Shown here: positions 1 through 64,000 of the stretch, piece after piece | Numbering within the stretch: position 1 is the stretch's first letter | Layout: the number at the start of each line of letters is the position of its first letter | DNA from: an uncultured Candidatus Saccharimonadales bacterium | GTDB taxonomy: Bacteria > Patescibacteriota > Saccharimonadia > UBA4664 | Direction: 5' to 3' | Assembly (NCBI GenBank): GCA_964467655.1 | Contig: CAYXSN010000004.1 | Location: forward strand, 19,906-83,905 | DNA: 64,000 bases | Made by a program: the position numbers and the translations under genes | Notes under the pieces: generated by a model | Seen by the model: only the letters and a program-made list of their open reading frames with translations | Told to the model about the DNA's origin: nothing | The model's database searches: none

Positions 1-1263
1 CTCTTGGCAATGAGCTTGCTAGTTGCCGGCGGTGCCATATATGGCCTCAACCTGACGCTGGGCGCCGGGACCTGGCCGGCCCTGATGGGTGGCTTATTCT
101 ACCTACTCAACCCCTACTCCATCGACAGGTTGTGGAGCGGCCAATGGCGGGTGTTGGCCGGCTATGCAGCGGCGCCGGTGGTTGTCTGGCTGGCGGTACT
201 GGCACTGCGCCGCGGTGGCCGCTGGTGGTGGGTATTGGCTCTGAGCTATGCTGTGATGCCGGCCATTAGTCAACACTGGTGGCTGATGTTGACGCTCGCC
301 GGCGGTCCGGTGCTGCTGACGGCAGCCTGGCGGCGCGGCCGATTTCCCTGGCGACACCTACTCGTCAGCGGTCTGATTAACCTGGCTTGGATAGTGGCAC
401 TGAGGGATGAGTCAGGTGTCAGCCAACTCCAGCCGGCCGACAGCACCAGCTTTGGAGCGGTGGCGACGTTGCCGGGCGGCCTGCCGCTTACGGTGTTAGG
501 CCTGGGTGGCTTTTGGTACCATCCTTTCGATTTCCTACCGGGGATTGACTACTTGTGGCTGATGCTCGTGGCCGGGTTGCTAGCGGCCAGTGTACTGGGT
601 TGGCGGCTGGTGGTTTGGCGCCGGCGGGCGCTGGCAATTGTGCTAGCCGGCTGCTGGTTCGTTGTGGCTGGAGTCATCATGCTCTCGGGTTGGGCGCCGG
701 CCCAGCCAGTCGTCCAGCGTGTTGTGGCCACAGTGCCGGGCCTGGTGGGCCTCAGAGAACTCACCAAGCTGACAGGTTTGCTGGCACTTGGCTATGCCAC
801 GTTGGCGCCGCTTGGTCTGACACTGTGGCGGTTCGAGCGATGGGCGGCAGTGAGTGGCGTGGCGATCATTGCCTTGGCTATGGCGCCGGCTTACGGGGGT
901 GGACCATACATCAAAACCTATCATTTTCCCAGTGGCTGGACTGAAGCCAAGGTGTATCTCGACCGCCAGCCACAGCGGCGGGTGGTGGCACTACCCTACG
1001 CCGGTTATCTGGTAGCACCCTGGGCCGGTGACAGGCTGGTGGCCAACCAGGCGCCGGGCTACTTCGGCCATGACGTCATTGCCGGTAGTAGCACTGGTAA
1101 CGCCGACTATGATAGCCGCCGGGGCAATAGTGGCAGTGTCACGCTTGCCGATCTGACAACCTTACGGCCGACCCATATTGTGGGTGCTCACTACCAACAA
1201 TCTGACGTTGAGTCCCGCGGAGCTGACAGCGGCCGGCTGGGAGATAGCGGTGAGCAATCCTGA
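1..1263 (+). CDS. polytopic membrane protein, 5'-partial (possible GT-C-type glycosyltransferase)
   Basis: The reading frame is open from base 1, so the gene starts upstream of the window. It has many hydrophobic helices and then a soluble C-terminal domain. High GC with GC-rich third codon positions. Function is inferred only from architecture. Confidence 0.5.
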   Translation, partial: LLAMSLLVAGGAIYGLNLTLGAGTWPALMGGLFYLLNPYSIDRLWSGQWRVLAGYAAAPVVVWLAVLALRRGGRWWWVLALSYAVMPAISQHWWLMLTLAGGPVLLTAAWRRGRFPWRHLLVSGLINLAWIVALRDESGVSQLQPADSTSFGAVATLPGGLPLTVLGLGGFWYHPFDFLPGIDYLWLMLVAGLLAASVLGWRLVVWRRRALAIVLAGCWFVVAGVIMLSGWAPAQPVVQRVVATVPGLVGLRELTKLTGLLALGYATLAPLGLTLWRFERWAAVSGVAIIALAMAPAYGGGPYIKTYHFPSGWTEAKVYLDRQPQRRVVALPYAGYLVAPWAGDRLVANQAPGYFGHDVIAGSSTGNADYDSRRGNSGSVTLADLTTLRPTHIVGAHYQQSDVESRGADSGRLGDSGEQS

Positions 1264-1348
1264 TGCCGTCGTGTGGACAAAATAGCAATATTGTTTTACT
1301 ATGTGGCCACTCGTACCTTCCTATTCCGAATGAGAGTGGTGAATCACC

Positions 1349-2626
1349 ATGGGCGACGACCTGCCCGAATTCGATCTCAACGACACGGATCACAAATTAC
1401 TCAAATTTGACTACTCCCACTATCTGACCATGCAGCAGATCCGGCGCTTCGCGATCTGGCTAGATTTTGTGCCGACTCTCATCCTCGCATTGCTGACTGC
1501 CGGCTTTATTATTACCGCCGCTCAGGGCTTCAGGTATTGGTTTGTGGGCTTCTTTGGCCTGTTGGCGCTCTTGATCTTGTGGCGTGTAATGCGCTACCGC
1601 ATCTACTCAACCACCGCCTTCAATAACCGCGCTCAGATGCAACGCACGCACCAGGCTGAGATTGAGGCTCAGCAGAGAGCCACTGATGCCGAGTTGACCC
1701 AGCTTTTGAAACAGGCTCAAGATCCTGACCATCCCGACTATGAAGCAGCCCGAGCCGCAATCCACAGGTGCTTGTTTGAGCGTGGCCATCCTCTCTTCCA
1801 GGCGGCTTGGCGGCTGGAACTGACGAGTGCCGTCAGGACCATCGCTGAAGCCATTGAGGCCGACAGGCAGTTGGCCGACCTCAGGCCGGCGGTTGATCGG
1901 GCCCTGGAATCGCTGGCTATGGCTCGCGGGCGAGCAGAGAACGCGCAGTTGCCGACACTTGCTCGCATTAAGGCATGCCGGGGCTGGCGGCGATTGTGCA
2001 GCGCCACCAATGAGCTGATACTGACATATTCTTTAGGTGATCGGTCGATCCTGTCGGCAACCATTAAGGCATTGCACGAAGATGACAGGATTTCCGGCCT
2101 ACCGTCATCTATCGAAGCGGCTTGGCGAACCGAGTATGCGCTACGTTGGCAACTCCTGCAAGCCGCGCTTGAGCTCAATGACCAGACATTGCCCCTCGAT
2201 CAGGATGCCTTGCGCGAGCATCGTGATTGGATCTGGCGCTACGTCCAGCCCGATGGCTTCATGCGGGGGCGACCTTACGACCGACACCTCCCCGATGATT
2301 GGGACCAGGTGGTGGTGGCCGTCATCGAGCCGCGCACTATCGATCTCGCTGATTGGTACGACTATCTCAGCTTCGACCGGGCTGCTTCGGTGGAGGTAGC
2401 CACCTGGTTCGTGCGCTCGGTGGTTGAGGCCATCAGGAAGCGAGAGTCGCTCTCAATGGTGATGTCGGCAGAGCTTCTGATTGCCGCCTATTACCTGCAC
2501 CACCGTACCGATGTCAGCGGTTCCATCAACGAGGACGACAGAGAAGTCGTCTTGGGTTGTCATCATAGGTTGGCGCAACCGTACCGGCCCCGGCTGCGCC
2601 TGTTGACACCGGCTCACCATCGATGA
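1349..2626 (+). CDS. hypothetical membrane-anchored alpha-helical protein
   Basis: 425-aa ORF with two N-terminal TM helices followed by a long helical/coiled region. It is followed by a palindromic terminator. No family recognised. Confidence 0.55.
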   Translation: MGDDLPEFDLNDTDHKLLKFDYSHYLTMQQIRRFAIWLDFVPTLILALLTAGFIITAAQGFRYWFVGFFGLLALLILWRVMRYRIYSTTAFNNRAQMQRTHQAEIEAQQRATDAELTQLLKQAQDPDHPDYEAARAAIHRCLFERGHPLFQAAWRLELTSAVRTIAEAIEADRQLADLRPAVDRALESLAMARGRAENAQLPTLARIKACRGWRRLCSATNELILTYSLGDRSILSATIKALHEDDRISGLPSSIEAAWRTEYALRWQLLQAALELNDQTLPLDQDALREHRDWIWRYVQPDGFMRGRPYDRHLPDDWDQVVVAVIEPRTIDLADWYDYLSFDRAASVEVATWFVRSVVEAIRKRESLSMVMSAELLIAAYYLHHRTDVSGSINEDDREVVLGCHHRLAQPYRPRLRLLTPAHHR

Positions 2627-2638
2627 CAGTACAAACAA

Positions 2639-2668
2639 CGCCCGGATCCCCCTCAAGGGATCCGGGCG
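2639..2668 (+). terminator. palindromic hairpin cgcccggatccc-cctcaa-gggatccgggcg followed by a T-run (repeat family R1, copy 1)
   Basis: 12-bp perfect stem seen directly, followed by cttttactg. It lies 13 nt after the stop of the 1349..2626 gene. Confidence 0.7.
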
Positions 2669-2833
2669 CTTTTACTGCCTGGTACTAACCGAGGTACAAG
2701 TTGCCCTCTTTTGTTGAACTTCGCTGACAGAAGAAGTTGCCTATTCTGCAGTTGACAGCAAGGGCGAAACGCAACCGGATCGAATGCGGCGGGCCCTTTC
2801 TGGCAATCTTGGGATCCGCCGAGACTCCAGGCT

Positions 2834-3106
2834 TTAAAATCGGAACATTCTCGGCTCGCGTACCGCTTGGACCGGCCTGACGCAGCGGTTGACCGTAGCG
2901 ATCAAGGTGACCGTGCCGATCGTGCCCTCGGCATCGCCAAGAGACATTGTCGGCCTGACGGTTACCGCGCAGGCCACTGCCGGCGCCTGTTGGTTGACTG
3001 CCAAAGTAGCTTGGGCCGGCGCCATGAGGACACCGATAATTGCCATCAACAGACCCAACATTGCGCTACGCCATCTGGCTTTCGCGGAAGCAACGGTTGT
3101 GGACAT
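2834..3106 (-). CDS. small secreted protein (signal peptide), hypothetical
   Basis: 90 aa with a signal-peptide-like N-terminus (AMLGLLMAIIGVLMAPAQA). It overlaps plus-strand ORFs of similar size, so the strand assignment is uncertain. Confidence 0.3.
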   Translation of the reverse strand: MSTTVASAKARWRSAMLGLLMAIIGVLMAPAQATLAVNQQAPAVACAVTVRPTMSLGDAEGTIGTVTLIATVNRCVRPVQAVREPRMFRF

Positions 3107-3269
3107 CTGACTTATTTCACATCCTTCTGCGATAGGAGGTACATCATTTTGACGGTCTGATTATATAACATTTTGTTTATTCTGGCTAGTCTTTGAGCTT
3201 GACCAGTGTGATTATTTATTGTAATGTATAACGGTTCCGACAGGCTTCCTCTAGGAAGGACTTTTACAG

Positions 3270-4490
3270 GTGAATCGTAACTGGAGAACCGTGATGGTTA
3301 CCCTGGGCTTGGCGATACTCGCCACTCTGGGCATGATGGCGCCGGCATCAGCTGGCACCATCATGAACAATGCCGCAGCAGCCCTCAAGACCCAGGATTT
3401 GTACGTCGATCCCGGGGCGGCTATTCAGCCGTCTGCTGCCGATATGGCAGCCATCGACCAACTCCTGGCCAACACGCTCTACCCCACCAAGGTGGCCATT
3501 CTGCCGGGCAGCGTCAAGAACGAGCTGACCAATGGTAGTGCCGACTGGCTGGCGGCCGATGTGGCCAACCAGACCCATGTGGGCGCCACCTATGCGGTAC
3601 TGGCGGGCACCCCGAGTGGCAAGTGGGCCTTTCGGGCTGTCGACACCAGCAACCATCTGGGTGAACGGGTCAAGAGTTTGGCGAACTCCGCTTATCAGCG
3701 GAATTCATCCAACCCCTTGACTGCTTTGCGGGCATTCTTGGTGTCGCTGCCCCAGAAGGCGGCGCCGGCAGCTACCCAGCCGAATGTTGTGCCACCAGTG
3801 CAACAGCCGGCTCAACCTCAGAACCAGCCTCAGGCCCAGCAGCCGGCCAAGTCCGGCGGTGGCCACGGTTGGCTGTGGCTCGTTCTGATTGTCGTGGTCA
3901 TTGGACTAGTGGGTGGCTACTTACTCTTGAGGCTGTTCGGATCTCACGAGGATGACTCGGGAGATGTGGATTTCCGGCCAGGCTCCAGTCCGACACCCCC
4001 TGGACCGTTGTTCGACACCGCCTTCGAGCCTCCACCGGCTACTGCTTATGGTTCGTATGAACCCGAGCAGACTACGGCGGCCGGCATGATACCGACTCCG
4101 ACTCCGGCTACCCACTACCGCACGCTGCCGCGGAGTACGCGATCGGGCGGCGGCGGCGATGTCCCGTCGCGGGCGCCGCATCGTGATAGCTATCACGGGC
4201 ACCGTCGCGATGGTCGGGGTGGCTACGGCGACCCGGGTACCGGTTCGTACGTACCTCCTGTGGTCGTGACCCCGAACCCACAGGGCGATCAGCCGCATAC
4301 CTATCAGGCACCCGATCCTGAACCTGTTCGCCAGGTGACGGCCAGTGACTCTGGTGGCGGTGGCGACACAGGTAACAGCTCGAGCGGCTTCTTTGACTCG
4401 AGTAGTGGGGGCTGGGGCTCCGATTCGGGCTCCAGTTCTGATCCGTCACCGGCCTCCGACCAGAATTCCGGCGGCGGCGGCGACCTGTAA
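3270..4490 (+). CDS. membrane-anchored protein with signal peptide, extracytoplasmic domain, one TM helix and a long Gly/Ser/Pro/Asp-rich low-complexity tail
   Basis: GTG start preceded by a ggaagga RBS. Signal peptide, then a TM segment (WLWLVLIVVVIGLVGGYLLL), then about 200 aa of low-complexity sequence (SGGGGD repeats). Confidence 0.6.
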   Translation: MNRNWRTVMVTLGLAILATLGMMAPASAGTIMNNAAAALKTQDLYVDPGAAIQPSAADMAAIDQLLANTLYPTKVAILPGSVKNELTNGSADWLAADVANQTHVGATYAVLAGTPSGKWAFRAVDTSNHLGERVKSLANSAYQRNSSNPLTALRAFLVSLPQKAAPAATQPNVVPPVQQPAQPQNQPQAQQPAKSGGGHGWLWLVLIVVVIGLVGGYLLLRLFGSHEDDSGDVDFRPGSSPTPPGPLFDTAFEPPPATAYGSYEPEQTTAAGMIPTPTPATHYRTLPRSTRSGGGGDVPSRAPHRDSYHGHRRDGRGGYGDPGTGSYVPPVVVTPNPQGDQPHTYQAPDPEPVRQVTASDSGGGGDTGNSSSGFFDSSSGGWGSDSGSSSDPSPASDQNSGGGGDL

Positions 4491-4501
4491 CACCCTCCGG
4501 G

Positions 4502-4550
4502 TGGGACCTGGCCTTTTGGCCTGGTCCCACCCGGTTGTTTATTTATACTC
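4502..4550 (+). terminator. intrinsic terminator hairpin ccgggtgggacc...ggtcccacccgg followed by ttgtttatttat
   Basis: 12-bp stem and a T-rich tract, 12 nt after the stop of the 3270..4490 gene. Confidence 0.65.
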
Positions 4551-4578
4551 AATATCCTCAAGTAGCCACCACGTAGAA

Positions 4579-4608
4579 CGCCCAGATCCCCCTCAAGGGA
4601 TCCGGGCG
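4579..4608 (+). repeat. repeat family R1, copy 2 (cgcccagatccccctcaagggatccgggcg)
   Basis: Differs from the 2639..2668 copy at one base. Same palindromic hairpin. Confidence 0.7.
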
Positions 4609-4915
4609 TTGTGTTACACCGTCCGGGGGTTTTGCCCCGACCGTTTCGGCTTTGGAGGAACTTGGGCAGTCGAACCGCCCTTGTTCTCTACCGCCGGCAC
4701 TTCCGGCCGGGCGTCGGGCCGATGTGGACCGGGATCGCCGGTCCAGGGATTTCCACACATCGTGAGCCTCCCAAATGTTGGGTGTGGGGTGGATTTAGCA
4801 TTTTTTATTATATAACTTTATCTAGTTCTTGTCCATATAGACATTTCAGGCCTGTATGGTATCGTCGTATTTGTCCAAGATTGATCGATCCCCCTGCACC
4901 CCAGAAAGGCAGATT

Positions 4916-5557
4916 ATGACTGAGCATCCGCTCATGAGCCCGCCTGAGCCTGGGCCAAAGATCCAGCGCCTCAGTCAACTACCAGATGGGACGGTTCGAC
5001 TATCCCTCGAACGGGCATTGAAGGCCGCACCGGTTTTGTTTGGCCACATGTCGGACACGCCGGATCTGGATACCGTCGCTCTTGGCATCTTTGATCGTCC
5101 GGCTGGCGACCTGCCCCCGGGTTGTGCCCGCGACCGGGCATGCCCGTATGACGACACCGGTATCCATAGCCGGTCGGTCATGCTGCCGTTGCAAGTGGCC
5201 AGCCATGTAGGCGCTCGGGCAACCGACTCGACTGAAGGCAGGCTCAATCCCGAGACTATCAGGTACATCCAGGCTCATTCAGCGACGTATTTTGCGTCAT
5301 CAAACTGGCTGACCCACCAGCGACGCGAGGCCCGGCCCGGTGATACTCGTTCCTATGGTGCAGTTGTCATCAGAGTACGGGTCGGTAATCGGGCATTGAG
5401 CTTCACTGTCGCTGTCAGCAGTGCGGCCCCACCCCACCGGGACCAAGAACTGGCCTATCTGGTGGGCAATGCCGTTGTTGCCGACCTCACAGCTAGCGAA
5501 CTGATCGTGCCCATATTGCCTGAATCCCCTACCTTTGTGCTGCGGCCGCCGTTCTGA
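4916..5557 (+). CDS. hypothetical protein
   Basis: The ORF is 4856..5557. ATG 4916 (MTEHPLMS) is the likelier start. It is followed by a hairpin terminator at about 5600..5635. Confidence 0.45.
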   Translation: MTEHPLMSPPEPGPKIQRLSQLPDGTVRLSLERALKAAPVLFGHMSDTPDLDTVALGIFDRPAGDLPPGCARDRACPYDDTGIHSRSVMLPLQVASHVGARATDSTEGRLNPETIRYIQAHSATYFASSNWLTHQRREARPGDTRSYGAVVIRVRVGNRALSFTVAVSSAAPPHRDQELAYLVGNAVVADLTASELIVPILPESPTFVLRPPF

Positions 5558-5641
5558 CTGGCGCAGCCAATTGACACAACCCCCAGAGCCCCGGACATAT
5601 GATGATGTCCGGGGCTGTACTTTTGTCAGATGAAACGTTTG

Positions 5642-6055
5642 TTAGTCGAGAATGTCGATATTACACCACGAACTAGCACCGCCCGGTGCATTGTTGGCAA
5701 ACCATACCCGTACCCATACGCCGCCACTGGTGTAGCCGCCGTGGTTCGGAGTGAAGGTAGTAGAGCTCGCTGTTCTGGTTTGAGTCCATACGAGCTGACT
5801 TTGATTGGCGTAAATCTCAACGGTGATGTCGGATCTCGAAAATGGTACCGAATTTGACGCACTCACACTCTTGGCGATCGATACACCATTGGCTACGTCC
5901 CAGGTGACCGTGGCGTTATGCTTGCCTGCAATATTCCAACATGAGCCTGATCGACTGTAGACCGAGGCATGAGCGGGCACGAAGGGCACCAATGTTGCAA
6001 CTAACATGCCAGCTACAACGGCGAACATTTTCAGCGAACGAGGAATACTAACCAT
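5642..6055 (-). CDS. small secreted protein (signal peptide, two Cys), hypothetical
   Basis: 137 aa. N-terminal signal peptide (MFAVVAGMLVATLVPFVPAHA). AT-rich promoter region upstream (6060..6280). Confidence 0.6.
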   Translation of the reverse strand: MVSIPRSLKMFAVVAGMLVATLVPFVPAHASVYSRSGSCWNIAGKHNATVTWDVANGVSIAKSVSASNSVPFSRSDITVEIYANQSQLVWTQTRTASSTTFTPNHGGYTSGGVWVRVWFANNAPGGASSWCNIDILD

Positions 6056-6284
6056 CGCAAACTCCTTATATTATTCTTATGTTTTTAACATATATCAGGT
6101 AACGACGCCCTTTTATGAGTAAACGGTCCAATTCTTGAGGTAATGAGATTCACAATTTTTGGTGTTTTGACTGAACTGATCAAGAGCGCAAGTCACGCGG
6201 GCTTAATGCTGTACAATGCTCGTATAATGTGGTATGGTTTGCCCTGTTCATTGTGTTAGTTTCGGCTGAGGAGGTATCCGCCAG

Positions 6285-7049
6285 ATGAGGTGGACTCAGA
6301 GATACCGATTACTCATCGCAATCCTGGCTGCGATCTTGATTGTGGTTGTGATCATGCCGTGGTTGCTGCATGTCGCCACTAGTGCCGATAGCGCACCCAC
6401 TGCAGCGCCAAGACCGACCCCCAGCAAAGCTGGTCTGATGCCTACACCGGTACCGGTCGTGCCAAGCTGCCTGCTGACTACACCGGTTACTCGGTCGCCA
6501 GCCGGTACGCCCGCGGACTTCCGAGCTAACGCTCCGGTTGGCCAAGGCCCGCAGCACAAGGAAAGCAGCATGAGCTTCGGTTGGAGTCTGGCTCCCACTG
6601 GACTCAACCCGACGGCTCTGGACAGCATGAGCGCGAACGAGGCCAAGAGGGCGGCTACCCTTGCGGTTATCAATCTCGCCCAGTATGTCTGCGAGAACCC
6701 ATTGCAGGCCATGAGCGTGCTCGTTGGCCTCGACTGGACCTGGGACCCCGCAACCACGCCATTGACTCATCAAGAGATGGTGGACAAGATCTGGCGGTTG
6801 GCCGATGAATGGCAGCGCCCATCCCTGGTCTACGAAGCACCGTTCGTGGCGGGTGAGGCCGTCACCTATCAGGTGCTTCGCGGTAGCGCGCCAGTAGTGC
6901 AGTCTACCCTGTACCGCTATGAGGGACCCCGGTTGTTCCTGACGACCAAGGGTTCCTATGGCACAAAGCGTTATTTGATTGACCTCCAAAGCGGTGGCCA
7001 GGTGGTTGACCAGCTTGACCACACCAACAGCTTCTTATCGAGGGGCTGA
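6285..7049 (+). CDS. membrane-anchored hypothetical protein (N-terminal TM helix, Pro/Thr-rich linker, globular domain)
   Basis: 254-aa ORF with an aggagg RBS upstream. One TM helix (LLIAILAAILIVVVIM). Confidence 0.55.
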   Translation: MRWTQRYRLLIAILAAILIVVVIMPWLLHVATSADSAPTAAPRPTPSKAGLMPTPVPVVPSCLLTTPVTRSPAGTPADFRANAPVGQGPQHKESSMSFGWSLAPTGLNPTALDSMSANEAKRAATLAVINLAQYVCENPLQAMSVLVGLDWTWDPATTPLTHQEMVDKIWRLADEWQRPSLVYEAPFVAGEAVTYQVLRGSAPVVQSTLYRYEGPRLFLTTKGSYGTKRYLIDLQSGGQVVDQLDHTNSFLSRG

Positions 7050-7097
7050 AGTTCTACTCGGGCCCGGATGACACCAGTCGTCCGGGCCCATACCATT

Positions 7098-7394
7098 CTA
7101 GGCTTCGAGCTTGACTAACCGGTAGCTATGGTTGGTCACGGCATCCTTGATAATACCCAGCTCGCTCTCGATTTGTTCGAAACGTTCGTCGATTTGCTCG
7201 AAGCGCTGGTCGATCTGTTCGAAACGTTCGTCGATTTGGTCGAAGCGCTCATCCATCTGGGCAAACCGGTCATCTATCGCCAAAAACTGCTCGGCGCAAG
7301 CTGTGGCCAGATTATTGATATCGCCTTGAATTGCCTGAAACCGCGGTTCGAGCGCTTCTTTGATGAGATTGATATCGGTAGGAGTGAGAGCCAT
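7098..7394 (-). CDS. small coiled-coil protein with tandem heptad repeats (DERFEQI x5)
   Basis: Internal ATG at 7394 (MALTPTD). The longer listed ORF overlaps the promoter region. The DNA carries 42-bp tandem repeats at 7176..7259. Confidence 0.55.
   Translation of the reverse strand: MALTPTDINLIKEALEPRFQAIQGDINNLATACAEQFLAIDDRFAQMDERFDQIDERFEQIDQRFEQIDERFEQIESELGIIKDAVTNHSYRLVKLEA
7176..7259. repeat. tandem 42-bp repeat x2 (ttcgaaacgttcgtcgatttgNtcgaagcgctNNtcNatctg), with an underlying 21-nt period
   Basis: Seen directly. It encodes the DERFxQI heptads of the 7098..7394 gene. Confidence 0.85.
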
Positions 7395-7486
7395 AGCGTA
7401 ACCTTTCTGAAAGCTTATTGTAGCAATATTGTTACCAACATTATACCGTACAAAAGCCGTATGTGCCAGATACGGGCTGCACCATT

Positions 7487-10400
7487 TTATAACCGCACAA
7501 TCCGCCGAGCTGGTTTGCTTGCACGAGGCGATGCGCCGCCCTGGCTCTTCGGCCGGGTGCCGCCGCTCCCCCGTCGTCGGCGCCAGTGTCGCCAACCTGT
7601 CATGCCCAAGTAGCCCAGACACCCGGCGAGGGTGAGGCCGCTGATGATGAGACCAACATAAAACCAACGCTGCGGTGTAAACTCGGCCACCAGCTCCAGA
7701 TCGTAGGTGCCGTCGGGATTGGCGTGGCAGAGGTTTTGTTGTTTGCAGAGCTTGTCGACGTCGATGTACCAACCGTTGGCAAAGTCGTTGAGCTTGAAGT
7801 GGTCGCTATCGGCGATGGCGTCGGGTTTGGCCCAGGGGACCCAGCTGTTGATGCCCTGAACTTTGCCGTTATTGATTTCGAGGCGCCATTTCGAAAAGTA
7901 GTTTTGGTTCATGGCTAGATAAAATGGCTTTTCTGCCGACTTGACGCTGATACTATGCTTTACCGGACTAGCCGTGTGATGCTCTACCGATTTTGGCATC
8001 GAGGTAATGGTGGGACTATCAGATAACAGAACGTATTTGCCCGTGATGTTTGGCAGCCGGTCTAGCTTCATATCGCTGTATTCAACAACATTTACTTTGC
8101 CTGATTGGGGCTCATAGGCATACAAATATATCGTTGCGCTTGTGGCGCCAGCAGGTGCTTTGAACTTGATTGATGCCTGCGTACTCCCGCCGCTCTGTTC
8201 TGACCCTTTTAACCGATCCGACAGGTATGTTCCGGCCGGGTCATTGAAGCCAATATAGTAGCCAGCCGCAGTGTCACTTGAGGGCTTGTACTCAAAGTCG
8301 AGCATGTAGTCTCCCGAATCGACGACACTTACGTTTGTATTGGCACAGGCAATGTGATTGCGCGACGTGAGCTTAACCAACGAGCCGGGTCCGCGTTTGT
8401 CGACTACCAGACTAATGTCTGAGCGCTCGTCGGACGCACTACAATCGACTACCTTTTGGGGCCAATCATTCAGGTATCGCCTTTCGAAATTATTGGGAGT
8501 TCCGACATATTCAGCATTACTGACTTGTGTGTTGCCTATCGCCTTTTTAACCACCTGGTCGGCAGCGATGAGCTTGACTGCTTGGCTCTCGATAACTTCA
8601 TATACCGAAACATTGGCATAGCGCGCCACATTTGTCTTATCGATATCAGTCCCAGAAAACGCATACAAGAAGAAGTTCGAAGCATCGACATTTGCTGGGG
8701 TGGTCACGATCTTAGAGTAACGGTGCCATGAGTCATCGGCGGTGTTGGTCGACCAGCTACTATTTATCTCGCTGCCTTTACCCGCATAGATGGCATACCC
8801 GATCTTGGAGTGACTTGGACTGGCATAGTCAAAACTGATCAGGTATTGTTTGCCGCTTTGCAACGTAACGCCAGTGCGAGTACATGCAATGTGTCCCTTG
8901 GCGACTAATTCCAGTGCCTTCGTGGCTTGCTTGGCGTCCTTATCGAGGAGCCGCATGCTCAACTCTGCCCGCGAGCTTTCAATGGCACAGTCTTCCACTT
9001 TGGGTTGCCAGAGGCCCCTACTGAAATCGCCGTTTTGTATCATATTTTCATCACGTGCCGAGATTACTTTTGCCGTTGTCGCTCCTTGGCGGTTGGCAAT
9101 CTCGACGGGATTATCTGAGCTGATCGGCGTATAGCTGTTGTTGGCTTCAACGAAGTAGCGTCTCTGTGGGCGCCGCTCGATTGATGTGGTTTCGTATTTC
9201 TGCTGATCTTGCCTAAAAGGTGTGGTGCCATCGAGGGTTAGCAGGCCTTCATCATGGGCAGAGATGGTGATTCTTGTAGCATCGCTCACGGCGCGGATGA
9301 CAGGAGCGCTGGCAGTCTTGTACAGCGTGGCCGGCTGACTGTCGGTGGCAACCACCGGCTGGTCGTGAATTCTACCTGAAATCGGATCGATATTGGCGGT
9401 GGTTACGTTTGCAAATAGTGGCTCAATATGAGCTGTTGGCATCTTTACGTTATCGGTCGTGTAGTAATAATTTGGCTTGGCCAAGGTTGCTGTCACAAAT
9501 TCATTGACTGCTTTAAAATTATTGCGTCCCGTAAAGCTATACAGATTGTCGGTAACTGAAATGAATTCCTTGGGTTGTGGGTCGATCAGTTCATAGACCG
9601 CCAGATTGGGCGTGTCCATCTTTTGCTTGAAATGGCCGGATTTTTGGATGCCGTTTTGGAGATCATGAATGCTCAAGGGCGATTTACCGTAGGCATGCGC
9701 CCAATCGTAGTTACTGTCCTTGCGCACCACAACGTATTTGATATTACGTCTGGCGAGGTTGGCCGTCTGGACGTCTGTAGCAGTAAAATCGGCTTCAACG
9801 TCGTAATTGAACTTATCAATGGTGGCACCGCCGATATCAGTTGAAATGATGGACGTGCCCGATAGTAGCCTCAAGATGTCGTTGCCAATATAACCTTCTT
9901 TTCCATCGCCCCACTTACTCGATATCCAGGCTGTGTGTTGCAGCGGCAAGGACAGGGTTAGGGCATGAGCATCGGCCTTGAGAAAATCCGCTACTTGATA
10001 GTAGTCTTGTGGTATTGCTATCTGGGCGGCTGGTCTAATGCCATTGTTTGAATTAAAGATCTGGCCGGTCCAAACAGGGAATCCCAGCACCATAATGATG
10101 AGCGCTGCAACCGAGCGATACCATAACGCCTTGGCGCTACTTACCCTCAGTGGGATCGAAAAAGCCAAGAATAAGGTTAGTAGGTAGCCGAGGGCAACAA
10201 TAATGCCGAGTTTTTCGTAGGCCGCCCGGAACGCCAAAAATGGTACCGGAAATGTCTGGAATAGGAATACAAAGAAGCCGCCGAAGGGTTCGTGCGAGCC
10301 TTTGGCTAGGAAACTACCAACCAATACCATAGCTACTGCCAGTATGACCAGCCGCCAAGCTTTGCGGAGGATGTTTTGGTTGAGTAGTACAACAATAAGA

Positions 10401-11389
10401 GCAAGCGGAAAAATAAACGTTAATATCTTGAATGGTGATGCAATGAATAAATCCGCCCAGGGAAACCAGCGGCCGCCAATTTTGTCGGATAGACTGTAAT
10501 AGCCGTTGAGCGTTAGGACATTTAAGAACGAGGCGTTACTACTAATGACATTGAGTATTGAGAACGAGCCATCCAGGTTTCCGCCGCCCGTGGATTTGGC
10601 TGTGCTATCGGCAACATTGAAGAATTGCGGCAGCAAATACCACAGATTTGTAGATATCCAGACCACAATACCTGTTGCCATGAGGAGTGCGAATCGCCGC
10701 AGCGGCATATCAACTAACGCCAACAGCGATACGCCACCGAGAATGCCGATCATGATAAAGAGGAATGATAAATTCGTGAGCGCTACAGATACAAACCCGG
10801 CCGTTACAAACGATAGTGCGATTACATACGCAATCCGTCCAGTATCAAGGAATTTCAACTGAAGCCAGATGAGCAATGGCAGAGCCGCATAAAAAATGTA
10901 CAGAAATATGATCATCCGCCAGCCATTGATCGCAATGTACAAATTCGACATGTAAAACAGTGCTGGTACGGTTAGCGCCCATGTATTCCTGGTGAGGCTG
11001 TATTTGGTTTGCAGATATTCCAGCAGTACAATGGCACTCCAACCTGTTACTACGAGGACTCCAAAAAAGAATAGTGCCTGCGACGCCACAGCGTTCAAGC
11101 CAACCAATTGAAATATCCCGATGAGCACAAAGAGCGGCACAATGGCATAACCGGTGGCATCGATAATGCCGCCACTATATTGAGGCTTCCAACCAAACGA
11201 AAAGTTGTGGGCATGCTCTAAAGGATTGCCAATAGACCACGTACTATCGGCATAAAACAGTAGCCGCCCGCTTGAGTACCACATACCGATCGTTATCAGT
11301 GCTGCTAACGCGACAATGGCGTATGGCAGCCATCGCTGATTATTGAGCCACTTATGCATGCGCGCCCCCAAGTTGTTCAATAACTTCAC
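7487..11389 (-). CDS. giant membrane glycosyltransferase-like protein: N-terminal multi-TM GT-C-like domain, large extracytoplasmic carbohydrate-binding-like domain, C-terminal TM anchor. Architecture resembles arabinofuranosyltransferase AftD (DUF3367)
   Basis: 1300 aa with about 12-14 N-terminal TM helices and a C-terminal TM plus Arg-rich tail. It sits in an operon with GT2/GT2/GT4 genes. The family assignment is inferred from architecture. Confidence 0.5.
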   Translation of the reverse strand: MKLLNNLGARMHKWLNNQRWLPYAIVALAALITIGMWYSSGRLLFYADSTWSIGNPLEHAHNFSFGWKPQYSGGIIDATGYAIVPLFVLIGIFQLVGLNAVASQALFFFGVLVVTGWSAIVLLEYLQTKYSLTRNTWALTVPALFYMSNLYIAINGWRMIIFLYIFYAALPLLIWLQLKFLDTGRIAYVIALSFVTAGFVSVALTNLSFLFIMIGILGGVSLLALVDMPLRRFALLMATGIVVWISTNLWYLLPQFFNVADSTAKSTGGGNLDGSFSILNVISSNASFLNVLTLNGYYSLSDKIGGRWFPWADLFIASPFKILTFIFPLALIVVLLNQNILRKAWRLVILAVAMVLVGSFLAKGSHEPFGGFFVFLFQTFPVPFLAFRAAYEKLGIIVALGYLLTLFLAFSIPLRVSSAKALWYRSVAALIIMVLGFPVWTGQIFNSNNGIRPAAQIAIPQDYYQVADFLKADAHALTLSLPLQHTAWISSKWGDGKEGYIGNDILRLLSGTSIISTDIGGATIDKFNYDVEADFTATDVQTANLARRNIKYVVVRKDSNYDWAHAYGKSPLSIHDLQNGIQKSGHFKQKMDTPNLAVYELIDPQPKEFISVTDNLYSFTGRNNFKAVNEFVTATLAKPNYYYTTDNVKMPTAHIEPLFANVTTANIDPISGRIHDQPVVATDSQPATLYKTASAPVIRAVSDATRITISAHDEGLLTLDGTTPFRQDQQKYETTSIERRPQRRYFVEANNSYTPISSDNPVEIANRQGATTAKVISARDENMIQNGDFSRGLWQPKVEDCAIESSRAELSMRLLDKDAKQATKALELVAKGHIACTRTGVTLQSGKQYLISFDYASPSHSKIGYAIYAGKGSEINSSWSTNTADDSWHRYSKIVTTPANVDASNFFLYAFSGTDIDKTNVARYANVSVYEVIESQAVKLIAADQVVKKAIGNTQVSNAEYVGTPNNFERRYLNDWPQKVVDCSASDERSDISLVVDKRGPGSLVKLTSRNHIACANTNVSVVDSGDYMLDFEYKPSSDTAAGYYIGFNDPAGTYLSDRLKGSEQSGGSTQASIKFKAPAGATSATIYLYAYEPQSGKVNVVEYSDMKLDRLPNITGKYVLLSDSPTITSMPKSVEHHTASPVKHSISVKSAEKPFYLAMNQNYFSKWRLEINNGKVQGINSWVPWAKPDAIADSDHFKLNDFANGWYIDVDKLCKQQNLCHANPDGTYDLELVAEFTPQRWFYVGLIISGLTLAGCLGYLGMTGWRHWRRRRGSGGTRPKSQGGASPRASKPARRIVRL

Positions 11390-12464
11390 TCAAGGCACGG
11401 GCTTGTTGCCGTACATCGAAATATTTGTTTGTGCGTTTGGCATTGTTCGCCTGGACCGATGCCAGATGTCGAGGCTCGCTCAGCAAGCTCTCAACGGCGG
11501 CGATGACGGCTTTTGAATCGTTTTGAGCGACCACAATATTGTCTGCGCCCACGATTTCAGGTAAGGCTCCCGCATCGGTGGTGATTACTGCCAAACCGCA
11601 CGCCATAGCCTCGACGAAGCTAAAACCAAACTGTTCTGAGGTGATCTTGAGTTTGTACTTGTACATGTCGCGGCAGGGCATGACGAGGATGCCGTGCTGC
11701 TGGAGTACGCTTGGCAATTGCTCATTTGGTAGCGGCCCAAGATATGAAAATTGTGGGTATTTATCGACATAGCTTTTGATTGTATCTGCATACGGGCCCT
11801 TGCCGATGACGGTCATTTTGATATCTGGATTCTTCGGCAATACGGCATCGGCAACTTCGAGGAAGATATCGATGCCTTTGTGAGGCTTAAGACCGCCAAC
11901 AAAAATGAGATTTCGATTGGTTTGTGAGTGTTTGACACTTTGAAAAAGATGCAGGTCTATGCCCGGATACACTACCTTCGCCTTATCTGGAGGTGCGCCC
12001 AGAGCCAGTACACAATCGCGAGCTTTGTTTGATACGCACACAAATAGATCGGCGTGTTTGATGACATAGAGCCGATTGCCTATGTGTGAGGGTAGATAGT
12101 GTAGTGGATGGCGCGGTATGAGCTCGTATACCAGTACCACGACCTTTTTGCCGTGCTTGTGAGCATACTCGGTGAACTGTTTGGCTATGGATGAAAAAAC
12201 TTCGAGGACAATGATAACATCGACATCTGCGAGGTACCGTTCGAAGCCAGTATAGGTTACCAATTTGGCAGTTGAATGGTACTTACCAGCGAATAGGCGG
12301 CTTTCCTGGCTCTGTACCTGGCAGTATTCGACATTGTCGGGCTTTGTGGTGGGGTAGGATGCAAAGTCGATATCGAGAAACTTGATTTTCTCAACCGGCA
12401 TGCGCGAAAACCAGTGGTACTCGTAGTTGGGACGACTATCGTGTGAGACGTAAGCGATTTTCAT
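11352..12464 (-). CDS. glycosyltransferase family 4 (GT4)
   Basis: 370 aa with GT4 motifs (GGLKPHKGID; EQFGFSFVEAMACGLAVITTDAGALPE = E-x7-E). Translationally coupled with its neighbours. Confidence 0.8.
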   Translation of the reverse strand: MKIAYVSHDSRPNYEYHWFSRMPVEKIKFLDIDFASYPTTKPDNVEYCQVQSQESRLFAGKYHSTAKLVTYTGFERYLADVDVIIVLEVFSSIAKQFTEYAHKHGKKVVVLVYELIPRHPLHYLPSHIGNRLYVIKHADLFVCVSNKARDCVLALGAPPDKAKVVYPGIDLHLFQSVKHSQTNRNLIFVGGLKPHKGIDIFLEVADAVLPKNPDIKMTVIGKGPYADTIKSYVDKYPQFSYLGPLPNEQLPSVLQQHGILVMPCRDMYKYKLKITSEQFGFSFVEAMACGLAVITTDAGALPEIVGADNIVVAQNDSKAVIAAVESLLSEPRHLASVQANNAKRTNKYFDVRQQARALSEVIEQLGGAHA

Positions 12465-13306
12465 TTCCGATGAGCCTTACCTGACCGCTTTAATACTTCC
12501 GGTTCGCCGCGGAGCATGCCGGTGGCTCCGGCCAGATACTTTACAAACATGTAGTACCAAAACGCCGTGAAGAGCTTGGGTTGTTTGATGAGGTCTTTTT
12601 GGAGTTGGATGAATTGGGGTCGGAAGAAGTTGAATTGTTTGACACTGCGAACGCCGGCTTTTTGGTTGTATTTGCCTATGGTTCGGCCGTAATAGTGGAA
12701 CTTACGCCAGACATCGCCGATGGTTTTGGGCTCGCCGATGTGGGTTTCCACAGCGTCAACGTGAGCCCATTTGTAGCCAGCGTCCACCATACGGTTGTGT
12801 AGATCGAAATCCTCACCGGCCACGAGTGTTTCATCGAAGCCACCTAAGGCATCAAAGACCGAGCGCTTGAAGAAGCGGGCCCCCACGATGGAAGTGTCGT
12901 TTTTGTAGGTTTCACGTTCCAGGTAGCGTACATGAGCCCAGATACTGTCGCCCTGGGAACGGTTATGTACCGCAAGTGCATCATAGCCTTCGGCCATTTT
13001 GGCGACACATTTGGCGACCACATCGGGCTCAAGTACAAATTCGAGGCCGATCCGGTACATGTACTCCCCTGTGGCTTTGGTGACGCCATAGTTGAACTGA
13101 GTTGAGCGCTCGGGTCCGAGCTGGTAGAACTGGTCGGCATATTGTTTGACAATATCTGGTGTGCCGTCAGTCGAAAAGTTGTCTACGACGATTAACTCAA
13201 TGTGCGGGTACGTTTGCGCTTTGACGCTCTGGAGGCTGGCGTGCGCGGCTGGAGCGTTGTTTTTGCAGGCTATAACAATTGAGACTAATGGTTGTTTGGC
13301 TGCCAT
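12461..13306 (-). CDS. glycosyltransferase family 2 (GT2)
   Basis: Start chosen at ATG 13306 (MAAKQPLVSIVIACKN). GT2 signature IELIVVDNFSTDGT and GEDFDLHNR. Paralog of the upstream GT2. Confidence 0.75.
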   Translation of the reverse strand: MAAKQPLVSIVIACKNNAPAAHASLQSVKAQTYPHIELIVVDNFSTDGTPDIVKQYADQFYQLGPERSTQFNYGVTKATGEYMYRIGLEFVLEPDVVAKCVAKMAEGYDALAVHNRSQGDSIWAHVRYLERETYKNDTSIVGARFFKRSVFDALGGFDETLVAGEDFDLHNRMVDAGYKWAHVDAVETHIGEPKTIGDVWRKFHYYGRTIGKYNQKAGVRSVKQFNFFRPQFIQLQKDLIKQPKLFTAFWYYMFVKYLAGATGMLRGEPEVLKRSGKAHRK

Positions 13307-14124
13307 TTGTTCCCTCGAAATTTGGCCAGCACAAAGCCGGCTCCCCCGAAGCTGAATTTGAGTAGCAGATACCCAGCTAACTGCAGGCTCTTGACCGGAT
13401 TTTGCATGAGGCGTTTGCCACGACAATGTGCGAATGCCATCAAGTATTTGAGCTGCCCATTGAACTCGCCGGGATTGGCTTTTTGGTATCGCACCGAGTC
13501 TTTGCCGTAGTGATACATTTTTACCAGATGCGGCCAGAGCTTTGTGGGCTCACCCAAGTGCAGGGCCTCGGCGTCGATGAAGGCGGTCTTGTAGCCGGCT
13601 TTGTTGAGCTTGTTTTGAAAGTCGTAATCTTCGCCGGCGGTAATGGCTTCGTTGAAGCCGCCAATGGCCTGATAGACAGATTTCTTGATGAAACGGGCCG
13701 AGGAGTGCTGAAGGTCGTATTTGTACATGTCGACCTCAAACTTTCTGATGCGGGCAATCCAGCTAATGCTGGGATCGGGTGAGTTGTGTACCACCACAGC
13801 GTCGGCGCCCTCAGTGGCCCGCCTGATGCATTGATCGATGACGGCGGGATCGAGCACGAAATCGGCATCCACTTTGTAGACATACTCGCCTGTGGCTTTG
13901 GTGACACCAAAGTTTACTTGGGCCGAGCGCTCCGGCCCGTGGTTGTACACGTGCTGAGTGTAGCGCTGGGCGATGGTTTTGGTGGTGTCGGTGGAATCGC
14001 GGTCGACCACAATGATTTCGATGGGTTTGTACGTTTGATCGGCGATTGATTTGAGGCAGGCCTCAATTGTGGCGGCGCTATTGCGAGTGGGAATGATGAC
14101 TGAGACAAGCTGGTTACTGGGCAT
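13285..14124 (-). CDS. glycosyltransferase family 2 (GT2)
   Basis: 279 aa with VSVIIPTRNS...IEIIVVDRDSTDTT and GEDYDFQNK. First gene of the GT2-GT2-GT4-AftD-like operon. Confidence 0.8.
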   Translation of the reverse strand: MPSNQLVSVIIPTRNSAATIEACLKSIADQTYKPIEIIVVDRDSTDTTKTIAQRYTQHVYNHGPERSAQVNFGVTKATGEYVYKVDADFVLDPAVIDQCIRRATEGADAVVVHNSPDPSISWIARIRKFEVDMYKYDLQHSSARFIKKSVYQAIGGFNEAITAGEDYDFQNKLNKAGYKTAFIDAEALHLGEPTKLWPHLVKMYHYGKDSVRYQKANPGEFNGQLKYLMAFAHCRGKRLMQNPVKSLQLAGYLLLKFSFGGAGFVLAKFRGNKWQPNNH

Positions 14125-14448
14125 ACCGCTTTAGTTTATCAGATCTGGTGGGAGGTGGCAAAACGGGATGGAGGAACTTTCGGAGAAAGAATATGTCTCA
14201 CCGAGACTCTCGCTCGTACCCCTCAAAAATACATCCATGAAGGGTTGTGATCTGTGACAGCAACGCTGACATTGGTTTGAGGGATGTGGCTACGGGTATC
14301 TTCTTCATCAAGCATGGCCCGGGGTTTGGTGACCAGATCTCCTATCAGTGGGTAGCTGGCTAAAAAGTAATAAATGCTCGATTGAGCCCAGCCTCGATAT
14401 TGCGGCCTTTCAGTCCGATCGACTCCGAAACGTAAGGCGTTTTGCATG

Positions 14449-14489
14449 CCCGTCCCGAGTGCACTCACTACGAGTGTGCTCGGGACGGG
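14449..14489. repeat. 41-nt palindromic hairpin repeat R2, copy 1 (cccgtcccgagtgcactcactacgagtgtgctcgggacggg), followed by a T-run
   Basis: 18-bp stem with G-U wobbles. A near-identical copy is at 17768..17808. Confidence 0.8.
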
Positions 14490-14554
14490 CGGTTTTTTTG
14501 ATGATTATAAAAAGGTTGGGGGGGCCGCTCACAGTGTGAGCGGCCCCCGGGAGG

Positions 14555-14824
14555 TCAGTAGTCGTCTTCGGGTTGGGGGTCGGCGGGGTAGGCTGCCCCG
14601 CCGACGAACAGGACGGCTCCCAGGCCAGCAATGACGCCGGCCAGCAGCTCCCGGTATGGGTGGCCGCTACAGATCGGCCAGATCAATATTGCGAGCCCGA
14701 TGAGCGCCGGGCCACCCACAAGCCCTGTGTCGCGCGGGCCCTCTACACTGCCTAGCGCGTTAGCGCAGAAGAACAGGACGACGAATCCGAGGATGCTGAT
14801 GAGTGCGGCCAAGTGAGTACCCAT
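14555..14824 (-). CDS. small membrane protein (2-3 TM), hypothetical
   Basis: 89 aa and hydrophobic. It is followed on the minus strand by hairpin ggggggccgctcacaGTGTGAGCGGCCCCC plus a T-run (14515..14550). Confidence 0.5.
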   Translation of the reverse strand: MGTHLAALISILGFVVLFFCANALGSVEGPRDTGLVGGPALIGLAILIWPICSGHPYRELLAGVIAGLGAVLFVGGAAYPADPQPEDDY

Positions 14825-14988
14825 GGTGGCTCCTTGATACTAGGAAAATGCGGCTGTTGACCTTCTATTATTATATCACGTTTTCTACTTTATGTAAATA
14901 TATTGCTCTGTTGAACTTTTTATTTTATAACTTGGCACGCTTCAGGTGCCAGTTGGTCTCTCCCTAGTGCATTGGCCTGCATGAGGCT

Positions 14989-15036
14989 CTCACGAGTGAT
15001 TGGTCAAACGGTCTCCACTTGTGGGGGCCGTTTGCA
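14989..15036. repeat. 48-nt direct repeat R3, copy 1 (ctcacgagtgattggtcaaacggtctccacttgtgggggccgtttgcat)
   Basis: Second copy at 16832..16880 with 3 mismatches. Contains an imperfect hairpin aaacggtctccac/gtgggggccgttt. Confidence 0.8.
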
Positions 15037-15083
15037 TATCTGGGTATAAGTTGATCCCCCGACCTGGCTGGCCGGGGGATGTG

Positions 15084-15893
15084 TCAAGAGGCTTGCTCTT
15101 GGTAGAAGAGTTGGCGGTCTTTGCGGTAGATACGCGCATAGACCCATGGCGGATAGTGACGGCAGATCTGTCGGCGGGCCGACAGCCTGTTCTGGGCAAC
15201 CGACGTGTAATAGGTGTGCAGTTCACGCCGAACCCAGTTTGGTCGATACCCTAAACGTTCGAAAATCTGATTTTCGGTCAACCAGCCATTTGCGGATGGC
15301 ACCTCGGGTTTGTGCCCCAGAGACTTGAAGTCGGGCACGTAATAGTGATCGGTGATCTTGTTGGTACCCGAAGCCCGAAGCCGTCGAGACTGGAGATTGT
15401 GCTCGTTGATGTGGCGGCGGATCTTGTATTTTGACCAGCCGGTCAATTGGCAGATCTCGCCTTCGGTGAGCCAGTCGATCTCGGCGAATGCTGGTAGATA
15501 CGCCTTGAGAGCTTGGTATGATTCGGGTGAGATAGCGGCCACGGGGCGACCATTGCGGCCGCGACGCTGCTCCACAGGGCCAAATTCAGGGTGGAGCTTG
15601 AGGTGCCGGTAGAACGTGGTCTCGATGATGCCGCAGTCGAGGCAGGCTTGGTACACGCTCACCCATCGCCTCAACCGGGGATACTGGCGCAAATTGGCAG
15701 TGTCGGCCTTGATTTGTTCGTAACATTCTTGCCTGTAGAACCTGGGCCGTTGTCCACCGCCAGTGCCGGCTAAGATGTAGTCTTTGGCATATGGACTGCG
15801 CCTGATTCTGGTCCGCACGAAGTCTCTGGGAAGTCCGAGGGACCGAGCCATACGCGCGGCACTCCAGATATAGGGGGTAGGTGCATTGCTCAT
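15084..15893 (-). CDS. DNA-binding protein with four tandem HTH-like repeats (excisionase/MerR-type HTH motif W-L-T-E-x-E-I-x-x-L-G-x6-RR)
   Basis: 269 aa. The four repeat segments were aligned by eye (YIWSAARMARSLGLPRDFVRTRI / YQACLDCGIIETTFYRHLKL / DWLTEGEICQLTGWSKYKIRRHI / GWLTENQIFERLGYRPNWVRREL). It is flanked by R3 direct repeats. Confidence 0.5.
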   Translation of the reverse strand: MSNAPTPYIWSAARMARSLGLPRDFVRTRIRRSPYAKDYILAGTGGGQRPRFYRQECYEQIKADTANLRQYPRLRRWVSVYQACLDCGIIETTFYRHLKLHPEFGPVEQRRGRNGRPVAAISPESYQALKAYLPAFAEIDWLTEGEICQLTGWSKYKIRRHINEHNLQSRRLRASGTNKITDHYYVPDFKSLGHKPEVPSANGWLTENQIFERLGYRPNWVRRELHTYYTSVAQNRLSARRQICRHYPPWVYARIYRKDRQLFYQEQAS

Positions 15894-16068
15894 GGTTAAC
15901 CTCTGTCGGGTAGAGTTCTGGCAACTGCCCCACTTGTACCTGATTTGAGTTGTTTGTGCAAGATTGGCGTACTGAGATGGCTATTTTTGTTTACAAAATG
16001 TTATTTATGTTGTATAATCTAGCCACTGTACTTTGATTCCGCTCCCTTGCCAACCGAGAGAGGCAATT

Positions 16069-16842
16069 ATGGATCTGCTACTTCGTAGTCTGCTGACGGC
16101 AGCAGTCCTGACAGCTGTGATGGCCACGCTCAGCGTATTAGTGCTGCATGCGTGTATGCACTACCGCACGTCGCCTATTGCCCGGACGACAATCAAGAGC
16201 ATTTTTCAGGACTGGCTGGTTTTTGTGCCATGCTGGGGCGTCGCATTGGGATTGCGCTCCGTCGCCCATTTTAACATCATTGTATGTGCTTGGTGGGGCG
16301 TGTTGGCGTTCATCATCGAGATACACCTGCTGGAGAAGTACATCAACAGCAGGTGGGCGACGACGTCGAGTATTCGTACCCCGACGCCCGACGAGCTCGC
16401 AGGTCTCGCGGAGCAACCGGATGAGGCCTGGCAGCAGATCCTGAACGATGCCCTCCTGTATCTACAGAGCGTTCAGCCAGCTGGGCTCAGGGCGGTTGTG
16501 CAGGCTCGAGCCAGGCTCAAGAAGTCATCAACCCGGGCTGAGCTGAGCGGCCTGCATGATGACAGCCTGCCAGTCAGATTCTTGAACTGGTGTCAGGACC
16601 TGCTCAATGCTGTCTTCGAGGATGAATTCGCAGACCGGTTCGACCCGAATCTGTTGTCGGTGGCGAGTATCTATGCGCCCCAAATACTGAACGACGCATA
16701 TGGCGACAAGTACGACAACGATCGGCGCATTGTTCGATCGTTTGCCCAGGCGCATGGCCTGGAGGCGATCGCTCATGCATTTTACACCATTTGGTATGCC
16801 CACATTGGCAGACCGCGCTACATCTCCGGCCCTCACGAGTGA
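16069..16842 (+). CDS. membrane-anchored hypothetical protein
   Basis: ATG 16069 with a gagagagg RBS. TM helices, then a soluble domain. Its 3' end runs into R3 copy 2. Confidence 0.5.
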   Translation: MDLLLRSLLTAAVLTAVMATLSVLVLHACMHYRTSPIARTTIKSIFQDWLVFVPCWGVALGLRSVAHFNIIVCAWWGVLAFIIEIHLLEKYINSRWATTSSIRTPTPDELAGLAEQPDEAWQQILNDALLYLQSVQPAGLRAVVQARARLKKSSTRAELSGLHDDSLPVRFLNWCQDLLNAVFEDEFADRFDPNLLSVASIYAPQILNDAYGDKYDNDRRIVRSFAQAHGLEAIAHAFYTIWYAHIGRPRYISGPHE

Positions 16843-16880
16843 TTGACCAAGCGGTCTCCACTTGTGGGGGCCGTTTGCAT
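16832..16880. repeat. direct repeat R3, copy 2
   Basis: cctcacgagtgattgaccaagcggtctccacttgtgggggccgtttgcat. Confidence 0.8.
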
Positions 16881-16990
16881 TTTGAGGAGCGGGCGGTTTT
16901 TATAATTGCTTATACATACGAAATGTTGTAGTGCGGCTTGCGTTCCTTGATAGGTTGGCCCGCAAACTCCGTCGAAAGGCAGGTCCAGAT

Positions 16991-17221
16991 ATGATGAACC
17001 ACGCGATTGACAGCACCGGGGCGCTCGTAGCAGCAGCCCGAGCCTTCGAGCAGGCTGCTGCCGACTGTGTGAGGGCGGCATCCCTGGTGGTAGCCGCCCA
17101 TGATGAGACTGGCTTGGTCGCCGATTTTGAGGCTAAGCTTCGGGTGGCCGCTGCGTTGGCAGAGCAAGCGCAAGCCAAATTGACTGCCGGCAACCGTTGC
17201 TTGACCGAATTCGAGGCGTGA
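16991..17221 (+). CDS. small alpha-helical protein, hypothetical
   Basis: 77 aa. ATG 16991 (MMNHAIDS) with an aaagg RBS. Confidence 0.35.
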   Translation: MMNHAIDSTGALVAAARAFEQAAADCVRAASLVVAAHDETGLVADFEAKLRVAAALAEQAQAKLTAGNRCLTEFEA

Positions 17222-17526
17222 ATGCAGCCCGAGCTTGAGGCGACATCATGTGGGCATGTGTATAATGATCAGCTACCGTCGTTTGACTCGTAGTAGGGAT
17301 CATTGTAGACTAACCCCGTCCCGTTTCGGCATGATCTTCAGTCAGCTTCACCGGTTGAAGATGCATCTGGAGGGAGACGAATAGATGGGACAGAACGCCC
17401 AACGAATTCTCGATGGAATGGAGGCCTGGGTACGCAGACTCCGCCCCACCGATACGGCGGAGTCAGAGGCAGCCCAACAATTGCTGGGCTCACTGCAGCA
17501 AACAAGGCAACGATTGGAGTCTGAAG

Positions 17527-17760
17527 ATGTCCAAGCTGATGAGGATCGTTAGTTTGGTATTGGTGGGATTGGGTGTACTGCTCACCTCGGAGTGGTGTAA
17601 CCCGAACCCCATCACCGATCCAAAGCGGTTCGCACCGCAGCCGACCAGCCCGTCCACCCAGTGGATCCTGACCGCCATTGTGGTGCTGTTTGCGATCGGT
17701 ATGGTGGTAGTGGTTCGGACTCTCAGGTCCGAGCCCCGAGCGACGGTCGCCGCCCGCTAG
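17527..17760 (+). CDS. small membrane protein (2 TM), hypothetical
   Basis: ATG 17527 with a ggag RBS. It ends 8 nt before R2 copy 2, which can serve as its terminator. Confidence 0.45.
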   Translation: MSKLMRIVSLVLVGLGVLLTSEWCNPNPITDPKRFAPQPTSPSTQWILTAIVVLFAIGMVVVVRTLRSEPRATVAAR

Positions 17761-17767
17761 TTGAATG

Positions 17768-17808
17768 CCCGTCTCGGGTGCACTCACTACGAGTGTACTC
17801 GGGACGGG
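17768..17808. repeat. hairpin repeat R2, copy 2 (cccgtctcgggtgcactcactacgagtgtactcgggacggg), followed by ccttgcttttt
   Basis: 3 mismatches compared with copy 1. Confidence 0.8.
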
Positions 17809-17869
17809 CCTTGCTTTTTGTAGTGTTCCAATGTTTAATATAGCAGTTCGAAGTACCATTGACAGATAC

Positions 17870-18904
17870 ATGATCTCTCTTCAGGAGGAACCTGTGAATC
17901 CAGCATGGATAGTTCTGGCTAGCGGCCTGGCGCTGATAGTTCTCGTCCTGGGTATTGGCATCACTCTGGCAGTGCGCGCCGACCGACGCAGACAAGCCGT
18001 CGCTGAGCGGGCGATAGATTGGGAAAGTGAGCGTAAGGCCTGGACTGCTCTGCTTGATATAGCTGCGCGGCACCTGAACCTCTCGCTCAGTGAGCCTGAT
18101 GATGAGACGACCGCCGCCCGCCAGGAGATCGCTGATATCTTGCGGGCAGATTCTCCTGAATCGCCTGAGGGTATGCAGCGAGCGTTTCGTCTCAAAGAAG
18201 CCGCGCGAAGTTTGGGTGTAAATGTTGCAGCAATCCGGTCGCGGGCCGAAGACGATGCCACTGTTGCTCGACTCAGGCTTGAGTTGGCAGCCGTAATCCG
18301 GACGTCGCTCGATTCTTCGGCACCGGCTGCTGCACGACTCACAGCCCTCGTAACCATCTTGACCAGGCTTGCGCAGCATAAGCCTGATGTTGTGGCCCGG
18401 GTGCTGCGTGACTTTGGCCTGCCGGCTGGCGATGACGATCTGCTCGGGCAGCTCCGACAGCGCTATCTTGAGATCCGATCGCAGTGCCTCGAAGATCTCT
18501 TGGTCCAAGGCTGGAACGCCGCCAATGACGACGCCTTGAGCAAGTGCCTGGCCCAGATCCTCGATTTGTTGCAACGCGATAGCTGGACAATTAGACGCCT
18601 GCAGCTGGATGACAACCAGTTGACGACGTACTACCAACTCCTGGCTAGGCTGCCAAAACGTACCGACGATCAGCTCATCGACCGAGACCGATTGATGACG
18701 CTGGCGACGGTGCTATTCGCAACCGACACTGAGGCGGGCGCTGAATGGCGCATCGCCTGCGACGTGCTTGCGCTCCAGATTCTGGTGCGTCACACCGCGG
18801 CAGAACTAGGCATGGGAGCTGTTCAGCACGCTCGGCTCCTGCACACACTGCAGTCCCGATTGTCCGAACAGCGGATTGCGTGGCTCGAGTCCGATCAGAA
18901 ATAA
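17870..18904 (+). CDS. membrane-anchored alpha-helical hypothetical protein
   Basis: ATG 17870 (MISLQEEP). A TTGACA-like -35 lies upstream. One TM helix, then an approximately 300-aa helical domain rich in Ala/Leu/Arg/Asp. Confidence 0.5.
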   Translation: MISLQEEPVNPAWIVLASGLALIVLVLGIGITLAVRADRRRQAVAERAIDWESERKAWTALLDIAARHLNLSLSEPDDETTAARQEIADILRADSPESPEGMQRAFRLKEAARSLGVNVAAIRSRAEDDATVARLRLELAAVIRTSLDSSAPAAARLTALVTILTRLAQHKPDVVARVLRDFGLPAGDDDLLGQLRQRYLEIRSQCLEDLLVQGWNAANDDALSKCLAQILDLLQRDSWTIRRLQLDDNQLTTYYQLLARLPKRTDDQLIDRDRLMTLATVLFATDTEAGAEWRIACDVLALQILVRHTAAELGMGAVQHARLLHTLQSRLSEQRIAWLESDQK

Positions 18905-19083
18905 ACTCCCGCCACTGAGTGACTCGCTTGGTCCCGAGGGGAGGCGCCGATTGACGGCCCTCCCCTCAGGGCTGTCAATCTTGATAATTTTGAGCCTAAG
19001 CTGTATAGTGCAATGATTCATAGTTCTATTAACATCTAGAAGCTTTCGACATACCCTTCCCTCCACTGAAACGGAGTCATGTC

Positions 19084-19653
19084 ATGGAGCGACCAGTGGC
19101 AATTCACACAGCGCCAGTAACCGCACCGGATATCGGCCAGATTCTCGATGCTCTATCGAGTCGGTTGTCACTCACGCCGCCTCCCAGATATGCCCGGCAA
19201 CTGCGACCCGCGTTTGCGGCTCTCACCGAGCTCATGACACGACTGCGCGGCGTCGGGCGCACCACCCCAATGAAGCGGGTCCGACTCAGCGATGTGGTCC
19301 GGCAGGACCGCTTGCCGGCTGATGTGCCACCATTATTTGGTCTGCACGCACCAGACTGGTATGCCGTCAATATCGGGCCCGTCATGCTGTCGCAACATCT
19401 TGTGGTCACTGCAGTTGAGCAATTGACAATCGCCCGAACCCCTTACGATCGTGTAGGTGTGGCCGTTGACCCAAGCGGTCAGCACCTGAGCGCATACCAT
19501 CACTTCACACGTGACGGCAGCTCGTCCGCCAACTGTGAGCTTGTGCCGGGCTTCGGTTTTGTCGATTCCGGAGACGACACACCGGACATGCACATAATCA
19601 TCAAGGCTGTTACCGAAGTCTGGCGCGGCCTGAACACCATCCCTCCATCCTGA
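19084..19653 (+). CDS. hypothetical protein (operon gene 1 of 3)
   Basis: 189 aa. RBS aaacggagt. A similar leader sequence precedes gene 2. Confidence 0.55.
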   Translation: MERPVAIHTAPVTAPDIGQILDALSSRLSLTPPPRYARQLRPAFAALTELMTRLRGVGRTTPMKRVRLSDVVRQDRLPADVPPLFGLHAPDWYAVNIGPVMLSQHLVVTAVEQLTIARTPYDRVGVAVDPSGQHLSAYHHFTRDGSSSANCELVPGFGFVDSGDDTPDMHIIIKAVTEVWRGLNTIPPS

Positions 19654-19666
19654 AACGGAGTACGTC

Positions 19667-20143
19667 ATGACCATCACTGAGTGCCCGGCAGACCTCGCAC
19701 GCCTCATCCGCGATGATCCTGCCGTGGTCGGCAGCCTGGGCACACACCTGGTGCCAGCGGCGATGGCCGCAGCCTTGAGCCCGGTCAACCCGGCGGATCC
19801 TCGGGGCCAGGTTTGGCAATTGTCAGTGCCGCTGAGGCCCCAGGGAGCCAGACTGTCGACCGTTTTTGCGGCTGATGGTTGGGTGGGCGCCCAGGTTGTC
19901 GCGGTGGCCGCAGACCGTGGTATGCCTGAGGTGTGCCTGACTGGGTTTCAGCCTCTGAGCGGCGGCCAATGCATTGTGTTCCACAGTGTCAACGGCGTCT
20001 GGACGCAGTTGCTCCCCGCAGCACCGGCGGGCTCCCGCGCACTGTCGTTATGGCCGTTCTACGCAGCTGAGATAGCGGCCTTGGAGCCGTTGGTCGCGGA
20101 GCTGGCGGCTCAGCTAGCACAACCGGCGACGGATCGGCAATGA
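19667..20143 (+). CDS. hypothetical protein (operon gene 2 of 3)
   Basis: 158 aa. Preceded by cctccatcctgaaacggagtacgtc. Confidence 0.55.
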   Translation: MTITECPADLARLIRDDPAVVGSLGTHLVPAAMAAALSPVNPADPRGQVWQLSVPLRPQGARLSTVFAADGWVGAQVVAVAADRGMPEVCLTGFQPLSGGQCIVFHSVNGVWTQLLPAAPAGSRALSLWPFYAAEIAALEPLVAELAAQLAQPATDRQ

Positions 20144-20655
20144 AGCCCGAGGATGCGGCGGCGGCTCGTGAGATCCTGGAAAAACTCCTGGCAAACACTG
20201 GCGACTGGTCTGGTATTGCCGGTACTCACATGCATAGTTTGGCCGCGGTTCCGGCTTGGCTAGAGACTGTCGCCCAGCGACTGCTCACCGACACCAGCCT
20301 GGCGCCAACTGCCATCCAGATGAAGGAAACACATCATCTGGTGCCACTGTGTATCGGCCGCGAGGCTGGTCTGCCAGAAGAAACGGACTCCCTGGTCCTC
20401 CTGCAGCGTGGGCGCTGGCGCTACTGGTTTACCGATTGCCTGATGGCAGTCGAATTACCGGTACTGGATCCAGATTTGGGTGATCCGCAGCGGATGACCA
20501 TCATCTGGAGCACGCGACTGCACTGCCTACTGGTGGTCGCCTGGAATGAGAACCGGGCCCATGTGCGCCTCTCCAGCCATGTGCCACCGGCAGGTATGCA
20601 CCGTGTGGAGCCCAGTATTGCCAGAATGCTCGCACGACTGAGTGACTGTGAATGA
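20140..20655 (+). CDS. hypothetical protein (operon gene 3 of 3)
   Basis: 171 aa. ATGA overlap with gene 2. Confidence 0.55.
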   Translation: MKPEDAAAAREILEKLLANTGDWSGIAGTHMHSLAAVPAWLETVAQRLLTDTSLAPTAIQMKETHHLVPLCIGREAGLPEETDSLVLLQRGRWRYWFTDCLMAVELPVLDPDLGDPQRMTIIWSTRLHCLLVVAWNENRAHVRLSSHVPPAGMHRVEPSIARMLARLSDCE

Positions 20656-20704
20656 ACACGGCCCGGACTGTCCATCGTTATCAGGTGGATGGTCCGGGCC
20701 TGAA

Positions 20705-21829
20705 CTATCTCAGATGTTGGCAGAAATCCTGGTACGCCCTGTCGAATGTTAGCTGGCGAGCGAATTCCCAGGCTGCCCGCTGGGTAGCAACATAGGTGTC
20801 GGCATCACTGAGCGCGGTCACTATGGTTTTGGCCAGGCCGGCCGGAGTATTGGCGGCCGTCACATAGCCCGCTCGGCCTCGGTCAACCGCATCATGTAAG
20901 CCGTCAACGTCGTACACCACAGCCGGTGTGCCCTGGCTGGCGGCTTCTGACACAATGAGGCCCCAACCTTCTTTGACTGACGTGACGGTGATGAGATGAC
21001 AACGTTGCATGAGCTCGATCTTGCGCTGATCAGTTGTACGGCCCAACAGCTGGATATGCCGACGATACGGCGAGGCCGTCACTGCTGATTGCACGCGGCG
21101 ACCATACGCACCGCTGTAGTCGCCCGAGATGATGAGTCGCAGATCCGGTAGGTGGCGCTTGGCCATCTCAAACGCCTGGAGCTGATGCAGGGTACGTTTC
21201 ATGCTCCGGACCGCTCCATGCGACAAGATGGTTGGATGCGGGTATTTTGTGATGACGCTGAGCCGGGCAATAGGTTTGATTTGGATACCTTCACTGATGA
21301 GCTTGATGGCCGAGGGTCGAAAGCCGTGGCGCATGAGATCCTGCCGTGTTGATTCTGAGACGGTGATAACGTCGCCAGACCCGCTCAACAGGCGCAGATA
21401 GAGAGGCTCAACTAGGTAGCCAACCACCGATATGGGCAACGGCATTTCGTAGAACCAGATCTGGCGCGCCAATTGATGGAACAATTGGATCGTGCGGACC
21501 CCGGCATAGAAGCGTGCAAAGTACGGTACCGTGTTGCATTCGTCGATCACCAGCTGAGGCGCCAGCTGCCGGCGATGGCGGTGGTAGTACCAGGCGGTGG
21601 TCAGATACGTACTCAGCCGATTGCCGGTGCGCACGATGTGGTACCCGGCTGGATCGGTGCCGTGCCGGGGCGCCGGCTGGCCGGTAGCGGGATCAGTGTA
21701 ACCGCCTGTGAGCAGGGTGACGGTGTGGCCAGCGGCTACCAGGCGGGTCATCAACTCATGGGCGACCACCTCGGCACCACCAGCCGTGGGGTGGCCACGG
21801 TCTTTCCACGCCAACCAAACAATGTTCAT
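20705..21829 (-). CDS. glycosyltransferase family 4 (GT4)
   Basis: 374 aa. GT4 C-terminal motif EGWGLIVSEAASQGTPAVVYDVDGL. Confidence 0.75.
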   Translation of the reverse strand: MNIVWLAWKDRGHPTAGGAEVVAHELMTRLVAAGHTVTLLTGGYTDPATGQPAPRHGTDPAGYHIVRTGNRLSTYLTTAWYYHRHRRQLAPQLVIDECNTVPYFARFYAGVRTIQLFHQLARQIWFYEMPLPISVVGYLVEPLYLRLLSGSGDVITVSESTRQDLMRHGFRPSAIKLISEGIQIKPIARLSVITKYPHPTILSHGAVRSMKRTLHQLQAFEMAKRHLPDLRLIISGDYSGAYGRRVQSAVTASPYRRHIQLLGRTTDQRKIELMQRCHLITVTSVKEGWGLIVSEAASQGTPAVVYDVDGLHDAVDRGRAGYVTAANTPAGLAKTIVTALSDADTYVATQRAAWEFARQLTFDRAYQDFCQHLR

Positions 21830-22821
21830 GCCGACGGCTCCCGGTGACGAGCGTCATGCCGGCGGGGGCGGCGCAGCACATACAGCGGCCTGTTGGTCAC
21901 TTCGGCATGAATCGCCCCAATGTAGAGCGACATCAGGCCGAGGCTCGCCAACACCATACCTACCATGAATACCAGCAGGACCGCTAATTGCGCCGTACCT
22001 GTGAAATTCATGTTCCACGGATCATCAAGTAGATATTTTTCAACATACATAAATAGGCCCAATGGCAGTGAAATACTCGTAATAATCACTCCCAGGTAGC
22101 CGGCCAGCTTGAGTGGGAATAAGCTCAGCGAGATCACACTGTGCATCGCCAGCGTAAAGAGCTTGCTCCAACCATAACTGGCCCGGCCGGCGTGGCGCTG
22201 TCCAGGCATGAAGGTAATCTCGGCCCGGCGGAAACCGAGCCAATCGATCAGGCCCCGAGTCATGCGGTTGCGCTCGGTAAACCGATTAAACTCATCGATC
22301 ACTAGGCGGTCGAGCAGCCGAAAATCGGTGGCGCCCGGTGTGACCGCCTGCTCGGCGATCAGGTTGATGAAACGATAAAACAGATGTGAGGTGGTGCGCT
22401 TGAGCCAACCGGCATGACGCCTCGACCGGGCACGAACTCCCACCACCACTTCCGCGCCCTCCTCCCAAGCCGCCAGGAATCGGGCGATGAGCTGCGGGGG
22501 GTGTTGCAGATCAGCGTCGATCATGATGGCAGCCTCACCCCGGGCCCGATGCAAGCCGGCAGTAATGGCCACTTCTTTGCCGAAGTTGCGCGCTAGTTCA
22601 ACTACCTGGATCCGCTGATCATGCCGGGCTAGACGGCGCGCGATGGTCACTGTTTCGTCACTGGAGCCATCGTCGACCATGAGGATTTCAAATTGATACG
22701 GCAGGGTGGCGAGAGCGGCTGTGAGCACCTGGTGAAGTTCAGGTAAACCAGCCTCCTCATTGTGGCAGGGCACGATGAGAGTGATAAGCGGTCGGCTGGG
22801 GACTGATGCTGGCTGACTCAT
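21826..22821 (-). CDS. GT2 polyprenol-phosphate sugar transferase (Ppm1/ArnC/GtrB-like), with C-terminal TM helices
   Basis: Start chosen at ATG 22821 (MSQPASV), giving an ATGA overlap with the upstream gene. Motifs LITLIVPCHNEE, MVDDGSSDET and 2-3 C-terminal TM segments. Confidence 0.75.
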   Translation of the reverse strand: MSQPASVPSRPLITLIVPCHNEEAGLPELHQVLTAALATLPYQFEILMVDDGSSDETVTIARRLARHDQRIQVVELARNFGKEVAITAGLHRARGEAAIMIDADLQHPPQLIARFLAAWEEGAEVVVGVRARSRRHAGWLKRTTSHLFYRFINLIAEQAVTPGATDFRLLDRLVIDEFNRFTERNRMTRGLIDWLGFRRAEITFMPGQRHAGRASYGWSKLFTLAMHSVISLSLFPLKLAGYLGVIITSISLPLGLFMYVEKYLLDDPWNMNFTGTAQLAVLLVFMVGMVLASLGLMSLYIGAIHAEVTNRPLYVLRRPRRHDARHREPSA

Positions 22822-24086
22822 AATGTGCGCTTTCCCCGCCAGCCCGTCGCCAGCGTCGTCGCCAATAAGATAGTACTTCCGGCCAGCAAACCGGTGACGA
22901 TGTCGGCTATCTGCTGATGCCACATCAGGAGCCAGGCCATCATAGCTCCAAGCCCCACGATAGCTGCGGGTGCTGCCCAAACCCGCCGCAGGGCGACCTG
23001 GTACAAAAGCAACAGATTTGCCAATGAGAGAATAAAAATGGCTAGGCTCAGGGTGGGCAGCAAATGAGCGACTTCGGCATAGCGCGGCCCGACCAACAGA
23101 CTCGTGACCCAACCGGGCTGCCACACGAATAATCCCAAGGCGCTACCACCCAACAGCACCAATAGCGCAACTGACCGCCGCAGCAACGCCCGGTTGGCGG
23201 CAGCCGGCCCCTGTGGTACAACCGATGCCACCAGTACGCCCGTGAGTGGTCCCGTCAAAAAGAACATGATGCGTGCAACTGTCGCGATGCCGGCATACAG
23301 GCCAGCTTCGGCGGGCGCAAAATAGTGTTTGGCAAACAGGATGTCGAGCGACAAGATGGTATTGACCGCCAACGACGTGAGCAGCACCAATCCGGCGTAC
23401 CTGAGTTCTGGGCGGATTAGGCCGACGTCTGGGCGGCGGAGCACCAGGTAGTGACGGAAACTATTGGGACGACCCAACCGCCGGGCTACCATGGTACTGT
23501 AGCCAAGACTCAATACCTGAGAAGCCACCACTCCCATGACAGCGCCAATGGCCCGGAGCCCGGCCAGCACGAGGCCGGCCGACAGTAGTAGTTTGGAACC
23601 CGCGCCCAGAATGTTGGCGGTTGAGAGCTGGACAAAGCGCTGATGGGCCTGGATATAGGCTCCTGCAAACGCGCCGGGTACACCCAGTAGCACCGACAGC
23701 GCCAGCAAGAGAAATGGCCAGGGTGACGTAAAGTTGAGGAAGCCTTGCAACCATGTGCTGGCGAGTGCCATGGCGACACAGAGCGCTAGTCCGATCCACA
23801 AGGCGATCCTTTCGAGCTCAGCTAGCAAGGGAGCCTGGTCAATGGGCCGAGGATATCGCTTGACGACGTTAATGGTCACAAGACTCAAGACCGATAATAA
23901 GACGCCGGTCTGGAGAAAAAACGAGATAATGGCCTGAACCTCTCCAAAATCGGCTGGCGAGAGCAACCGGCCCAGCACCGGATAATACAAATAGTTCAAG
24001 AACGATACGACAGTCGATCCTATGAAGAAGATGGCGTTTTGGCGCAGAAACGGACTATGGGCAATGGACCGCACGAGTGGTATCAC
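22818..24086 (-). CDS. polysaccharide biosynthesis / oligosaccharide flippase (Wzx-like MOP family) membrane protein
   Basis: 422 aa, polytopic. N-terminus is typical of Wzx-type 'polysaccharide biosynthesis protein'. Confidence 0.65.
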   Translation of the reverse strand: MIPLVRSIAHSPFLRQNAIFFIGSTVVSFLNYLYYPVLGRLLSPADFGEVQAIISFFLQTGVLLSVLSLVTINVVKRYPRPIDQAPLLAELERIALWIGLALCVAMALASTWLQGFLNFTSPWPFLLLALSVLLGVPGAFAGAYIQAHQRFVQLSTANILGAGSKLLLSAGLVLAGLRAIGAVMGVVASQVLSLGYSTMVARRLGRPNSFRHYLVLRRPDVGLIRPELRYAGLVLLTSLAVNTILSLDILFAKHYFAPAEAGLYAGIATVARIMFFLTGPLTGVLVASVVPQGPAAANRALLRRSVALLVLLGGSALGLFVWQPGWVTSLLVGPRYAEVAHLLPTLSLAIFILSLANLLLLYQVALRRVWAAPAAIVGLGAMMAWLLMWHQQIADIVTGLLAGSTILLATTLATGWRGKRTL

Positions 24087-24198
24087 GCGTCTGATTATAT
24101 CAGATATCGCTTGTGGTTATGAATGCCCTCATAGTGGTTGTTATTTTTGTCAGACAATGGTATAGTTTCGCCCAAGCCGCCGGGTTTGTCCGGCCGGT

Positions 24199-25431
24199 TT
24201 GTTCTTTGGCATGGTTTCCTGTGTGATTATCAATCCTCTGGAGGCGGTCGTGCACCAAGCCGGTACCCACCGCCCTCTGTGGGCGATTCGCATCATGCTC
24301 GTGTTCGCTGATCTGCGACTGACAGGCTTCATCGAAGTTACCTATTTGCTGAAGCTTGGCTTCAAACCGAGCCAGATTGGCCTGATTGCGGCTTTACCTT
24401 TCGCTGCGCACTTGCTGGCTAATATTCCGGCAGGCTGGTGGAGCGACCGTTTCCAGCGGCATCGGCGCATCGTTATTACGACTGGGCTCGCTTGCATGAC
24501 GATGGCCCTGGCCGGCTTCGGCTGGCTGCCTGGTGCGGTATTTTGGCCGGCGGCCATTCTGACAGTCCTTCGCGGCGTCGGCTACGCCCTCTACTACAGC
24601 ACAAATGACGCGTTTACCCTGCTGCATTACGGTGCGCGACAGGACTCGGCGGCAGAGGCTCAACGTGAGCGTTCACGCTCGTGGGGGTATACCATGACGA
24701 TCCAGTGCGTAGGCGTGATGGGTATCCTCTTGGTGCTCGCATTGGCGCCCCAGACGGCCTTGCGCATGTTCTATTTCGTCCAGGCGGCCGCCCTGATGAT
24801 TGCCACATTGGCATCGCTGCGATTGCCCAGACCCGTCATGTTGGCACGACGCCGCGACCAGAGTGTGCGGCTCATGCTGCGCAGTCTAGGTGATGGCTGG
24901 TGGTATATTGGGCACTCGATAGCGACCATGGCCTTTACCAATAGCATGGCTACTATTACCCAATTGCATTTGTCGTTGCTGGGCCGGACACCACATGATC
25001 TGCTGCTCTTTTCGGTCGGGTTCTACTCCGTGGCAGCCTTGTGCGCTTTCTTTGTGCACCCGCTTGAGCGCACACTTGGCGCGGCTGGTGCCGTCATGCT
25101 GGCGGCATGGCTGTGCGCGATAACCGTCGCTTGGTTCGGATTGGCTAGTCCGTCGGTCATCCAATACGGTACTTTCCTTTTTGGCCTGCTGTTTGGAGTG
25201 CGCAACGGGATCGATAAAACCCGGATGATGCAGTTGAGTCAATGGCCGGCGCTGTTGATGTCAATTCAAGTAGCTGCCTCAATGGGCCTGACCAGCGTGC
25301 TGATCGCCGTGAGCGGCCGGATTACAGAAGCCTTTGGCATTCAATGGGTCTTGCTACTCGTGACGCTTGTGCTTGTTCTGCCAGCCGTTTTATGCGGCTG
25401 GCACGCCCGGCATACTTCGAGAGGATGGTAA
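24199..25431 (+). CDS. MFS transporter
   Basis: About 12 TM helices. MFS loop motif GWWSDRFQRHRR. The start is uncertain (ATG 24199 or GTG 24250 after a ggagg RBS). Confidence 0.7.
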   Translation: MFFGMVSCVIINPLEAVVHQAGTHRPLWAIRIMLVFADLRLTGFIEVTYLLKLGFKPSQIGLIAALPFAAHLLANIPAGWWSDRFQRHRRIVITTGLACMTMALAGFGWLPGAVFWPAAILTVLRGVGYALYYSTNDAFTLLHYGARQDSAAEAQRERSRSWGYTMTIQCVGVMGILLVLALAPQTALRMFYFVQAAALMIATLASLRLPRPVMLARRRDQSVRLMLRSLGDGWWYIGHSIATMAFTNSMATITQLHLSLLGRTPHDLLLFSVGFYSVAALCAFFVHPLERTLGAAGAVMLAAWLCAITVAWFGLASPSVIQYGTFLFGLLFGVRNGIDKTRMMQLSQWPALLMSIQVAASMGLTSVLIAVSGRITEAFGIQWVLLLVTLVLVLPAVLCGWHARHTSRGW

Positions 25432-25922
25432 CGATGATGTTTCTTCCAACGATCGTTCAAAACCCGCTACACGCAGGCGCCCAGCTAGATGTCACCACAC
25501 TGAACCAGCGCGAGTGGGATCTGGTGGCGGCCCTGACCGGCGCTGCCCAAACGACCCAGCGCCACCCACTACTGGTAGCGCCCTACCTTCGGGTAGAGAT
25601 GTATCAGGCGGCACTCAGGTCTTTGTCACTTGACGACGAGGGCACAATGGAAGTGCTTGGTGAACTGGCCGACCTGATCAGGCTCATGAAGCAGTTGCCT
25701 CAAGCCGATGACGCCCGGGCGTTGACCCATTGGTTGGTGGCCCAAGAACTGTGGCCGGTTACTACTGAGCTGCGGCCAGTGGATTATCCGCTCGTCTTGG
25801 CCATGGCAGCCTATTGGGCGGCCGACCAGTTGAGGATCTCGGTCACTTTGGCGCAGGCGCTGACTACTTGTTCACCGGCAGCACGGCCTGGCAACCATCT
25901 ACTGACCGCAATCGCTGTTTGA
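25425..25922 (+). CDS. hypothetical protein
   Basis: ATG 25425 with a gagagga RBS. It overlaps the MFS stop by 7 nt. 165 aa. Confidence 0.5.
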   Translation: MVTMMFLPTIVQNPLHAGAQLDVTTLNQREWDLVAALTGAAQTTQRHPLLVAPYLRVEMYQAALRSLSLDDEGTMEVLGELADLIRLMKQLPQADDARALTHWLVAQELWPVTTELRPVDYPLVLAMAAYWAADQLRISVTLAQALTTCSPAARPGNHLLTAIAV

Positions 25923-25949
25923 GATTCGCGAAACGAAGGGAACGTTATC

Positions 25950-26309
25950 ATGACAACGACGTCTGGTGGTTTGATGGCAACTGATACGGAACAGTATTTT
26001 CGAGATGGAGAACGGCACCTCGCCGGTTCCAGCAACTTGCTGGGCTTTGGCCACTTCTGCCTAACGGCGCTCATACGGGTCGAGTTTTATGCTCAGCATG
26101 TCGTCCATTCTGAGCTGACAGCCTGCCTGGAGGCCCTGCAGCAGCTTGCTGCAGGCGATCATGCAACAGCAGTAAAGAAACTCGTGAATACTCAGTCGTC
26201 ATTCATCACGATGACTGAGGCTGCCGCCCGGATTGACGCTGGCGAAATCAGTATGGCTGAAGCTATGATCGCGTTTCACGCCGCCCGCATCTTTGCCGGT
26301 GTCGTCTGA
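25950..26309 (+). CDS. hypothetical protein
   Basis: 119 aa. RBS gaagggaacg. Followed by hairpin ccccgtgga...tccacgggg (26330..26370). Confidence 0.5.
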   Translation: MTTTSGGLMATDTEQYFRDGERHLAGSSNLLGFGHFCLTALIRVEFYAQHVVHSELTACLEALQQLAAGDHATAVKKLVNTQSSFITMTEAAARIDAGEISMAEAMIAFHAARIFAGVV

Positions 26310-26505
26310 CACGCTCTGGCTTCCGTCGAAGCTCTCCGCCCCGTGGATTCTACCTCAAATGGGTAGCGTCCACGGGGCTTCTCTATTGCTCAAAGTGACG
26401 CAATATGGTATGTTAGGCGGGTCCGCCTGGTCCCATACTTTGTATGTGATCTCTCGGCTCGGAAGCATCAGAAAACAGGTTTTCGTCTGCTTCACTCACC
26501 TTCAA

Positions 26506-26580
26506 GGTCCCATCGTCTAGCGGTTAGGACAACGGATTTTCATTCCGTCAACCGGGGTTCGACTCCCCGTGGGACTACCA
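26506..26580 (+). tRNA. tRNA-Glu(TTC): tRNA-Glu (anticodon TTC)
   Basis: 75-nt cloverleaf read directly. Acceptor stem GGTCCCA/TGGGACT, anticodon loop TTTTCAT with TTC, T-arm GGGGTTCGACTCCCC, 3' CCA encoded. It begins with GTCCCATCGTCTAGCGGTTAGGAC, typical of tRNA-Glu. Confidence 0.9.
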
Positions 26581-26640
26581 TTGCACTTATGCTTGAGATT
26601 AAGCTCGCATATCTTATAATTAAGTTATCTGAGCTTTGGT

Positions 26641-26678
26641 AGGCGCACAAAAAGACCCCGAAAGGGGGCCTTTTTGTT
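26641..26678. terminator. bidirectional intrinsic terminator aaaaagaccccgaaagggggcctttttgtt
   Basis: A GC hairpin flanked by an A-run and a T-run, downstream of the tRNA. An identical copy is at 29771..29812. Confidence 0.8.
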
Positions 26679-26818
26679 ATTTATCCATCAGCCGCCTACC
26701 CACCTGATGGCCAGAAGCCGGAACTCCGAGCTTGACATATTGGTAGGCGTCTTACCCATCAACACTCCGGCTCCACCCTTAATTATATCTTATTTACCGT
26801 ACAAATACCAAACAAATA

Positions 26819-27157
26819 CTACTCTTTTTGTCTGCGTTCCTCAAACCATTGTTGCGGCCGGTTGAATTGCCAGGGGTCGCGGACGTTACACTTTTGAACT
26901 TCTAACTTTTCCCAAACTTTTCCGACGAGGTAGGGCTCTTTATCTAGCCACGTATGCAGCTCTTTCTCCGACGGGAAGTCCATGAGCAGCATCGACCCGA
27001 TCATTTGATTATTGGTATCCCATAAGGCGGCGCCGTACCACATATTGCCAGATTGACGAAGCTCCTCGCCCATTTCGATGTGAGCAGGCCGGGCGGCTAG
27101 GCGACGAGCCGGAGCTTCGAGATCGGTACCGTCGCGACCGATGATGAGATATTGCAT
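26819..27157 (-). CDS. YciI-like (Dabb-type) small protein
   Basis: 112 aa. MQYLIIGRDGTD...PYLVGKVWEKLEV matches the YciI-like family pattern. Confidence 0.55.
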   Translation of the reverse strand: MQYLIIGRDGTDLEAPARRLAARPAHIEMGEELRQSGNMWYGAALWDTNNQMIGSMLLMDFPSEKELHTWLDKEPYLVGKVWEKLEVQKCNVRDPWQFNRPQQWFEERRQKE

Positions 27158-27180
27158 GCGATTTATCCGATTAGTGGCTC

Positions 27181-27244
27181 GATTATAACTTGAGGCGCCA
27201 CCATCTGACGACCTCAGCGGCCACTTCGTTCCAAATCGAAGGCA
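27181..27244 (-). promoter_or_regulatory. sigma70-like promoter module P1 (minus strand: TCGTCA-N18-TATAAT), 5' of the YciI-like gene
   Basis: The plus strand shows attata at 27182..27187 and tgacga at 27205..27210. A 65-nt near-duplicate lies at 29636..29702. Confidence 0.6.
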
Positions 27245-27358
27245 GTAAGCCTACAAGGAATTATTTGACTTTATCAAGCCCCAATCATATACGCCCCAAA
27301 TCTGTTTTCGAACGAGTAACCCGCCGCAGCATATTGGCAACGGCGGGTTTGGTTTTGG

Positions 27359-28699
27359 CTAGCGGATTTGCTGACTGAGCAGCTCGGGCCATTCCCGGGG
27401 AATGAATGGTTTGTTCGACCCGGAGCTGGCGATTTCTCGCACCGCTTGGTCAAGCTTGACCGATCCACCCAGAGCTTCTTGCTCGCCAATAACAATGGCG
27501 TACGGCACGAGGTCTTCGCGGGCTTGCCTTACCTTTTTACCAACACTGTCGTTACGGTCGTCAATCTCGAGACGCACTGGCTGGCCGGCCAATTTGGCGC
27601 CGAGCTGCCGACACAGATCAACGTACTTGTCACTAACTGGAACGAGCCTGATATGGACGGGATATAGCCAAAGCGGTAGACCATCTGGGAATCGATCGAG
27701 CGCTGCGTACAGGTAACGTTCGATACCACCCGGAATGGCCGAGTGGATGATCACGGGATGACGACTATCGCCCTGCTCATCCACGTACTGGATACCCAAA
27801 CGTGGCGCGTTGCCAACATCAATCTGGATACACGCAATTTCACGCGACTGGCCAAGGGCGTCCATAATCTTGTAATCGACATTGATGATCCAGTAGCGAT
27901 CGGCGCCGTCGTTGATGATACCAGCCAGCACGTCGCGGCCAAGGCTAGCGGCCACCTTTGCGATTTCATCCCGGTATTGTTCCCAGTATTCGGGTGACGA
28001 TACCTCGATACAAACTTCGTAGTCACGGTTCAGTTCTCGACCGCTGGCCAGGATTTGTTCCTGTAGTTTAGGAAACCACTTAAAAGCCTGGGCAACGTCG
28101 CGGAAATACGGGTGAATGTCTGGCATATAAAATCGGCGCTGGCGATACAGCAACATGCATTCGCCGCTTTGCTCAGCGCGGTAGCAGTCGGACAGTGAAA
28201 AGTGCGCAAACGGCAGGTTCTTATAGTTTAGACCATGCTGCTTCGCCAGATTGAACTGCGGGTAGCTCGCGTCGTAGCTCATAACCAGCTGGTTGTTGCC
28301 CGATTTGAACTGATACAGCCGGTCGCCATACAAATGGGCGTAGGCCGCCACGACTGGATGGTCAAGGTTGAATAGGTTTGAACCATTTACTTCATACATG
28401 GGCAAGCCAACAGCGCTCACCAGCTGTCGAGCATAATCTTGAACGAGCCGGCGCATGAGGTTGGCTTTATAGTCGTACTGGACAATACCAATGTCGGCGT
28501 TGGGTTCCCACCCAAAGCCAAGCTTCTTAGCAATCGCTAGATAGGCGGGTTTGCCCTCGGAACCGCGATTGACACCAGCCCGCTGGGCTTCGCGCAGGAC
28601 GAATAATCTAAAACTATCTGAACCTGCGCCTGATTCCAAATAGGCCTCGGCCGAGTTGACCCGGCCATCAGGTCTAATTACGTAATATTGATCTTTCAT
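27359..28699 (-). CDS. class II aminoacyl-tRNA synthetase paralog. It is ThrRS-like (catalytic core plus anticodon-binding domain) and lacks the N-terminal TGS/editing domains
   Basis: 446 aa. Motif-2-like FSLSDCYRAEQSGECMLLYRQRRFYMPDIH. Motif-3-like PVIIHSAIPGGIERYLYAAL (compare ThrRS PVMIHRAILGSMERFIGIL). C-terminal class-IIa anticodon-binding pattern PYAIVIGEQE. Confidence 0.6.
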   Translation of the reverse strand: MKDQYYVIRPDGRVNSAEAYLESGAGSDSFRLFVLREAQRAGVNRGSEGKPAYLAIAKKLGFGWEPNADIGIVQYDYKANLMRRLVQDYARQLVSAVGLPMYEVNGSNLFNLDHPVVAAYAHLYGDRLYQFKSGNNQLVMSYDASYPQFNLAKQHGLNYKNLPFAHFSLSDCYRAEQSGECMLLYRQRRFYMPDIHPYFRDVAQAFKWFPKLQEQILASGRELNRDYEVCIEVSSPEYWEQYRDEIAKVAASLGRDVLAGIINDGADRYWIINVDYKIMDALGQSREIACIQIDVGNAPRLGIQYVDEQGDSRHPVIIHSAIPGGIERYLYAALDRFPDGLPLWLYPVHIRLVPVSDKYVDLCRQLGAKLAGQPVRLEIDDRNDSVGKKVRQAREDLVPYAIVIGEQEALGGSVKLDQAVREIASSGSNKPFIPREWPELLSQQIR

Positions 28700-28769
28700 T
28701 GCAATACTCCATTTAGAATTGGTTGACTCTAGGTGCCGCTCTAAATGAAGTTTTGGGCCGAGATACCAA

Positions 28770-28800
28770 AAACTCCCGCTGCCGGGAGATTTTTAAGCAA
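28770..28800 (-). promoter_or_regulatory. intrinsic terminator hairpin (ctcccggcagcgggag plus T-run) inside the 5' leader of the ThrRS-like gene. Candidate attenuator
   Basis: A predicted promoter TTGACC-N17-TATAAT (plus-strand ggtcaa 28902..28907, attata 28879..28884) lies upstream of this hairpin. The hairpin is therefore about 75 nt 5' of the ATG inside a roughly 170-nt leader. Confidence 0.45.
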
Positions 28801-29021
28801 TCGCAAACTACCGACAGGCTAGAACGTAGCTGTCGCTGTCTCGTTGATAACGATGTAGTTTGATTGAATCATGTTCTAATTATAACACGCTTGTGGTTGA
28901 TGGTCAATTTTTACCAGTTTCGGTTACTAGCTGGTAATACCCTCAGGCGGCTTTACCTGGAACGAGCGATACCAAACCGCCAGCCCATCTCTGATACGGT
29001 TCCAATTCGCGATATGGTAGT

Positions 29022-29041
29022 CTACCAATGCACTTATGCTT
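29022..29041. repeat. direct repeat of the tRNA-Glu 3' end and flank (ctaccaatgcacttatgctt), copy c
   Basis: Matches 26575..26594 (ctaccattgcacttatgctt) and 29708..29727 (ctaccaatacacttatgctt). Confidence 0.75.
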
Positions 29042-29053
29042 AAATGAGAAGCT

Positions 29054-29632
29054 TTAACCGGCTTCTTTTTTAGTGCCCAAATATTTAGCCACTACGACAA
29101 CGGCATTCATCAAGAAAACATAGGCCGGATAGACGAGTAGGATAAACGAGTAGGCCGGAACTGCCACCATGCTGAATAATCCTGCTATCCCCGCCAGCAC
29201 CCACTGTAGGTACACTTCAGTGTCGGGCTGCCGGTAGGCCTTGATTACGGTCGGCAAGGCACCAACTCCGTCAATCGCAACAGCAATGAGTGTAGAATAA
29301 TACGTATCTTGAGAGAATATCCAGTAAGTAAAGAGTAACGCTGCTACCCCGAGAATGATCTGATCAAACCTGGAGCTGCCACCTACTCCTTTGCGCATCG
29401 ATATAATAAAAACGAGCAGAACTAGAGCCGTAGTGCTGCCGAAGAAAAGTGACGACCACCCGCCCCCATTCATAACTTGGTTAACGAACGCGACTAACGT
29501 CAGGATTGACCAAATACCCCACGTAATGCGTTGGGGTTTTACTTTACCCTCGAATATGCCGCGGATGTAGGGGACGTAGCCAATAAAGTTAAGGATTAGG
29601 GCAGTGAAGCCGAAGAATAGTGCTTTGTCCAT
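29054..29632 (-). CDS. integral membrane protein (about 6 TM), hypothetical
   Basis: 192 aa and strongly hydrophobic. It has its own promoter module P2. Confidence 0.55.
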   Translation of the reverse strand: MDKALFFGFTALILNFIGYVPYIRGIFEGKVKPQRITWGIWSILTLVAFVNQVMNGGGWSSLFFGSTTALVLLVFIISMRKGVGGSSRFDQIILGVAALLFTYWIFSQDTYYSTLIAVAIDGVGALPTVIKAYRQPDTEVYLQWVLAGIAGLFSMVAVPAYSFILLVYPAYVFLMNAVVVVAKYLGTKKEAG

Positions 29633-29635
29633 GGG

Positions 29636-29702
29636 GTGATTATAGCCTTAGTCGCCACCATCTGACAACCTCAGTGGCCACTTCGTTCCCAAATGCAGGC
29701 TG
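29636..29702 (-). promoter_or_regulatory. promoter module P2 (minus strand: TTGTCA-N18-TATAAT), near-duplicate of P1
   Basis: Plus-strand attata at 29638..29643 and tgacaa at 29663..29668. The -10 lies 8 nt upstream of the ATG, so the transcript is nearly leaderless. Confidence 0.6.
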
Positions 29703-29707
29703 CAGTG

Positions 29708-29812
29708 CTACCAATACACTTATGCTTATTATAGGACATCGTAAATTCTAGAATAGAATTATCCGAGCTTTGGTAGGCGCACAAAAAGACCCCGAAAGGG
29801 GCCTTTTTGTTT
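29708..29812. repeat. duplicate of the tRNA-Glu 3' end plus downstream flank and terminator (copy b)
   Basis: ctaccaatacacttatgctt ... atccgagctttggtaggcgcacaaaaagaccccgaaaggggcctttttgtt, compared with 26575..26678. Confidence 0.8.
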
Positions 29813-29853
29813 GCTTTCCATTTTGAGACATTGCGATCTGTCTTTTGCCCTAT

Positions 29854-31330
29854 CTATGGATTGGGGTTGGGTATGGATGCATTTTTTGTGCTATCCCAGC
29901 ATTCCGGAAGGATTTCTTTTGTGAAGGCATACTTATTCACATCCGCGCAATTTGGTTCCTGCTGAAGCACCATCGCGAGCTGCCATTGTCCGTTTACTTT
30001 CGCGTAATGAGCGGCGGCCCCGGTTTGGCAGCCCTGGCCGACCGCAGCGAATTGGTCGCGAATAACTTTTGAGATGATGAACGTAGCGTCGGCCCCGGTA
30101 GCCGCGCATCCGGCATACACTTTGTCGTATTCGCCCTTGATATAGGTCTGGAAGTCGGCGGGCGCAGATGAAAGGCCCAAGATATGCTCGTACTTGTCTT
30201 CAGCCTGTGCGGCCGAAAGCGCGAAACCGCCCCGCATTGTAAGGGTACCCACGGGCGTCCCGATTTGACCATATTTTGCCTTTATGGCGCCCGTCTTTGA
30301 GTCTACGAAATCAATCTCGAATTCGTGCTGGTATATAAGTGTCCGGTCGTCAAACTGAGTAACATATTCATCTGAGCTGAATCTTGGTACCGGAATTGTA
30401 CTAGGCCTGGCGTTCTGGCCAATCTTGTCCCCAGGATATGAGAGTATATTCGCCTGGTTTGATGCCTGGTTGATGAAATAGAATGTGTTGCTCGACTGGC
30501 TGAAAGAGACGTAATCGGATGATTGTACCAAGCCGGGTGCGGAAAACTCGGATAGTGTTTTGACGTTACTACCGTCGGCGTTCATTATCATCGGGTGTTC
30601 CGAGACGCCATTGTTTTGGCCGGGTGTGTTTTGCGTGTACGCCCAATAAACAACACGCCCATCCGCAAGCTCGGCCGGGCGTTGATTTTCGTTTGTTTTG
30701 GTGAGCTGAGTGAGTGTATCTGTTGCTAGTGTATAGCGAAAGATTTGCCGGTCAGGTGATTGGTACACCGGCTGCGGCATTATGGTAAGCAGCACGCTTT
30801 TCCCGTCATGCGACCAGGCGTTGCCCCCGTCAGGCCATGAGGGTCCGTTCGCTGTAGCCCCGGTAGGCAGCTTAATCTCTTTTGTGACCTTAAGGTATTT
30901 ATTCAATATCCACAGCGAATTTTGCGTGTTGTCCTTACTCGCTACGGCAAGGAACTGACTGCCGTCTGGGCTTGGAATCATTGTTTTGATTACTTTGCCA
31001 TTGGTTGTTGGCAAGTCATACCGAACTCGGCTGCCTGCTTGATTGATACAGACGAGCTTTGAGAGCCGCACAAAGCAGTAATTTGGCGGGAATTGCTTGC
31101 TAGCCTTTGACGCCAGCTGGGAACTCACATCGGTCTGCTGTGGGCGCTGCTGAAGGTAGATAGCGTAGCCGGCAACCGCGACCATAACAAGCGCGAGAAT
31201 CGATGTTAGTACTAGAGTACCCCGCCTCGATCTATTTGGCTTAGGGCTTTCTTCTGGTGCAATATCGATAGCATCGTTGGCGGTGTTATCGACTTCTGGA
31301 ACCTGTGATGATTTGAGTTCTTGTTTCATT
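29854..31330 (-). CDS. membrane-anchored periplasmic/extracellular protein with a TolB-like beta-propeller domain, hypothetical
   Basis: ATG 31330 (MKQELKSS). One TM helix. WD40-like beta-propeller motifs (SPDGSQFLAVASKDN; WSHDGKSVLL). Visibly lower GC than the flanks. Confidence 0.5.
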
Positions 31331-31532
31331 TTATGGATTTGGGTTGATTTAATCTTAGGCCATTTTGTAGTCTTTGCAAAACCAGAAATCCGTCGGGCTT
31401 TCCGGCTGCTATCATACACCTCGTAGACCGTAACGCCGATGCCTCAACGTATGGCTTCCGGATGAACATCGGTTCCGTTGATAATTTTATAAAATTACCT
31501 TATACTAGGGAGTCGCTAAGGGAGAAACTAAA

Positions 31533-31718
31533 GTGATTTCTCGAATATTTCGCAAACTCATGCCTGCCGCTACTTCGGCAAATTCAAACGAACATTTCTA
31601 CCAACTGAAAGCCAAAGATCAGAAGCGTCTTATTGAAGATGCTGTTCGCAAGTCGAACACTGAGCAGAAGGAACTACTAGACGAGTACACCGCCCAGGGG
31701 CACCCCCGGACGACGTAG
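31533..31718 (+). CDS. small protein, hypothetical
   Basis: 61 aa. GTG start after a gggag RBS. Terminator hairpin at 31743..31766. Confidence 0.35.
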   Translation: MISRIFRKLMPAATSANSNEHFYQLKAKDQKRLIEDAVRKSNTEQKELLDEYTAQGHPRTT

Positions 31719-31785
31719 CTTACTTTGTGCGAGCAAGTATACCCCGATTTCTCGGGAGTCTTTTGTCCACTTACCCGCCAGCTGC

Positions 31786-32340
31786 CTACCCAACTGATGG
31801 CCAATCTTTGGTTGGGGTCAGATTGAAATACGGCCCCCTGAGTTCAGGGTAGGCGTCCAGTAAGTTCATGATGTTACCCTGCATGGCGAGGGCTTGGTCG
31901 GCTATTGCCTGGGGGTTGTGGTGCCGGCCTTCATGCAAGATGGTGTCGCCGATCATTCTGCCGTGGGCGCAGATGTTGCGGCAGCGCACCCAGTCCTCAA
32001 ACTGCTTCCGGCTGCCCTTGGCCACCCGGGCTGGATCGACCCGCGACAGCACCTTAAAGAGGATGTCGATTTTGGTATTGAGCGAGACGAAACGGTTATC
32101 GAGTATGTCGAACATGAAGGCCAAATAGGAGTTTTGGTAGCCGCCGTCCGGACACCGGGTGTAGTACTCGGCGATATAGGCGTTGATGATGCCTTCGACC
32201 AGGGTGGCCTGGGTAATTACCCGGGCGATGGCGATGTGCGCTGCGACGAGTTGAGTGGTAAAGGGATCAGGTTCCAAGATGGGGCCGCTTCTTGAATACA
32301 GCGAACCAGAACCGTTTTGCGGGGGTTTTGGGATGCTCAT
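31786..32340 (-). CDS. HEPN-like protein (Rx4HG motif: RCRNICAHG)
   Basis: ATG 32340 (MSIPKPP) would overlap the 3' end of the upstream methyltransferase gene by 73 nt. A later start is possible. Low GC. Confidence 0.45.
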   Translation of the reverse strand: MSIPKPPQNGSGSLYSRSGPILEPDPFTTQLVAAHIAIARVITQATLVEGIINAYIAEYYTRCPDGGYQNSYLAFMFDILDNRFVSLNTKIDILFKVLSRVDPARVAKGSRKQFEDWVRCRNICAHGRMIGDTILHEGRHHNPQAIADQALAMQGNIMNLLDAYPELRGPYFNLTPTKDWPSVG

Positions 32341-32923
32341 TTTCAAAAATGTCCACCAGGTTAAAACCTTCACCCAACAGCTCGGTGAGCTGGTTGCGCG
32401 TAAAGAAGTGCGTGAAGACCGTGCTATCTTCGCCCCGGTATGAGCTGGCCGCACTGAAGGCTTTGATGCGCATGAGCCCGCCCGGTTTGAGGACGCGCGT
32501 CACGTTCTTCTGATAGCGCGTCCAATCGTGGGGTTCAATGTGGTGCAGGCAACCGTCATCGTTGACAACGTCAAACGATGCATCTGGATATGGCAACTCC
32601 AAGACGTTCCCGACCCGGAAGTCAATCGTCTTTCCTGGGAGCGAGGCTTGTGCATTATGAATGGCTTGATGGATGGCTGATTCGGCGAAATCGATGCCCG
32701 ATGTTTGGAAGCCACACTGCGCTAGGGCGATGGTGTATCGGCCGCCGCCGCAGCCCAGGTCAAGGGCCGTGCCGGTGACGTGATTTTGGCGCAGGTAAGC
32801 GGTGAACTTGGCGAAATCCGGCGCTGGGACGGTTGTCTTCCAGCCGGTGTCGCCAAGCTCGGTGGCCAGCTGCACGCCCGACCACTCGTTTTCGTACAGG
32901 TCGCGCTGGTGGTTGCTGCTCAT
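32267..32923 (-). CDS. class I SAM-dependent methyltransferase (TehB/TPMT-like)
   Basis: 218 aa. Motif I LDLGCGGGR, followed by an acidic motif II and motif III. Confidence 0.7.
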   Translation of the reverse strand: MSSNHQRDLYENEWSGVQLATELGDTGWKTTVPAPDFAKFTAYLRQNHVTGTALDLGCGGGRYTIALAQCGFQTSGIDFAESAIHQAIHNAQASLPGKTIDFRVGNVLELPYPDASFDVVNDDGCLHHIEPHDWTRYQKNVTRVLKPGGLMRIKAFSAASSYRGEDSTVFTHFFTRNQLTELLGEGFNLVDIFENEHPKTPAKRFWFAVFKKRPHLGT

Positions 32924-32953
32924 GGCAAGATTATACCCCAGATTGGCTGGGTG

Positions 32954-33232
32954 CTAGCGATCGAACTCTGTCAGCTCGGTAATCTCGTTGCTGGCCACCA
33001 TGATGGTGGGGCCGGGCTGGCCGGTGGAGGCTTGCGTCACCACGATGTGGGTCTGCGATTCGAAAATTGCCAAAATAGTGTAGCGCGGGTGGGCTGGATG
33101 GGCCGCTCCCACCTCGATCGCTACGATCCGCTTATCGTGAACATACTTCAAACTGCGGATGCGCTTGGGCGTGATGGCAGTCCGCAATTGTTCACGAGCA
33201 GTTTTGCTGAGCAGCTCAGGCCAATGATGCAC
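32954..33232 (-). CDS. small hypothetical protein
   Basis: 92 aa. GTG start that overlaps the stop of the response-regulator gene by 1 nt. Confidence 0.3.
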   Translation of the reverse strand: MHHWPELLSKTAREQLRTAITPKRIRSLKYVHDKRIVAIEVGAAHPAHPRYTILAIFESQTHIVVTQASTGQPGPTIMVASNEITELTEFDR

Positions 33233-33669
33233 TAGGCGGCGGTTTTGTCCGCGGGAGCGATGCCGAGCTTTTGCTGGATCATATCGAGTACTTCGCGCGG
33301 CGTGTAATCAGCCTTCACCAAGTAGTCGGCGCCGTAGCTTTGGGCTGTTTTCTTGTCATCGGGGTTTGATGAGTTGGTCAGCACCATGACAGGCATGGTC
33401 GAAAAATCGAAGTTGTCGCCAGCAAGCGCGCCGAGTAACTCAAGGCCTGTGAGCTCAGGCATGTTGATATCTAGCAATAGTAGATTGGGCGCACTCGTCT
33501 TGATAGCCTCGTAGGCGTCGCGGCCATTGGCTTTGACGACCACCCGTAAGCCGGCACTTTCGAGTTTGATTTGGTACATGCGCGAGATAAACGGATCATC
33601 CTCGGCGACGAGTACTGCTTTGCGGTTATCGCTGGGAGCGCTGGGATTGAGATTTGGTTGGACGGCCAT
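33232..33669 (-). CDS. single-domain response regulator (CheY-like receiver)
   Basis: ATG 33669 with a strong RBS AGGAGGAAATC. Receiver motifs VLVAEDD, LLLLDINMP, MVLT, K. Confidence 0.8.
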   Translation of the reverse strand: MAVQPNLNPSAPSDNRKAVLVAEDDPFISRMYQIKLESAGLRVVVKANGRDAYEAIKTSAPNLLLLDINMPELTGLELLGALAGDNFDFSTMPVMVLTNSSNPDDKKTAQSYGADYLVKADYTPREVLDMIQQKLGIAPADKTAA

Positions 33670-35809
33670 GATTTCCTCCTTGCTTGATGGGCTTGGCTGC
33701 GGTAGCGGGTAAATCAAACCCAAAGATTGACCCTTTGCCTTCAGTGCTGCTAAAGATGAGGGTTCCTCCTTGATCTTCTACCACTCGCTTCGCTAAGTAA
33801 AGTCCCAATCCTGTACCATCTGGTCGGACACCTTGGGCGTTCTCGGCCCGAAAGAACTTGCTAAACAGCTTGGCCTGAGCGGTCCGAGGAACCCCAATGC
33901 CAGTGTCGTGCACTTCAAAGTGAACCGACTTGGGCGTACGGCTCAGCAGCACTCGCACTTCACCGCTGGGAGTGTAGAAGATGGCGTTATCAATAAAGTT
34001 CATGATCACTTGGCGGGTTTTGTTGTCATCGACATTGATGAGTGGCCATGGCTCGGCCGGCGGCTCGAAGATGAGTGAGAGTTTTTTGGTCTCGGCATGC
34101 GAGCGCAACTGGCGCACTTCATCGCCCACCATCTTGACGAAGTCGGTGGGAGTGGGCTGGATGATAAATCGTCCCGCCGATAGCCGCGAGACGTTGAGTA
34201 AGTCAGAAATGAGATTAACCATGCGCTGGCTGGCATCAAAACCGTAGCCAACGAATTGGCTCTGCATGGGCGAGAGCTTGCCGGCATCACCCTCCTGGAG
34301 CATCGACAAATACCCCTTGATGGTCGTCAACGGCGTGCGTAACTGGTGGGAGGCCATGGAGATGAATTCATCCTTTGCCTGGTCAAGTTCTTTGAGGTGA
34401 CGATTGGCCACCCGCAGGCGCTTGGTAGCGTGCTCTACCCGACCCTGCAGGGTGACGTTGAATTCCTTGATTTCAGCGAAAGCTTTGGCGTTTTGCAAGG
34501 CAACCGCTAGTTGACGACTCATGATTTCGAGAACTTTGATATCTTGGTCAGAATAGACGTCACCTGACAGCTTGTCGCCAATGAGTAAGTAACCGATAAA
34601 ATCTTCGCTGGTCCGCAACATCGTACTGACACGCAGGTCGTGATGCTCGAGGATTTCCTTGCGCTTGCCACCTTCCAATTCGTCGGCAATGATCATCGAC
34701 TGATTGAGCTGGATGAGTTCGGGTGCCACCATGAGCCGTTTGGGGAGCACGCCATAGTGTTCTACGCGGTAGACCCGGTCGTGATTGAACACGACGATCT
34801 GGGCATAAGCGATGTGCATTGACTCACACAACGTGGTGAGCGAGCGCTTGAGCAGCCGATCCAGGTCAATCTCGCTGACGAGAATCTTCGAGAACGCGTT
34901 GAGAACTTCTTGGGAGTCGTAATGCTGGCGATAAAAAACGCTGTTTGTTAGTCGTTCGAACACCCGACGGAGTGGCTGAAATGCAAATAATGAGATGACG
35001 GCCATTAGGCTGTATGGCCAGCTAGCATCGGCGGCTGATGTGCCCTCCTGAAACACATACCTTGAGCTGGCAATAAAAAGTACCCCAAAACTCAAAGCCA
35101 AAGTGCCCAACAGCATTACATACATCACCGTCCGGGCAATCACTGCCCGAATGTCAAAGAGCCGGGTTTTGATGACGGCATAGGCAATCGACACTAGATA
35201 AACGAGTGTAAATATCGGGCCAAGATAGACGTATTTATAGTTGCCAAATATGACCGGCAGTATCAGATTAAACAGTAGTCCCATTACAACCGCCACCGAC
35301 ATACCAAGCAGGATGAGTTGTATCTGGAGTTTCTGTATGCCCCTGAGCTTAAAAAGTGATCGGAAGAGCGACATCAAGCCGATACTGAACAGCACTGCTA
35401 ATACAATGCCAAATATGCGCACTCCTGATACGGTAATAATTTCACGGTTGTTTGTCACACCCGTTGCACACATGCCAGGAATAGCAGCGATGATAGAGAA
35501 TGCTATCCCGGCTACTACGATTATCTTGTCGGGCACGACTCGAATTCGGGAAAATGAAGCGTTAAACAGCGCAAAGAAAGTGGCTGTCAGCATGGCGCCC
35601 GTATAGCTGATTAATGCCGTGGCAAATGTGTACTCAATTGGTACAATCCGAAATAAGCCATTTGTAAATGTCCATGTAGCTACTCCAACGGTCAGGCCAA
35701 GGTAATAACGAAATGTGGTGCTTTTCGTATTTCTCAGAAAGATCGATAGGCCCAAAATAAGGTTGGAGGCCGCGGCGATGAATAATAATACACTCGGCAG
35801 GTCTACCAT
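33626..35809 (-). CDS. sensor histidine kinase (multi-TM N-terminal sensor, HisKA H-box, HATPase_c)
   Basis: 727 aa. About 8 N-terminal TM helices. H-box SHQLRTPLT. N/G boxes (NAIFYT, HDTGIGVP, GTGLGLYLAK). Confidence 0.85.
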   Translation of the reverse strand: MVDLPSVLLFIAAASNLILGLSIFLRNTKSTTFRYYLGLTVGVATWTFTNGLFRIVPIEYTFATALISYTGAMLTATFFALFNASFSRIRVVPDKIIVVAGIAFSIIAAIPGMCATGVTNNREIITVSGVRIFGIVLAVLFSIGLMSLFRSLFKLRGIQKLQIQLILLGMSVAVVMGLLFNLILPVIFGNYKYVYLGPIFTLVYLVSIAYAVIKTRLFDIRAVIARTVMYVMLLGTLALSFGVLFIASSRYVFQEGTSAADASWPYSLMAVISLFAFQPLRRVFERLTNSVFYRQHYDSQEVLNAFSKILVSEIDLDRLLKRSLTTLCESMHIAYAQIVVFNHDRVYRVEHYGVLPKRLMVAPELIQLNQSMIIADELEGGKRKEILEHHDLRVSTMLRTSEDFIGYLLIGDKLSGDVYSDQDIKVLEIMSRQLAVALQNAKAFAEIKEFNVTLQGRVEHATKRLRVANRHLKELDQAKDEFISMASHQLRTPLTTIKGYLSMLQEGDAGKLSPMQSQFVGYGFDASQRMVNLISDLLNVSRLSAGRFIIQPTPTDFVKMVGDEVRQLRSHAETKKLSLIFEPPAEPWPLINVDDNKTRQVIMNFIDNAIFYTPSGEVRVLLSRTPKSVHFEVHDTGIGVPRTAQAKLFSKFFRAENAQGVRPDGTGLGLYLAKRVVEDQGGTLIFSSTEGKGSIFGFDLPATAAKPIKQGGNHGRPTKSQSQRSQR

Positions 35810-35828
35810 ATGGTATATTGTATTATTC

Positions 35829-36521
35829 TTATGGTTTGATTAATAGCCGTTTTGTGCGGTTGAACTTGATATAACGCATTGGGGCCAAAAGACGAAGCCG
35901 GGCCCGAGCAGTTGGCAGATGGATCATTGCCAGATGTGTCGTTTTACCATCGGGCGTAGTGCCACGACCAATTTCCTTAACAGGCAATAATAGCTGGAAC
36001 CGAAGGCCTTTCAAGAGAATGGGTGTGGTCACGAAATACCATGTGGTAAGCATTGGCTGAGCCAGTTCGGAACGGCCATAGACGAGCCGATATAGATTCA
36101 CCAGGACGGTTTTGAGTCTGCGTTTGTCTTTGCCGATCCACTCCATATCAATAATTAACCTAGAGATATCGGCAGCATTGTGGCGCGGATAATCATGTCC
36201 GTCATGTAGTAGATTGCTAAAGTATTTGCGGCTCATGGTGCTCGACGGAGCATTATCTGGTGTAAGCCGACAGTAACCAACAAGGACCGATTCACTGAAC
36301 ACGCCAAAATGATATGAGTATGTATCAAACTCATCTGATTCTGTGCGAGTGATCGGATCACCACTAACCCAGTGCATTTTTTGCACACAAATCTTATAAC
36401 GAAAGTTATAAGCCGCAACCAGGTCCTGATATGAGCTTAATTCCCGATATACGAGCTGACCCTTGGTGAAACCAATAGTGTCTGCGGTGGCGTCTAGGGC
36501 GCCTAAGGGTACGCTTGGCAT
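35829..36521 (-). CDS. GNAT-like N-acyltransferase of the acyl-homoserine-lactone-synthase/OlsB superfamily (putative aminolipid N-acyltransferase)
   Basis: Start chosen at ATG 36521. Motif FRYKICVQKMHWV (compare R..VF....GW in LuxI/OlsB-type). Divergent to a PlsC-like gene. Confidence 0.5.
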   Translation of the reverse strand: MPSVPLGALDATADTIGFTKGQLVYRELSSYQDLVAAYNFRYKICVQKMHWVSGDPITRTESDEFDTYSYHFGVFSESVLVGYCRLTPDNAPSSTMSRKYFSNLLHDGHDYPRHNAADISRLIIDMEWIGKDKRRLKTVLVNLYRLVYGRSELAQPMLTTWYFVTTPILLKGLRFQLLLPVKEIGRGTTPDGKTTHLAMIHLPTARARLRLLAPMRYIKFNRTKRLLIKP

Positions 36522-36583
36522 TGACTGTATATTGACACCTGGACAATTATGTGTCAACATGTTCTTGGATTATTTTACCCTAT

Positions 36584-37249
36584 ATGCAAGCGCTCGACAC
36601 AGTCATTACGGAATCGCGCAGGAGCTGGCTAGACAACAAAAACTCGCAGCGCATCATTTTTGCGTGGCAACGAGTTATCTTTTGGACATTTTATACGCTT
36701 GGCCCCATTTGGCGGCGCAGCTTGGTGAATGAGCTGACCGAGGCTGATGTCGTGCATGGCACCCGTTATGTGGTGGCCGGTAATCATCAACGGGCCATTG
36801 ATCCGTTTTATATCTGTACTCAAATTCCCTACCGTATTTGGCGGCATATGGGTACGCTCAACTACTTTACGGCTAATAAATTTATGGACACACCGGTAGT
36901 CGGTAAAGCCTTGCTGCGTTTTGGCTGCTTTCCGGCCAAGGTTCATCACAAATACCCATTTGGACTCGACTATGCCCACCGGATGCTAGCTCGTGGTAAT
37001 ACCATCCTGATCTTTCCCGAGGGTCGGCGGACGCGTCCTGGCGAAACTCCTGCCCGTAAGGGCGTTCAAGTGCTGGCGCACGAGCCGAATGTCATGGTGA
37101 TCCCAGCACACATAGAATGGACGAAGCGCTGGTTTGGCTATACGTTTAAACTGGGTATTGGCAAGCCATTTGATGCGAGTAGTCTGTCGGCACAAGAAAT
37201 CCTGGATCGGGTATATGCGCAACCTGTTGAAGTTGTTGATCAGAACTGA
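36584..37249 (+). CDS. PlsC-family lysolipid acyltransferase (OlsA-like)
   Basis: HX4D motif NHQRAID and FPEGRRTRPGE (FPEGTR-like). Start ATG 36584; the listed ORF begins at 36551. Confidence 0.7.
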   Translation: MQALDTVITESRRSWLDNKNSQRIIFAWQRVIFWTFYTLGPIWRRSLVNELTEADVVHGTRYVVAGNHQRAIDPFYICTQIPYRIWRHMGTLNYFTANKFMDTPVVGKALLRFGCFPAKVHHKYPFGLDYAHRMLARGNTILIFPEGRRTRPGETPARKGVQVLAHEPNVMVIPAHIEWTKRWFGYTFKLGIGKPFDASSLSAQEILDRVYAQPVEVVDQN

Positions 37250-37307
37250 CGCTTTTTCTTGCCTTTTTCGGCAGCATCGGGTACACTTTCTTGACGGGTT
37301 ATCCTAA

Positions 37308-38534
37308 ATGTTGTACTTCAAGAATTCTGAACTCACCAAAACCTATAAAGTAGCACTCAATACCGTCCTTGGCTGGATTAAGGCGGCTCAAAACGGCAAG
37401 CTCGACCTCGGACTCGTTAAGGTCAACGAGCGCTATTATATTGCCAACACTGCCAAGAACGTCGCCGTCTTGGGCCAGCTCGTGGAAGAGCGCAAGAAAT
37501 ACCGCAACAGCCGGAATGCCCGCGTCACCACGCCGCTGCCTAAGTTTTATGAGCTTTTTACTCAAACTCAGCTGCTCGATATTATCTCGAGCCTCGATAT
37601 CCATCATGAGATCCCCTTCCAGTACAGCTATTTTGACGGCGGAGCTGATGTCTGGAACGATTACGCCAACCGTATGGTGAGTGATCCAGCGCCCAATCTG
37701 TTGACGCGTACTATCAAGCTATTAGAGCTGAATGGTACTTATCTTGATGAACTATTTGCCCCATACGAGAAAGTTAATCTCGTTGATCTGGGTCCTGGTA
37801 ATGGTTTGCCGGTGAAGGAACTGCTCGGCAAACTGCTCGAGCAGGGTATTTTGCATAAGTATATTGCCCTCGATATCAGTCCGACGATCCTTGAAAACAC
37901 TCGGGCCAACATTAAAACCTGGTTTGGTGATGACAGTTTCGTCGAGGGCCACGTCGTAGACTTAACCCAAGACAGGTTTGGTCATTTATTGGTAGACCCC
38001 CGTGTCGAAGAGGGCAAATTGATTAATTTGGTCGTATTTCTCGGTGGCACCATTTCGAACTTCCGTAATCCAGATGATGTATTGAATATTGTTCATCATA
38101 GCCTTGGCCGGAACGATATCTTTGCCTATTCGCGCAAGCTCGACACAGCCCAGAGTCGTCGCTTTTTTGACTTCAGTAGTAAGCCCGGCCATGCCGCACT
38201 GTCCGAGATTCACAGGATGATGCCGGAGCTCCTCAATATTGATCCTAATTGTTACGAAGTGGAAATGGGTTATGACGGCGTTAAGAATCAGCGGTACATC
38301 CAGATTCGCTTGAAGCAGGCGACGAGATTGGATTTCCACCTCGGTGGAAGTACTCGCTCAGTGAGTTTAGAGAAGGGTGACGCCCTCTTGATCTGGCGGG
38401 CACGGCAGATCAATTCGGTTCAGGTGTTGCAACAATTGATTTCGAACGGCTTTTATCCGCTGCACATTAGTCAGACCAGCGATAAAGAATATATCGTGAC
38501 AATCTCCCGCATCCAGACTGAAACCGACTCATAG
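37308..38534 (+). CDS. EgtD-like SAM-dependent N-methyltransferase (Methyltransf_33 family) with an approximately 100-aa N-terminal extension
   Basis: LVDLGPGNGLPVKELLGKLL...YIALDISPTILENT resembles EgtD (ELGSG..K...LL ... Y.P.D.S). Low GC. Confidence 0.5.
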   Translation: MLYFKNSELTKTYKVALNTVLGWIKAAQNGKLDLGLVKVNERYYIANTAKNVAVLGQLVEERKKYRNSRNARVTTPLPKFYELFTQTQLLDIISSLDIHHEIPFQYSYFDGGADVWNDYANRMVSDPAPNLLTRTIKLLELNGTYLDELFAPYEKVNLVDLGPGNGLPVKELLGKLLEQGILHKYIALDISPTILENTRANIKTWFGDDSFVEGHVVDLTQDRFGHLLVDPRVEEGKLINLVVFLGGTISNFRNPDDVLNIVHHSLGRNDIFAYSRKLDTAQSRRFFDFSSKPGHAALSEIHRMMPELLNIDPNCYEVEMGYDGVKNQRYIQIRLKQATRLDFHLGGSTRSVSLEKGDALLIWRARQINSVQVLQQLISNGFYPLHISQTSDKEYIVTISRIQTETDS

Positions 38535-38759
38535 CTACTTGCGCACCTTTACATATTGGCTTATGATGAATAAAGAAAGTTCAACATCTGACAGAAGTGT
38601 CACACCAATATAACATAGGAATTTTACCCATGGCGCTGTAATACTCACGATTTTCGGTAATTTGGAATCATTTTTTGTCGACGCGGCTGACACCAGTTTG
38701 GGCACCGCGTTTTTTGATGCCTCTTGCATCTGATGGGGACCCGGACGTACACTCATGCT

Positions 38760-39146
38760 ATGAGTAACGCTAAGATTAAGATTGCGATTATTGAAGACGA
38801 TGCTGCTATCGTTCAGATGTATCAGACTAAGTTTGAGAATGAAGGCTATGAAGTACAGACTGCCGGCGATGGCGTAGCCGGACTGCAGCTGCTGGCCGAT
38901 TTTTTGCCCGATGTCGTTTTGCTCGACCTGATGATGCCCAATATGAACGGCCTCGATATGTTGAGTAAGTTGCGCAATGCTCCGGGTGGCCGTGAAGTGC
39001 GAGTCATTGTGCTTACCAACATGGGCGACACTGAGACGGCAACGAAGGTGTATAAAATGGCGGCCGATGATTATATCGTCAAAGCCGAAATGACGCCGTC
39101 TGAAGTGCTGGGCCGTGTGAAGGAACTGTTGTCAAAGTCCCGGTAG
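38760..39146 (+). CDS. single-domain response regulator (CheY-like), paralog of the 33232..33669 gene
   Basis: ATG 38760 (MSNAKIKIAIIEDD). AT-rich promoter region upstream. Followed by hairpins at 39160..39218. Confidence 0.8.
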   Translation: MSNAKIKIAIIEDDAAIVQMYQTKFENEGYEVQTAGDGVAGLQLLADFLPDVVLLDLMMPNMNGLDMLSKLRNAPGGREVRVIVLTNMGDTETATKVYKMAADDYIVKAEMTPSEVLGRVKELLSKSR

Positions 39147-39204
39147 GAAGGTAGCCCGGGGTAGTCTCCAGATCTGGAAACGACCCCGGGCCGTTGATGC
39201 TCCG

Positions 39205-39879
39205 CTAGCGGAGCATGTCTTTGCGTTCGGCGCCTATACCGAACTGGCGCGAACTGAGTCGTGGCCGGGCGGGCACGCGGCACGTATCGCCGTCGACAGT
39301 GCCGCCCAATATGACTTGGCACTCCTCGGTCGTGACGTCCGAAGCCTTCACCAGCTTAGTGGTGTGATTGCTCACGGGCTCGCCGCGGACCGGGTCGACC
39401 AGCAGCTTGCTGACGCTGGGCGTCTCTCCCTCCAGACCCCTGAGATGGCAGAGCCTGGTGGCGTCAACGTTGGTCTGCTGCCGCTGGCTGAACGAGTAGC
39501 TCACCTGACCCAGGGGAGGTTCGATGATGCCGCGGGCCTGTGCCAGTTTCTGGCATTCGGCGGTAGTTACACCCGACGGCTTATCGTCGAAGTAACTACT
39601 CAACCAGAAGAGGTTACCCAGTAGCAAGACCACGATGGCAATGGCCGCAATGGCCGCAAAGGCAGCCCTCAGGAAGAGCAGCTCAATGAGCCAGGCCAAG
39701 CCCTTCAGTACCAGCCGCAGCAGTTTGAAGGGCGCCTTGATGAGCGCCAGGGGCAGCCGCCAGATGGCAAACCGAGCCAGACGGCCGAGCTGCTTGGCGA
39801 GGCTGAGCCACGCCAAGAACAGGAGGGCGAGGGCATAGTCCCGCGCGATCCTGAGATTACGCATGAACTTGCGCCACAT
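39205..39879 (-). CDS. membrane protein with a Cys-containing extracytoplasmic domain, hypothetical
   Basis: 224 aa. Two TM segments, then a soluble domain. Confidence 0.45.
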   Translation of the reverse strand: MWRKFMRNLRIARDYALALLFLAWLSLAKQLGRLARFAIWRLPLALIKAPFKLLRLVLKGLAWLIELLFLRAAFAAIAAIAIVVLLLGNLFWLSSYFDDKPSGVTTAECQKLAQARGIIEPPLGQVSYSFSQRQQTNVDATRLCHLRGLEGETPSVSKLLVDPVRGEPVSNHTTKLVKASDVTTEECQVILGGTVDGDTCRVPARPRLSSRQFGIGAERKDMLR

Positions 39880-39958
39880 CTTGATGCCTCCTTGGACGAG
39901 GGTTGCGTGAAGGTGCCCAAATGAACTGATATATTATATCATAATTTATAAACTATGT

Positions 39959-40732
39959 CTACTTTTGTTGAGTTTGGGCGGCTATCAGGAGGTTATCGAA
40001 CAGGCAGGCTACCGTCATAGGGCCAACACCACCAGGGTTGGGGGTAAGTATCAGGTCCGGGCGGCTATACACCTCGGGCGCAAATTCGGGGGCTGGTGAG
40101 CCGGCATCAACGCCGACAGCACCGCTTTTGAGCATAGCGCTCTTGATGAGGTGCGCTTGGCCGGTAGCGCTCAGTACCATGTCGGCGTCATTGATGGCCG
40201 CAGCCAGGTCAGGCGTGTTGATGTCGCAACGGATAACGTGGTGGCCGGTGACTTCAAGCCTGTCAGCCAACGGTTTGCCGATGAGGCGGCCCTGGCCGAC
40301 CACGGCGATCTGCCCGCCGATCGTAACGTCATAGGCGGCCAGCAACCAGAGGACGGCCTTGGGCGTTGTGGCCTCAAACGGTGAATGAGGCCCGAGGCCA
40401 TCGACGTCTTTGGTCGGCGGGACAGCGGCTAGGGCCTGATCGGTGAGAGCGGCGTCAGGTAAGGGCAGCTGGACGATTATGCCTGTGACATCGGGATCGG
40501 CTCCCAGTTGTTTGATGCGCTCAAGCAGGTGCTCTGGTTTTTCACTATATATTGATACGGTCACCCCAATGGCCTGGCCGTAGGCGGCTTTGGCCTTCAA
40601 GTATTTCTCGGCGGCCACATTGTCGTCTGACTTAATAATGGCCAGGTGGGGCGGCCGGTCGAAAGAGGCAGCGAGAGCCTGATGGCGGGCTTGCAAAAAA
40701 AGGGCGATTTCACTGCCTTTGAGAATCTTCAT
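39959..40732 (-). CDS. folD: bifunctional methylenetetrahydrofolate dehydrogenase/cyclohydrolase
   Basis: ATG 40732 (MKILKGSEIA). The FolD fold is consistent throughout, including VVGQGRLIGKPLA. Confidence 0.8.
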   Translation of the reverse strand: MKILKGSEIALFLQARHQALAASFDRPPHLAIIKSDDNVAAEKYLKAKAAYGQAIGVTVSIYSEKPEHLLERIKQLGADPDVTGIIVQLPLPDAALTDQALAAVPPTKDVDGLGPHSPFEATTPKAVLWLLAAYDVTIGGQIAVVGQGRLIGKPLADRLEVTGHHVIRCDINTPDLAAAINDADMVLSATGQAHLIKSAMLKSGAVGVDAGSPAPEFAPEVYSRPDLILTPNPGGVGPMTVACLFDNLLIAAQTQQK

Positions 40733-40805
40733 AGCTGCAAGTAAGTATACCTCATAATAAAAGAAAGACCCGCCACAGGCGATGCCAGCAGCGGGTGCAA
40801 GTTTG

Positions 40806-40884
40806 GGGCTGACCCCCGGGTGTCGCATGAGAACTCCGAAGGGGAGCCCGTCTCATACGATCGACCCGGGGGTCAGCTTTTTCC
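40806..40884 (+). other. long imperfect hairpin plus T-run (orphan intrinsic terminator or candidate small RNA 3' end)
   Basis: gctgacccccgggt ... acccgggggtcagc, followed by tttttcc. No plus-strand CDS lies upstream. Confidence 0.35.
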
Positions 40885-41378
40885 TCCTGATACAGCGGAG
40901 ATTGATCACGCTGGATCAGAAGTGGAGTACCCTGCGGCGATAGTGACTCATCAAAATCGACGCAGGGTAGCAATAGGTGGCCACCCGACCGTATCAGTCG
41001 CGCGCGTCCCAAGATCGGCACAAGGGAGCGCAGCGGTACTGACAGGGAATCGGCCGGGTGGCCAGGAGGTTCAGACGAACTCGAGATCTGCGCGAACGGG
41101 TTACCGTTCCACGAGTTGGAGGTTATACTCCTCCCGGCCCGCTACAGCAGCATACCTTGAGGTTGTCTGAACAGAACTCTGAACAGAACTTGTTGTTAAC
41201 TATGCCCCGTGGAGCGACCGTTGGTGCCATTTGGCACACACTTTCTACACGGTCTTGGGGCATTAGCAGCAGCCGACTTAATGCCCTTACGGGGATCTGT
41301 CAGTTACCTGACAAATCTTGTCGACTGCCACGACCTAGCGGAGCTTTCCGCATCGGTTGTCATGCATTATTGCACTGT

Positions 41379-41394
41379 TTGACAAAATTGTCAA
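41379..41394. promoter_or_regulatory. perfect 16-bp palindrome TTGACAAAATTGTCAA (candidate transcription-factor site upstream of cydAB)
   Basis: Seen directly. Centred about 65 bp upstream of the predicted TSS. Confidence 0.5.
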
Positions 41395-41421
41395 TAGCTA
41401 TGTGTAGATTGTAGTCACTCA

Positions 41422-41451
41422 TTGCACCGAACAGGCAGCCCGGCGTATAAT
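41422..41451 (+). promoter_or_regulatory. predicted sigma70 promoter TTGCAC-N18-TATAAT for cydAB
   Basis: Hexamers at 41422..41427 and 41446..41451. Confidence 0.5.
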
Positions 41452-41499
41452 CATAAGCGTAATAAGGTGAGCCTGGAAAGGCCGATAACAACAATCATT

Positions 41500-42807
41500 A
41501 TGGATACTCTTACTCAAACGGCGTTCGGTCGGGCCCTGATCGGCGACTCTTTGATGTTCCATCTCTTATTTATTACTTTCGGTGTGGGTATGCCACTGCT
41601 GATTGGCCTGCTTGAATATATGGCAATCAGGACCGGTGACAATAAATGGCGGCAGACAGCCAGGGCTTGGTCGAAGGTGTTTGTGCTGTTGTTTATAACT
41701 GGAGCTATTTCGGGCACCATGATTGCGGTGCAATTGGGTATGGTATGGTCGAGATTTATGGCCATCGCCGGTCCAGTGATGGGTTTTGCGTTCTTTAGCG
41801 AAGGCTTGGCCTTCTACGTGGAGGCGGCTTTCTTGGGCTTGTACATGCTCACATGGGACCGACTGAAAGGCTGGGCCCATTTGGGGCTCCTGATACCCGT
41901 GGGCATTGCGGCTTCGCTCTCGGCGTTCCTCATTACTAGCGTGAACGCCTGGATGAACGCACCACAGGGTTTCAGACTCCAAAACGGCCTACCGGTGGAT
42001 GTGGAGCCTCTGCGGGCCATGTTTAACCCGGCTCTGTTTACCACCTACACTCATTCATTGGTGGGCTACTTTTTGACAGCTGCGGCGGCTGGGGCGGCCT
42101 ACTATGCCTGGCGCTGGTTGAAACGCCCGGCCGCCCGGACGCCTCATGACGCCCAAGTGATAGGCCTCATGCTGGGCGTGATGTTGGTGATGGCTGGCCT
42201 GATGGGCCTCACTGGCGATGCCTCAGCTAAGTACCTGGCCGAGTACGAGCCAGCCAAACTGGCGGCAGCCGAAGCCTTGTTTACCACCACCGCTGGAGCA
42301 CCCCTGACTGTCGGCGGCGTGCTGGTGGACGGTGTGTGGCATGGAACGATTGCTATCCCCAATTTGCTGAGCTGGCTGGCCACCGGCAATACTAACGCCA
42401 CCATTACCGGCCTCGACCAAATTCCCCGATCAGATTGGCCGCCGCTACAAATCCACTATTTCTTTGATGGCATGGTCGCCATTGGCTTTGCGCTCCTGGG
42501 TCTGGTGGCCTTGTATTGGTTACTCTACTGGAAGCGCCGCAAACTGACGACCAGTCGGCCGTTGTTGTGGGCCCTGGTGGCAGCGGCACCGTTGTCCATG
42601 GTGGCTCTGCAACTTGGCTGGCTAGTGACCGAAATCGGTCGGCAGCCCTACACAATCGCCGGCCTCCTATTGACCCGTGACTCGATTACCGCCTCCCAGG
42701 ATGTAGTACGGGCTGCTGTAATTTTCCCCGTGTTGTACATTCTCATGCTCATAGTTACTATTTGGGTCCTGGTGCGCTGGCACCAGGGGAAGGAGCACAT
42801 ATCATGA
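41500..42807 (+). CDS. cydA: cytochrome bd ubiquinol oxidase subunit I
   Basis: ATG 41500 (MDTLTQTAFGRALIGDSLMFHLLF). Typical CydA N-terminus and a polytopic body. Confidence 0.85.
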   Translation: MDTLTQTAFGRALIGDSLMFHLLFITFGVGMPLLIGLLEYMAIRTGDNKWRQTARAWSKVFVLLFITGAISGTMIAVQLGMVWSRFMAIAGPVMGFAFFSEGLAFYVEAAFLGLYMLTWDRLKGWAHLGLLIPVGIAASLSAFLITSVNAWMNAPQGFRLQNGLPVDVEPLRAMFNPALFTTYTHSLVGYFLTAAAAGAAYYAWRWLKRPAARTPHDAQVIGLMLGVMLVMAGLMGLTGDASAKYLAEYEPAKLAAAEALFTTTAGAPLTVGGVLVDGVWHGTIAIPNLLSWLATGNTNATITGLDQIPRSDWPPLQIHYFFDGMVAIGFALLGLVALYWLLYWKRRKLTTSRPLLWALVAAAPLSMVALQLGWLVTEIGRQPYTIAGLLLTRDSITASQDVVRAAVIFPVLYILMLIVTIWVLVRWHQGKEHIS

Positions 42808-43739
42808 CTGGCGATTACCAAACAGCGGCTATAGCCATGGCGGCAATTCCTTTGGCCTTTGCCATCTTGTACGGCATCTTTGGCGGTATTGAATTTGGGT
42901 TGCCACTCGCGGCGTTACTTCACGACAAAGAGGGCTCAGATAAAGCGTGGCGGTACTTCTCTCCTATCTGGGAGAGTACCAATGTTTTCCTGGTAGGCGT
43001 GGTGGCGGCCGTGATGACCATTTTTGGCTCCGGGCTGCCTCTCTTGAGTGCTTTGTTGCAACCTTTGTGGCTAGTGGCCGCCGGTGCTCTGGCGGTGCGC
43101 GGAGTGTTAATCGTCGGTATCTATTATGGTGGCTGGCGCAACTGGGCAGTCCAGGTACTGTTGGCTGTCGTCAGCTTGGCGATACCGGCGGTGCTGGTAC
43201 AAAACTGTACCATATTGCTGACTGGTGATGCCGACCTGCTCAACCACCTAGGCCTTGTGGTGGCCTTAGGCACACTGGCTGTCAGTTTGGCCGTGGCGCT
43301 ATGGGCCGGCTACTTTTATGAGCCCGGTAAGCCCAGCCGCGATCTGGCCCGCTTAGGTTTCTGGTTGGCCCTCATGTTGTCCTGGTTTACCCTGCCCCTG
43401 GCGTTGGCGCTTGACGGGAGCGTGTTGTCTGATGGCCGCAACGTGCTGTCGGTAATGTGGCCGGTATACGGCCTGAGCCTGGTCGCTATATTAGCACTGG
43501 CCAGCGAGTGGCGGCGACGATACTGGGTAGCCAGTGCCTTGTTGACGGCCAGCGTGAGCATCACGTTATTTGTCGCCCAAATGCCCTATCTCATTCGACC
43601 GACAGTCTTGCTGGCCGACATGATGACGAATGGTTTCTCGCAAGTGTGGATTGCGGCTGCCTTTGGGGTGGCCGTGTTCGTGGTGGTGCCGGTGCTTTGG
43701 GTGACCCACCGGCTGGTGGGATCGAGCCTGAAGCGCTAG
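42804..43739 (+). CDS. cydB: cytochrome bd ubiquinol oxidase subunit II
   Basis: ATGA overlap with cydA. 311 aa, polytopic. Confidence 0.8.
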   Translation: MTGDYQTAAIAMAAIPLAFAILYGIFGGIEFGLPLAALLHDKEGSDKAWRYFSPIWESTNVFLVGVVAAVMTIFGSGLPLLSALLQPLWLVAAGALAVRGVLIVGIYYGGWRNWAVQVLLAVVSLAIPAVLVQNCTILLTGDADLLNHLGLVVALGTLAVSLAVALWAGYFYEPGKPSRDLARLGFWLALMLSWFTLPLALALDGSVLSDGRNVLSVMWPVYGLSLVAILALASEWRRRYWVASALLTASVSITLFVAQMPYLIRPTVLLADMMTNGFSQVWIAAAFGVAVFVVVPVLWVTHRLVGSSLKR

Positions 43740-43759
43740 AGCGAGAGCTGGCGTATGGG

Positions 43760-44620
43760 TTAAAGCGCCTGGAGCAATTTGATGGCGGTTTGAGCCTGCA
43801 GCGTTTGTTCGTCGACATCACCATGGACTTTGTTGATGTGCCAGGCGAGCTGAGCCAGTATCTTGTGGACAGCGTAAATATAAATGGCTGGTTTGGTGGA
43901 CACGGCCAGCAACTGCTGCATAACGATGTCGGCGATTTCAGGCGTGCCCACGACAGAGTACCACAGACCTACCAGATCAATCGCCCTGTCGCCGTAGCCG
44001 GCTTGGTCCCAGTCGAGTACACCTGAAACCTGGTCATTTGTGAAGAAGATCTGGCTGATGTTGAAATTGCCATGGACCAGATCGGTTTTGGGTAACACGG
44101 TGCCCTGCAAGCCGGCAACCAGGCCTTCGGCGGCAGTTACTATCGCTGACGTAGCGGGCGAGAACTGCATGAGAGCCCTTACGTTCCCCGATTCACCCCT
44201 GAAGACCACGTCTGAGATATACCAGACCCAATCCTGACCCTGGACTTCAGATATCACCTGGCCGCCTTGGATTTCAACGAGTTGGAGGATATTTTTGATT
44301 TGGTCGGCGGTGGGCGCACCAATGACGGGGCCGCCGACGAGCTCAGTTTCCAGCCAGAATGAACCTGAGTCTGAGGCACCAATGTACGTGTAGGTGGGCA
44401 CCGGATACCCGAGCGGCCGCAAATGGTCTGTGGCTGCCCGCCCCCTTTTGACCTGGTCGGCCCAGCGTGGGTTATTACTGAGCTTGAGGATGGCGTTTTG
44501 ACCTGTGGCATCAACTACCCGATAGGCGCCCTGGTCTTCGCCGCCGGCCAAGCGACCCACCAGCGAGTATTTCACCGGCTGGTCGGCGTTGATGAGATCA
44601 ATGGCTGCTTCGGGACCCAT
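43760..44620 (-). CDS. phosphotransferase enzyme family (APH/choline-kinase-like) protein
   Basis: Brenner-like LVHGNFNISQI and DWDQAGYGDRAIDL motifs. Confidence 0.65.
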   Translation of the reverse strand: MGPEAAIDLINADQPVKYSLVGRLAGGEDQGAYRVVDATGQNAILKLSNNPRWADQVKRGRAATDHLRPLGYPVPTYTYIGASDSGSFWLETELVGGPVIGAPTADQIKNILQLVEIQGGQVISEVQGQDWVWYISDVVFRGESGNVRALMQFSPATSAIVTAAEGLVAGLQGTVLPKTDLVHGNFNISQIFFTNDQVSGVLDWDQAGYGDRAIDLVGLWYSVVGTPEIADIVMQQLLAVSTKPAIYIYAVHKILAQLAWHINKVHGDVDEQTLQAQTAIKLLQAL

Positions 44621-44656
44621 ATGAGATTAGTGTAGCATAAGCTTATTGTGGGAGCC

Positions 44657-45775
44657 CTAGAGCTCACTGCCAACGGCTTCACCGATGGTGCCGTAGCCAT
44701 CTTGGTCGAGCAACTTGACCAGACCGTTATTGATCTGGCCGACTACTTGGGGTCCTTGATAGATCAACCCCGTGATCATTTCAACCAGGTTGGCACCCAG
44801 CTTGATCTTCTGGTAGGCATCGGCGGCCGAGAACACCCCACCGACACCAATGATGACAAACCGGTCTTCAAAATGGCGGCGCGTTTGGGCAATGAGCCGG
44901 TTGGAGCGCTCAAAAGTAGGCCGGCCACTGAGTTTGCCCTTGACGTGTTCAGGCAGGTGGGATTTGAGTTTGACCTGGTTGCGGTACGCAAGGTTGGCAA
45001 TGGTCAGGGCCGCCACTTCATGCTTGGCCGCCACTTCGGCCAATGCCCTAAACTTGGGCCAATCGAGGTGGTTGGGCATTTTGATACACAGCGGCAGTTG
45101 CAACTTGAGCTCGTCGGTGGCCGCCAGCAGGGCCTCGAGCAATTCCGGCGTGGTAAAAGGCTGGCCGCCATAGGTGTTGGGGCAGGAGATATTGAGGGTG
45201 ACGAGCTGGCCAACCCCTGACTCCTGAATCAGCTTGAGGCTACCAATGTAGTCGGCCACGGCGGTTTCGGTAGTGCAGGCCTCAGGTGAGTTGGTTTTGG
45301 CAACCGAAATGTTGAGCGGGAAATCGGCTGGCAGGTGCTGGGACTGCAGGCGGGCGATTACGCGACGAGCACCATGATTGGCCAGACCGGCGTTGACTAC
45401 CAAGCTGTGGTCAGCAGGCAAACGGTAGAACCACGGCTTGGGGTTGCCGCGGCAGACTTCGTAGGTAATGGAGCCGCCTTCCATGAAGCCGAAACCGACC
45501 GCGTGCATCAACCTGACCAGTTCAAAGTTTTTGTCGAGACCGGCGGATAGTCCGAGGGGATTGGCGAAATGGAGGCCGAGGACATTTTGACTGAGCCGTG
45601 GGTCATGATAAGCCCACGAAGCTGTCATCAGCGCCCTTAAGGGAGCGATTTTTTGGACCTGGCGGCCACTCGCCACCATGTGGTGGTGGGCCCTGTCGGG
45701 TGTCAGTCGAAAGAGCAGTGGTTTGGCGAGGTACCGGTAACCTTTGGTGGTCAGAGTGGCGAGAACGGCCTTCAT
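44657..45775 (-). CDS. pyrD: dihydroorotate dehydrogenase (quinone), class 2
   Basis: 372 aa. N-terminal membrane-association extension. Conserved DHODH-2 pattern (GLDKNFE, NISCPNT, GGV). Confidence 0.85.
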   Translation of the reverse strand: MKAVLATLTTKGYRYLAKPLLFRLTPDRAHHHMVASGRQVQKIAPLRALMTASWAYHDPRLSQNVLGLHFANPLGLSAGLDKNFELVRLMHAVGFGFMEGGSITYEVCRGNPKPWFYRLPADHSLVVNAGLANHGARRVIARLQSQHLPADFPLNISVAKTNSPEACTTETAVADYIGSLKLIQESGVGQLVTLNISCPNTYGGQPFTTPELLEALLAATDELKLQLPLCIKMPNHLDWPKFRALAEVAAKHEVAALTIANLAYRNQVKLKSHLPEHVKGKLSGRPTFERSNRLIAQTRRHFEDRFVIIGVGGVFSAADAYQKIKLGANLVEMITGLIYQGPQVVGQINNGLVKLLDQDGYGTIGEAVGSEL

Positions 45776-46515
45776 TCTTTCATTATACGCTCGGCAGCCA
45801 CAATCACTCTTTGGGTGAATGTGCCTTTGCTTTCGTCGAAGGTGCCGGCGCAGGTAATCAGGTTGAGTTGGGAGGTAACATTGGGTAGCTTGTCGTATAA
45901 ATGTTTGGTGGCTTCGGCGAGTACGTAGGTGGTCGTAGTTTTGACCTTAAATTGCCGCCGGCTGCCGTCGCCATATTCAATCGCAAACTCTTGGCCCGGC
46001 ACAGCGTCAGCTAAATGGGCGAAAATTCCTGGGCCATAGGCGCCTTGCAGGTGGCCGTCAAGCACTGCCACACCTTCTTCGCCGGGCCGCGGACCATCAA
46101 CGTACCAACCGGCCAAGTAAATATTGGTGGGCACTGCCATGGAGCCATCGGGCAGTCGACCGACTTTCTGGATGAAACCTTTGGCGTGAATGTTGGGCAT
46201 GTCTAATAGTCTTGGTTGGTCGGCTGGCACTGTGTACGCGACATCAGGCTTGATCGGGGTCTCATCGGGGCGGCCTATGGGTTGGGTAACGGTTTGGGCG
46301 GTGGCAGGTAAGACGTGAGCAATAGGAGTGTGAGTGACCCGGTAGCGCGTCCACCAACCCCACGTCGCGTACAAGCCAAGCAGCGCACCGACGGCTAATA
46401 TTGCCAAGCTGACGCGCTGACGACTGCCCACGGCTACACCGCGCTGGCGCTGATATCTAAAGTTGGGCGACTTAAAGCTTTTCACTCGGACGGCGGAACC
46501 GGTTGGCCAGAACAA
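45772..46515 (-). CDS. sortase (cysteine transpeptidase)
   Basis: TM anchor and catalytic LITC(AGTF) near the C-terminus. The start codon is uncertain (TTG 46515 or GTG 46488). Confidence 0.75.
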   Translation of the reverse strand: MFWPTGSAVRVKSFKSPNFRYQRQRGVAVGSRQRVSLAILAVGALLGLYATWGWWTRYRVTHTPIAHVLPATAQTVTQPIGRPDETPIKPDVAYTVPADQPRLLDMPNIHAKGFIQKVGRLPDGSMAVPTNIYLAGWYVDGPRPGEEGVAVLDGHLQGAYGPGIFAHLADAVPGQEFAIEYGDGSRRQFKVKTTTTYVLAEATKHLYDKLPNVTSQLNLITCAGTFDESKGTFTQRVIVAAERIMKE

Positions 46516-47860
46516 AGAGCAAGCCGCTCACCACAGCCGCCAGGGTGAAGCCAAGCATTGGTTGACCAGGAAGGCCGGTGCCGGGCGCGCTGGCGCCGAG
46601 GACGCCAGAGAGGTCGATGGCAACCGTGTCTGAGTCCGTGGGGTCAGCATTGGCATTATCGGCGACCGAGACACTGGCGGTGGTGGTGAGGCTTGAAGCC
46701 GCCGCTTTAGACACTTTGGCGAGCACCGTGACGACCGGCGAGCTGGTGCCGGCGGCTAAGACGTCGCCGCGCTGGCAGGACACGGTCTGGGCGTTGACCG
46801 TGCAGGTCCAGCCGTCGCCGGCTGCCGACTGTGGGACGAGGCCTTCGGGCAGTGCCTGAGTCAGACTGTAGCCGGCTTGAGTGTTCTCGGCGTCAGCAGC
46901 ATTGGTGGCGCGAAGTGTAAACTGGCCATTGCCGCCGGCGTTCAACGTACCGTTGTGGGCAATGTCAACCGAGACGTTTGGTTGGTTGGTGTTGATAACG
47001 AGACCCTTGATCTCGTGAGTGTTGGTCTGGTCGCCGGTGGAGGCCGCAAAGCCAAATTTGAAGCTGGCAGGCAGTGTGCCGGCACCGTTGATGGTTGTCA
47101 GGTTGATGTTCGACAATTCAGTGACGTAACCGCTGCCATAGTTGACGGCCACTGTCATGATGTTGCCGGTGCTGATGCTGATGCGCACCTGGCGTTTGGC
47201 GCTGCTGCGGTCGGCAGCCATGAGCGGGCCGGTGGCCACTTTGCCCGTGACATACTGGTAACCTGTGGCTTCTGAGCCTCGGATGACGACACTGTTGGGT
47301 GTGCGGCCGATGCCACCGGTGCCATGGTCATTGCCCGAGAAGTTACCAAAGCTATCAAAACCGACCCCCACGTAGCCACCTTCGATGCCCGGGTCAGCCG
47401 AATCGCTGGAGTAACCAAGCGAGCCACCAAAAGCACCTGGGGCGCTTGGGTTGGCTGATCCGTCAATGAGGAAGAACGCCACGCCATCGGCACCGTTACC
47501 ACCATACTGATACATGTCGAAGTTAATGCTTAAGCCCTGTCCTGAAGGAATGGCTGTGTTGTAAATGGCGTAGCCCGAGCGGAACTGGGCGGTAGGCGTG
47601 AGGCGCAAGTACCCTTGACCATCGGCGTCGAGAGGTCCGCCAGCGCAGGCTGGTACTGATCCGGCCGCGGCGGACGGTGCAGCCGTCAAACAGGCCTCGG
47701 ATCCGCCTCCGCCACCGCTGAGCCAGGCGCCCGCCGGTGTACTCGTTCCGGTAAACGTTTCTCCGGCCAATGGCGCGGCTAGAGCTGAACTACTTAGCAC
47801 CGGCAAAGCTGCCACGAGTGTGGCTGCCACGGCCTTGCGGATTGGTTTTGCAAACAGCAT
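46472..47860 (-). CDS. cell-surface protein: signal peptide, L-type (legume-like) lectin domain, DUF11-like Ig repeat, C-terminal sorting signal (hydrophobic helix plus RFRRP tail)
   Basis: ATG 47860 with a gggagg RBS. ADGVAFFLIDG...GGSLGYSS and VGVGFDSFGN resemble the legume lectin signature. C-terminus ...APGTGLPGQPMLGFTLAAVVSGLLFVLANRFRRP. Confidence 0.6.
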   Translation of the reverse strand: MLFAKPIRKAVAATLVAALPVLSSSALAAPLAGETFTGTSTPAGAWLSGGGGGSEACLTAAPSAAAGSVPACAGGPLDADGQGYLRLTPTAQFRSGYAIYNTAIPSGQGLSINFDMYQYGGNGADGVAFFLIDGSANPSAPGAFGGSLGYSSDSADPGIEGGYVGVGFDSFGNFSGNDHGTGGIGRTPNSVVIRGSEATGYQYVTGKVATGPLMAADRSSAKRQVRISISTGNIMTVAVNYGSGYVTELSNINLTTINGAGTLPASFKFGFAASTGDQTNTHEIKGLVINTNQPNVSVDIAHNGTLNAGGNGQFTLRATNAADAENTQAGYSLTQALPEGLVPQSAAGDGWTCTVNAQTVSCQRGDVLAAGTSSPVVTVLAKVSKAAASSLTTTASVSVADNANADPTDSDTVAIDLSGVLGASAPGTGLPGQPMLGFTLAAVVSGLLFVLANRFRRPSEKL

Positions 47861-47934
47861 ACTTCGAACCTCCCTCACGTTGTCTCTCCCATTACAGCAT
47901 AAAGGCTTTCTCCGGGCAAGGCGGGCGGACCCTG

Positions 47935-48987
47935 TTACTGGGCGATACCGCTGCCGTTTTCCCAAGTATTGCCGATCCAGGCGGTCACCGAGGCGTTGTC
48001 CCTGATGAGTGCCGGACCATACGTAGCCCGGCCAGCGGGTGATGTTCCGTACCACGTATTATTGGTGAAGGTCGCGTTGGTGACGTTGTAACCCTGTTCG
48101 TCAACGTACACCGTATAACTACCGCCGCCTAGCCAGTTACCTTTGACATCTATGGCGTTCATGTTGCTCCAGGTGGCGGTAATGTTGATGGCGCCGGTTT
48201 CGTTGCGCCAATTGCCGCTCGCGTCGGTGAGCATAATGTTGTTGCCCCAGATCTTGGTATTACTGCCGGAATACACTTCGATGCCGTCGTAATGCGCTGT
48301 CGGGCTGTCGGAGAGGAGCTTTTCGATAAAATTGGCCTGAATGATGGTATTGCCGCCGGCGGTAATGGTGTTTTCAAATTTGGTCAGATAATTGCCACAG
48401 ATGAAGGCGTCAGTAGCTAAAATGCCGGTATAGGCGCCGTTGGGGGAGGTGATTTCGTTGTGAATGACCCTTGTGCCAGTGACGCCATCCATCACTCTGA
48501 TGGCCCAGTAGCCCGATTGCGTAATACGAGAATTCTCTATGGTGACGTTGTTGGCCGACACCGTGATGCCGCCGGTGATGTTTTTGGCGCTAACGACCTG
48601 GCCGGCGGTAGTGACGTTGATGTTACCGCTGGCCGACAGGACGGTACCTGCTGGTATGCCGGTGTTGGCGGCTATAGGCTTGGCCGCTGGCAAAGCCGGT
48701 GAGGTGGTGCAGGCATCGGCCGTAGGCGTGCTTGAGGGCACCGGCATCGGTGTGGGAGTGGCGGCGGCAGCAAATGTAACCACGCTGCCGCCCGAAGATC
48801 CGGTGATTGACGCAACGACAACGCCAGCCGAAGGTGTACCAGACTCGGCCTCAAAGGCTACCAGCGGCCCGGCTGCCCAAGTGCGGACGGCCACGTAACC
48901 CAGCAAGGTGACGGCCGCTATCACGACAGCTGCCCTGAGTTTCAACCAGGACAGCCGCGACAGTTTGATAAGTTTTGCCGCTGCCAT
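47935..48987 (-). CDS. secreted/anchored right-handed parallel beta-helix protein (possible polysaccharide lyase/hydrolase)
   Basis: Signal anchor, then repetitive N-I-T-x-G/N-x-I beta-helix rungs. Confidence 0.5.
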   Translation of the reverse strand: MAAAKLIKLSRLSWLKLRAAVVIAAVTLLGYVAVRTWAAGPLVAFEAESGTPSAGVVVASITGSSGGSVVTFAAAATPTPMPVPSSTPTADACTTSPALPAAKPIAANTGIPAGTVLSASGNINVTTAGQVVSAKNITGGITVSANNVTIENSRITQSGYWAIRVMDGVTGTRVIHNEITSPNGAYTGILATDAFICGNYLTKFENTITAGGNTIIQANFIEKLLSDSPTAHYDGIEVYSGSNTKIWGNNIMLTDASGNWRNETGAINITATWSNMNAIDVKGNWLGGGSYTVYVDEQGYNVTNATFTNNTWYGTSPAGRATYGPALIRDNASVTAWIGNTWENGSGIAQ

Positions 48988-49095
48988 TACGGTAATGGTA
49001 GCACAAACCGGACCTAGCTAACGATCTGGAGGGCGCTGTGCCAGTTGGTGCCGAGAGCGCTTTCCCGGTTTTATGCTATAATTAGTATAGTAAGT

Positions 49096-49389
49096 ATGAC
49101 CTGCCTCACCACCCTCAAATTACTCGGCGACTACTGGACACTGCGGTTGCTTGATGCTCTGCGCGATCAGACGCTGCGCTATTGCCAACTCCAGCGCGCG
49201 GTCGATAATCTCAACCCCGTAACCTTGACGAACCGGCTGAAGCGGCTCGAAGAGGCCGGGCTCGTGGAGCGCCATGATGATACCACCGACAAAACGGCTG
49301 TTATCTATCAGCTGACCGAACGAGGCCGACAAGCCCTACCGGTAATTGATGCTCTGGACCAGTTTGCAGCAGCAGGCCCTAAGGGTTAA
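49096..49389 (+). CDS. HxlR-family winged-HTH transcriptional regulator
   Basis: ATG 49096. CLTTLKLLGDYWTLRLLDAL...YCQLQRAV...TLTNRLKRLEEAGLV. Confidence 0.75.
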   Translation: MTCLTTLKLLGDYWTLRLLDALRDQTLRYCQLQRAVDNLNPVTLTNRLKRLEEAGLVERHDDTTDKTAVIYQLTERGRQALPVIDALDQFAAAGPKG

Positions 49390-49595
49390 GTCGTCGTTGC
49401 TGCTGCGTTTGCCACACTTTTTAGCCGTTTGGCGGTTGTATACCAAGTTGGCTCACTTTATGGCAGTTGTAGGGAATAATCGGCACTTTTTCCCGATTAT
49501 TCCCTACGAACCCAATACAAGACTGGGAAAAAGTTAGTCGTCAGAACGGTCAGGAACGCATATACTCATAAAACTTATGAGCGAGAGTAGTACAT

Positions 49596-49763
49596 ATGCG
49601 TAAACTAGTGATCCTGACTTTTGTATCTTTAGACGGCGTCATGCAGGCACCGGGTGGCGAGGGTGAAGATCCCTCAGGCGGGTTTGGCCTGGAAGGTTGG
49701 TCGATGAGCTACAACGATGAGGCATCCGGTACCATGAAATGTGGCGCTATCGAGCCTTTTTGA
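49596..49763 (+). pseudogene. truncated N-terminal fragment of a RibD_C / dihydrofolate-reductase-family gene
   Basis: MRKLVILTFVSLDGVMQAPGGEGEDPSGGFGLEGW is the hallmark N-terminus of about 185-aa RibD_C proteins. The ORF stops after 55 codons, where the convergent 49747..50685 gene begins. Confidence 0.5.
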
Positions 49764-50685
49764 GGACATGCGCCAAACGAAACAGCTCGACACCTGTGAC
49801 TTCGCCCAGATATGATTGTTCGACATGGGCTAGCCCGGCCGAGAGACAGATCTGAATATTCATGGGTCGGCCAATTGCCCGCTGGGCAGCGCGAATGTCG
49901 GCCATTAGAGGCCGAGCCACTGTGACCACAAACCGCTGGATGCTGGTGTTGTCGGCCCTGTCGACCCAATCGGGAAACATGACTACGATATTTTGGCCAT
50001 CACCACGCAGGCTGGTGATACTGCCACCGGCGGCGGCGGCAAGCGTTGCCACCTGCGGGCCAAAGGTGTTGAGAAAATGGCGCAAATGACCGTAGCGTTG
50101 TCGAGCTAACTGACTGGAGCCAGTGATGTCCCACATGATGACGAAGGCATTGGGAGTCGTGGGGGTATTCAACATGAGGGCATCAGCTAGTGATGGTAGC
50201 TTGGCGCTGGCGCGTAAGAGATCCTTGGTGGCCTGGTTGATGCTCGCTGCTTGATCGGCACTTAGATCGCGCAGTTGTGTTACTGAAGGTAATGGCAGTG
50301 TTTGGGTTGTATCAAATGCTAGCTGGATGATAGCCGATGGCAGCGCCGGTTGACCGACTGCCAAGCCATAGACCACATGGCCGCCAGGGTTGAGTCGGCT
50401 GGGTTGATAATCGGTTGTTGGATGCCTGAACATATCACCCAACGTCGTGGCCCGCAGATCAACCCGGCGACCCAGTATACGGCGCCGGGTAAAAGCTAAT
50501 TGCCGGGTAGGGCGACCTGTGGCATTCACCGCCGCCACAGCCCCGGCGGAGTCGGCGTGATACTGGTCTGGCACGAATAAGACCGCTCCATTGAAAGCCG
50601 GAAACTCAGCCAACGCATCCACAAGCGGCGCTATGGCATGAGTTGCAGTCTGAGTTGCTGAGTGAAGTTCTGCCGGTGGATTCAT
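49747..50685 (-). CDS. protein with a C-terminal class-III nucleotidyl-cyclase-homology-like domain. The N-terminal domain is unknown
   Basis: AFVIMWDITGSS...LRGDGQNIVVMF resembles the paired Asp metal-binding segments of class III cyclases. Tentative. Confidence 0.4.
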   Translation of the reverse strand: MNPPAELHSATQTATHAIAPLVDALAEFPAFNGAVLFVPDQYHADSAGAVAAVNATGRPTRQLAFTRRRILGRRVDLRATTLGDMFRHPTTDYQPSRLNPGGHVVYGLAVGQPALPSAIIQLAFDTTQTLPLPSVTQLRDLSADQAASINQATKDLLRASAKLPSLADALMLNTPTTPNAFVIMWDITGSSQLARQRYGHLRHFLNTFGPQVATLAAAAGGSITSLRGDGQNIVVMFPDWVDRADNTSIQRFVVTVARPLMADIRAAQRAIGRPMNIQICLSAGLAHVEQSYLGEVTGVELFRLAHVLKKAR

Positions 50686-51071
50686 GGCTTCTTGATTTGA
50701 GGAATCGCGCTCTGGGGTACCTGGCGCACCTTGATGGTACTGGCACCTTGGATGTAGAGCTTCACGAGCCGATGGAGCCCGTCGAGAATCACCCAGCGCC
50801 CGCGCCAGAACATGATATCAATGGGGTGTGATGTGTCGGCAGCCATGGTACGGTCGTATTCGGCGCTGAAGTCATGCGGATGATCGATGACGTCCCGGGC
50901 TTTGAGGTCGTAGAATCCTCCAGGTTTTGACCAAAATGGAATTTCAAAATGCCAGGTGAGTTCGGTTATGGGGATTACTACCACCGGCACATCAAGCTGC
51001 CAGACTTTTTGGACGTCCCAGCTGAAGTCGAAGCCAACTTCTTGGATAATGGGAGGGAATGCGCGCTTCAT
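50682..51071 (-). CDS. ParB/sulfiredoxin-superfamily (ParBc-like) domain protein
   Basis: PIDIMFWRGRWVILDGLHRLVKLYIQGASTIKVRQV matches the ParB-like nuclease/Srx core (viDGhHRl.A....G...i.v). Confidence 0.5.
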   Translation of the reverse strand: MKRAFPPIIQEVGFDFSWDVQKVWQLDVPVVVIPITELTWHFEIPFWSKPGGFYDLKARDVIDHPHDFSAEYDRTMAADTSHPIDIMFWRGRWVILDGLHRLVKLYIQGASTIKVRQVPQSAIPQIKKP

Positions 51072-51500
51072 ACTTATAGAGACTACCTAAAATATGATGG
51101 TGGTACTAGTTATCATTTGTCCCCCTGTACTTGCACATCGTCTCCCTTACCGCGCAAATAGTGCTCATATTCGATATCTCGGTCAATTGCAGTTTGTAAT
51201 GCACCGCGAATAACCTGGGTGCGGCTACGGCCTTTGATGAACTGCGCCCAGTCAAGGTAGTTGCGCTCGGCACCGTTGAGTACTAAGTGGAAGCGGCTTT
51301 TATCGGTGCTGTTTTTGATAGCGCAAAGCCAGTGTAATATAAGTAATTATCACGATATGTATGTAACTCGGCGGTCGACGAGGTAAAGTAGACTTTCATG
51401 TGGCGTAGAGTACGTGATGAGCAAATAATGTGCAAGGTGTGCATACCAACTTCTACCAAGCATCAGTACCATGGCCTTAGTACTCATAAGGAGCCCGTTC

Positions 51501-51917
51501 ATGAAGACTATCAATTTAGCCGGTTGCATTATGTTAGATGATCAGCAGCGCATTCTCATGCTGCACCGCAACACGCCAAAGCGGACACAGTGGGAAATTC
51601 CGGGCGGGAAGATTGAAGCCGGCGAATCCGCCGAGGCGGCGGCCCAGCGTGAAGTGAGAGAAGAGCTTGGCCTGGAGGTAATCATTAGCCGCGAAATTGG
51701 TTCGCGGTCATTTGTGGAAGATGACCATACCATGGGCTACACCTGGTTTCTGGCTGATGTGTCGGCGGGTGTTCCCCAAGTAATGGAGCCGGATCTGTAT
51801 GACGAGCTACGCTACTTGAGTATGGCTGATTTGCGCGAGTTGCGGCCAGAATTATCTGCCAATACGGTGAATTTTGTAACCGAGCTTGAGGCGGGGCGAG
51901 TCAAGCTGACAGCGTAA
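51501..51917 (+). CDS. Nudix hydrolase
   Basis: ATG 51501 with a taaggag RBS. Nudix box GGKIEAGESAEAAAQREVREELGL. Confidence 0.8.
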   Translation: MKTINLAGCIMLDDQQRILMLHRNTPKRTQWEIPGGKIEAGESAEAAAQREVREELGLEVIISREIGSRSFVEDDHTMGYTWFLADVSAGVPQVMEPDLYDELRYLSMADLRELRPELSANTVNFVTELEAGRVKLTA

Positions 51918-52038
51918 TTGGACGAGTACGGAGTGAGCGTGGGGGGCTCATGGGCCACGTCATCGTTCAGTCTGGCATTAGCTTGATGCAGACAGCTATC
52001 CTGGCTGTTTTCTGGAGCAGCAATGCTAAAATGTCTTC

Positions 52039-52593
52039 ATGGCACCACAAGTCCCCCAACTACCCGGCCTGGACATCCCGGTTGTATTTGCAAACGGCAC
52101 TGATGTCTACGACCGGTTGGCCCAATCGTACCGGCGGCATGCCAAGGGCTACTTTTTGTTGGCGCCGTCGGGGGCGGGCAAAACCTATTTTGTTGACCAT
52201 CAGGTTTTGCCCGACTGGATTGACGGCGATGTGTTGTGGCAGGCCGTGGGCGCTCTACCCGACGGCGAGTGGTGGAACTTGCCCCTGGAGCGGATTATGG
52301 AGCTTGAAGCCCGCTGCGATCTGATTACGCAAGAAGCCAGGCGGTTGGGGTTTTGGGTACTGGGTGGATCAAATACCTGGCTCCAGCCTGACGCTGTGGT
52401 ACTGCCGCACTGGCAGACCCAAAAGTACCGGATGGGTTTACGACTCAAGCACAATTATGACGGCGGGTTGGCCCCCGACCAAACCGGCAAAGCTCTCACG
52501 CAGCGCCGATGGTTCAGCCGCTGGACCAAGCAAGGCGTACCCAAATTTACCAGCATCGAGGCAGCGGCGGCTAGCTTAGCCGCGCGGATGTAA
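52039..52593 (+). CDS. P-loop NTPase (kinase-like), hypothetical
   Basis: Walker A APSGAGKT. Confidence 0.45.
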   Translation: MAPQVPQLPGLDIPVVFANGTDVYDRLAQSYRRHAKGYFLLAPSGAGKTYFVDHQVLPDWIDGDVLWQAVGALPDGEWWNLPLERIMELEARCDLITQEARRLGFWVLGGSNTWLQPDAVVLPHWQTQKYRMGLRLKHNYDGGLAPDQTGKALTQRRWFSRWTKQGVPKFTSIEAAAASLAARM

Positions 52594-53520
52594 CGGCACA
52601 TCGTAGGTTGTATCGGCGATCGTGCTGGTGGCGTGACCATCGGGCGCGAGGTCTATGGCGATGCCACCACCGTAATCAACGGGTAGCCCGTCTTGCTTGG
52701 TGCCGCCGGCCAGTTTCAGTTTTACAAACGGACTGATGGTGTCGTAGTGCGTGGCCGCCCAGATAAGCAGGCGGCGGCCAGGGTTGGCGTCATGGTAACC
52801 TTTGGCAAACTCAGCTAAGGCACTGACGGCCTCTTGAGTGCGGTCGGCAATGCCATCGGGGCCCTCGGCATTCATGGTGGCGCGGTCTTCGGCGTGCCAG
52901 TCTTCCTCGAAAGCTATCCAGAAGTCTCGGGTCTGTGCGCCGTAGCGCTCGGTCAGAAACTGACTGAATGCCTCGTGACTGAGCATCTGCGGCTCCCGCA
53001 ACCGGGGTTCAACTTGGGGGACACCGGTGATCGACTGGCCGTCGATGCCTTGGACCGGCTGCACTACGTTGATGATGCGTCCGCTATCCAGGTCGGCATC
53101 AGCCAGCGCGCCGGCCATACCGTCCCAAACGGCCTCGGCGGTTTCCATACTGCGCCGGCCACCACCTTGGTACTGGGTGTCACTGGCTACGACGAGGATA
53201 TCAAAGTTCTCACGCTCGGCTTCAGGAATGCCGCCGATGAGCTGGGCCACAACATCATATCCAAGCTGGTTTTGGTCCCGCTCCGCCCGGCCGGTGAGGC
53301 TGCCCACGAACGGGTCGTCTTCATCACGAATATACTCACCATGACGTTGCAGAATAATTTCGGTGCCGCCAAGTTTGGGAACGTGGGCCTGGATGTCTCG
53401 TTGGGTGATGCGCTCCGGAAGCGTGCGAGTCTCGGACACGGCGGCTTCGTTTAGGCTAGCCGCCAGCTCGGCGCCACTAAAGACTGTACCGCTTTCGGGC
53501 TGTGGGGTTTCATGGCTCAT
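52576..53520 (-). CDS. histidine phosphatase superfamily (phosphoglycerate-mutase-like) protein
   Basis: RHG motif (ILQRHGE) near the N-terminus. 314 aa. Confidence 0.6.
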   Translation of the reverse strand: MSHETPQPESGTVFSGAELAASLNEAAVSETRTLPERITQRDIQAHVPKLGGTEIILQRHGEYIRDEDDPFVGSLTGRAERDQNQLGYDVVAQLIGGIPEAERENFDILVVASDTQYQGGGRRSMETAEAVWDGMAGALADADLDSGRIINVVQPVQGIDGQSITGVPQVEPRLREPQMLSHEAFSQFLTERYGAQTRDFWIAFEEDWHAEDRATMNAEGPDGIADRTQEAVSALAEFAKGYHDANPGRRLLIWAATHYDTISPFVKLKLAGGTKQDGLPVDYGGGIAIDLAPDGHATSTIADTTYDVPLHPRG

Positions 53521-53538
53521 ATGGTGAGTATAATGCGG

Positions 53539-53940
53539 CTACTCCAGATACCCAAGCTTCCGAAACAGCTTCTCGCTCGGCGGCACATGCTCGTAATCGG
53601 GCAGATCCTTGATGTCCACCCACTTGAGCTCCTCGTTGGGGTTGACCGGATGGGGCTCGCCGCCGGCCAGCTCGCACATGGCATCTAGATAGATGAAGCG
53701 CTTTTGCTCGCCGTCGTGATCGTTTTTGACGTCTTCATCCCAGCCAAGGCCTTGCGTGATGCGGACGGTCATGTTCCAGCGGGCCTGGAGCTCGCGGTTG
53801 AGCATGTCGACGACGGTGCCCTCGCCTTCGAGCCGGCCGCCAAACAGCCCCCACGGTTTGTCGTAGGGGTTGCGGGCCGGGTCAAACTTGCGGCGGGGCG
53901 GGGCATATGAATACCCCGCCTCTTTGCGCCGACCTACGCT
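53539..53940 (-). pseudogene. Nudix-like ORF lacking a canonical start for its motif-bearing N-terminus
   Basis: The reading frame is open from the in-frame TGA at 53941..53943. The degenerate Nudix box GGRLEGEGTVVDMLNREL lies upstream of the only ATG (53805). No ATG/GTG/TTG occurs between the upstream stop and that ATG. Confidence 0.35.
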
Positions 53941-53949
53941 TCAGCCGCT

Positions 53950-54786
53950 CTAATTGTAAACGTAGTTGATCGTTACTTTTGGATCGTAGTGCCAGCACCA
54001 GCCAAATGACTTTTGGAGCCCGATCAAGCCATTTGTATACGCATCTGCACCCGGCAGTGACTGCCCCGGCAAAGCCTCTACTACCGGTTCTGCGATGGCT
54101 GCCGTTTGCTCAAACCCAAGCGGGAACACCACCGTGGCGGCGAGCTTAGCGGCGCCACTCGGTACAAAGCTCAGCAACGGGGCGTACATTACGAGCTGGT
54201 ACGCCTTAGGGTTACCGGCCTGCGGCAAGAGCTTTTGACTCAGGTGAATCCGCACAACGTGCTGGCCTGCCGGAATGGCTAGATCGGCAATCTTAAAGTG
54301 TTTGGCTAGCTCATGCAGGGCGGCATCGGGATGCTGCCCGTCAAGCGCGATGCCGGCCTTTGCGAGTACGGGCTGCAGCAGCGGTTCGTCGTGTTTTGTG
54401 ATACGGCGAAAGTTGGCAACTACATCAAATTTATCGTCGGTTGCCGAAACGACCCGCGCAAAGGCCCGAGTGCCCGCCTCAACATCCGCATGTACTACGA
54501 GCCGGTAAACTTGCTCTGTTGGCGCGTTCACAAGTGCAGTGATAGTTGCGTTCGCAACATCATAGCACTCGCTTGGGTTGAAGTTGCGCAACGGCGCAAC
54601 GCTTTCGACATCGATATTGATGCCCTGCGAAAGAATTGGTAAATCGAGCGTGATTGGTTGATTACCCACGGTAACCTCCTGTGTTAAGCTGGAGGTACGG
54701 TGCACAGACGCACCTCCAATCGCCAGGCTTGCATCGGGATCCAAACGACAACAAGCCTGGCGAATTTGTAAATATGAGCATGCCAA
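53950..54786 (-). CDS. hypothetical protein
   Basis: 278-aa ORF. TAG at 53950 and an in-frame TGA 9 nt later. Confidence 0.45.
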   Translation of the reverse strand: MACSYLQIRQACCRLDPDASLAIGGASVHRTSSLTQEVTVGNQPITLDLPILSQGINIDVESVAPLRNFNPSECYDVANATITALVNAPTEQVYRLVVHADVEAGTRAFARVVSATDDKFDVVANFRRITKHDEPLLQPVLAKAGIALDGQHPDAALHELAKHFKIADLAIPAGQHVVRIHLSQKLLPQAGNPKAYQLVMYAPLLSFVPSGAAKLAATVVFPLGFEQTAAIAEPVVEALPGQSLPGADAYTNGLIGLQKSFGWCWHYDPKVTINYVYN

Positions 54787-54874
54787 AGGTCGACGCTTCC
54801 TATCGTAGCCGTTTTCAAATCTTGGTGCAACTGTTTTATGGCTTAAACAGAAATAGGGTTTTTCTTATTTCTAT

Positions 54875-54904
54875 TTGACATGCTAAACAGAAATAAGTTA
54901 AAAT
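54875..54904 (+). promoter_or_regulatory. predicted promoter TTGACA-N18-TAAAAT for fic, with a 'taaacagaaata' direct repeat (x2 at about 54845 and 54886)
   Basis: Seen directly in the AT-rich divergent intergenic region. Confidence 0.45.
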
Positions 54905-54910
54905 CAACAC

Positions 54911-56059
54911 ATGATTAACTCAAAAGAATATGTCCGAGGCTCAATCCGGAAGTACTTTGCTCATCAAGATGCAGAGTATTTCTGTTTTGTGCCCCCAACC
55001 GTTAATAAGGAATTTATATTAACGAATCGCCTCGCAGAGCACACCGAGGAGGCAATGCGCCGCTTAGGAGAGTTAAATGCGTATTCGTCTTTTGTGCCTG
55101 ACGTTGATTACTTCATTCGCATGCATATTCGTAAAGAGGCGGTTCAATCATCTCGGATTGAGGGAACATATACAGGCATTGATGATGCTGTATTGTCCGA
55201 GGAGGATGTTTCTCCAGAAAAACGTAATGATTGGCGAGAAGTTCAAAATTATATTCGTGCTCTCGATCATTCTACGCATCGGCTCGACCAGCTTCCTCTT
55301 GCGATGCGCTTGTTAAATGAAACTCACAAAATTTTATTGGAAGGTGCACGCGGAGACGGTAAAACGCCGGGTGAAATCCGTACAAAACAGAACTGGATTG
55401 GTGGCGCAACAATCCAATCGGCAATATTTGTTCCGCCTCATGCCAATTTACTTTCGGAGGCGCTCAGTGATCTGGAAGCATTTTGGCATAATAGAACTAT
55501 AGCTATGCCCAAATTAATTCGCATTGCAGTTACACATTACCAGTTTGAGACAATTCACCCCTACGCGGATGGAAACGGTCGCATCGGTAGATTATTGATC
55601 ATGCTGCAAATGATGAATTACGGATTGCTCGACAAGCCCACCTTATATATGTCGGATTTTTTTGAAAAACATCGGCAAAACTATTACGGCGCCTTAATGG
55701 AAGTTCGCGCTAACCAGGACTTAGACCATTGGCTGGCCTTCTTTCTAGATGGGGTTATTGAGTCGTCAACGTCGGCTAAGCAAAAATTCGAAAAAATTAT
55801 GGAGCTAAGAAATAATTACACTGAACGGATGATGAAATTGGGGCGGCGCGCAGGAAAGGCGAATAAACTTATAAATTCGCTTTATAGCAAGCCTGTGACT
55901 AGTGCCTCGGAAGCGGCGAGTTTGCTCGAAATATCATTTTCTAACACGAATGTTCTGCTACGTGATTTAGTAAAAGAAAATATACTTAAAGAAATTACAG
56001 GATTCTCGCGAAATCGGATTTTTGTGCTCGATGAGTATATGCAGATCTTTAGGGGCTAA
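54911..56059 (+). CDS. fic: Fic (Fido) family protein, class II (N-terminal inhibitory SxxxEG helix)
   Basis: HPYADGNGRIGR Fic motif. SSRIEG inhibitory motif. Strongly AT-rich compared with its neighbours. Confidence 0.85.
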   Translation: MINSKEYVRGSIRKYFAHQDAEYFCFVPPTVNKEFILTNRLAEHTEEAMRRLGELNAYSSFVPDVDYFIRMHIRKEAVQSSRIEGTYTGIDDAVLSEEDVSPEKRNDWREVQNYIRALDHSTHRLDQLPLAMRLLNETHKILLEGARGDGKTPGEIRTKQNWIGGATIQSAIFVPPHANLLSEALSDLEAFWHNRTIAMPKLIRIAVTHYQFETIHPYADGNGRIGRLLIMLQMMNYGLLDKPTLYMSDFFEKHRQNYYGALMEVRANQDLDHWLAFFLDGVIESSTSAKQKFEKIMELRNNYTERMMKLGRRAGKANKLINSLYSKPVTSASEAASLLEISFSNTNVLLRDLVKENILKEITGFSRNRIFVLDEYMQIFRG

Positions 56060-56131
56060 TGTCTTTGCGATGTTTCCTCACGGATGCATCAGCAATTACT
56101 ATGCGCTCTAGCTACTCAGCCGTTTTCCTAC

Positions 56132-58360
56132 TCACAAATACTCCGCGATCAGCGCCTTTTTGCTCTGTACGAGCTCGGCCGGGGTGCCTTCGAACATGAT
56201 CTGGCCGCCGGCGTTGCCGCCTTCGGGGCCGAGGTCGATGATCCAGTCCGCCTGGCGGATCACTTCTTGGTTGTGCTCGATGGTAATCACCGAGTTGCCG
56301 GCGTCTACCAGCCGGTTGATGATGGTGTGCAGGTGGGTGATGTCCGACATGTGCAGGCCGGTGGTGGGCTCGTCGAGCACGTAGATACTCCCCTGTTTGT
56401 GGAGCTCGCTGGCCAGCTTGATGCGCTGGCATTCGCCGCCGGAGAGTGAGCTTAAGGGCTGGCCGAGGCTGAGGTAATCGAGGCCGACGTCCGAGAGAGC
56501 TTGGAGCTTGTGGGCGATGTCTTTGATGTTGAAGAATTCGATGGCCTGGGCGACGGTGAGGTCGAGCACTTCGGTGATGGATTTGCCCTGATATTTGTAT
56601 TCCAGGACTTCGGGCTTGAAGCGCTTGCCCTCGCAGATATCGCAGGGCAGTTTGGCGTCGTCGAGGAAGGCCAGGTCGGTGGTCACAAAGCCCGCGCCTT
56701 TGCAGTTGTCGCAGGCGCCTTTAGAATTAAAGCTAAACAGTGCCACGTCGGCTTTGTTGGCCGTAGCGAAGGCTTTTCGAATAACATCCATAATCCCCGT
56801 GTACGTCGCGGGGTTGGAACGGGAGGATACACCAATGGGAGACTGATCGACCACGATGGCCTCGGGATGCTGCTTGAGGAAGACGTGGTTGATGAGGCTG
56901 GACTTGCCCGAGCCGGCCACGCCAGTGATGACGGTGAAGACGCCGGCGGGAATATTGACGTTGACGTGCTTGAGGTTATTGATGTGGGCGTCGGTGATGG
57001 GTAGTTGGCCGGTGGCGGGGCGGGGGTTTTCTTTGATGGGCAGGTGCGATTTGAGGTGGGTGCCGGTGAGGGTGTCGGCTCCCAGGAGTTCGGCGTAGGT
57101 GCCTTCAAAGACGATCTGTCCGCCGTTTGAGCCGGCTTTGGGGCCAACGTCGATGATGTGGTCGGCAGCCTGGATGACGTCGGGGTCGTGCTCTACCACA
57201 ATGACCGTGTTGCCGCGGTCGCGGAGGCGCTGGAGCAGTTCGTTGAGGCGGTGGACGTCTCTGGGGTGCAGGCCGACGCTGGGCTCATCAAAGATGTACA
57301 TGACGTCTACCAGTGAACCGTTGAGGTGCTTCACCATCTTGACACGCTGACTTTCGCCGCCGGACAGCGTGTCGGTGGGGCGGTCGAGGCTGAGGTAGCC
57401 CAGGCCGATATCGACGAGGTTGGTGAGGCGGTCGTGGAGGGTTCCCGTGATGGCCTTGGCTTCGGGCGACTTGATAGACTTGACCACTTCTAACAGTTGG
57501 TCGACCTGCATACTCGAAAGCTCGGCGATGTTGTGGCCTTCGACTTTTACGCCGAGCGCCTGTTGGCTGAGGCGGGCGCCGTGGCAGGTGGGGCACTTGC
57601 CCATGGTGATGAACGGTTCGATTTGCTTCTGGGTGCGTTCGCTCATGGTTTTGAGGTCGCGCAGGATGTACTTTTTGACGAAGGTATTTTCGAAGCCTTC
57701 GTAGGACAGATTGATGCCGTTGAACTTTACTTTGGTAGGCTCGGCGTGCAAGAACTCGTCCATCTCGGTGGCGGTAAAATCTTTGAGCGGCTTGGCGACG
57801 TTGACGCCGGCGGCCTTCATGACACCAAAGCCCCAGAAGTTGTCGCCGGAGTAGCCGGGCAGCTTGATGGCACCGTCTTCGATGGACAACGCGCGATCAA
57901 GCGCGGCATCGAGGTCGAGGGTCATTTGGCGGCCCATGCCGTTGCAGGCTGGACACATGCCGGCCGGGTCGTTGAATGAGAACATATTGGCGTAGCCGAT
58001 TTTGGGTGTGCCGACGCGGGAGAACATCAGGCGCATGGCGGTGGCAATGTCTGTCACGGTGCCGACGGTGGAGTGTGATCCCCCACCCAGCGGTTTTTGG
58101 TCGACGATGACGGCCATGGACAGGTTGGCGATGGAGTCGGCAGCCGGCTGCGTAAGGTGCGGCAGGAAGTTGCGCACAAACATGCTGAAGTTCTCGTTGA
58201 GCAAGCGCTGAGCTTCGGCGGCCACGGTATCAAATACCAGGCTGGATTTGCCCGAGCCGGACACGCCGGTGAAGACGGTGATTTGGCGCTTAGGGATGCG
58301 CACCGAGACGTTTTTGAGATTATTCTCGCGCGCACCTTTGATTTCGATATATTCCGGCAT
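56132..58360 (-). CDS. class II UvrA paralog (UvrA2-like ABC ATPase lacking the UvrB-binding domain)
   Basis: 742 aa. Collinear with UvrA (MPEYIEIKGARENNLKN...GVSGSGKSSL; two ABC modules; Zn-finger CxxC pairs). The roughly 150-aa segment between LMFSRVG and FSFNDPAGMCPACNG that forms the UvrB-binding domain in UvrA is absent. Strong RBS gggagg. Confidence 0.8.
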   Translation of the reverse strand: MPEYIEIKGARENNLKNVSVRIPKRQITVFTGVSGSGKSSLVFDTVAAEAQRLLNENFSMFVRNFLPHLTQPAADSIANLSMAVIVDQKPLGGGSHSTVGTVTDIATAMRLMFSRVGTPKIGYANMFSFNDPAGMCPACNGMGRQMTLDLDAALDRALSIEDGAIKLPGYSGDNFWGFGVMKAAGVNVAKPLKDFTATEMDEFLHAEPTKVKFNGINLSYEGFENTFVKKYILRDLKTMSERTQKQIEPFITMGKCPTCHGARLSQQALGVKVEGHNIAELSSMQVDQLLEVVKSIKSPEAKAITGTLHDRLTNLVDIGLGYLSLDRPTDTLSGGESQRVKMVKHLNGSLVDVMYIFDEPSVGLHPRDVHRLNELLQRLRDRGNTVIVVEHDPDVIQAADHIIDVGPKAGSNGGQIVFEGTYAELLGADTLTGTHLKSHLPIKENPRPATGQLPITDAHINNLKHVNVNIPAGVFTVITGVAGSGKSSLINHVFLKQHPEAIVVDQSPIGVSSRSNPATYTGIMDVIRKAFATANKADVALFSFNSKGACDNCKGAGFVTTDLAFLDDAKLPCDICEGKRFKPEVLEYKYQGKSITEVLDLTVAQAIEFFNIKDIAHKLQALSDVGLDYLSLGQPLSSLSGGECQRIKLASELHKQGSIYVLDEPTTGLHMSDITHLHTIINRLVDAGNSVITIEHNQEVIRQADWIIDLGPEGGNAGGQIMFEGTPAELVQSKKALIAEYL

Positions 58361-58476
58361 GGTACCTCCCGTTGCCTGGTGACTGACGTGTGAAGTAAGT
58401 GTAGCAAATACGGGTCCAGATGGCGCGGTGCGGGTGGTCGTTGTACGCCCATAGTTGCTCAGGTTAAGCTGTCATT

Positions 58477-59469
58477 ATGACTTCCCCGGAATCAAAATCG
58501 TCGATGCGGCCGGCAGCTGAGCTGGAGTTTACGGCTGATCATCAACAGGAGCTGATGGAAATCTTGCGGGCCGAGAAAGGCCCTGAGCCGGAGCGGATCG
58601 AATTGCGCGAGCGGGTCGGCATCGTGAGGTATAAGCCCGAATTTCCACGGGCTGATGAATCAACCAACAATTCCACTGAGCCGGCCATCCCTTTGGTGTT
58701 TATTCGTGGTATGGGTGATTCGGCGGCCGATGAATGGTACTTGGAAACGCTGGCCCGCATGGAGCAACGGGAAGTGATTGGCGTGGTCTATGACGGGCGG
58801 CTTCAAGGTAAAGCCCGCCGGGCCGAGGTCGAGGATTTGGCAGGGACGATTTCGGAGCTAGATGTTACTGAAGCAGTGGATGTGGCGGCCGTTCTGGCAA
58901 AACTAGGTATCACGCGGGTGGATTTGGCAGCAGAGTCACGCGGCGCGCAAGCAGCAATTATGCTCATGCGCGACCATCCCGAGCTGGTACGCAACGCGAC
59001 ATTGGAACATCCGGGTGGTTTGAACCGCCGGACTCCGCGGCAGCGGTACGTTGACGCGGCCCGCGAAGGCATTGCGCGGGCTTACCGAACTATGCGTTCC
59101 GGCCAAAAACGTCGTCCGTCTGAAGCTGCCGGAGCGGACCATGACGAAGGTATGCTGCTACGGTTGCGCAATAGCCACACCGAGCAACTCACGGTGGCCA
59201 GGGCACGCCTTGAGGAAGAGTTTGCCCAGTTGAGCCCTGACATCCATGTGGTCGTGACGGGCGACCGAGACGACAAGGCCTTCCGGTCGGAGGATTTGGC
59301 CGAAACGGTGCGCATAGCCCAAGCTGCCGGGGCGCAGGTGGAGTATGAAGAGACGAACTGGGGCGGCCACGGGCTGCACTATGATGAGCAGTCGATACAC
59401 GAGATGGTAGGCAGGCTGCGGCGGCTGGAACGCGGCCGAGCCGGATTGGCGGACGGTGATATCGAATGA
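58477..59469 (+). CDS. alpha/beta-hydrolase-fold protein, hypothetical
   Basis: 330 aa. Nucleophile-elbow-like AESRG. Low specificity. Confidence 0.4.
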   Translation: MTSPESKSSMRPAAELEFTADHQQELMEILRAEKGPEPERIELRERVGIVRYKPEFPRADESTNNSTEPAIPLVFIRGMGDSAADEWYLETLARMEQREVIGVVYDGRLQGKARRAEVEDLAGTISELDVTEAVDVAAVLAKLGITRVDLAAESRGAQAAIMLMRDHPELVRNATLEHPGGLNRRTPRQRYVDAAREGIARAYRTMRSGQKRRPSEAAGADHDEGMLLRLRNSHTEQLTVARARLEEEFAQLSPDIHVVVTGDRDDKAFRSEDLAETVRIAQAAGAQVEYEETNWGGHGLHYDEQSIHEMVGRLRRLERGRAGLADGDIE

Positions 59470-59539
59470 TCGAGACACCATGGCAGCGCAAACCCCGCCG
59501 TCAAACGTGGTACAACTAACGTACAACTACTATGAGGCA

Positions 59540-59929
59540 ATGATGAAACGAGTAACCGGTATCGGCGGCATTATGTTTAAGGCCAAGGACCCCAAGGCGT
59601 TGGGGGCCTGGTACAAAGAGCATTTGGGTATTGACGTGCAATCGTGGGGCGGGGCGGCGTTTGAGTGGGTTGATGACGCCGGCAAGCCGGTGGGCGGTAC
59701 CACGGCGTGGTCGGTAGTGGCTCATGATGCTGAGGCGTTTGCGCCCAGCCAGGCTCCATTTATGGTGAATTACCGCGTGGCCGACCTCGATGGCTTGATT
59801 GCAGCGCTACAGGAAGAGGGCTGCGATGTTCTCGACAAACCTGAGGTCTCTGAATATGGCAAATTTGGCTGGGTGATTGACCCTGAAGGTAACAAGGTGG
59901 AGCTGTGGGAGCCGCCAGCGGGGAAATAG
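59540..59929 (+). CDS. VOC (glyoxalase/bleomycin-resistance) family protein
   Basis: ATG 59540 with a gagg RBS. 129 aa. Pattern IGGIMFKAKDP...GWVIDPEGNKVELWE. Confidence 0.65.
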   Translation: MMKRVTGIGGIMFKAKDPKALGAWYKEHLGIDVQSWGGAAFEWVDDAGKPVGGTTAWSVVAHDAEAFAPSQAPFMVNYRVADLDGLIAALQEEGCDVLDKPEVSEYGKFGWVIDPEGNKVELWEPPAGK

Positions 59930-60034
59930 CTAGACTGAATGTAGCTGCGAGACTTTGCTTGCTATTTAGCTACTTTTGTGCTATAAAAGTATATGTTGGA
60001 TATCGATCCACCCGCCGCACCTGAAGGGATCACC

Positions 60035-60325
60035 ATGAAGCTCGAACAAGTCTGGCTGTTCCTCATGAGTGCCGTGTACTTTATGGGGTACACGATCTGC
60101 ATGTTCATCGGCATTGGCTTTGCGCCATCCGAGACCATAAGGCAGCGTGGCTTCCCGACGGCCAGCCTGATTGCCGTCGGTGCAGCTCTGACTTACCTGG
60201 TGATGATCATTCTCATCACTCTCAGGCCGGAGCGCTATCCCAAGAAAGCAATCCTCATCTGCCTCATGCAGGTGACCGGTTGGAGCGCCTTGGCATTGGC
60301 CGCTCTCGGCTGCAGTGCCATCTGA
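60035..60325 (+). CDS. small membrane protein (3 TM), hypothetical
   Basis: ATG 60035 (MKLEQVWLF). Confidence 0.45.
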   Translation: MKLEQVWLFLMSAVYFMGYTICMFIGIGFAPSETIRQRGFPTASLIAVGAALTYLVMIILITLRPERYPKKAILICLMQVTGWSALALAALGCSAI

Positions 60326-60414
60326 CATTTCACTACTGTGGGAGGCTTTGCGCCACCGACGACTCGCCAACTGGCCTGTGGTCGGTGGCGTTTCGTCGTT
60401 TTATGGCATCAGCC

Positions 60415-61974
60415 TTACGGCTGAGCGGCCTTAAGCTCTTCCAGCTCCTTGAGCGCCTGCCTCAGGGTGGCTTCGAGTTTGTCTACTTTGGCTTTGGTGT
60501 CGGCGGCGGGAGTAGTGGGGGCGCCGGGCGCGGCTGGAGCTGGCTTGGCCGAGGCGGGTTTGAGGGTGGCGGTGGCAATGAATGAGTTAATTTCGTCGTC
60601 GCCGGTGGCGCAGGTAACTTGGTTGTCTTTGGCCTGCACGAAGCAGGTTTCGTTGATGCCCTTGGCTTCGGTGGTGGTCACCGACACCATCCAGTAGAGC
60701 TGGCCCTGGACAAAGACGGGCCGGGGTTCGATGGCGATGATATTACCTGAGCCTGATGACTGTTCGCTGCTGTCAACCCGCCAGTTGTATTGGGGGCGGG
60801 CCGATTTGACGTAGCCGATGGCCTGGGCGGCGCCGGTGAGGGCGGCGTCTTGGGGCACGCTGTAGAGCTGGTGGCGGCCAGTAATGGCATTGGTAATGAA
60901 GACTTTATAGATACCAAACGACTTGCCCCAGGGATCGGCGGCCGTCACCCAGGCTAGGCCGTTGGCTGTGGCCAGCATGTAGGGCTGGGAGTTGGTTTCG
61001 CCGGGCGGGTCGGAGATTTCGGTCTGATCAACGTGCCGGAACCATTTGTTGATAATGCCGTTCTTGTAAGCATACGACTCGTGCACAAACCGCACATAGC
61101 TTTCGGGATAGAGCCGGCCGGCAGCTACCACGGCCGGGTGGGTTTTGGCCCGCTCGAGATTTAACTCTTCGATGCTACCATCGGCGGCCACCACAAAGGC
61201 ACCGTCGACTATGGGATACCGTATAAACCAACCGCGATAGGAAATGATGGGCGCTACGGCAAAGACTTTGTCGTTTACCTTGGCGTAGTAGACTTCGGGC
61301 AGGTCAACCAGATAGCGTTGTTTGTAGAGCTGCCAGCGGATGTTGTCGGCGAGCTGGACGCCTTCTGAAAGCTTGAAGGCTTGCTCGGTGGTTTGAGAGC
61401 GGCGCTGGGTGGTGGTGGCATCCACAACTTGAACGCCGCGGGCCTGGTCGAACCACTGCCGCACTGGGCTATTGGGCACTAGAGCGGTCACCCAGCTAAA
61501 CTTACCGTCCCACAACTGAGGGTGCCAGGAGTAGGCCCGCTCGGTGGAGCGTTGGAGCGAGTCGGCACCAAACCGCTCGGCCACCGGTAGTGGCACCAGG
61601 CGGCTCTGCTGGTCGGCCGGCAGGGTGGCAGTATCTTCGAAGGTATAGGCCTTGTAGGCCTGGCGGTAGCGCAGATCTGAAGCTGCCGCTTTGTAAAAAG
61701 CCGAGCCGGTCAACAGCAGTGCCCCGATCACCAGGAGGACGGCGTAGCTTAAGACGTTGACGCGCTTGGGGCGGCCAAGTTTGGTGCGCATATAGGCCTT
61801 GGCATAGAGGACGGCGGCAGTAATAAAGGCGATGGCGGCGGCCGTCATGAGGACGGTGCCGAGCGGCTCGATCCAGATCGACATAACGTAGCCATGGAAC
61901 AGCGGCCGGACGTACCAGGCGATAGCGATCAGTGCAATGAGGGGCAGGAGGATGATGATTTTGGTACGGTTCAT
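60415..61974 (-). CDS. membrane protein with a large extracytoplasmic domain and a C-terminal coiled coil, hypothetical
   Basis: 519 aa with 3 N-terminal TM helices. C-terminal KVDKLEATLRQALKELEELKAAQ. Confidence 0.55.
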   Translation of the reverse strand: MNRTKIIILLPLIALIAIAWYVRPLFHGYVMSIWIEPLGTVLMTAAAIAFITAAVLYAKAYMRTKLGRPKRVNVLSYAVLLVIGALLLTGSAFYKAAASDLRYRQAYKAYTFEDTATLPADQQSRLVPLPVAERFGADSLQRSTERAYSWHPQLWDGKFSWVTALVPNSPVRQWFDQARGVQVVDATTTQRRSQTTEQAFKLSEGVQLADNIRWQLYKQRYLVDLPEVYYAKVNDKVFAVAPIISYRGWFIRYPIVDGAFVVAADGSIEELNLERAKTHPAVVAAGRLYPESYVRFVHESYAYKNGIINKWFRHVDQTEISDPPGETNSQPYMLATANGLAWVTAADPWGKSFGIYKVFITNAITGRHQLYSVPQDAALTGAAQAIGYVKSARPQYNWRVDSSEQSSGSGNIIAIEPRPVFVQGQLYWMVSVTTTEAKGINETCFVQAKDNQVTCATGDDEINSFIATATLKPASAKPAPAAPGAPTTPAADTKAKVDKLEATLRQALKELEELKAAQP

Positions 61975-62508
61975 AGTGGGTTTATTCTATCACGAGCAGT
62001 GTTATAAGGTTTGGGCGCCCGCCAGGACATGAGTCCTGGCGGGCGCTGGCATGATCATCCACGGTGCCCTATCGGGTGCTCCATTTCTGGTATCAGCTGT
62101 TTGAACACATTGTGGTGGTGCCGGGTAGATGATGCGAATAGAACTGCATGCTCCCTAAGTTGAACTTCACGCTGCGGCCACACTCAGCACAAATCCTTTT
62201 CTCGGTGCGCGGTAGCTGCCCGACCTCAATGGGAGGTAGTGGTCTGTCCGGAAACGCTGGACCCCGAAAGGTCACTGGATCACTTGGGCCACTCTGTGCG
62301 GGGCGGGTATCGGGCAACACGATTGCGCGACTGTGTATGGAGAACCGGCGCACACCACGGCGAGGTTTCGGCATAGATCCCACCTAACGTTGTCTGGAGA
62401 TATACAAGGACGAGCTGGCAAATTCACGACTCTTGTGTATTTATATACTAAAAATGGTTATTTTGCAAGTATGATCGGCTGTTGCCTCTAGGGCTCATCA
62501 GGACTTAC

Positions 62509-63009
62509 CTACCTGACCTCAAATATCTGGACCGGGCCGCGCCAACGAGCAGTGTTCAACACCGTCTCGCGATACTGGCCGTTGGTGACGCCATGAATGA
62601 CACTGCGCCAAAACTGGATGGCGGATTGGTTTGTTGCCATTTGCGCTACCTCCCACTTGCCGGGGAATTGGGCAAACGTTTGGGCGGCGACTTGCGCCCC
62701 TACCCCACCACGGCGGAACGCTGGAGCAATATAGAATTCTGCAATGGCATGAGCGTGAGGTTCAACAAGTGTGTGGGTATTGACGAGTACGAACCCGGCG
62801 ACTTCATGGCCGACCAGAATGAAGTACGCCGTCCGCTCGGGGTCGGTGAAGTAATGCGGTAAATATTTGTAGGTGGCAATATCGGCTTCGCTGTGGCCAC
62901 TGTATGGTAACAATTCGCTTTGGTAATCAGATAAAAGCTGGGATAAACGAGGCTCATCTGCTTTGGTAGCGGGTTTTAAACTTATGGCCGGGTTTTGCAT
63001 GTGTTTCAT
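62509..63009 (-). CDS. GNAT family N-acetyltransferase
   Basis: Start at ATG 63009 or 63000. Pattern YFILVGHEVAGFVLV...FYIAPAFRRGGVGAQ. Confidence 0.65.
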   Translation of the reverse strand: MKHMQNPAISLKPATKADEPRLSQLLSDYQSELLPYSGHSEADIATYKYLPHYFTDPERTAYFILVGHEVAGFVLVNTHTLVEPHAHAIAEFYIAPAFRRGGVGAQVAAQTFAQFPGKWEVAQMATNQSAIQFWRSVIHGVTNGQYRETVLNTARWRGPVQIFEVR

Positions 63010-63063
63010 TGTAGCGCGGATTTGGCCGGAACGAGCCTGGGAGGCTGTTGCTATACTTGGTGC

Positions 63064-63558
63064 ATGAAGAAACTTTTTACCGATGATGACGCGGCGGCCT
63101 TGGTTGATTGCGCGGTACAATTGTGCCGTACTACCACAACTGATGACAACAAGCCTAAACCGGTGGCCATTTGCTGCATCGCCTACCAGCCTGACGTGAT
63201 GGCAGTACCAACCGTTTCACGGAGGATGGACGGCGCCAAGGCACTAAGCGTGACCACTGCACTCCACAAAGCCTTTACCGTGTTGGCCTACAGAGCCGAT
63301 TCCATTAAGCACGCCAATAAGATAACGGATGGTTCGTGGTCTGAGGTAGATATGCTGTTTCGTCAGACGACGGCGCCGATGTTTTGCCCATGGGACGGCG
63401 GCATCATGGTAATGAACGACGAGGGGCAGCTGCTATGCGCCCTGGCCTGTGCCGGCCGCAGCTCCGAAGGCGACCGCCGTCTCATGGTGCTGGCCGCGCA
63501 TAAGATGGGTTATAAAACCAATTTTAATGAGCATGGGGAGCCAATTAAGGCAGGTTGA
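63064..63558 (+). CDS. GlcG/HbpS-like (DUF336) protein
   Basis: ATG 63064. RMDGA, WDGGIMV and ACAGRSSEGD match the DUF336 pattern. Confidence 0.55.
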   Translation: MKKLFTDDDAAALVDCAVQLCRTTTTDDNKPKPVAICCIAYQPDVMAVPTVSRRMDGAKALSVTTALHKAFTVLAYRADSIKHANKITDGSWSEVDMLFRQTTAPMFCPWDGGIMVMNDEGQLLCALACAGRSSEGDRRLMVLAAHKMGYKTNFNEHGEPIKAG

Positions 63559-63560
63559 CC

Positions 63561-64000
63561 TTAAGCATCAATCACGACGTTTTTGGCCAGCGTTTTGAAA
63601 CGTCCACCATCGGCTTGCACGACAGTAATGGTGACGGCGCCGGTTTTACTAGTTTTGATATCGGTGACGGTGCCGGATTTGCCGACGTGCGTCCCGTTCA
63701 CGACCCGGCACTGTGCGGCGGCGCGTACTGGATTGATCTGGTCAACAAATTCACCCAACGCCTGATTTATCTCGGCAATAACTTCTGGCCGGCGGCGGTA
63801 GATGTGGTCGGCATCGACTACGACGAGCTTTTTTGGCTCCGCCGCGGCATGGTAGGCCGCCTCGACGATCTCGGGCTTAACCGTTGTGTCTTGCCGGCCG
63901 GCAATGAATAACTTGGGCTTAGATAACTTGCATAGATCACCGAGCAGATTGTACTGCTGGGTATCTTCGACTACTGAATACGGGACGACAAAGTGCTGCT
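63561..64000 (-). CDS. alpha/beta hydrolase (dienelactone-hydrolase-like) with a C-terminal KOW/Tudor-like tail, 5'-partial
   Basis: The frame is open to the window end (…KLFIAGRQDTTV…VVVDADHIY…). The listed 65-aa ORF is only the C-terminal piece, starting at an internal TTG. Confidence 0.5.
   Translation of the reverse strand, partial: QHFVVPYSVVEDTQQYNLLGDLCKLSKPKLFIAGRQDTTVKPEIVEAAYHAAAEPKKLVVVDADHIYRRRPEVIAEINQALGEFVDQINPVRAAAQCRVVNGTHVGKSGTVTDIKTSKTGAVTITVVQADGGRFKTLAKNVVIDA

Follow-up and report, generated by a model that had tools for sequence, protein, structure and literature searches.

A Thr-codon leader that probably gates an auxiliary threonyl-tRNA synthetase gene by ribosome-mediated attenuation in Saccharibacteria

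The thrS-2 locus of an uncultured Candidatus Saccharimonadales bacterium is probably a single-gene module, in which an auxiliary threonyl-tRNA synthetase (ThrRS) is gated by a ribosome-mediated Thr-tRNA attenuator. It lies in a window of 64,000 nucleotides, the whole stretch of DNA that was analysed. Judged from its sequence, the leader of the gene is a classical ribosome-mediated transcription attenuator, for which no matching Rfam family was found. Such textbook attenuation by a Thr-codon leader appears to be new to Saccharibacteria.

The key element of the locus turns out to be a leader ORF of 17 codons. The initial annotation of this DNA ended at position 28800, and both the promoter and the leader ORF were therefore left out of the annotated stretch. 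Table 1 lists the features of the locus.

Table 1. Features of the thrS-2 locus, in positions of the window
Feature	Position	Strand	Remarks
-35 hexamer TTGACC	28902..28907	-	11/12 promoter match, 17-nt spacer
Extended -10 TGtTATAAT	28879..28887	-	TATAAT = 28884-28879; 6 nt between its end and the leader ATG
Leader ORF MIQSNYIVINETATATF	28819..28872	-	17 codons + TAG; small Thr-run ORF in 39/39 loci
Outer arm CAAACTAC	28855..28862	-	5' half of the leader ORF; pairs with 28804-28811
Thr-codon block ACA GCG ACA GCT ACG	28825..28839	-	contains segment 1, CGACAG, 28835-28830
Segment 2 CTGTCGG	28811..28817	-	starts 2 nt past the leader stop; partner of segment 1 or segment 3
Linker arm GTAGTTTG	28804..28811	-	partner of 28855-28862
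Segment 3	28779..28788	-	terminator 5' arm CTCCCG + loop GCAG; CCGGCAG + segment 2 = putative antiterminator
Segment 4	28766..28778	-	terminator 3' arm CGGGAG + U-tract TTTTT(GG)
Segment 5 CCCAAAACTTCATTTAGA	28740..28757	-	can pair with segment 4 by its 5' part, and pairs with segment 6 by its 3' part (anti-SD)
Segment 6 TCTAAATGGAG	28707..28717	-	contains the thrS Shine-Dalgarno GGAG, 28710-28707
thrS-2	27359..28699	-	archaeal-genre catalytic core + anticodon-binding domain, without editing domain; ThrRS-like

The thrS-2 ORF is confirmed at 446 amino acids. A Pfam search of the protein matches tRNA-synt_2b (PF00587) at residues 136-336 with 57.6 bits and HGTP_anticodon (PF03129) at residues 350-416 with 46.4 bits, which agrees with the domain content predicted initially. 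The same search finds no third domain, and TGS (PF02824), tRNA_SAD (PF07973) and the archaeal tRNA-Thr_ED (PF08915) are all missing; with only two domains matched, the protein has neither TGS nor tRNA_SAD. It is shortened relative to full-length ThrRS, as had been proposed, and the motif-3 string HPVIIHSAIPGGIERYLYAAL is found in it as quoted.

The proposal that this is a shortened bacterial ThrRS is not supported. The protein scores 380.4 bits with NF003068 and 230.8 bits with TIGR00418, in neither case reaching the cut-off (484 and 383.65, respectively). Its alignment to the archaeal ThrRS model begins at profile position 153, and its closest full-length relatives are archaeal ThrRS with 36-40% identity. 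These nearest relatives carry PF08915. By sequence comparison the catalytic core is archaeal-genre rather than bacterial-type. An AF2 model (pLDDT 79) superposes on the catalytic and anticodon-binding domains of ThrRS in Foldseek, with TM scores of 0.72-0.82. The PDB entries listed by Foldseek include ThrRS with obafluorin and L489/G463 mutants.

Homologues of 441-470 amino acids, with 55-78% identity, form more than 120 clusters. Nearly all are 443-451 amino acids long, and one entry is truncated to 365. Those with a named source belong to Saccharimonadia or Patescibacteria, and the family of about 445 amino acids spans Saccharibacteria and Dojkabacteria. The search of 185,579 species representatives gave 38 genome loci, among them the complete genome CP025011.1 and loci of Dojkabacteria. 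Gene and leader are kept together across these two CPR classes.

The leader begins with the promoter TTGACC-N17-TATAAT that had been predicted on the minus strand, which is well matched and has a TG extension of the -10 box. This extension (TGn) is present in 30 of the 39 loci compared, and in most of them a -35-like TTGnnn lies 16-18 nt before the -10 box. The gap between the -10 box and the leader ATG could be scored in 37 loci: it is 6 nt in 14, 7 nt in 13, 8-9 nt in nine and 5 nt in one. No Shine-Dalgarno-like motif precedes the leader ATG in any of the 39 loci. Because the -10 box ends 5-9 nt before the ATG, a leaderless start is implied, and the 5' end of the transcript probably lies at or beside the leader ATG.

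The leader ORFs have 13-22 codons and are located 166-204 nt upstream of thrS-2. At least three Thr codons (3-5) fall within a window of five codons in 36 of the 39 leader ORFs, compared with 4% of 3604 control small ORFs. The clade of the window has the run T-A-T-A-T, and therefore just three Thr codons, alternating with Ala. All 39 loci preserve the ATG, the Thr run and the placement of the stop codon with respect to segment 2, while the remaining peptide drifts. Three codons separate the last Thr from the stop in 25 of 39. Segment 2 begins within a few nucleotides of the stop codon in most loci; some divergent loci, for instance L025, have it within the ORF.

The module can also be found by its composition. 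A scan of 640 kb on both strands for small ORFs rich in a single amino acid and followed by a terminator detects it 5' of thrS-2 in 35 loci; the scan gives four further Thr-rich matches, all overlapping annotated ORFs. A candidate version with Ser codons is located 5' of serS in one locus, L026.

An intrinsic terminator lies between the leader ORF and the gene in 39/39 loci. In the window, the hairpin that had been reported downstream of the promoter is CTCCCG-GCAG-CGGGAG followed by TTTTT (28788-28768), the sole strong terminator-like site between promoter and start codon. RNAalifold recovers the terminator alone from the full leader alignment because of gaps and competing structures. The helices were therefore mapped from the reference sequence, and pairs were counted helix by helix. 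Covariation was counted on an alignment built without reference to structure (A2 for the 1:2 helix).

Five helices covary, all of them initially read from one aligned sequence, and register-shift controls over the five give 14-70% paired. The 1:2 helix is 79.4% paired (slid controls at most 50%) and has 24 double-sided changes, compared with 12.5±3.0 in shuffles that take no account of phylogeny (0/500). For the 2:3 helix the paired share is 87.6%, against no more than 56% in slid controls, with compensatory changes in 6/8 pairs and 28 double-sided changes against 10.5±3.8 under the same shuffle control (0/500). The 3:4 terminator helix is 92.3% paired and compensatory in 7/9 pairs. The 4:5 helix is 86.3% paired and compensatory in 8/11 (1/500 of these phylogeny-blind shuffles), and the 5:6 helix is 71.3% paired. 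In addition, the 5' half of the ORF is complementary to the linker, with a sequence that differs by clade (mean z -2.1; z<-2 in 19/39).

The codons themselves take part in this pattern. The third base of a Thr codon (ACA/ACG), position +3 of segment 2 (U/C) and position 3 of the terminator loop (A/G) covary three ways, and the Thr codons vary synonymously in step with their pairing partners. Attenuation-type control, suggested before the leader ORF had been noticed, is thus strongly supported by a Thr-codon leader peptide and by covarying alternative helices in 39 loci.

We infer a mechanism of the following kind. Transcription would begin at the leader AUG, or 1-2 nt before it, and a ribosome on the leader ORF would encounter three Thr codons (3-5 in relatives) that double as RNA segment 1. 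When charged tRNA(Thr) is ample, the ribosome would reach the stop codon and mask segment 2, the 3:4 terminator would form, and transcription would end at the U-tract. If no ribosome is present, segments 1 and 2 would pair, again leaving the 3:4 terminator to end transcription. Under a shortage of charged tRNA(Thr), it would stall on the Thr codons, segment 2 would pair with segment 3, and the polymerase would read through into thrS-2. Less certainly, segment 4, released from segment 3, might pair with segment 5 and so free the Shine-Dalgarno sequence in segment 6. Antitermination and translational unmasking would therefore be coupled. The 4:5 and 5:6 helices suggest, with moderate confidence, that antitermination also exposes the Shine-Dalgarno sequence of thrS-2.

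The induced enzyme would then recharge tRNA(Thr) when the housekeeping ThrRS falls behind. Such a shortfall might come from too little threonine in an auxotrophic epibiont, from an inhibitor of ThrRS or from limiting metal. Ser-tRNA(Thr), if ThrRS-2 makes any, would need to be cleared in trans, for instance through the editing domain that the canonical ThrRS has.

Folding calculations constrain how such a switch could work. The leader of the window is more stable than 200/200 dinucleotide shuffles (z = -3.6), and its minimum-free-energy fold sequesters the Shine-Dalgarno sequence. When a ribosome footprint is imposed, the equilibrium fold still favours the terminator. This speaks against a purely thermodynamic switch, and the switch would have to be kinetic, as it is in the trp leader. 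Removal of segment 3 leaves the Shine-Dalgarno sequence paired in the window; across the family, the same removal raises its unpaired fraction from 0.34 to 0.46, a modest gain (Wilcoxon p = 0.009).

The part of an auxiliary enzyme requires a second ThrRS in the same cell. This can be observed in the complete genome of YM_S32_TM7_50_20, which has both types. Its gene _630 (445 codons, 579451-580785) is locus L020, and the encoded protein is 58% identical to that of thrS-2 in the window. Its gene _1392 encodes a ThrRS of 597 amino acids, assigned to K01868 and flagged 'reliable' in the published gene table. A third K01868 row of that table was looked for and not located. Since the two genes are co-resident, the term paralog, used in the initial annotation, is valid in YM_S32. 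A tblastn search of the window and of 38 flanks, which cover about 1% of each genome, finds no second ThrRS. The only tblastn matches on the flanks are to an archaeal-type ProRS (L024) and, weakly, to a class-IIa-like sequence at the cut end of L016. The protein P0123 was rejected as a stand-in for the canonical ThrRS of Saccharibacteria: the search with it gives archaeal relatives throughout and is therefore uninformative on co-occurrence. No free-standing PF08915 (ThrRS-ed) partner is found in 39 flanks of up to 6 kb per side.

Alternatively, the 446-residue protein may be the sole housekeeping ThrRS, the canonical gene having been displaced, with an attenuator that merely tunes its level as in E. 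coli pheST. The search of the flanks fits this alternative, as do the strong purifying selection on the family, the occurrence of members on chromosome-sized contigs (some up to 1.18 Mb) and the label threonyl-tRNA synthetase given to members by JGI and UniRef. The NCBI pipeline names them 'aminoacyl-tRNA ligase-related' or 'hypothetical'. However, the flanks are a very small part of each genome, and YM_S32, the one complete genome checked, has both types. The family is also restricted to 38 of the 185,579 species representatives and was not found in cultured Saccharibacteria. These rely on a canonical ThrRS, which is essential; in Southlakia, it is the sole ThrRS and has 603 amino acids with SAD. 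An essential gene would, moreover, be shut off tightly by a strong terminator and a sequestered Shine-Dalgarno sequence. A sole ThrRS is thus considered unlikely.

The metal site of the enzyme is remodelled. In ThrRS, zinc is bound by one Cys and two His (C334, H385 and H511 in E. coli) and is required for the rejection of valine. In the thrS-2 protein this Cys-His-His site is incomplete: H196 and H319 are kept, and the Cys is replaced by Ser145. The replacement is present in 120/120 family members, and the same position is Cys in 110/110 archaeal-type ThrRS. Six residues (R174, E176, D194, H196, H319 and R328) are unchanged in 120/120 members; of these, we take R174 and E176 to belong to motif 2, R328 to motif 3, and D194 to be the Asp of the threonine hydroxyl. 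C172, C290, D143 and S141 are invariant residues novel to the family, and from its sequence any of the first three is a possible substitute metal ligand.

The zinc of the active site has been called universal in ThrRS (PMC4787780). A ThrRS with neither an editing domain nor the Cys ligand poses a puzzle of specificity. The substituted positions line the inhibitor pocket of bacterial ThrRS. A further question is insensitivity to borrelidin or obafluorin. Both inhibitors come from kinds of bacteria that host Saccharibacteria, and resistance to an external ThrRS inhibitor is possible.

It is very unlikely that the protein has lost the charging of tRNA(Thr) and is a pseudo-synthetase or a neofunctionalised paralog, such as an enzyme for another hydroxy-amino acid or a regulator. 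The universal Ser, the newly invariant residues and the scores below the equivalog cut-offs could all be read this way. Against this, the arginines of motifs 2 and 3, the two His ligands, D194 and the anticodon-binding domain are invariant, and the gene would be induced specifically by the predicted sensor of Thr codons.

The nature of that sensor can be questioned as well. The leader might be read by uncharged tRNA in the manner of a T-box, by ThrRS bound to an operator (the case of E. coli thrS) or by a small molecule, the ORF being incidental. The leader does have conserved motifs beyond the ribosome model, namely the TCTCGG loop and AGRGCGR...CAGAG in the Shine-Dalgarno hairpin, and this hairpin could serve as a protein operator. 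However, Rfam gives no T-box or other family on the sense strand, neither for the window at the gathering threshold nor for the leader at E<=10. T-box and known leader families were rejected on these searches, which agree with the absence of a T-box motif noted in the initial annotation. The leader search also returned a sub-threshold match to Phe_leader on the wrong strand. Since the ORF, its ATG, Thr run and stop position persist in every locus in a drifting peptide, and synonymous changes of Thr codons track their pairing partners, a sensor other than the ribosome is highly improbable.

The surroundings of thrS-2 give little sign of mobility. Its neighbours in the window are glycosyltransferases, MFS, a His-kinase/response regulator pair and YCII, and GC content is uneven along the entire window, not specifically at the gene. 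Even relatives at 73-78% identity share none of these neighbours, and across 39 loci thrS-2 has no recurring gene family beside it; an operon partner or adjacent trans-editing factor was rejected on this ground.

The gene had initially been described as island cargo on mobile DNA, either a self-resistance determinant or an amino-acid ligase of secondary metabolism, and a stand-alone synthetase paralog with patchy distribution, no conserved synteny, a tRNA-Glu gene 780 nt away and changes at inhibitor-pocket positions might invite that description, but it is scarcely credible: neither an integrase nor a transposase lies within ±10 kb, the 3' end of tRNA-Glu is unique in the window and forms no att-like repeat, biosynthetic genes adjoin thrS-2 in 0/39 loci, and the retained anticodon-binding domain together with a Thr-tRNA-sensing leader conserved over two CPR classes ties the product to tRNA(Thr) charging and therefore not to a pathway.

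An auxiliary ThrRS under Thr-tRNA attenuation would have several implications. To our knowledge, almost nothing is known of how CPR/Patescibacteria regulate their genes, and the structured cis-regulatory RNAs assigned to them are few. With five covarying helices over 39 loci, the leader is a comparatively well-supported CPR regulatory element. It would show that ultra-small epibionts monitor tRNA charging by a classical ribosome-coupled mechanism, that CPR epibionts retain a spare ThrRS of archaeal origin and, probably, that they translate leaderless mRNA. A literature search found no paper on ThrRS editing in Saccharibacteria or on leader peptides in Saccharibacteria.

A bolder reading joins three parts: an undescribed Patescibacteria class of leaderless aminoacyl-tRNA synthetase attenuators, the six-segment thrS-2 relay, and an emergency ThrRS free of the zinc site. 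All three together are rather doubtful. If they held, a single ribosome stall would both block termination and unmask the Shine-Dalgarno sequence, and epibionts of antibiotic-producing Actinobacteria would have in its product an emergency synthetase that is metal- or inhibitor-proof.

The thrS-2 leader resembles E. coli trpL, thrL and pheM-pheST in its ORF of cognate codons, its 1:2, 2:3 and 3:4 helices, its terminator and a stop codon placed to mask segment 2. In pheST, attenuation by a leader peptide is likewise used for an aminoacyl-tRNA synthetase gene. The thrS-2 leader differs from these systems in that its ORF is apparently leaderless, with no Shine-Dalgarno sequence and a -10 box 6-7 nt upstream, in that the Thr codons themselves are segment 1, in the additional covarying 4:5 and 5:6 helices that reach the Shine-Dalgarno sequence, and in its CPR host.

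Another example is trpRS1 of Streptomyces coelicolor, reportedly described by Vecchione and Sello in 2010 as an auxiliary, indolmycin-resistant TrpRS under ribosome-mediated attenuation. Here too, a second synthetase gene stands beside a housekeeping one and is turned on when charging fails, through a leader peptide with cognate codons. However, trpRS1 is an actinobacterial class I TrpRS with demonstrated antibiotic resistance, whereas thrS-2 encodes a class II, archaeal-genre ThrRS.

A second ThrRS gene that is usually silent, and is turned on by antitermination once the charging of tRNA(Thr) drops, is known from Bacillus subtilis. Its two ThrRS genes, thrS and thrZ, were reportedly described by Putzer and colleagues in 1992. 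The signal is sensed there by a T-box RNA to which uncharged tRNA binds and not, as proposed for thrS-2, by a translating ribosome, and ThrZ is a full-length bacterial ThrRS.

In ermC and ermK, a ribosome that stalls in the leader ORF changes the pairing of the segments downstream, as it would in thrS-2, where this would expose the Shine-Dalgarno sequence of the gene. Transcriptional and translational attenuation are combined in ermK. The stall signal of these leaders is an antibiotic-bound ribosome and not, as proposed for thrS-2, a shortage of aminoacyl-tRNA.

In Streptomyces lividans, leaderless leader peptides are located 5' of thrS, leuS, trpS and alaS (PMC8079986). Its thrL-thrS has a leaderless small ORF with Thr codons upstream of a thrS gene, as thrS-2 appears to have, but thrL has only two Thr, no clear terminator according to the authors, and precedes a canonical ThrRS without comparative support (PMC8079986).

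A second ThrRS that is unable to edit can be found in Anabaena, where T2 is editing-defective and stress-induced, and T1 clears Ser-tRNA(Thr) in trans (PMC4787780). T2 is under Zur/zinc control and keeps its zinc ligands (PMC4787780), whereas the thrS-2 protein has Ser in place of the Cys ligand and no editing domain, and its gene would be controlled by attenuation. Finally, crenarchaeal ThrRS-cat, such as ThrRS-1 of Aeropyrum pernix (PDB 3A31), is an archaeal-genre ThrRS without a cis-editing domain, like the thrS-2 protein. It is only distantly related to the thrS-2 family profile (E 1.4e-10) and, unlike thrS-2, is the sole synthetic ThrRS of its host, where it has a dedicated ThrRS-ed partner.

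The gene thrS-2 encodes a ThrRS-like protein that is present as the initial annotation described it. A Pfam search places tRNA-synt_2b at residues 136-336 and HGTP_anticodon at residues 350-416 and finds no TGS or tRNA_SAD, exactly as had been predicted. The origin first proposed, truncation of a bacterial ThrRS, is rejected. Among curated models, the archaeal ThrRS equivalog NF003068 fits best; the score of 380 bits falls short of its cut-off (484) but exceeds that for the general ThrRS model TIGR00418 (231 bits, also below its cut-off). When 1.84 billion cluster representatives were searched exhaustively, the nearest full-length relatives outside the family are 613-645 aa long and 36-40% identical, and those checked bear the archaea-specific editing domain PF08915, with the one exception of homologue P0123, which has SAD. 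Bacterial ThrRS structures are only 19-28% identical. The NF003068 match starts at profile position 153, just past the archaeal editing domain, and a 447-aa relative clusters with the 633-aa Nanoarchaeum equitans ThrRS. The AlphaFold model (pLDDT 79) aligns with the catalytic and anticodon-binding domains of ThrRS at TM 0.72-0.82 over ~405 columns. Thus the protein amounts to a ThrRS core of archaeal genre that lacks any editing domain.

Two homologues from Logan contigs, P0123 and P0281 (645 and 651 aa), are rare chimeric ThrRS in which an N-terminal bacterial-type tRNA_SAD editing module is fused to an archaeal-genre catalytic core. The window protein shares 40% identity with that core, whose other relatives all have PF08915.

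The active site is remodelled. All 120 of 120 family members keep R174 and E176 of motif 2, R328 of motif 3, D194, which contacts the Thr hydroxyl, and, of the three zinc ligands, H196 and H319. The third zinc ligand position (E. coli Cys334) is Ser145 in all 120 (MSYDAS) and Cys in 110/110 archaeal-type ThrRS (LRYAAC). Other residues fixed in the family, with the archaeal-type residue in brackets, are Cys at 172 (Ser), Cys at 290, which aligns with E. coli T482 (Thr), Asp at 143 (Ala) and Ser at 141 (Arg). Zinc has been described as essential and universally present in ThrRS (PMC4787780). A new Cys or Asp may take over as ligand. The protein very probably acts as a ThrRS; it is called ThrRS-like rather than a verified equivalog because of the altered zinc site and because both curated cut-offs are missed. 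Being of archaeal genre, it departs from bacterial ThrRS at the positions aligned with E. coli Y462 (W), K465 (N), L489 (N) and C334/P335 (S/Y). G463 and L489 are mutated in obafluorin-related E. coli ThrS structures (PDB entries), and differences at such aligned positions might alter inhibitor sensitivity.

An identical protein occurs on six metagenomic contigs, the longest of 85.9 kb. The best 120 homologue clusters are 55-78% identical, some on contigs up to 1.18 Mb, and nearly all are 441-455 aa long (one entry has 470 aa and one, truncated, 365 aa). Homologues with a taxon name belong to Candidatus Saccharimonadia or Patescibacteria. Scanning one genome per species yielded 38 further loci, a census that is not exhaustive since loci were located by two invariant peptide patterns. 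They come from Saccharibacteria (including the complete 1.45-Mb CP025011.1), Dojkabacteria and a few evidently mis-binned contigs. As these sources are mostly CPR, the window is CPR DNA and thrS-2 a coherent family.

In public MAGs, four loci that carry thrS-2 together with a Thr leader, a terminator and a promoter of bacterial style are assigned to unrelated taxa: L028 (DATKWK010000035.1, a 394-kb contig labelled Bathyarchaeia), L037 (Bdellovibrionales), L014 (Chitinophaga) and L042 (Peribacteria). They are probably mis-binned CPR contigs. One MAG holds thrS-2 on both CAZBQZ010000004.1 and CAZBQZ010000011.1 (L017 and L029), each with its own Thr leader (ending in ALTTTTTLLS and VKTTTTTLLS); this reflects either two copies or a mixed bin.

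The gene had been called a paralog, and this holds in one complete genome, the relative YM_S32_TM7_50_20. Its gene table (Starr et al. 2018, PMC6031116, supplement 2) lists gene _630 (445 codons, K01868, 'check_length'), whose start coordinate exactly matches the family member in locus L020, together with gene _1392 (597 aa, K01868, 'reliable'), so thrS-2 coexists there with a canonical ThrRS. A third 'K01868/thrS' row follows gene _1392, and the AlaRS in the same table has only 630 aa and a 'check_length' flag. In the cultured Saccharibacterium Southlakia epibionticum, by contrast, the essential ThrRS (SEML1_0128) is 603 aa long and includes a SAD domain, and no gene matches thrS-2 in length. 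Together, these two genomes imply that the family is accessory within the phylum.

Coordinates of features on the window, related loci and the YM_S32_TM7_50_20 genome
Feature	Position	Strand	Remark
thrS-2 ORF	27359..28699	-	446 aa
Leader promoter, TTGACC-17-TATAAT	28907..28879	-	consensus scan
Terminator hairpin, CTCCCG-GCAG-CGGGAG-TTTTT	28788..28768	-	consensus scan
TCTCGG, loop of U-tract hairpin	28758-28763	-	A2 columns ~175-180
AGRGCGR...CAGAG, loop of Shine-Dalgarno-sequestering hairpin	~28722-28742	-	A2 columns 209-231
tRNA-Glu(UUC)	26506-26580	+	sole tRNA or Rfam match in window
Low-GC region	7487-14124	-	encodes 1300-aa protein
Archaeal/eukaryotic-type ProRS	L024:2465-3895	-	476 aa
Class-IIa-like match	L016:132-707		weak; at cut end
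Region with Ser-rich ORF	L026:2590-2770		upstream of SerRS gene
SerRS gene	L026:2770-4047		425 aa
YM_S32_TM7_50_20 gene _630	579451-580785	-	
YM_S32_TM7_50_20 gene _1392	1309182-1310972		

The gene was also read as island cargo, which its surroundings do not bear out. Within 10 kb on either side lie glycosyltransferases, a polysaccharide flippase, an MFS protein, a His-kinase/response regulator pair, methyltransferases and a YCII protein, and no integrase or transposase. The tRNA-Glu lies 780 nt downstream, past a YCII-family gene, and the window holds no att-like duplicate of its 3' end. GC content is uneven along the entire window. Elsewhere in it, the low-GC region (48-50% against 55-60% nearby) encodes a protein with a weak carbohydrate-binding-domain match only; three glycosyltransferases come next, and the whole is probably a variable cell-surface glycan locus. 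Even relatives with 73-78% identity share none of the window gene's neighbours. Across the 39 loci no gene family is found repeatedly next to thrS-2, which speaks against the suggested self-resistance or secondary-metabolism role. Only the leader accompanies the gene from locus to locus. In L024 a ProRS lies a few kb from thrS-2, and L016 has a class-IIa-like match; these hint at several archaeal-genre class IIa synthetases in these Saccharibacteria.

Attenuation-type control had been suggested, and here the comparison of leaders agrees. A consensus scan recovered both the promoter and the terminator, and the sense strand of the leader matches no T-box, as noted before, nor any other Rfam family, even at E<=10. 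The interval initially annotated omits the promoter and a small ORF, the latter central to the leader. One architecture is common to the 330 nt that precede the gene in all 39 loci. The -10 box is usually TGnTATAAT, and an ATG follows its end after 6 nt in 14 loci, 7 nt in 13 and 8-9 nt in nine. This short gap holds no Shine-Dalgarno-like sequence in the loci, implying a leaderless transcript. Counted from this ATG, the ORF has 13-22 codons. Its N-terminal half drifts and its Thr run is kept, usually a few codons before the C-terminal end. The peptide is MIQSNYIVINETATATF in the window and MIKSINPNQVTTTTVSS in locus L009, and ends in ITTTTTAVF in L011 and KTTTQTTRV in L040 (Dojkabacteria). At least three Thr within five codons occur in 36/39 leader ORFs, compared with 4% of 3604 small ORFs taken from the same DNA as controls. 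Three codons typically lie between the last Thr and the stop, and an intrinsic terminator lies downstream in 39/39 loci.

The leader RNA can be divided into six successive pairing segments. Segment 1 is the Thr-codon block itself (CGACAG in the window, CGACGGU in most relatives). Segment 2 (CUGUCGG or ACCGUCGGG) begins within a few nt of the stop codon in most loci and has two complementary partners, segment 1 and segment 3, the latter being the terminator 5' arm and loop (CCGGCAG or CCCGACGG). Pairs were counted on A2, a MAFFT alignment built without structural input, for helices initially read off one sequence and with a shuffle control that does not model phylogeny: the antiterminator 2:3 is 87.6% paired with 28 double-sided changes (shuffled 10.5+-3.8; register-shift controls 40-56% paired), helix 1:2 is 79.4% paired with 24 (shuffled 12.5; controls at most 50%), and the terminator 3:4 is 92.3% paired with 18 (shuffled 3.3+-1.6; controls at most 70%) and compensatory changes in 7/9 pairs, counts that 0/500 shuffles reach for each helix. 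The sequences themselves display a three-way covariation. In the window clade the Thr codon is ACA, segment 2 has U at position +3 and the terminator loop has A (GCAG); in the main clade the codon is ACG, segment 2 has C there and the loop has G (GCGG or ACGG). A single segment 2 nucleotide therefore tracks both alternative partners. The 5' half of the ORF pairs with the segment 2-3 linker, in sequences that differ between clades, so the untranslated leader is one long hairpin.

Further downstream, two more helices covary. In one, segment 5 (AAC..AAAACUCC) is the partner of segment 4, which comprises the terminator 3' arm and U-tract (GGAGUUUU..GUU); pairing reaches 86.3%, with 8/11 pairs compensatory, a count reached by 1/500 shuffles. 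Segment 6 holds the thrS-2 Shine-Dalgarno (AACUCCAUU / AAUGGAGUU) and also pairs with segment 5 (71.3% paired, 21 double-sided changes against 11.7 shuffled). Because consecutive helices share nucleotides, two registers are possible. In the OFF register (1:2, 3:4 and 5:6), transcription would be terminated and the Shine-Dalgarno masked; in the ON register (2:3 and 4:5), it would be read through and the Shine-Dalgarno free. The minimum-free-energy fold of the window leader is the OFF state (z = -3.6). Partition-function folding lends modest support: leaving out segment 3 increases the chance of finding the Shine-Dalgarno unpaired from 0.34 to 0.46 (Wilcoxon p = 0.009), with no rise in the window sequence, where 5:6 is a 13-bp helix. 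A relay from antitermination to Shine-Dalgarno unmasking is about as likely as not. Two loop sequences, TCTCGG and AGRGCGR...CAGAG, are conserved beyond the needs of pairing and may be protein or tRNA contact sites.

A ribosome stalled at the Thr codons would cover segment 1 and leave segment 2 free, and one at the stop codon would cover segment 2. The leader is likely to be a classical ribosome-mediated sensor of Thr-tRNA(Thr) that gates a spare ThrRS. The sensor cannot reveal the stress behind low tRNA(Thr) charging; candidates are Thr scarcity in an auxotrophic epibiont, a bacterial-type ThrRS inhibitor and metal limitation.

A single example of what looks like a Ser-sensing leader-peptide attenuator is found in locus L026. 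A small ORF (MQEAAKNRFSSSSSSSSK) with eight consecutive Ser codons has its ATG 8 nt past a TACTAT -10 box and lies 135 nt upstream of a seryl-tRNA synthetase gene. A hairpin and CTTTTTG follow, the 5' arm overlapping the last Ser codons.

The geometry of the thrS-2 leader agrees with the trp paradigm, and each ingredient has a precedent, leader-peptide attenuators and auxiliary synthetases being known kinds. Leaderless leader peptides precede thrS, leuS, trpS and alaS in Streptomyces lividans (PMC8079986). As cited in PMC4787780, an auxiliary antibiotic-resistant TrpRS is under ribosome-mediated attenuation (its ref 57), and B. subtilis has the thrS/thrZ pair (its ref 56). In the Anabaena pair T1/T2, the second ThrRS is defective in editing, and the housekeeping enzyme proofreads its products in trans (PMC4787780). 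Relative to these systems, the novelty lies in how the ingredients are combined, in finding this combination in CPR bacteria, in the possible five-helix relay and in the missing canonical zinc Cys.

Follow-up and report, generated by a model that had tools for sequence, protein, structure and literature searches.

A Possible Make-and-Sense Locus in Saccharimonadia: A Diversifying Cassette of Synthase and Cognate Sensor for a Putative N-Acylated Amine

Introduction

In the LuxM/LuxN, AinS/AinR, CqsA/CqsS, and LqsA/LqsS systems, a synthase is encoded beside a multi-helix kinase that reads its product, and a phosphorelay leads from the kinase to receivers. The Lqs system has been covered in PMC8023197. 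The Saccharibacteria, like other CPR bacteria, live as ultrasmall epibionts, and hardly any of their signaling or lipid chemistry has been defined by experiment. In an in silico study, LuxI-like genes of Saccharibacteria (e.g., OGL33891.1) were found beside kinases and proposed to form complete quorum-sensing systems, and homologues of the PlsC-like "HdtS" were also included in the CPR listing (Bernard et al., 2020; PMC7567580). The occurrence of LuxI-like genes beside CPR kinases is thus already known in silico, and what is added here is the co-variation of synthase and sensor and the recognition of cassette types, of which there are at least three so far.

The window, meaning the whole stretch of DNA analyzed, comprises 64,000 nt of a Saccharimonadia (TM7/CPR) genome, and the block in focus lies at 35829-38534. 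The reading favored here, which we hold tentatively and place slightly short of even, is that the locus both makes and senses an N-acylated amine, with a diversifying cassette of synthase and cognate sensor at its core.

Organization of the Locus

Three genes occupy the block, at the open reading frame coordinates given in a first-pass annotation of this DNA: a GNAT-type synthase on the minus strand and, on the plus strand, a PlsC-type acyltransferase (AT) and an EgtD-fold methyltransferase (MT) (Table 1). They are flanked by a seven-helix (7TM) histidine kinase and two receiver-only response regulators, RR1 and RR2. The first-pass annotation had placed the GNAT divergent to the acyltransferase and next to two-component genes, and both descriptions are accurate, with the kinase and RR1 adjoining the GNAT and RR2 lying beyond the MT. 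The GNAT and kinase genes are co-directional and 19 bp apart in the window, and RR1, which is 145 aa as called in lineage L001, is the last gene of their operon. The probable start of the GNAT is M14 at 36521, which gives a protein of 230 aa; the homologue P0003 begins at the equivalent of M14, and residues 1-20 are disordered in the AF2 model. The called start of the AT is the ATG at 36584. The region between the two genes is presumed to hold a bidirectional promoter. There is a promoter-like match at 36521-36550(+), but promoter-like sites are no more numerous than in shuffled sequence.

Table 1. Features of the locus and their positions in the window.
Feature	Position	Strand	Evidence or remark
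RR1, receiver-only response regulator	33232..33669	(-)	Pfam Response_reg 1.3e-19
Histidine kinase, whole gene	33626-35809	(-)	Same direction as GNAT
Histidine kinase, cytoplasmic part (residues ~276-727)	33626..34984	(-)	HisKA 1e-18, HATPase_c 4e-22
Histidine kinase, N-terminal 7TM sensor half (residues 1-~275)	34985..35809	(-)	HisKA_7TM 1.5e-6
Predicted LuxI/FeeM/OlsB-superfamily GNAT N-acyl synthase (243-aa ORF)	35829..36560	(-)	Acetyltransf_5
Divergent GNAT/AT intergenic region	36522..36583	.	Presumed bidirectional promoter site
PlsC/LPLAT-family acyltransferase (221 aa)	36584..37249	(+)	PF01553, HX4D, FPEGRR
Methyltransferase: winged-HTH-like residues 1-~65, EgtD fold ~72-408	37308..38534	(+)	PF10017, AF2 + Foldseek
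RR2, receiver-only response regulator, 3' of MT	38760..39146	(+)	Response_reg 8.6e-25

The kinase possesses 6-7 hydrophobic segments within residues 7-247 and a cytoplasmic part with a weak GAF-like region, HisKA, and HATPase_c. No output domain was detected in RR1 with Pfam, and both receivers are classed as receiver-only, which leaves the make-and-sense reading without an evident regulatory target and counts against it.

When the locus is compared among relatives, the order GNAT, 7TM kinase, receiver forms an invariant unit across about 12 lineages (among them window/L001, L002-5/L074, L006, L088, L099, L102/L103); in L096, a partial open reading frame after the GNAT aligns to the kinases with ~40% identity. 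A subclade carries the AT and MT, whereas four lineages (L096, L097, L099, L102/L103) lack both and nevertheless keep the GNAT-kinase-receiver unit, so the trio, treated as one module in the first-pass annotation, is not what is conserved. In L097, where AT and MT are absent, RR2 is directly divergent to the GNAT. In L102/L103 and L006, the GNAT is immediately preceded by a MacB_PCD/FtsX and ABC_tran pair. The accessory genes of variant loci include an AdoMet decarboxylase (beside the L094 variant), an AdoHcy hydrolase (beside the L092 variant), a GDSL lipase inserted in one variant, and a Nudix hydrolase in sister lineages.

The Acyl Synthase

The GNAT had been assigned to the LuxI/OlsB superfamily, with a Pfam search for Acetyltransf_5 proposed as the check, and that search supports the assignment: the match to Acetyltransf_5 (PF13444; E=6.6e-7) scores 30.4 bits, above the gathering score of 22.4, over residues 54-141 only. 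The FeeM match is weaker, and Pfam gave no match to Autoind_synth (PF00765) at E<=0.1. That the window GNAT only just passes Acetyltransf_5 and does so without an Autoind_synth match counts against the make-and-sense reading. Among NCBIfam profiles, the best match is to the exosortase-associated acyltransferases (exosort_acyl, 1e-10), far under the curated cut-off. Across 66 relatives, Acetyltransf_5 is matched by 63, FeeM by 49, and Autoind_synth by 46.

The GNAT has the LuxI fold, and AHL synthases rank first among its matches by structure, the CoA-dependent BjaI, RpaI, and MesI among them. Profiles of the GNAT family likewise match only AHL synthases among PDB sequences (A3, 1e-19; A5, 9e-4). 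In alignment with TofI, R54, D76, D79, and R98 are invariant across the 66 relatives, and W64, E74, S133, and R134 show conservation of 90% or more. The LuxI hallmark residues (N-terminal Arg/Trp/Glu-x-Asp-x-x-Asp/Arg and (E/D)-x-Ser-Arg) are present, with Cys at the Phe position in the window GNAT; they are common in sister N-acyl synthases as well, so they do not discriminate the LuxI type. The GNAT is not nearer to OlsB than to LuxI or FeeM by Pfam, NCBIfam, or PDB comparison, in a set holding neither an OlsB structure nor an OlsB-specific profile. Distant relatives of the GNAT are fused to methyltransferases.

These structural and profile matches, the Autoind_synth matches of the relatives, and the conserved hallmark pattern would all suit a true AHL system, in which a LuxI-type GNAT uses SAM and acyl-CoA and the 7TM kinase acts as a LuxN-like AHL receptor. 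The SAM-related genes beside the L094 and L092 variants point in the same direction, and the same proposal has been made for CPR LuxI homologues (Bernard et al., 2020; PMC7567580). Such a system is nonetheless highly improbable here. The window GNAT lacks the Autoind_synth match; the TraI AHL synthase profiles of NCBIfam (4e-6) reach 26.6 and 22.5 bits, far under their cut-offs of 292 and 250; and the best profile match is to the exosortase-associated N-acyl amino acid synthase group. Moreover, fold alone does not distinguish SAM from an amino acid as acceptor. No LuxR-type gene occurs in the scanned window region, where a histidine kinase adjoins the GNAT instead.

Co-variation of the Synthase and the Sensor

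The two halves of the kinase differ sharply in conservation, with the breakpoint near residue 275. The cytoplasmic part is 69-91% identical across six lineages, including lineages with different GNAT types, and RR1 and RR2 are 62-84% identical across block-bearing lineages and 73-92% identical across lineages, respectively. In contrast, the sensor half of the window kinase is 78, 53, and 49% identical to its counterparts in lineages that share its GNAT type, and identity falls to 22-30% for L094 and L092. These two lineages carry other members of the same superfamily in the GNAT slot (Autoind_synth 5e-4; FeeM 3e-5), and their sensor halves are replaced. Over eight lineages (28 pairs, not phylogenetically independent), GNAT identity correlates with sensor-half identity at a Spearman coefficient of 0.91, as opposed to 0.03 for the cytoplasmic half. 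Where cytoplasmic identity is matched at 78-82%, the sensor halves are 59% identical for L006 and L088, which share a GNAT type, versus 24-25% for L006 and L094, which do not.

Physical linkage of adjacent DNA segments alone can produce such co-variation. Membrane domains also generally evolve faster than catalytic domains, which weighs against the make-and-sense reading. In addition, co-variation is equally expected if the locus serves detoxification or resistance, with the kinase sensing a foreign amine compound, for instance from an actinobacterial host, the GNAT inactivating it through N-acylation, and the ABC pump removing it; sensor and enzyme would then co-vary because both recognize one foreign compound. 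GNATs are established as frequent agents of resistance, MacB-type ABC pumps occur in the operon, and Bce-like sensor/pump resistance modules are found in Saccharibacteria (PMC7567580). Searches with PADLOC and resistance-type profiles, however, gave no match. All enzymes so far characterized in the LuxI/FeeM structural class transfer long-chain acyl groups in biosynthesis, and a role in detoxification is highly doubtful.

The Acyltransferase and the Methyltransferase

The AT was rightly called PlsC-like in the first-pass annotation. It matches PF01553 (E=4.1e-14), and both the HX4D motif (NHQRAID) and FPEGRR are readable in its translation; in NCBIfam, it is matched by generic AGPAT profiles alone, far under their cut-offs. 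The 21 homologues found include only Saccharimonadia proteins from block-bearing contigs among those named or contig-checked. Head-to-head with the GNAT on the P0128 contig and in L088, L002-5/L074, and the window, the AT also adjoins the variant synthases that fill this slot in L094 and L092. In L006, it is separated from the synthase slot by an ABC transporter and a GNAT paralogue.

The MT, described previously as EgtD-like with an N-terminal extension, fits that description. It matches Methyltransf_33 (PF10017) with E=1.6e-14 and 54 bits over residues 92-399, and its AF2 model (pLDDT 89) finds EgtD (4pio) as the best PDB match in Foldseek (E=1e-19, TM 0.81, 17% identity). In the AF2 model, a helix-helix-hairpin-helix module spans the first ~65 residues, and it is conserved family-wide. 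The asparagine of the EgtD GSTIGN motif corresponds to N251 in GGTISN of the MT, and the AYDD/Y206 region of EgtD aligns to RRFFDF; both EgtD elements presumably take part in binding the histidine substrate in EgtD structures. Orthology with EgtD is ruled out by the score against TIGR03438 (38.6 bits, residues 145-273 only, against a cut-off of 290.9). No egtB, egtC, or egtE neighbors occur in the window or in block-bearing loci.

The MT family is multi-copy, with 265 or more loci among GTDB species genomes, and occurs mostly in unrelated contexts; the AT is beside the MT in only two (L074, L007) of 79 kept loci. The MT subtype also swaps independently of the GNAT type. These observations, along with the lineages that lack both genes, would be expected if the AT and MT were mere neighbors of the GNAT-kinase-receiver unit and shared no pathway with it, the AT salvaging host lipids as a lysophospholipid acyltransferase and the MT being one copy of a promiscuous family. 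Several findings make this very unlikely. The AT and MT are adjacent, with gaps of 59-110 bp, in at least six lineages down to ~50% identity, and the block-linked MTs form one clade; the checked AT homologues, as noted, are all on block-bearing contigs. Methyltransferases also recur through non-orthologous replacement: in L092 and L011, a UbiE-like or Methyltransf_11 enzyme lies within the synthase-kinase operon, and the EgtD-like MT is absent or elsewhere. In L031, the EgtD-like MT is first in an operon with ThiF and a nitroreductase-like protein.

A different link among the three genes builds on the first-pass annotation, namely two-step OlsB/OlsA-like synthesis of an acyloxyacyl aminolipid, followed by N-methylation through the EgtD-like MT to a betaine-like membrane lipid, with the two-component system only regulating the remodeling of the membrane. 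The Acetyltransf_5 match, the PlsC motifs, the head-to-head arrangement, and the restricted distribution of the AT agree with this proposal, as does the position of the AT beside the variant synthases of L094 and L092. Lipid-related genes also occur nearby, with LPG_synthase_C-like lipid-aminoacylation homologues 3' of the MT in L022 and L031 and the GDSL lipase in one variant. The association with methylation has fared well, given the single MT clade, the recurrence of methyltransferases, and the GNAT-methyltransferase fusions. The methylation step itself has not: EgtD-type enzymes methylate a free alpha-amine adjacent to a carboxylate, and in an N-alpha-acyl aminolipid this amine would be blocked. 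The pathway as a whole is quite unlikely. Four lineages keep the unit without AT and MT, the MT subtype is uncoupled from the GNAT, AHL synthases are the nearest of all solved structures to the GNAT, and the proposal offers no reason for the co-variation of synthase type and sensor half. OlsB needs 3-hydroxyacyl-ACP, which presupposes type II fatty-acid synthesis; Saccharibacteria are not generally known to have fatty-acid synthesis, and this counts against the make-and-sense and aminolipid readings alike. The known ornithine-lipid N-methyltransferase OlsG, moreover, is PEMT-like and not EgtD-like (PMC12971839). If the aminolipid proposal were true, the locus would represent the first CPR aminolipid pathway, and its MT would be a second type of N-methyltransferase for aminolipids, unrelated to the known one.

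Base Composition and Ancestry

The trio had been described as an AT-rich block that may have been acquired. The composition is confirmed by the GC check, with values of 0.472 for the GNAT (GC3 0.47), 0.483 for the MT, and 0.511 for the AT, against 0.56-0.62 (GC3 0.65-0.80) for flanking genes. The low-GC stretch, from ~34.7 to 38.9 kb, is broader than the trio, and its lowest values are those of the variable segments, the kinase sensor half (0.457), the GNAT, and the MT. The comparison of lineages lends no support to acquisition: several of them carry the block in synteny, bounded by FolD and the kinase side, and its frame genes are conserved to the same degree as CydAB; only the GNAT, sensor half, and MT are hyper-divergent. 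Three further low-GC islands are present in the window.

Proposed Function

In the make-and-sense reading, the GNAT would transfer the acyl group of a thioester to the nitrogen of an amine, which could be an amino acid or a SAM-like compound, as its fold and conserved residues suggest. The lipophilic product, which might serve as a fatty signal or as a lipid of the cell surface, would be kept in the membrane or exported, possibly by the co-encoded MacB-type ABC pump in some lineages. The seven-helix input domain of the co-transcribed kinase would recognize the product, and the kinase would then phosphorylate the receiver-only regulators. Synthase and sensor half may constitute one exchangeable specificity cassette within a conserved frame, to which the catalytic half of the kinase, the receivers, and in most cases the AT belong. 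Accessory roles fall to the AT, the MT, and, in sister lineages, the Nudix hydrolase; as probable tailoring enzymes, they would O-acylate and N-methylate the product or a precursor of it. This reading is favored by the recurrence of the GNAT-kinase-receiver unit, the co-variation of synthase and sensor half, the joint replacement of both in L094 and L092, the MacB-type pair beside the GNAT, the coincidence of the lowest GC with the variable segments, and the return of accessory enzymes in varying forms. The link of the AT and MT to the unit rests on adjacency in one subclade, which is a point against the make-and-sense reading. As a bolder extension, which is somewhat unlikely, soil Saccharibacteria may carry a recombining pherotype-like cassette in which synthase and seven-helix kinase input are swapped together, yielding private lipidic signals that are tailored by acylation and methylation, exported by the MacB-type pump, and used in communication among epibionts or with actinobacterial hosts.

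If the make-and-sense reading is true, a synthase and its matched membrane receptor that diversify jointly would offer a testable handle on the sensing of own kind or host, and on the acyl donors that are used despite absent fatty-acid synthesis. They would also test whether agr-like specificity groups occur beyond peptide signaling and point to enzymes that may produce new amine lipids, N-acylated and possibly methylated.

Comparison with Known Systems

Like OlsB/OlsA and the GlsB/GlsA, glutamine-lipid, and lysine-lipid variants, the locus has an Acetyltransf_5 GNAT adjacent to a PlsC-family HX4D O-acyltransferase. Here, however, the two genes are divergent instead of sharing an operon, four lineages do without the AT, and the GNAT, which is not specifically OlsB-like, is transcribed together with a kinase that has a co-varying sensor. 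Additionally, the Saccharimonadia host is probably without 3-hydroxyacyl-ACP. The MT shares with EgtD the two-domain fold, SAM motif, and GxTxxN asparagine but differs in its extra winged-HTH-like N-terminus and in standing apart from egtB/C/E genes. OlsG provides a precedent for the methylation of an aminolipid head group, and its PEMT-like fold is unrelated to that of the MT.

In contrast to the LuxI AHL synthases (LasI, TofI, and EsaI; BjaI, RpaI, and MesI), the window GNAT falls under the Pfam and NCBIfam thresholds, has no LuxR-type receptor at the locus, and comes from a Gram-positive-like CPR bacterium. It also differs from FeeM and the PEP-CTERM exosortase-associated synthases (TIGR03694), scoring far under their cut-offs and lacking an exosortase context; the kinase partner is a feature of the window locus and not of those families.

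The arrangement is shared with LuxM/LuxN, AinS/AinR, CqsA/CqsS, and LqsA/LqsS, in that a synthase gene adjoins that of a polytopic sensor kinase; in the locus, the two are encoded together in a conserved order, and the GNAT and sensor half co-vary. The proteins are different, since the LuxM family and the PLP-dependent CqsA are replaced here by a LuxI/FeeM-fold GNAT and a HisKA_7TM input. To the LuxI/kinase pairs of CPR bacteria, the likeness is at the level of the idea and the phylum-level group; that study reports adjacency, without the co-variation, cassette types, AT-MT-Nudix-receiver operon, or exporter variants (PMC7567580). As in the specificity groups of staphylococcal agr, with their hypervariable AgrB-AgrD-AgrC sensor segment, the (here putative) signal gene and the sensor half of the kinase diverge or are exchanged jointly while the catalytic half is conserved; the agr signal is a peptide made via the protease-like AgrB, whereas the enzyme of the window locus is an acyl-transferase.

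Gene Content and Base Composition

The block comprises a candidate N-acyl synthase of the LuxI/FeeM/OlsB superfamily (GNAT), a PlsC-type acyltransferase (AT) and an EgtD-fold methyltransferase (MT). All three open reading frames reported in the first-pass annotation are present as described, their domain matches and the AT motifs were confirmed, and the expected similarity of the GNAT to Acetyltransf_5 was found, just over the threshold. The two-component genes placed beside the block were also recovered. Only 19 bp separate the GNAT and kinase genes, the receiver-only regulator RR1 follows on the same strand, and a second receiver-only regulator, RR2, lies downstream of the MT.

Features of the block and of other parts of the window, in order of position
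Feature	Position	Strand	Description
Low-GC island (~0.485)	7487-12464	-	1300-aa ORF without Pfam match, beside GT1 and GT2 glycosyltransferases
Low-GC island	28000-31419		
Class I methyltransferase	32267-32923	-	Methyltransf_25/11, TPMT-like; same strand after RR1
92-aa ORF	32954-33232	-	same strand after RR1
RR1	33232-33669	-	receiver-only regulator
Kinase	33626-35809	-	727 aa; downstream of GNAT; 7TM, HisKA, HATPase
GNAT	35829-36560	-	Acetyltransf_5 E=6.6e-7, 30.4 bits vs threshold 22.4; FeeM weak
AT	36584-37249	+	PF01553 E=4e-14; motifs NHQRAID (HX4D), FPEGRR
MT	37308-38534	+	Methyltransf_33 across residues 92-399
RR2	38760-39146	+	receiver-only regulator
224-aa membrane protein	39205-39879	-	no Pfam match; between RR2 and FolD
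Sortase and lectin-like genes	45772-48055	-	sortase gene overlaps end of 527-aa protein with legume-lectin-like domain
Low-GC island	54911-56059		

The block is indeed AT-richer than its surroundings, with a GC content of 0.47-0.51 in GNAT, AT and MT against 0.56-0.62 in the flanking genes and a GC3 of 0.47 in GNAT against 0.65-0.80. This low-GC stretch also takes in the kinase gene over its 5' third. Three further low-GC islands occur elsewhere in the window; of the two shorter ones, one contains ORFs of 192 and 521 aa without Pfam match and the other a Fic/DOC-family protein. The 527-aa lectin-like protein is possibly a sortase-anchored surface lectin of the epibiont.

An Rfam scan of the whole window returned one tRNA and no match in the block. 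Promoter and terminator counts were not above those of shuffled sequence, so operon boundaries were inferred from gene spacing alone. No Nudix remnant was found in the 225-bp gap between MT and RR2, nor were second copies of block genes found throughout the window, and PADLOC gave no meaningful match to defence systems, only generic methyltransferase and ATPase matches.

The Candidate N-Acyl Synthase

The true start of the GNAT is probably M14 at 36521, which is where a 50%-identical homologue begins; in the model, disorder spans residues 1-20. In an exhaustive profile search, only seven cluster representatives scored below 1e-30, against 352 below 1e-3. The relatives match Acetyltransf_5, FeeM and Autoind_synth about equally. 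Among NCBIfam models, the GNAT matched a PEP-CTERM/exosortase-associated acyltransferase (1e-10) and TraI AHL synthases, all far under the curated cut-offs. In structural comparison of its model (pLDDT 89), AHL synthases were nearest, followed by FeeM at 16.6 and ordinary GNATs at or below 14.1. AHL synthases were likewise the sole matches when PDB sequences were searched with the family profiles. Four residues are invariant in the family (R54, D76, D79, and R98) and four nearly so (W64, E74, S133, and R134), and all align with conserved LuxI-family positions. A tblastn search of plasmids gave only marginal matches (E>=0.06); none was olsB, and two fall under annotated AHL synthases. Together, profiles and model assign the GNAT to the long-chain N-acyl synthases of the LuxI/FeeM/OlsB class; its acceptor may be SAM or an amino acid, or else some other amine. 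That the locus is a true AHL system is considered improbable.

Some remote relatives (P0126, P0180, P0193, and P0263) are fusions to AMPK1_CBM, ThiF or class I methyltransferases. The AMPK1_CBM fusion, with its glycogen-binding module, is S/P-rich and eukaryotic in look.

The Acyltransferase and the Methyltransferase

The AT has only 21 detectable homologues; those named or contig-checked belong to Saccharimonadia, and every one checked came from a block-bearing contig. Given this distribution, the AT does not resemble a general-purpose PlsC of Saccharimonadia. Coupling between the AT and synthase type is inconsistent, since the AT of related locus L094 is divergent (40-46%), as are its synthase and sensor, while that of L092 is still 78% identical to the L088 AT although the synthase differs.

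The MT belongs to a much larger family of about 408-aa proteins, conserved including the N-terminal extension, with at least 265 loci among GTDB species genomes. Its hundreds of full-length relatives are nearly all in Candidatus Saccharimonadia MAGs, are often multi-copy, and occur also in Streptomyces, Nocardia, and Plantactinospora. The annotation of the MT as EgtD-like holds for the fold (AlphaFold model pLDDT 89; Foldseek E=1e-19, TM 0.81, and 17% identity to EgtD), for the Methyltransf_33 match and for the N-terminal extension, the first 65 or so residues being modelled as a helix-helix-hairpin-helix module. It does not extend to orthology. With 38.6 bits against a cut-off of 290.9 for the EgtD model, and no ergothioneine genes seen near it, the MT is not an EgtD orthologue.

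Most MT copies lie in two other contexts, either between PcrA/UvrD and TpiA-Pgk or behind small divergent ORFs. Copies linked to the block group into a single clade; its two subtypes swap independently of GNAT type. A functional link between the MT and the synthase-kinase locus is favoured on genomic grounds, because the AT-MT-block adjacency is conserved, L092 and L011 both have non-orthologous methyltransferases in their synthase-kinase operons, and distant GNAT relatives are Methyltransf_11-GNAT fusions. Two further loci argue likewise: L031, with a co-directional run of EgtD-like MT, LPG_synthase_C-like, Autoind_synth-like GNAT, ThiF, nitroreductase-like and 7TM kinase genes, and L022, where the MT is followed by two LPG_synthase_C-like genes, three unknown ORFs and a 7TM kinase. 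That the genes are unrelated neighbours is rather unlikely.

Several other features of the MT family were observed. Stand-alone LPG_synthase_C (DUF2156, aminoacyl-lipid synthase-like) genes immediately follow EgtD-like MT copies at L022 9304-11165 and L031 7094-8053, and L041 has two behind its second MT. The small divergent ORFs (about 100 aa and beta-rich, about 85 aa and Cys-rich, and about 150-230 aa; clusters c1, c2, c4, c14, c19, and c36) have no Pfam match. They precede the MT in Saccharimonadia (e.g., L008, L024, L027, L032, and L053, at about position 8001 of each) and equally in Streptomyces, Nocardia, and Plantactinospora chromosomes, so that the module seems common to actinobacterial hosts and their epibionts. 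Actinobacterial loci with this MT, which joins an HTH to the EgtD fold, are L010, L015, L035, L055, L058, L079, and L081 (also at about 8001). Two MT copies stand in tandem or less than 2 kb apart in L030, L041, L043, L045, L052, L054, L067, L078, L082, and L085, and several MAGs carry at least three on different contigs, an unusual paralogue load for genomes of about 1 Mb. On the minus strand of L034, L040, L042, and L043, at about 4-7.4 kb, lies a PcrA/UvrD helicase, upstream of the MT, of about 1100 aa rather than the usual 730 or so; the insertion starts CLVEG, ends VHNS and looks like an intein.

Variation of the Block Among Lineages

The full order, RR1 <- kinase <- GNAT <> AT -> MT (-> Nudix) -> RR2, adjoining FolD, is retained in five places: the window, L002-5/L074, L006, L088, and, in part, L007. 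GNAT identity to the window is 67% in L002-5/L074 and 50% in both L006 and L088. The last was the only new full locus from a metagenome scan with a seven-sequence alignment, and the closest complete genome carrying the block is CP064960.1 (1.32 Mb). Exact copies of the proteins are present on an ENA metagenome contig of 85.9 kb. With its MT relatives and this complete genome, the window is assigned to Saccharibacteria (TM7, CPR) of soil type. The class I methyltransferase and 92-aa ORF after RR1 are confined to the window lineage; PadR and PspC genes occupy that place in L002-5.

Elsewhere the block is modified. In L006, AT and GNAT are separated by two insertions, an ABC pump of MacB type and a further GNAT paralogue, and a variant on a JGI contig has an inserted GDSL lipase. 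L094 has an AdoMet decarboxylase and, in the GNAT slot, a different 233-aa protein (Autoind_synth 5e-4). In the L092 kinase operon, a UbiE-like methyltransferase comes after a 242-aa FeeM-like protein (3e-5), and there is no EgtD-like gene between AT and Nudix. Distant GNAT-family members have the order GNAT, 7TM kinase, receiver with both AT and MT absent (e.g., L099), in L102 and L103 with a MacB-type pump immediately upstream. In L096 the GNAT is followed by a partial ORF alignable with kinases, and in L097 RR2 is directly divergent to it. What stays constant is thus the synthase-kinase-receiver unit, with AT and MT as accessory genes. Reading it as a sense-and-inactivate resistance module carries only a small likelihood.

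Co-variation of the Synthase and the Kinase Sensor Half

Pairwise identities of the GNAT, the kinase sensor half (7TM, residues 1-275) and the catalytic half were compared in eight lineages (28 pairs). The cytoplasmic part of the kinase (residue 276 to the end) is 69-91% identical among six block-type lineages, irrespective of synthase type. In contrast, identity of the 7TM half is 78, 53, and 49% where the GNAT family is shared and only 22-30% for L094 and L092, whose synthases differ (15-21% identical). The change is abrupt and falls near residue 275. Spearman coefficients were 0.91 for GNAT against sensor half and 0.03 for GNAT against catalytic half, although the segments are physically adjacent, the 28 pairs are not independent and membrane domains evolve fast. 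Where the catalytic halves are equally similar (78-82%), sensor-half identity is 59% within one synthase type and 24-25% between types. On these contrasts, synthase and sensor half behave as a single exchangeable cassette.

The window was also compared with L002. GNAT identity is 67%, the sensor half falls to 54-60%, and the MT is 48% identical with DNA that cannot be aligned; only these and hyp224 are hyper-divergent. GC minima fall on the variable segments. Recent transfer of the whole block had been considered, as kinase, AT and receivers seemed too conserved, and was rejected because CydA (87%) and CydB (82%) put the frame genes (84-92%) at background level. The 224-aa membrane protein beyond RR2 is 38% identical to its L002 counterpart, against 70-92% for its neighbours, and has the region's highest GC3 (0.80).

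A tentative model, to which we give somewhat less than an even chance, is that the GNAT would form an N-acylated amine, which the co-transcribed kinase would sense through its matched 7TM domain. MacB-type pumps may export the product in lineages having them, and AT, MT and Nudix may modify it or its precursor. The first-pass annotation had instead proposed an ornithine-lipid-like, betaine-type membrane lipid. Its three enzymes are present, but this reading leaves unexplained both the synthase/sensor co-variation and the lineages without AT and MT. In addition, EgtD-type sites require a free alpha-amine and OlsB requires 3-hydroxyacyl-ACP. It is therefore regarded as unlikely.

Ornithine lipids are known to be made by three routes and to be N-methylated by OlsG, a PEMT-like enzyme; these involve neither an EgtD-fold enzyme nor CPR bacteria (PMC12971839). 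The literature searched contained no experiments on aminolipids or N-acyl synthases of Saccharibacteria. Bernard et al. (2020) listed LuxI homologues in CPR genomes, Saccharibacteria included, 18 of which adjoin sensory kinases as candidate quorum-sensing systems, along with PlsC-like 'HdtS' homologues (PMC7567580). Thus, a LuxI-like gene beside a kinase in CPR has previously been recorded in silico. The novel features appear to be that synthase and sensor half co-vary like a cassette, that distinct types exist, and that the AT-MT(-Nudix)-receiver operon is conserved, together with the exporter and tailoring variants. In the agr system of staphylococci, the agrB-agrD-agrC segment is hypervariable, and the putative cassette of synthase and sensor half may be likened to it.

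Follow-up and report, generated by a model that had tools for sequence, protein, structure and literature searches.

At positions 49596–51071 of the window, by which is meant the whole 64,000-nucleotide stretch of Candidatus Saccharimonadales DNA that was analysed, two genes lie one behind the other on the minus strand. The first (gene A) specifies a small protein of the ParB/Srx type, and the second (gene B) a larger protein with a cyclase-like C-terminal part. The question raised by this locus is whether the two form an undescribed two-gene system, as was proposed in a preliminary description based on the sequence, or are neighbours of separate origin. The reading favoured here, with a probability of roughly 0.72, is that two unrelated, singly uncharacterised genes are adjacent in one Saccharimonadales (CPR) population and do not represent a conserved system. 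The two have come to lie together in a single lineage, and it is the gene B family that gives the locus its modest interest.

The features of the region are collected in Table 1. The overlap of the two genes by ATGA, noted at the outset, was borne out by the plus-strand sequence, and the same junction between genes A and B is found in six contigs from other samples. The two genes are probably co-transcribed.

Table 1. Coordinates of the gene pair, its domains and conserved residues, and the flanking genes
Feature	Position	Strand	Description	Basis
Gene A	50682..51071	minus	129 aa; stand-alone ParB/Srx-fold protein	ORF list, AF2 model
DGLHR motif, gene A residues 97–101	50769..50783	minus	ParB/Srx-type phosphate-binding signature (GxxR, DGxHR or GCHR in the superfamily)	
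ATGA overlap, gene A stop/gene B start	50682..50685	minus	plus strand reads TCAT	
Gene B	49747..50685	minus	312 aa; sensor-like domain, linker helix and short cyclase-homology domain	ORF, AF2
Gene B N-terminal alpha/beta domain and long linker helix, residues 1–165	50191..50685	minus		AF2 model
Gene B class III cyclase-homology (palm) domain, residues 172–312	49750..50172	minus		family profile, Foldseek
Putative metal-binding Asp D186 (in WD186), gene B	50128–50130	minus	conserved 95%	94-sequence alignment
Putative metal-binding Asp D229 (in GD229), gene B	49999–50001	minus	conserved 97%	94-sequence alignment
RibD_C/DHFR-family 5' remnant	49596..49763	plus	55 codons; homologous part 49596–49730	
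HxlR-family regulator	49045..49389	plus	upstream of RibD_C remnant, outside pair	Pfam HxlR, E=2.1e-16
NUDIX hydrolase	51471..51917	plus	divergent from gene A, outside pair	Pfam NUDIX, E=1.6e-21

Gene A and its ParB/Srx fold

The AF2 model of gene A (pLDDT 90.3) is occupied throughout by one domain, with a core of two strands, a helix and a strand which it has in common with the N-terminal domains of ParB and with sulfiredoxin, SbnI, SerK and PadC. When the model was compared with the PDB using Foldseek, nearly all among the matches listed were ParB/Srx proteins (E from 3.8e-3), including SbnI, sulfiredoxin, Noc, PadC, ParB, KorB, Osa and SerK. The segment VILDGLHRL spans residues 94–102, and in a comparison of the family profile with PDB sequences its DGLHR was aligned to the DGVHR of SbnI (E=3.6e-3), a DGxHR-type motif being found at the start of a helix in both proteins. 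The ParBc/Srx core that the preliminary description had recognised in this protein therefore stands as regards the fold, on the evidence of the AF2 model, Foldseek and the family profile, but not as a Pfam assignment, since ParBc (PF02195) matched neither gene A at E<=1 nor any of 52 family members at E<=0.1. Pfam, NCBIfam and PHROGs gave nothing above threshold for either gene; the only notable matches in this search were those of gene A to SbnI (E=0.015) and to phrog_17560, of unknown function (E=1.6e-11).

The gene A family numbers 368 homologues of about 128–130 amino acids. In a sample of 52 sequences the mean column identity is 66%, D97, G98, L99, H100 and R101 are invariant, and Cys is absent from the invariant or near-invariant columns. 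The N-terminal 80 residues are rich in aromatic amino acids (GFDFSWD, WHF..PFW) and are unique to this family. Several of the structural relatives carry elements that gene A lacks: the catalytic Cys of sulfiredoxin, situated in FGGCHR where gene A has DGLHR, the C-terminal domain of the free serine kinases SbnI and SerK, and both the HTH and the C-terminal dimerisation domains of ParB, Noc and KorB. In size and single-domain build gene A matches proteins of Pseudomonas phages EL (119 aa) and Psa21. Among its best viral structural matches are small ParB/Srx proteins from giant viruses and from several jumbo phages (E=9.4e-7 and TMq up to 0.68 against viral ParB/Sulfiredoxin proteins). Unlike these small viral proteins and those of the SbnI type, the gene A family occurs mainly in CPR bacteria and DPANN archaea, in which it is patchily distributed and has neither a conserved neighbour nor a fixed gene partner. 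By analogy with SbnI/SerK, sulfiredoxin and ParB, the invariant DGLHR most likely serves to bind a nucleoside triphosphate. This small ParB/Srx protein, common to CPR bacteria and DPANN archaea, is very highly conserved.

Gene B, a sensor-like domain joined to a short cyclase-homology domain

An exhaustive HMMER search revealed 124 representative relatives of gene B, mostly full-length and of about 300–380 amino acids; further profile searches with gene B alignments amounted to only 3 metagenome loci and only 4 proteins, respectively. The family is undescribed, and so far it is named from Saccharimonadales only, the sole taxonomic label being that of one member, a Candidatus Saccharimonadales entry annotated as hypothetical. 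The literature on DUF3095 and on Saccharibacteria adenylate cyclase contained nothing bearing on it. Against a family median of 344 amino acids, the window protein falls about 30 residues short at its C-terminus.

The model of gene B (AF2, pLDDT 97.4, pTM 0.92) comprises two parts. An unknown domain of some 170 amino acids had been reported ahead of the cyclase part, and it is indeed present, with about 165 residues and without a family assignment; no Pfam or PDB sequence match was found to it, nor any sequence relative outside its own family. Its secondary structure runs H5-25, E31-39, E46-54, H60-70 and E73-76, followed by H81-87, E103-112, E115-125 and H135-160, and its conserved residues are S96 (96%), Q121 (93%), N99, H103, R73 and R74. 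This domain is putatively GAF/PAS-like.

The C-terminal segment had been likened to the two Asp-bearing strands of class III cyclases, and both the family profile and Foldseek agree with this. Against the PDB the profile matched class III adenylyl cyclases only, across both Asp strands (E=2e-3), and D186 and D229 align with the two Asp of Rv1625c-type cyclases in strand 1 and the strand 2–3 hairpin. Foldseek gave 66 PDB matches at E<=1e-3; 49 of the best 50 were to the catalytic domains of class III or Pycsar cyclases (an example being 1ybu, TMt 0.57, rmsd 3.7 over 134 columns), and in the cases of 6fht, bPAC and soluble guanylyl cyclase the alignment extends across the linker. The class III cyclases with N-terminal sensors (Rv1625c, Rv1900c, Ma1120, Cya2, CyaB, bPAC/OaPAC and the phytochrome-linked enzymes) thus resemble gene B in the catalytic fold, in the equivalent strands that hold both metal-binding Asp, and in the order of sensor, long helix and catalytic domain. 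As to differences, neither an Asn/Arg pair nor a purine-specifying Lys is evident as conserved in the gene B family, which has its own signature, TPNA-x4-WD-x3-ST ... GDGQN. Guanylate_cyc (PF00211) matched neither gene B at E<=1 nor the 94 family members at E<=0.1. The Pfam check proposed in the preliminary description was accordingly negative for both proteins, and their resemblance to known families is seen only through family profiles and predicted structures. Two families lacking Pfam coverage now have folds that can be named.

Over its first Asp strand, gene B is distantly similar in sequence to PycC, the cyclase of the Pycsar systems. The structural match to the cUMP synthase 7r65 has an E-value of 4.3e-4, the PycC matches to gene B in PADLOC are sub-threshold, and the best PycC model matches 6/94 family members at E<=0.01 (best E=3e-5). 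Pycsar consists of a cyclase gene accompanied by a TIR or transmembrane effector gene, whereas gene B has no adjacent effector; genes for known effectors, TIR and transmembrane ones included, were not found near the pair.

Gene B is inferred to work as a homodimer, in which the N-terminal alpha/beta domain would take a small ligand and the long helix (residues 135–160) would pass the ligand signal to the C-terminal palm domain. There, D186 and D229 would bind two divalent metal ions, and the domain might perform nucleotidyl-transfer or cyclisation on an NTP. Should it prove active, gene B would rank as a candidate second-messenger enzyme of these ultra-small symbiotic bacteria.

Both Asp and the flanking Gly are 91–97% conserved in a family alignment of 94 sequences with a mean column identity of 22%, which is hard to account for without metal and nucleotide chemistry; N179, W185 and S190, which surround the first Asp, are likewise conserved to at least 90%. 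A rather unlikely alternative is that gene B has lost catalysis, as a pseudo-cyclase whose palm is retained to bind a ligand or to act as a protein scaffold, an explanation which would suit the short catalytic domain (about 140 amino acids as against 160–200 in the matched chains), the failure of Guanylate_cyc to match any of the 94 members, and the state of the last helix (residues 295–312), where no residue reaches 60% conservation in the family alignment and the transition-state Asn and Arg of canonical class III enzymes are therefore not evident. A GGDEF-type diguanylate cyclase, or some other palm-domain nucleotidyltransferase outside the class III type, is a highly improbable identity for gene B: the GDGQN hairpin is loosely like GGDEF, and weak matches occur to GGDEF in one family member (E=0.074) and to DUF3095 in two (E=0.012), but GGDEF is absent among the best 50 of the 66 structural matches, the profile recovers nothing other than class III enzymes from the PDB, and the first motif, WD-x3-ST, fits the DIxGFT strand of the cyclases.

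Genomic distribution of the two genes

In a co-occurrence survey covering 4–6 kb on either side of each gene, genes A and B were found together only in the window and in the six contigs from other samples (L089–L094). Over both genes these contigs are identical to the window, save that L093 lacks one codon and L094 bears a single substitution. No relative of gene B lay within 4 kb of gene A at any of 80 loci from CPR bacteria and DPANN archaea, and gene A was a neighbour in none of the 12 other distinct gene B contexts, being absent beside relatives of gene B with 57%, 56%, 40% and 39% identity as well as beside more distant ones. The preliminary description had made its proposal of an undescribed two-gene system dependent on co-conservation in other genomes; the genes are not co-conserved, and the proposal therefore fails, which spares follow-up on a false lead.

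The neighbours of gene A are not conserved, the largest neighbour cluster, SecA, accounting for 7/80 loci. The gene B family lies between frr and tsf in eight of 13 distinct contexts, in the order rpsB-tsf-[gene B, opposite strand]-frr-uppS-rseP; elsewhere its neighbours include a GNAT gene, a DUF1697 gene and others. In many bacteria it is pyrH that sits between tsf and frr. This usual slot of the family is a core chromosomal, housekeeping position and not a mobile or defence island. The family can be described as a protein with a sensor and a cyclase fold that holds a fixed place between two translation-factor genes. Among the viral contigs of IMG/VR, no close relatives of either gene were found.

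The ATGA overlap and the common strand have the look of an operon, and they leave room for the two genes having lately become a functional pair in the window lineage. A wider proposal that includes such a pairing can be made: the gene B family would be an undescribed regulated cyclase/nucleotidyltransferase, with a new ligand-binding domain and a minimal class III palm able to work without the canonical Asn/Arg pair, with a set place between tsf and frr on the other strand, and it would produce a second messenger peculiar to these episymbionts, while its relocated window copy would be newly teamed with a nucleotide-binding ParB/Srx protein. Taken as a whole, this proposal is speculative and rather unlikely.

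Far less probable is that genes A and B constitute a new signalling or antiphage module in which the cyclase would make a nucleotide signal and the ParB/Srx protein would act as partner or effector. The operon-like arrangement is consistent with such a module, as are the weak PycC matches of gene B and six family members, the phrog_17560 match and jumbo-phage structural relatives of gene A, and the patchy surroundings, in which gene fragments and a low-GC Fic gene occur. This reading is, however, largely refuted by the co-occurrence data from the 80 gene A loci and the 12 other gene B contexts; the usual place of gene B in the frr-tsf slot and the want of a known effector gene close by also argue against it, only one population is known to carry the pair, whose sequence there hardly varies, and in a 99%-identical contig the 3' end of gene A is frameshift-fused onto gene B (P0001).

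The RibD_C remnant and the surrounding genes

The open reading frame that abuts the stop codon of gene B had been described as a decapitated RibD_C gene. The 55-codon remnant is real: its residues 1–45 are 64% identical to residues 1–45 of a 208-amino-acid "dihydrofolate reductase family protein" (tblastn E=5e-14), and Pfam RibD_C matches it with E=0.044 over profile positions 2–29 of 197. It is not decapitated, for the head is kept and the tail lost, and the gene is therefore 3'-truncated. Of the complete RibD_C/DHFR-family domain (about 180–210 aa), residues 1–45 only are present; the last 10 codons and the stop of the remnant read through a 16-nucleotide gap and the antisense of the 3' end of gene B. 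The 3' remainder was sought beside the pair, including beyond gene A, and none was found there, which is not the picture of a simple insertion.

An insertion of the pair, or of a block ending at the gene B stop, into an intact RibD_C gene would make the locus a recent acquisition, as had been suggested. We regard this as conceivable but somewhat doubtful. The remnant is undecayed, its ATG being intact and its 45 codons matching a distant homologue at 64% identity, and it retains a promoter-like site (49538–49566); the RibD_C homology stops 16 nucleotides short of the gene B stop codon, and on the other side of gene A lies a gene-free gap of 399 bp of lower GC before the NUDIX gene (0.465–0.48 in composition windows over 50800–51599). 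All of this is accounted for equally well by a deletion with one endpoint beside gene B. The missing 3' part likewise argues against insertion, as do the base composition of the two genes (GC 0.54–0.58), which matches that of the surroundings, and the lack of flanking repeats beyond chance-level matches.

A scan of 48.5–52.5 kb for Rfam families, promoters and terminators gave nothing relevant. A ribbon-helix-helix pseudogene was suspected upstream of gene A (about 51110–51340, minus strand) and found no support in Pfam. A link between gene A and the NUDIX gene was judged unsupported, a NUDIX gene being near gene A in 5/80 other loci at mixed positions. Patchy and nucleotide-flavoured as a whole, the neighbourhood contains a NUDIX gene and a NUDIX fragment besides a P-loop protein and a Fic gene of low GC, and it resembles a variable island.

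Co-occurrence of genes A and B

The preliminary description had proposed that gene A, specifying a small ParB/Srx-fold protein, and gene B, specifying a sensor and cyclase-fold protein, form an undescribed signalling or antiphage system. The observation on the two genes is confirmed, as is the ATGA overlap of the minus-strand reading frames, and deeper methods confirmed both fold assignments. The overlap suggests that genes A and B are co-transcribed in this strain. Besides the window, only six contigs from other samples (L089-L094) showed this arrangement, and over both genes they are identical to the window bar one codon deletion and one substitution.

The decisive test was co-conservation. 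Among 185,579 species genomes scanned for gene A, 164 relatives were confirmed, and a gene B profile search of +/-4 kb around the best 80 of these loci revealed no gene B relative, the best score being that of a short 88-codon ORF (E=0.008). Conversely, gene A was present in 0/12 other distinct gene B contexts. No conserved neighbours of gene A were found at the 80 loci, the largest neighbour cluster being SecA (7/80), with NUDIX at 5/80. Since the two genes are not co-conserved they are not a pair, the proposed system is not supported, and the overlap, in an arrangement not conserved elsewhere, is no evidence of a functional link. In P0001, a contig of 1554 bp with 99% identity to the window, the 3' end of gene A is frameshifted into the gene B frame, the called protein opening with gene A's ILDGLHRLVKLYIQGA before the shift; this would reflect either an assembly error or a gene A that is dispensable in that sister strain. 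The remaining novelty lies in two families without Pfam coverage, the folds of which are now known.

Features of the locus and of the gene B model (nucleotide positions in the window; H, helix; E, strand)
Feature	Position	Strand	Basis and remarks
HxlR-family regulator	49045..49389		Pfam E=2.1e-16; upstream of 55-codon ORF
55-codon ORF (RibD_C remnant)	49596..49763	plus	ORF
Gene B	49747..50685	minus	ORF, 312 aa
ATGA, gene A stop/gene B start	50682-50685	minus	sequence
Gene A	50682..51071	minus	ORF, 129 aa
NUDIX gene	51471..51917	divergent from gene A	Pfam E=1.6e-21; on far side of gene A
184-aa ORF	52039-52593	plus	Walker A-like APSGAGKT motif; adjoins NUDIX gene
NUDIX C-terminal fragment, 88-aa ORF	53539..53805	minus	NUDIX profile positions 74-133 of 134, E=0.014
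Fic/Fic_N gene	54911..56059	plus	
Double ABC/SMC_N-type ATPase, 742 aa	56132..58360	minus	CXXCXGXG-like insert; adjoins Fic gene
Gene B, N-terminal alpha/beta domain	H5-25, E31-39, E46-54, H60-70, E73-76, H81-87, E103-112, E115-125		AF2 model
Gene B, long helix	residues 135-160		AF2 model
Gene B, palm domain	E180-187, H190-196, H198-218, E221-226, E230-236, H246-275, E279-286, H299-311		AF2 model

Fold, predicted activity and position of gene B

Gene B belongs to the more interesting of the two families, which is divergent and class III cyclase-like, carries a new N-terminal domain and occupies a conserved frr-tsf position. Its window protein had no Pfam match and PADLOC gave a weak match to PycC (E=1.3e-3). 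Only four relatives were returned by a word-indexed protein search; exhaustive HMMER searching among 1.84 billion representatives gave 124 (100 of them at E<=1e-10), most of them full-length at about 300-380 aa. Relative to the family median, the window protein and its two closest relatives are shorter by about 30 aa.

Cyclase homology, originally read from the two Asp-bearing strands, is confirmed. In the PDB the family profile matched adenylyl cyclases of class III, among them Rv1625c/Cya and Ma1120 (E=2e-3), exactly across both of these strands. The very confident AF2 model (pLDDT 97.4, pTM 0.92) has three parts, an N-terminal alpha/beta domain, a long helix and a compact palm domain, which is the usual sensor domain-helix-catalytic domain order of regulated class III cyclases. 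Foldseek gave 66 PDB matches at E<=1e-3; among the matches listed (best 50 of 66), 49/50 were class III cyclase catalytic domains or the Pycsar cUMP synthase 7r65. The matches include Cya2, Ma1120, CyaB, Rv1900c, mammalian adenylyl cyclase, soluble guanylyl cyclase and bPAC/OaPAC, and the longest alignment among those listed (391 columns), to a phytochrome-linked cyclase, runs from the sensor through the linker into the catalytic part. From the succession of its secondary-structure elements, the N-terminal domain may be GAF/PAS-like.

In a 94-sequence alignment the catalytic-domain residues that stand out are D186 (95%), D229 (97%), G228, G230, N179, W185, S190, P175 and P178; S96 (96%) and Q121 (93%) do so in the N-terminal domain. 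The catalytic domain is short and, unlike in canonical class III cyclases, the Asn/Arg pair is not evident, since no residue of the last helix reaches 60% conservation in this alignment. On the likeliest reading, with a probability of roughly 45%, gene B would function as a nucleotidyl cyclase or transferase that is homodimeric and under ligand control, with D186 and D229 serving two-metal catalysis. The main alternative, a pseudo-enzyme, is less likely. The principal argument for retained chemistry is that the two Asp and their flanking Gly residues are near-invariant in a family with a mean column identity of 22%.

Gene B homologues lie between tsf (EF-Ts) and frr (RRF), and on the strand opposite to them, at loci L006-L008, L095, L097, L099, L102-L104, L106 and L107, in most at about 4001-5050. 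The order rpsB-tsf-[gene B, opposite strand]-frr-uppS-rseP is common to eight distinct loci (P0004, L095, L097, P0128, P0150, P0221, P0140 and P0160). This synteny spans considerable divergence, since the RRF and EF-Ts encoded there share just 57-75% identity with their L099 counterparts. In many bacteria this slot is occupied by pyrH. The closest relatives of gene B differ in context: P0002 (57% identity to gene B) is preceded by a GNAT acetyltransferase gene, P0003 (56%) by an unrelated 119-aa ORF, and P0126 (40%) and P0134 have yet other neighbours. One family member carries the source label Candidatus Saccharimonadales. This pattern points to a chromosomal gene specific to a lineage rather than to a mobile defence module; no close relatives of gene A or gene B were found in IMG/VR viral contigs. 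Just past a Na+/H+ exchanger gene, a 61-codon plus-strand stretch in L001 (9079-9261) and L003 (4148-4330) scores weakly against gene B profiles (E=1.1e-4 with A1, 8e-3 with A3) and might be what is left of a second copy.

Family and fold of gene A

The gene A protein had no Pfam match at E<=1, and none of 52 sampled family members (0/52) matched ParBc. A 5.8-billion-protein collection yielded 368 homologues, almost all of 127-139 aa, distributed over Saccharibacteria, Microgenomates, Paceibacterota, Gracilibacteria, Berkelbacteria and DPANN archaea; NCBI calls a few of them "ParB-like nuclease domain-containing protein". Conservation within the family is unusually high (mean column identity 66% in the 52 sequences), with D97, G98, L99, H100 and R101 invariant.

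At the level of fold, the ParB/Srx call proved correct. The family profile matched SbnI, a serine kinase of ParB/Srx fold (E=3.6e-3), DGLHR corresponding to DGVHR, and with the confident AF2 model (pLDDT 90.3) nearly all PDB matches listed by Foldseek were ParB/Srx proteins, including SbnI, sulfiredoxin, Noc, PadC, ParB, KorB, Osa and SerK. The best-matching viral models include small proteins annotated "ParB/Sulfiredoxin domain-containing", from giant viruses and from several jumbo phages (top match E=9.4e-7, TMq 0.68, rmsd 2.9 over 123 columns). Canonical ParB is ruled out because gene A lacks its HTH and dimerisation domains, and sulfiredoxin because the catalytic Cys is absent. Most likely, by analogy with its structural relatives, gene A would bind a nucleoside triphosphate through DGLHR and act alone.

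Sub-threshold matches to Pfam PF23719 (Antitoxin VapB-like) occur in 14/52 family members (alignment A2; best E=0.003, with 14-15 bits where the cut-off is 27) and cover the ParB/Srx core (residues about 86-117; profile positions 61-92 of 97). More than one copy of the gene can occur in a genome, homologues L014 and L034 lying on different contigs of one Saccharibacteria MAG (SRP173033_co2_102).

The RibD_C remnant and the wider neighbourhood

The RibD_C gene is indeed truncated. Residues 1-45 of the 55-codon ORF, the only part with a match, align with residues 1-45 of a Caballeronia "dihydrofolate reductase family protein" of 208 aa at 64% identity. The similarity ends at nt 49730, 16 nt short of the gene B stop codon, and the rest of the ORF reads across this gap and antisense to gene B, with which it is convergent and whose last 17 nt it shares. 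The break looks recent, because the ATG and a promoter-like site (49538-49566) are kept. Insertion with loss of flanking DNA and a simple deletion are both possible, since no 3' remainder and no meaningful flanking repeats were found, the former on the far side of gene A, and the GC content of genes A and B is that of their surroundings.

Between the HxlR gene and the remnant lies a perfect 15-bp inverted repeat (49469-49507; GTAGGGAATAATCGG, 9 nt, CCGATTATTCCCTAC), a possible operator or T-less terminator hairpin. Elsewhere, at 25584-25907 (plus strand), tblastn gave weak similarity to the DHFR-family probe over its C-terminal half (31% over 109 aa, E=8.6e-5), within a 226-aa ORF (25242..25922) that had no Pfam match.

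Composition windows spanning 50800-51599 have a GC of 0.465-0.48, against 0.54-0.60 on both flanks, and include the 399 bp separating gene A from the NUDIX gene (51072-51470), which contain no called gene. On the minus strand of this interval a 77-codon stop-to-stop frame (...RFHLVLNGAERNYLDWAQFIKGRSRTQVIRGALQTAI...) resembled a ribbon-helix-helix remnant, a candidate rejected as having neither a usable start codon nor Pfam support.

The neighbourhood is patchy. The ORF with the APSGAGKT motif matched nothing in Pfam or NCBIfam. The NUDIX fragment, a second truncated gene nearby, lies directly upstream of a 314-aa ORF without a family match. The Fic gene was probably acquired horizontally, since it lies in a patch (54600-56200) with a GC of 0.40-0.44 against 0.55-0.62 around it.
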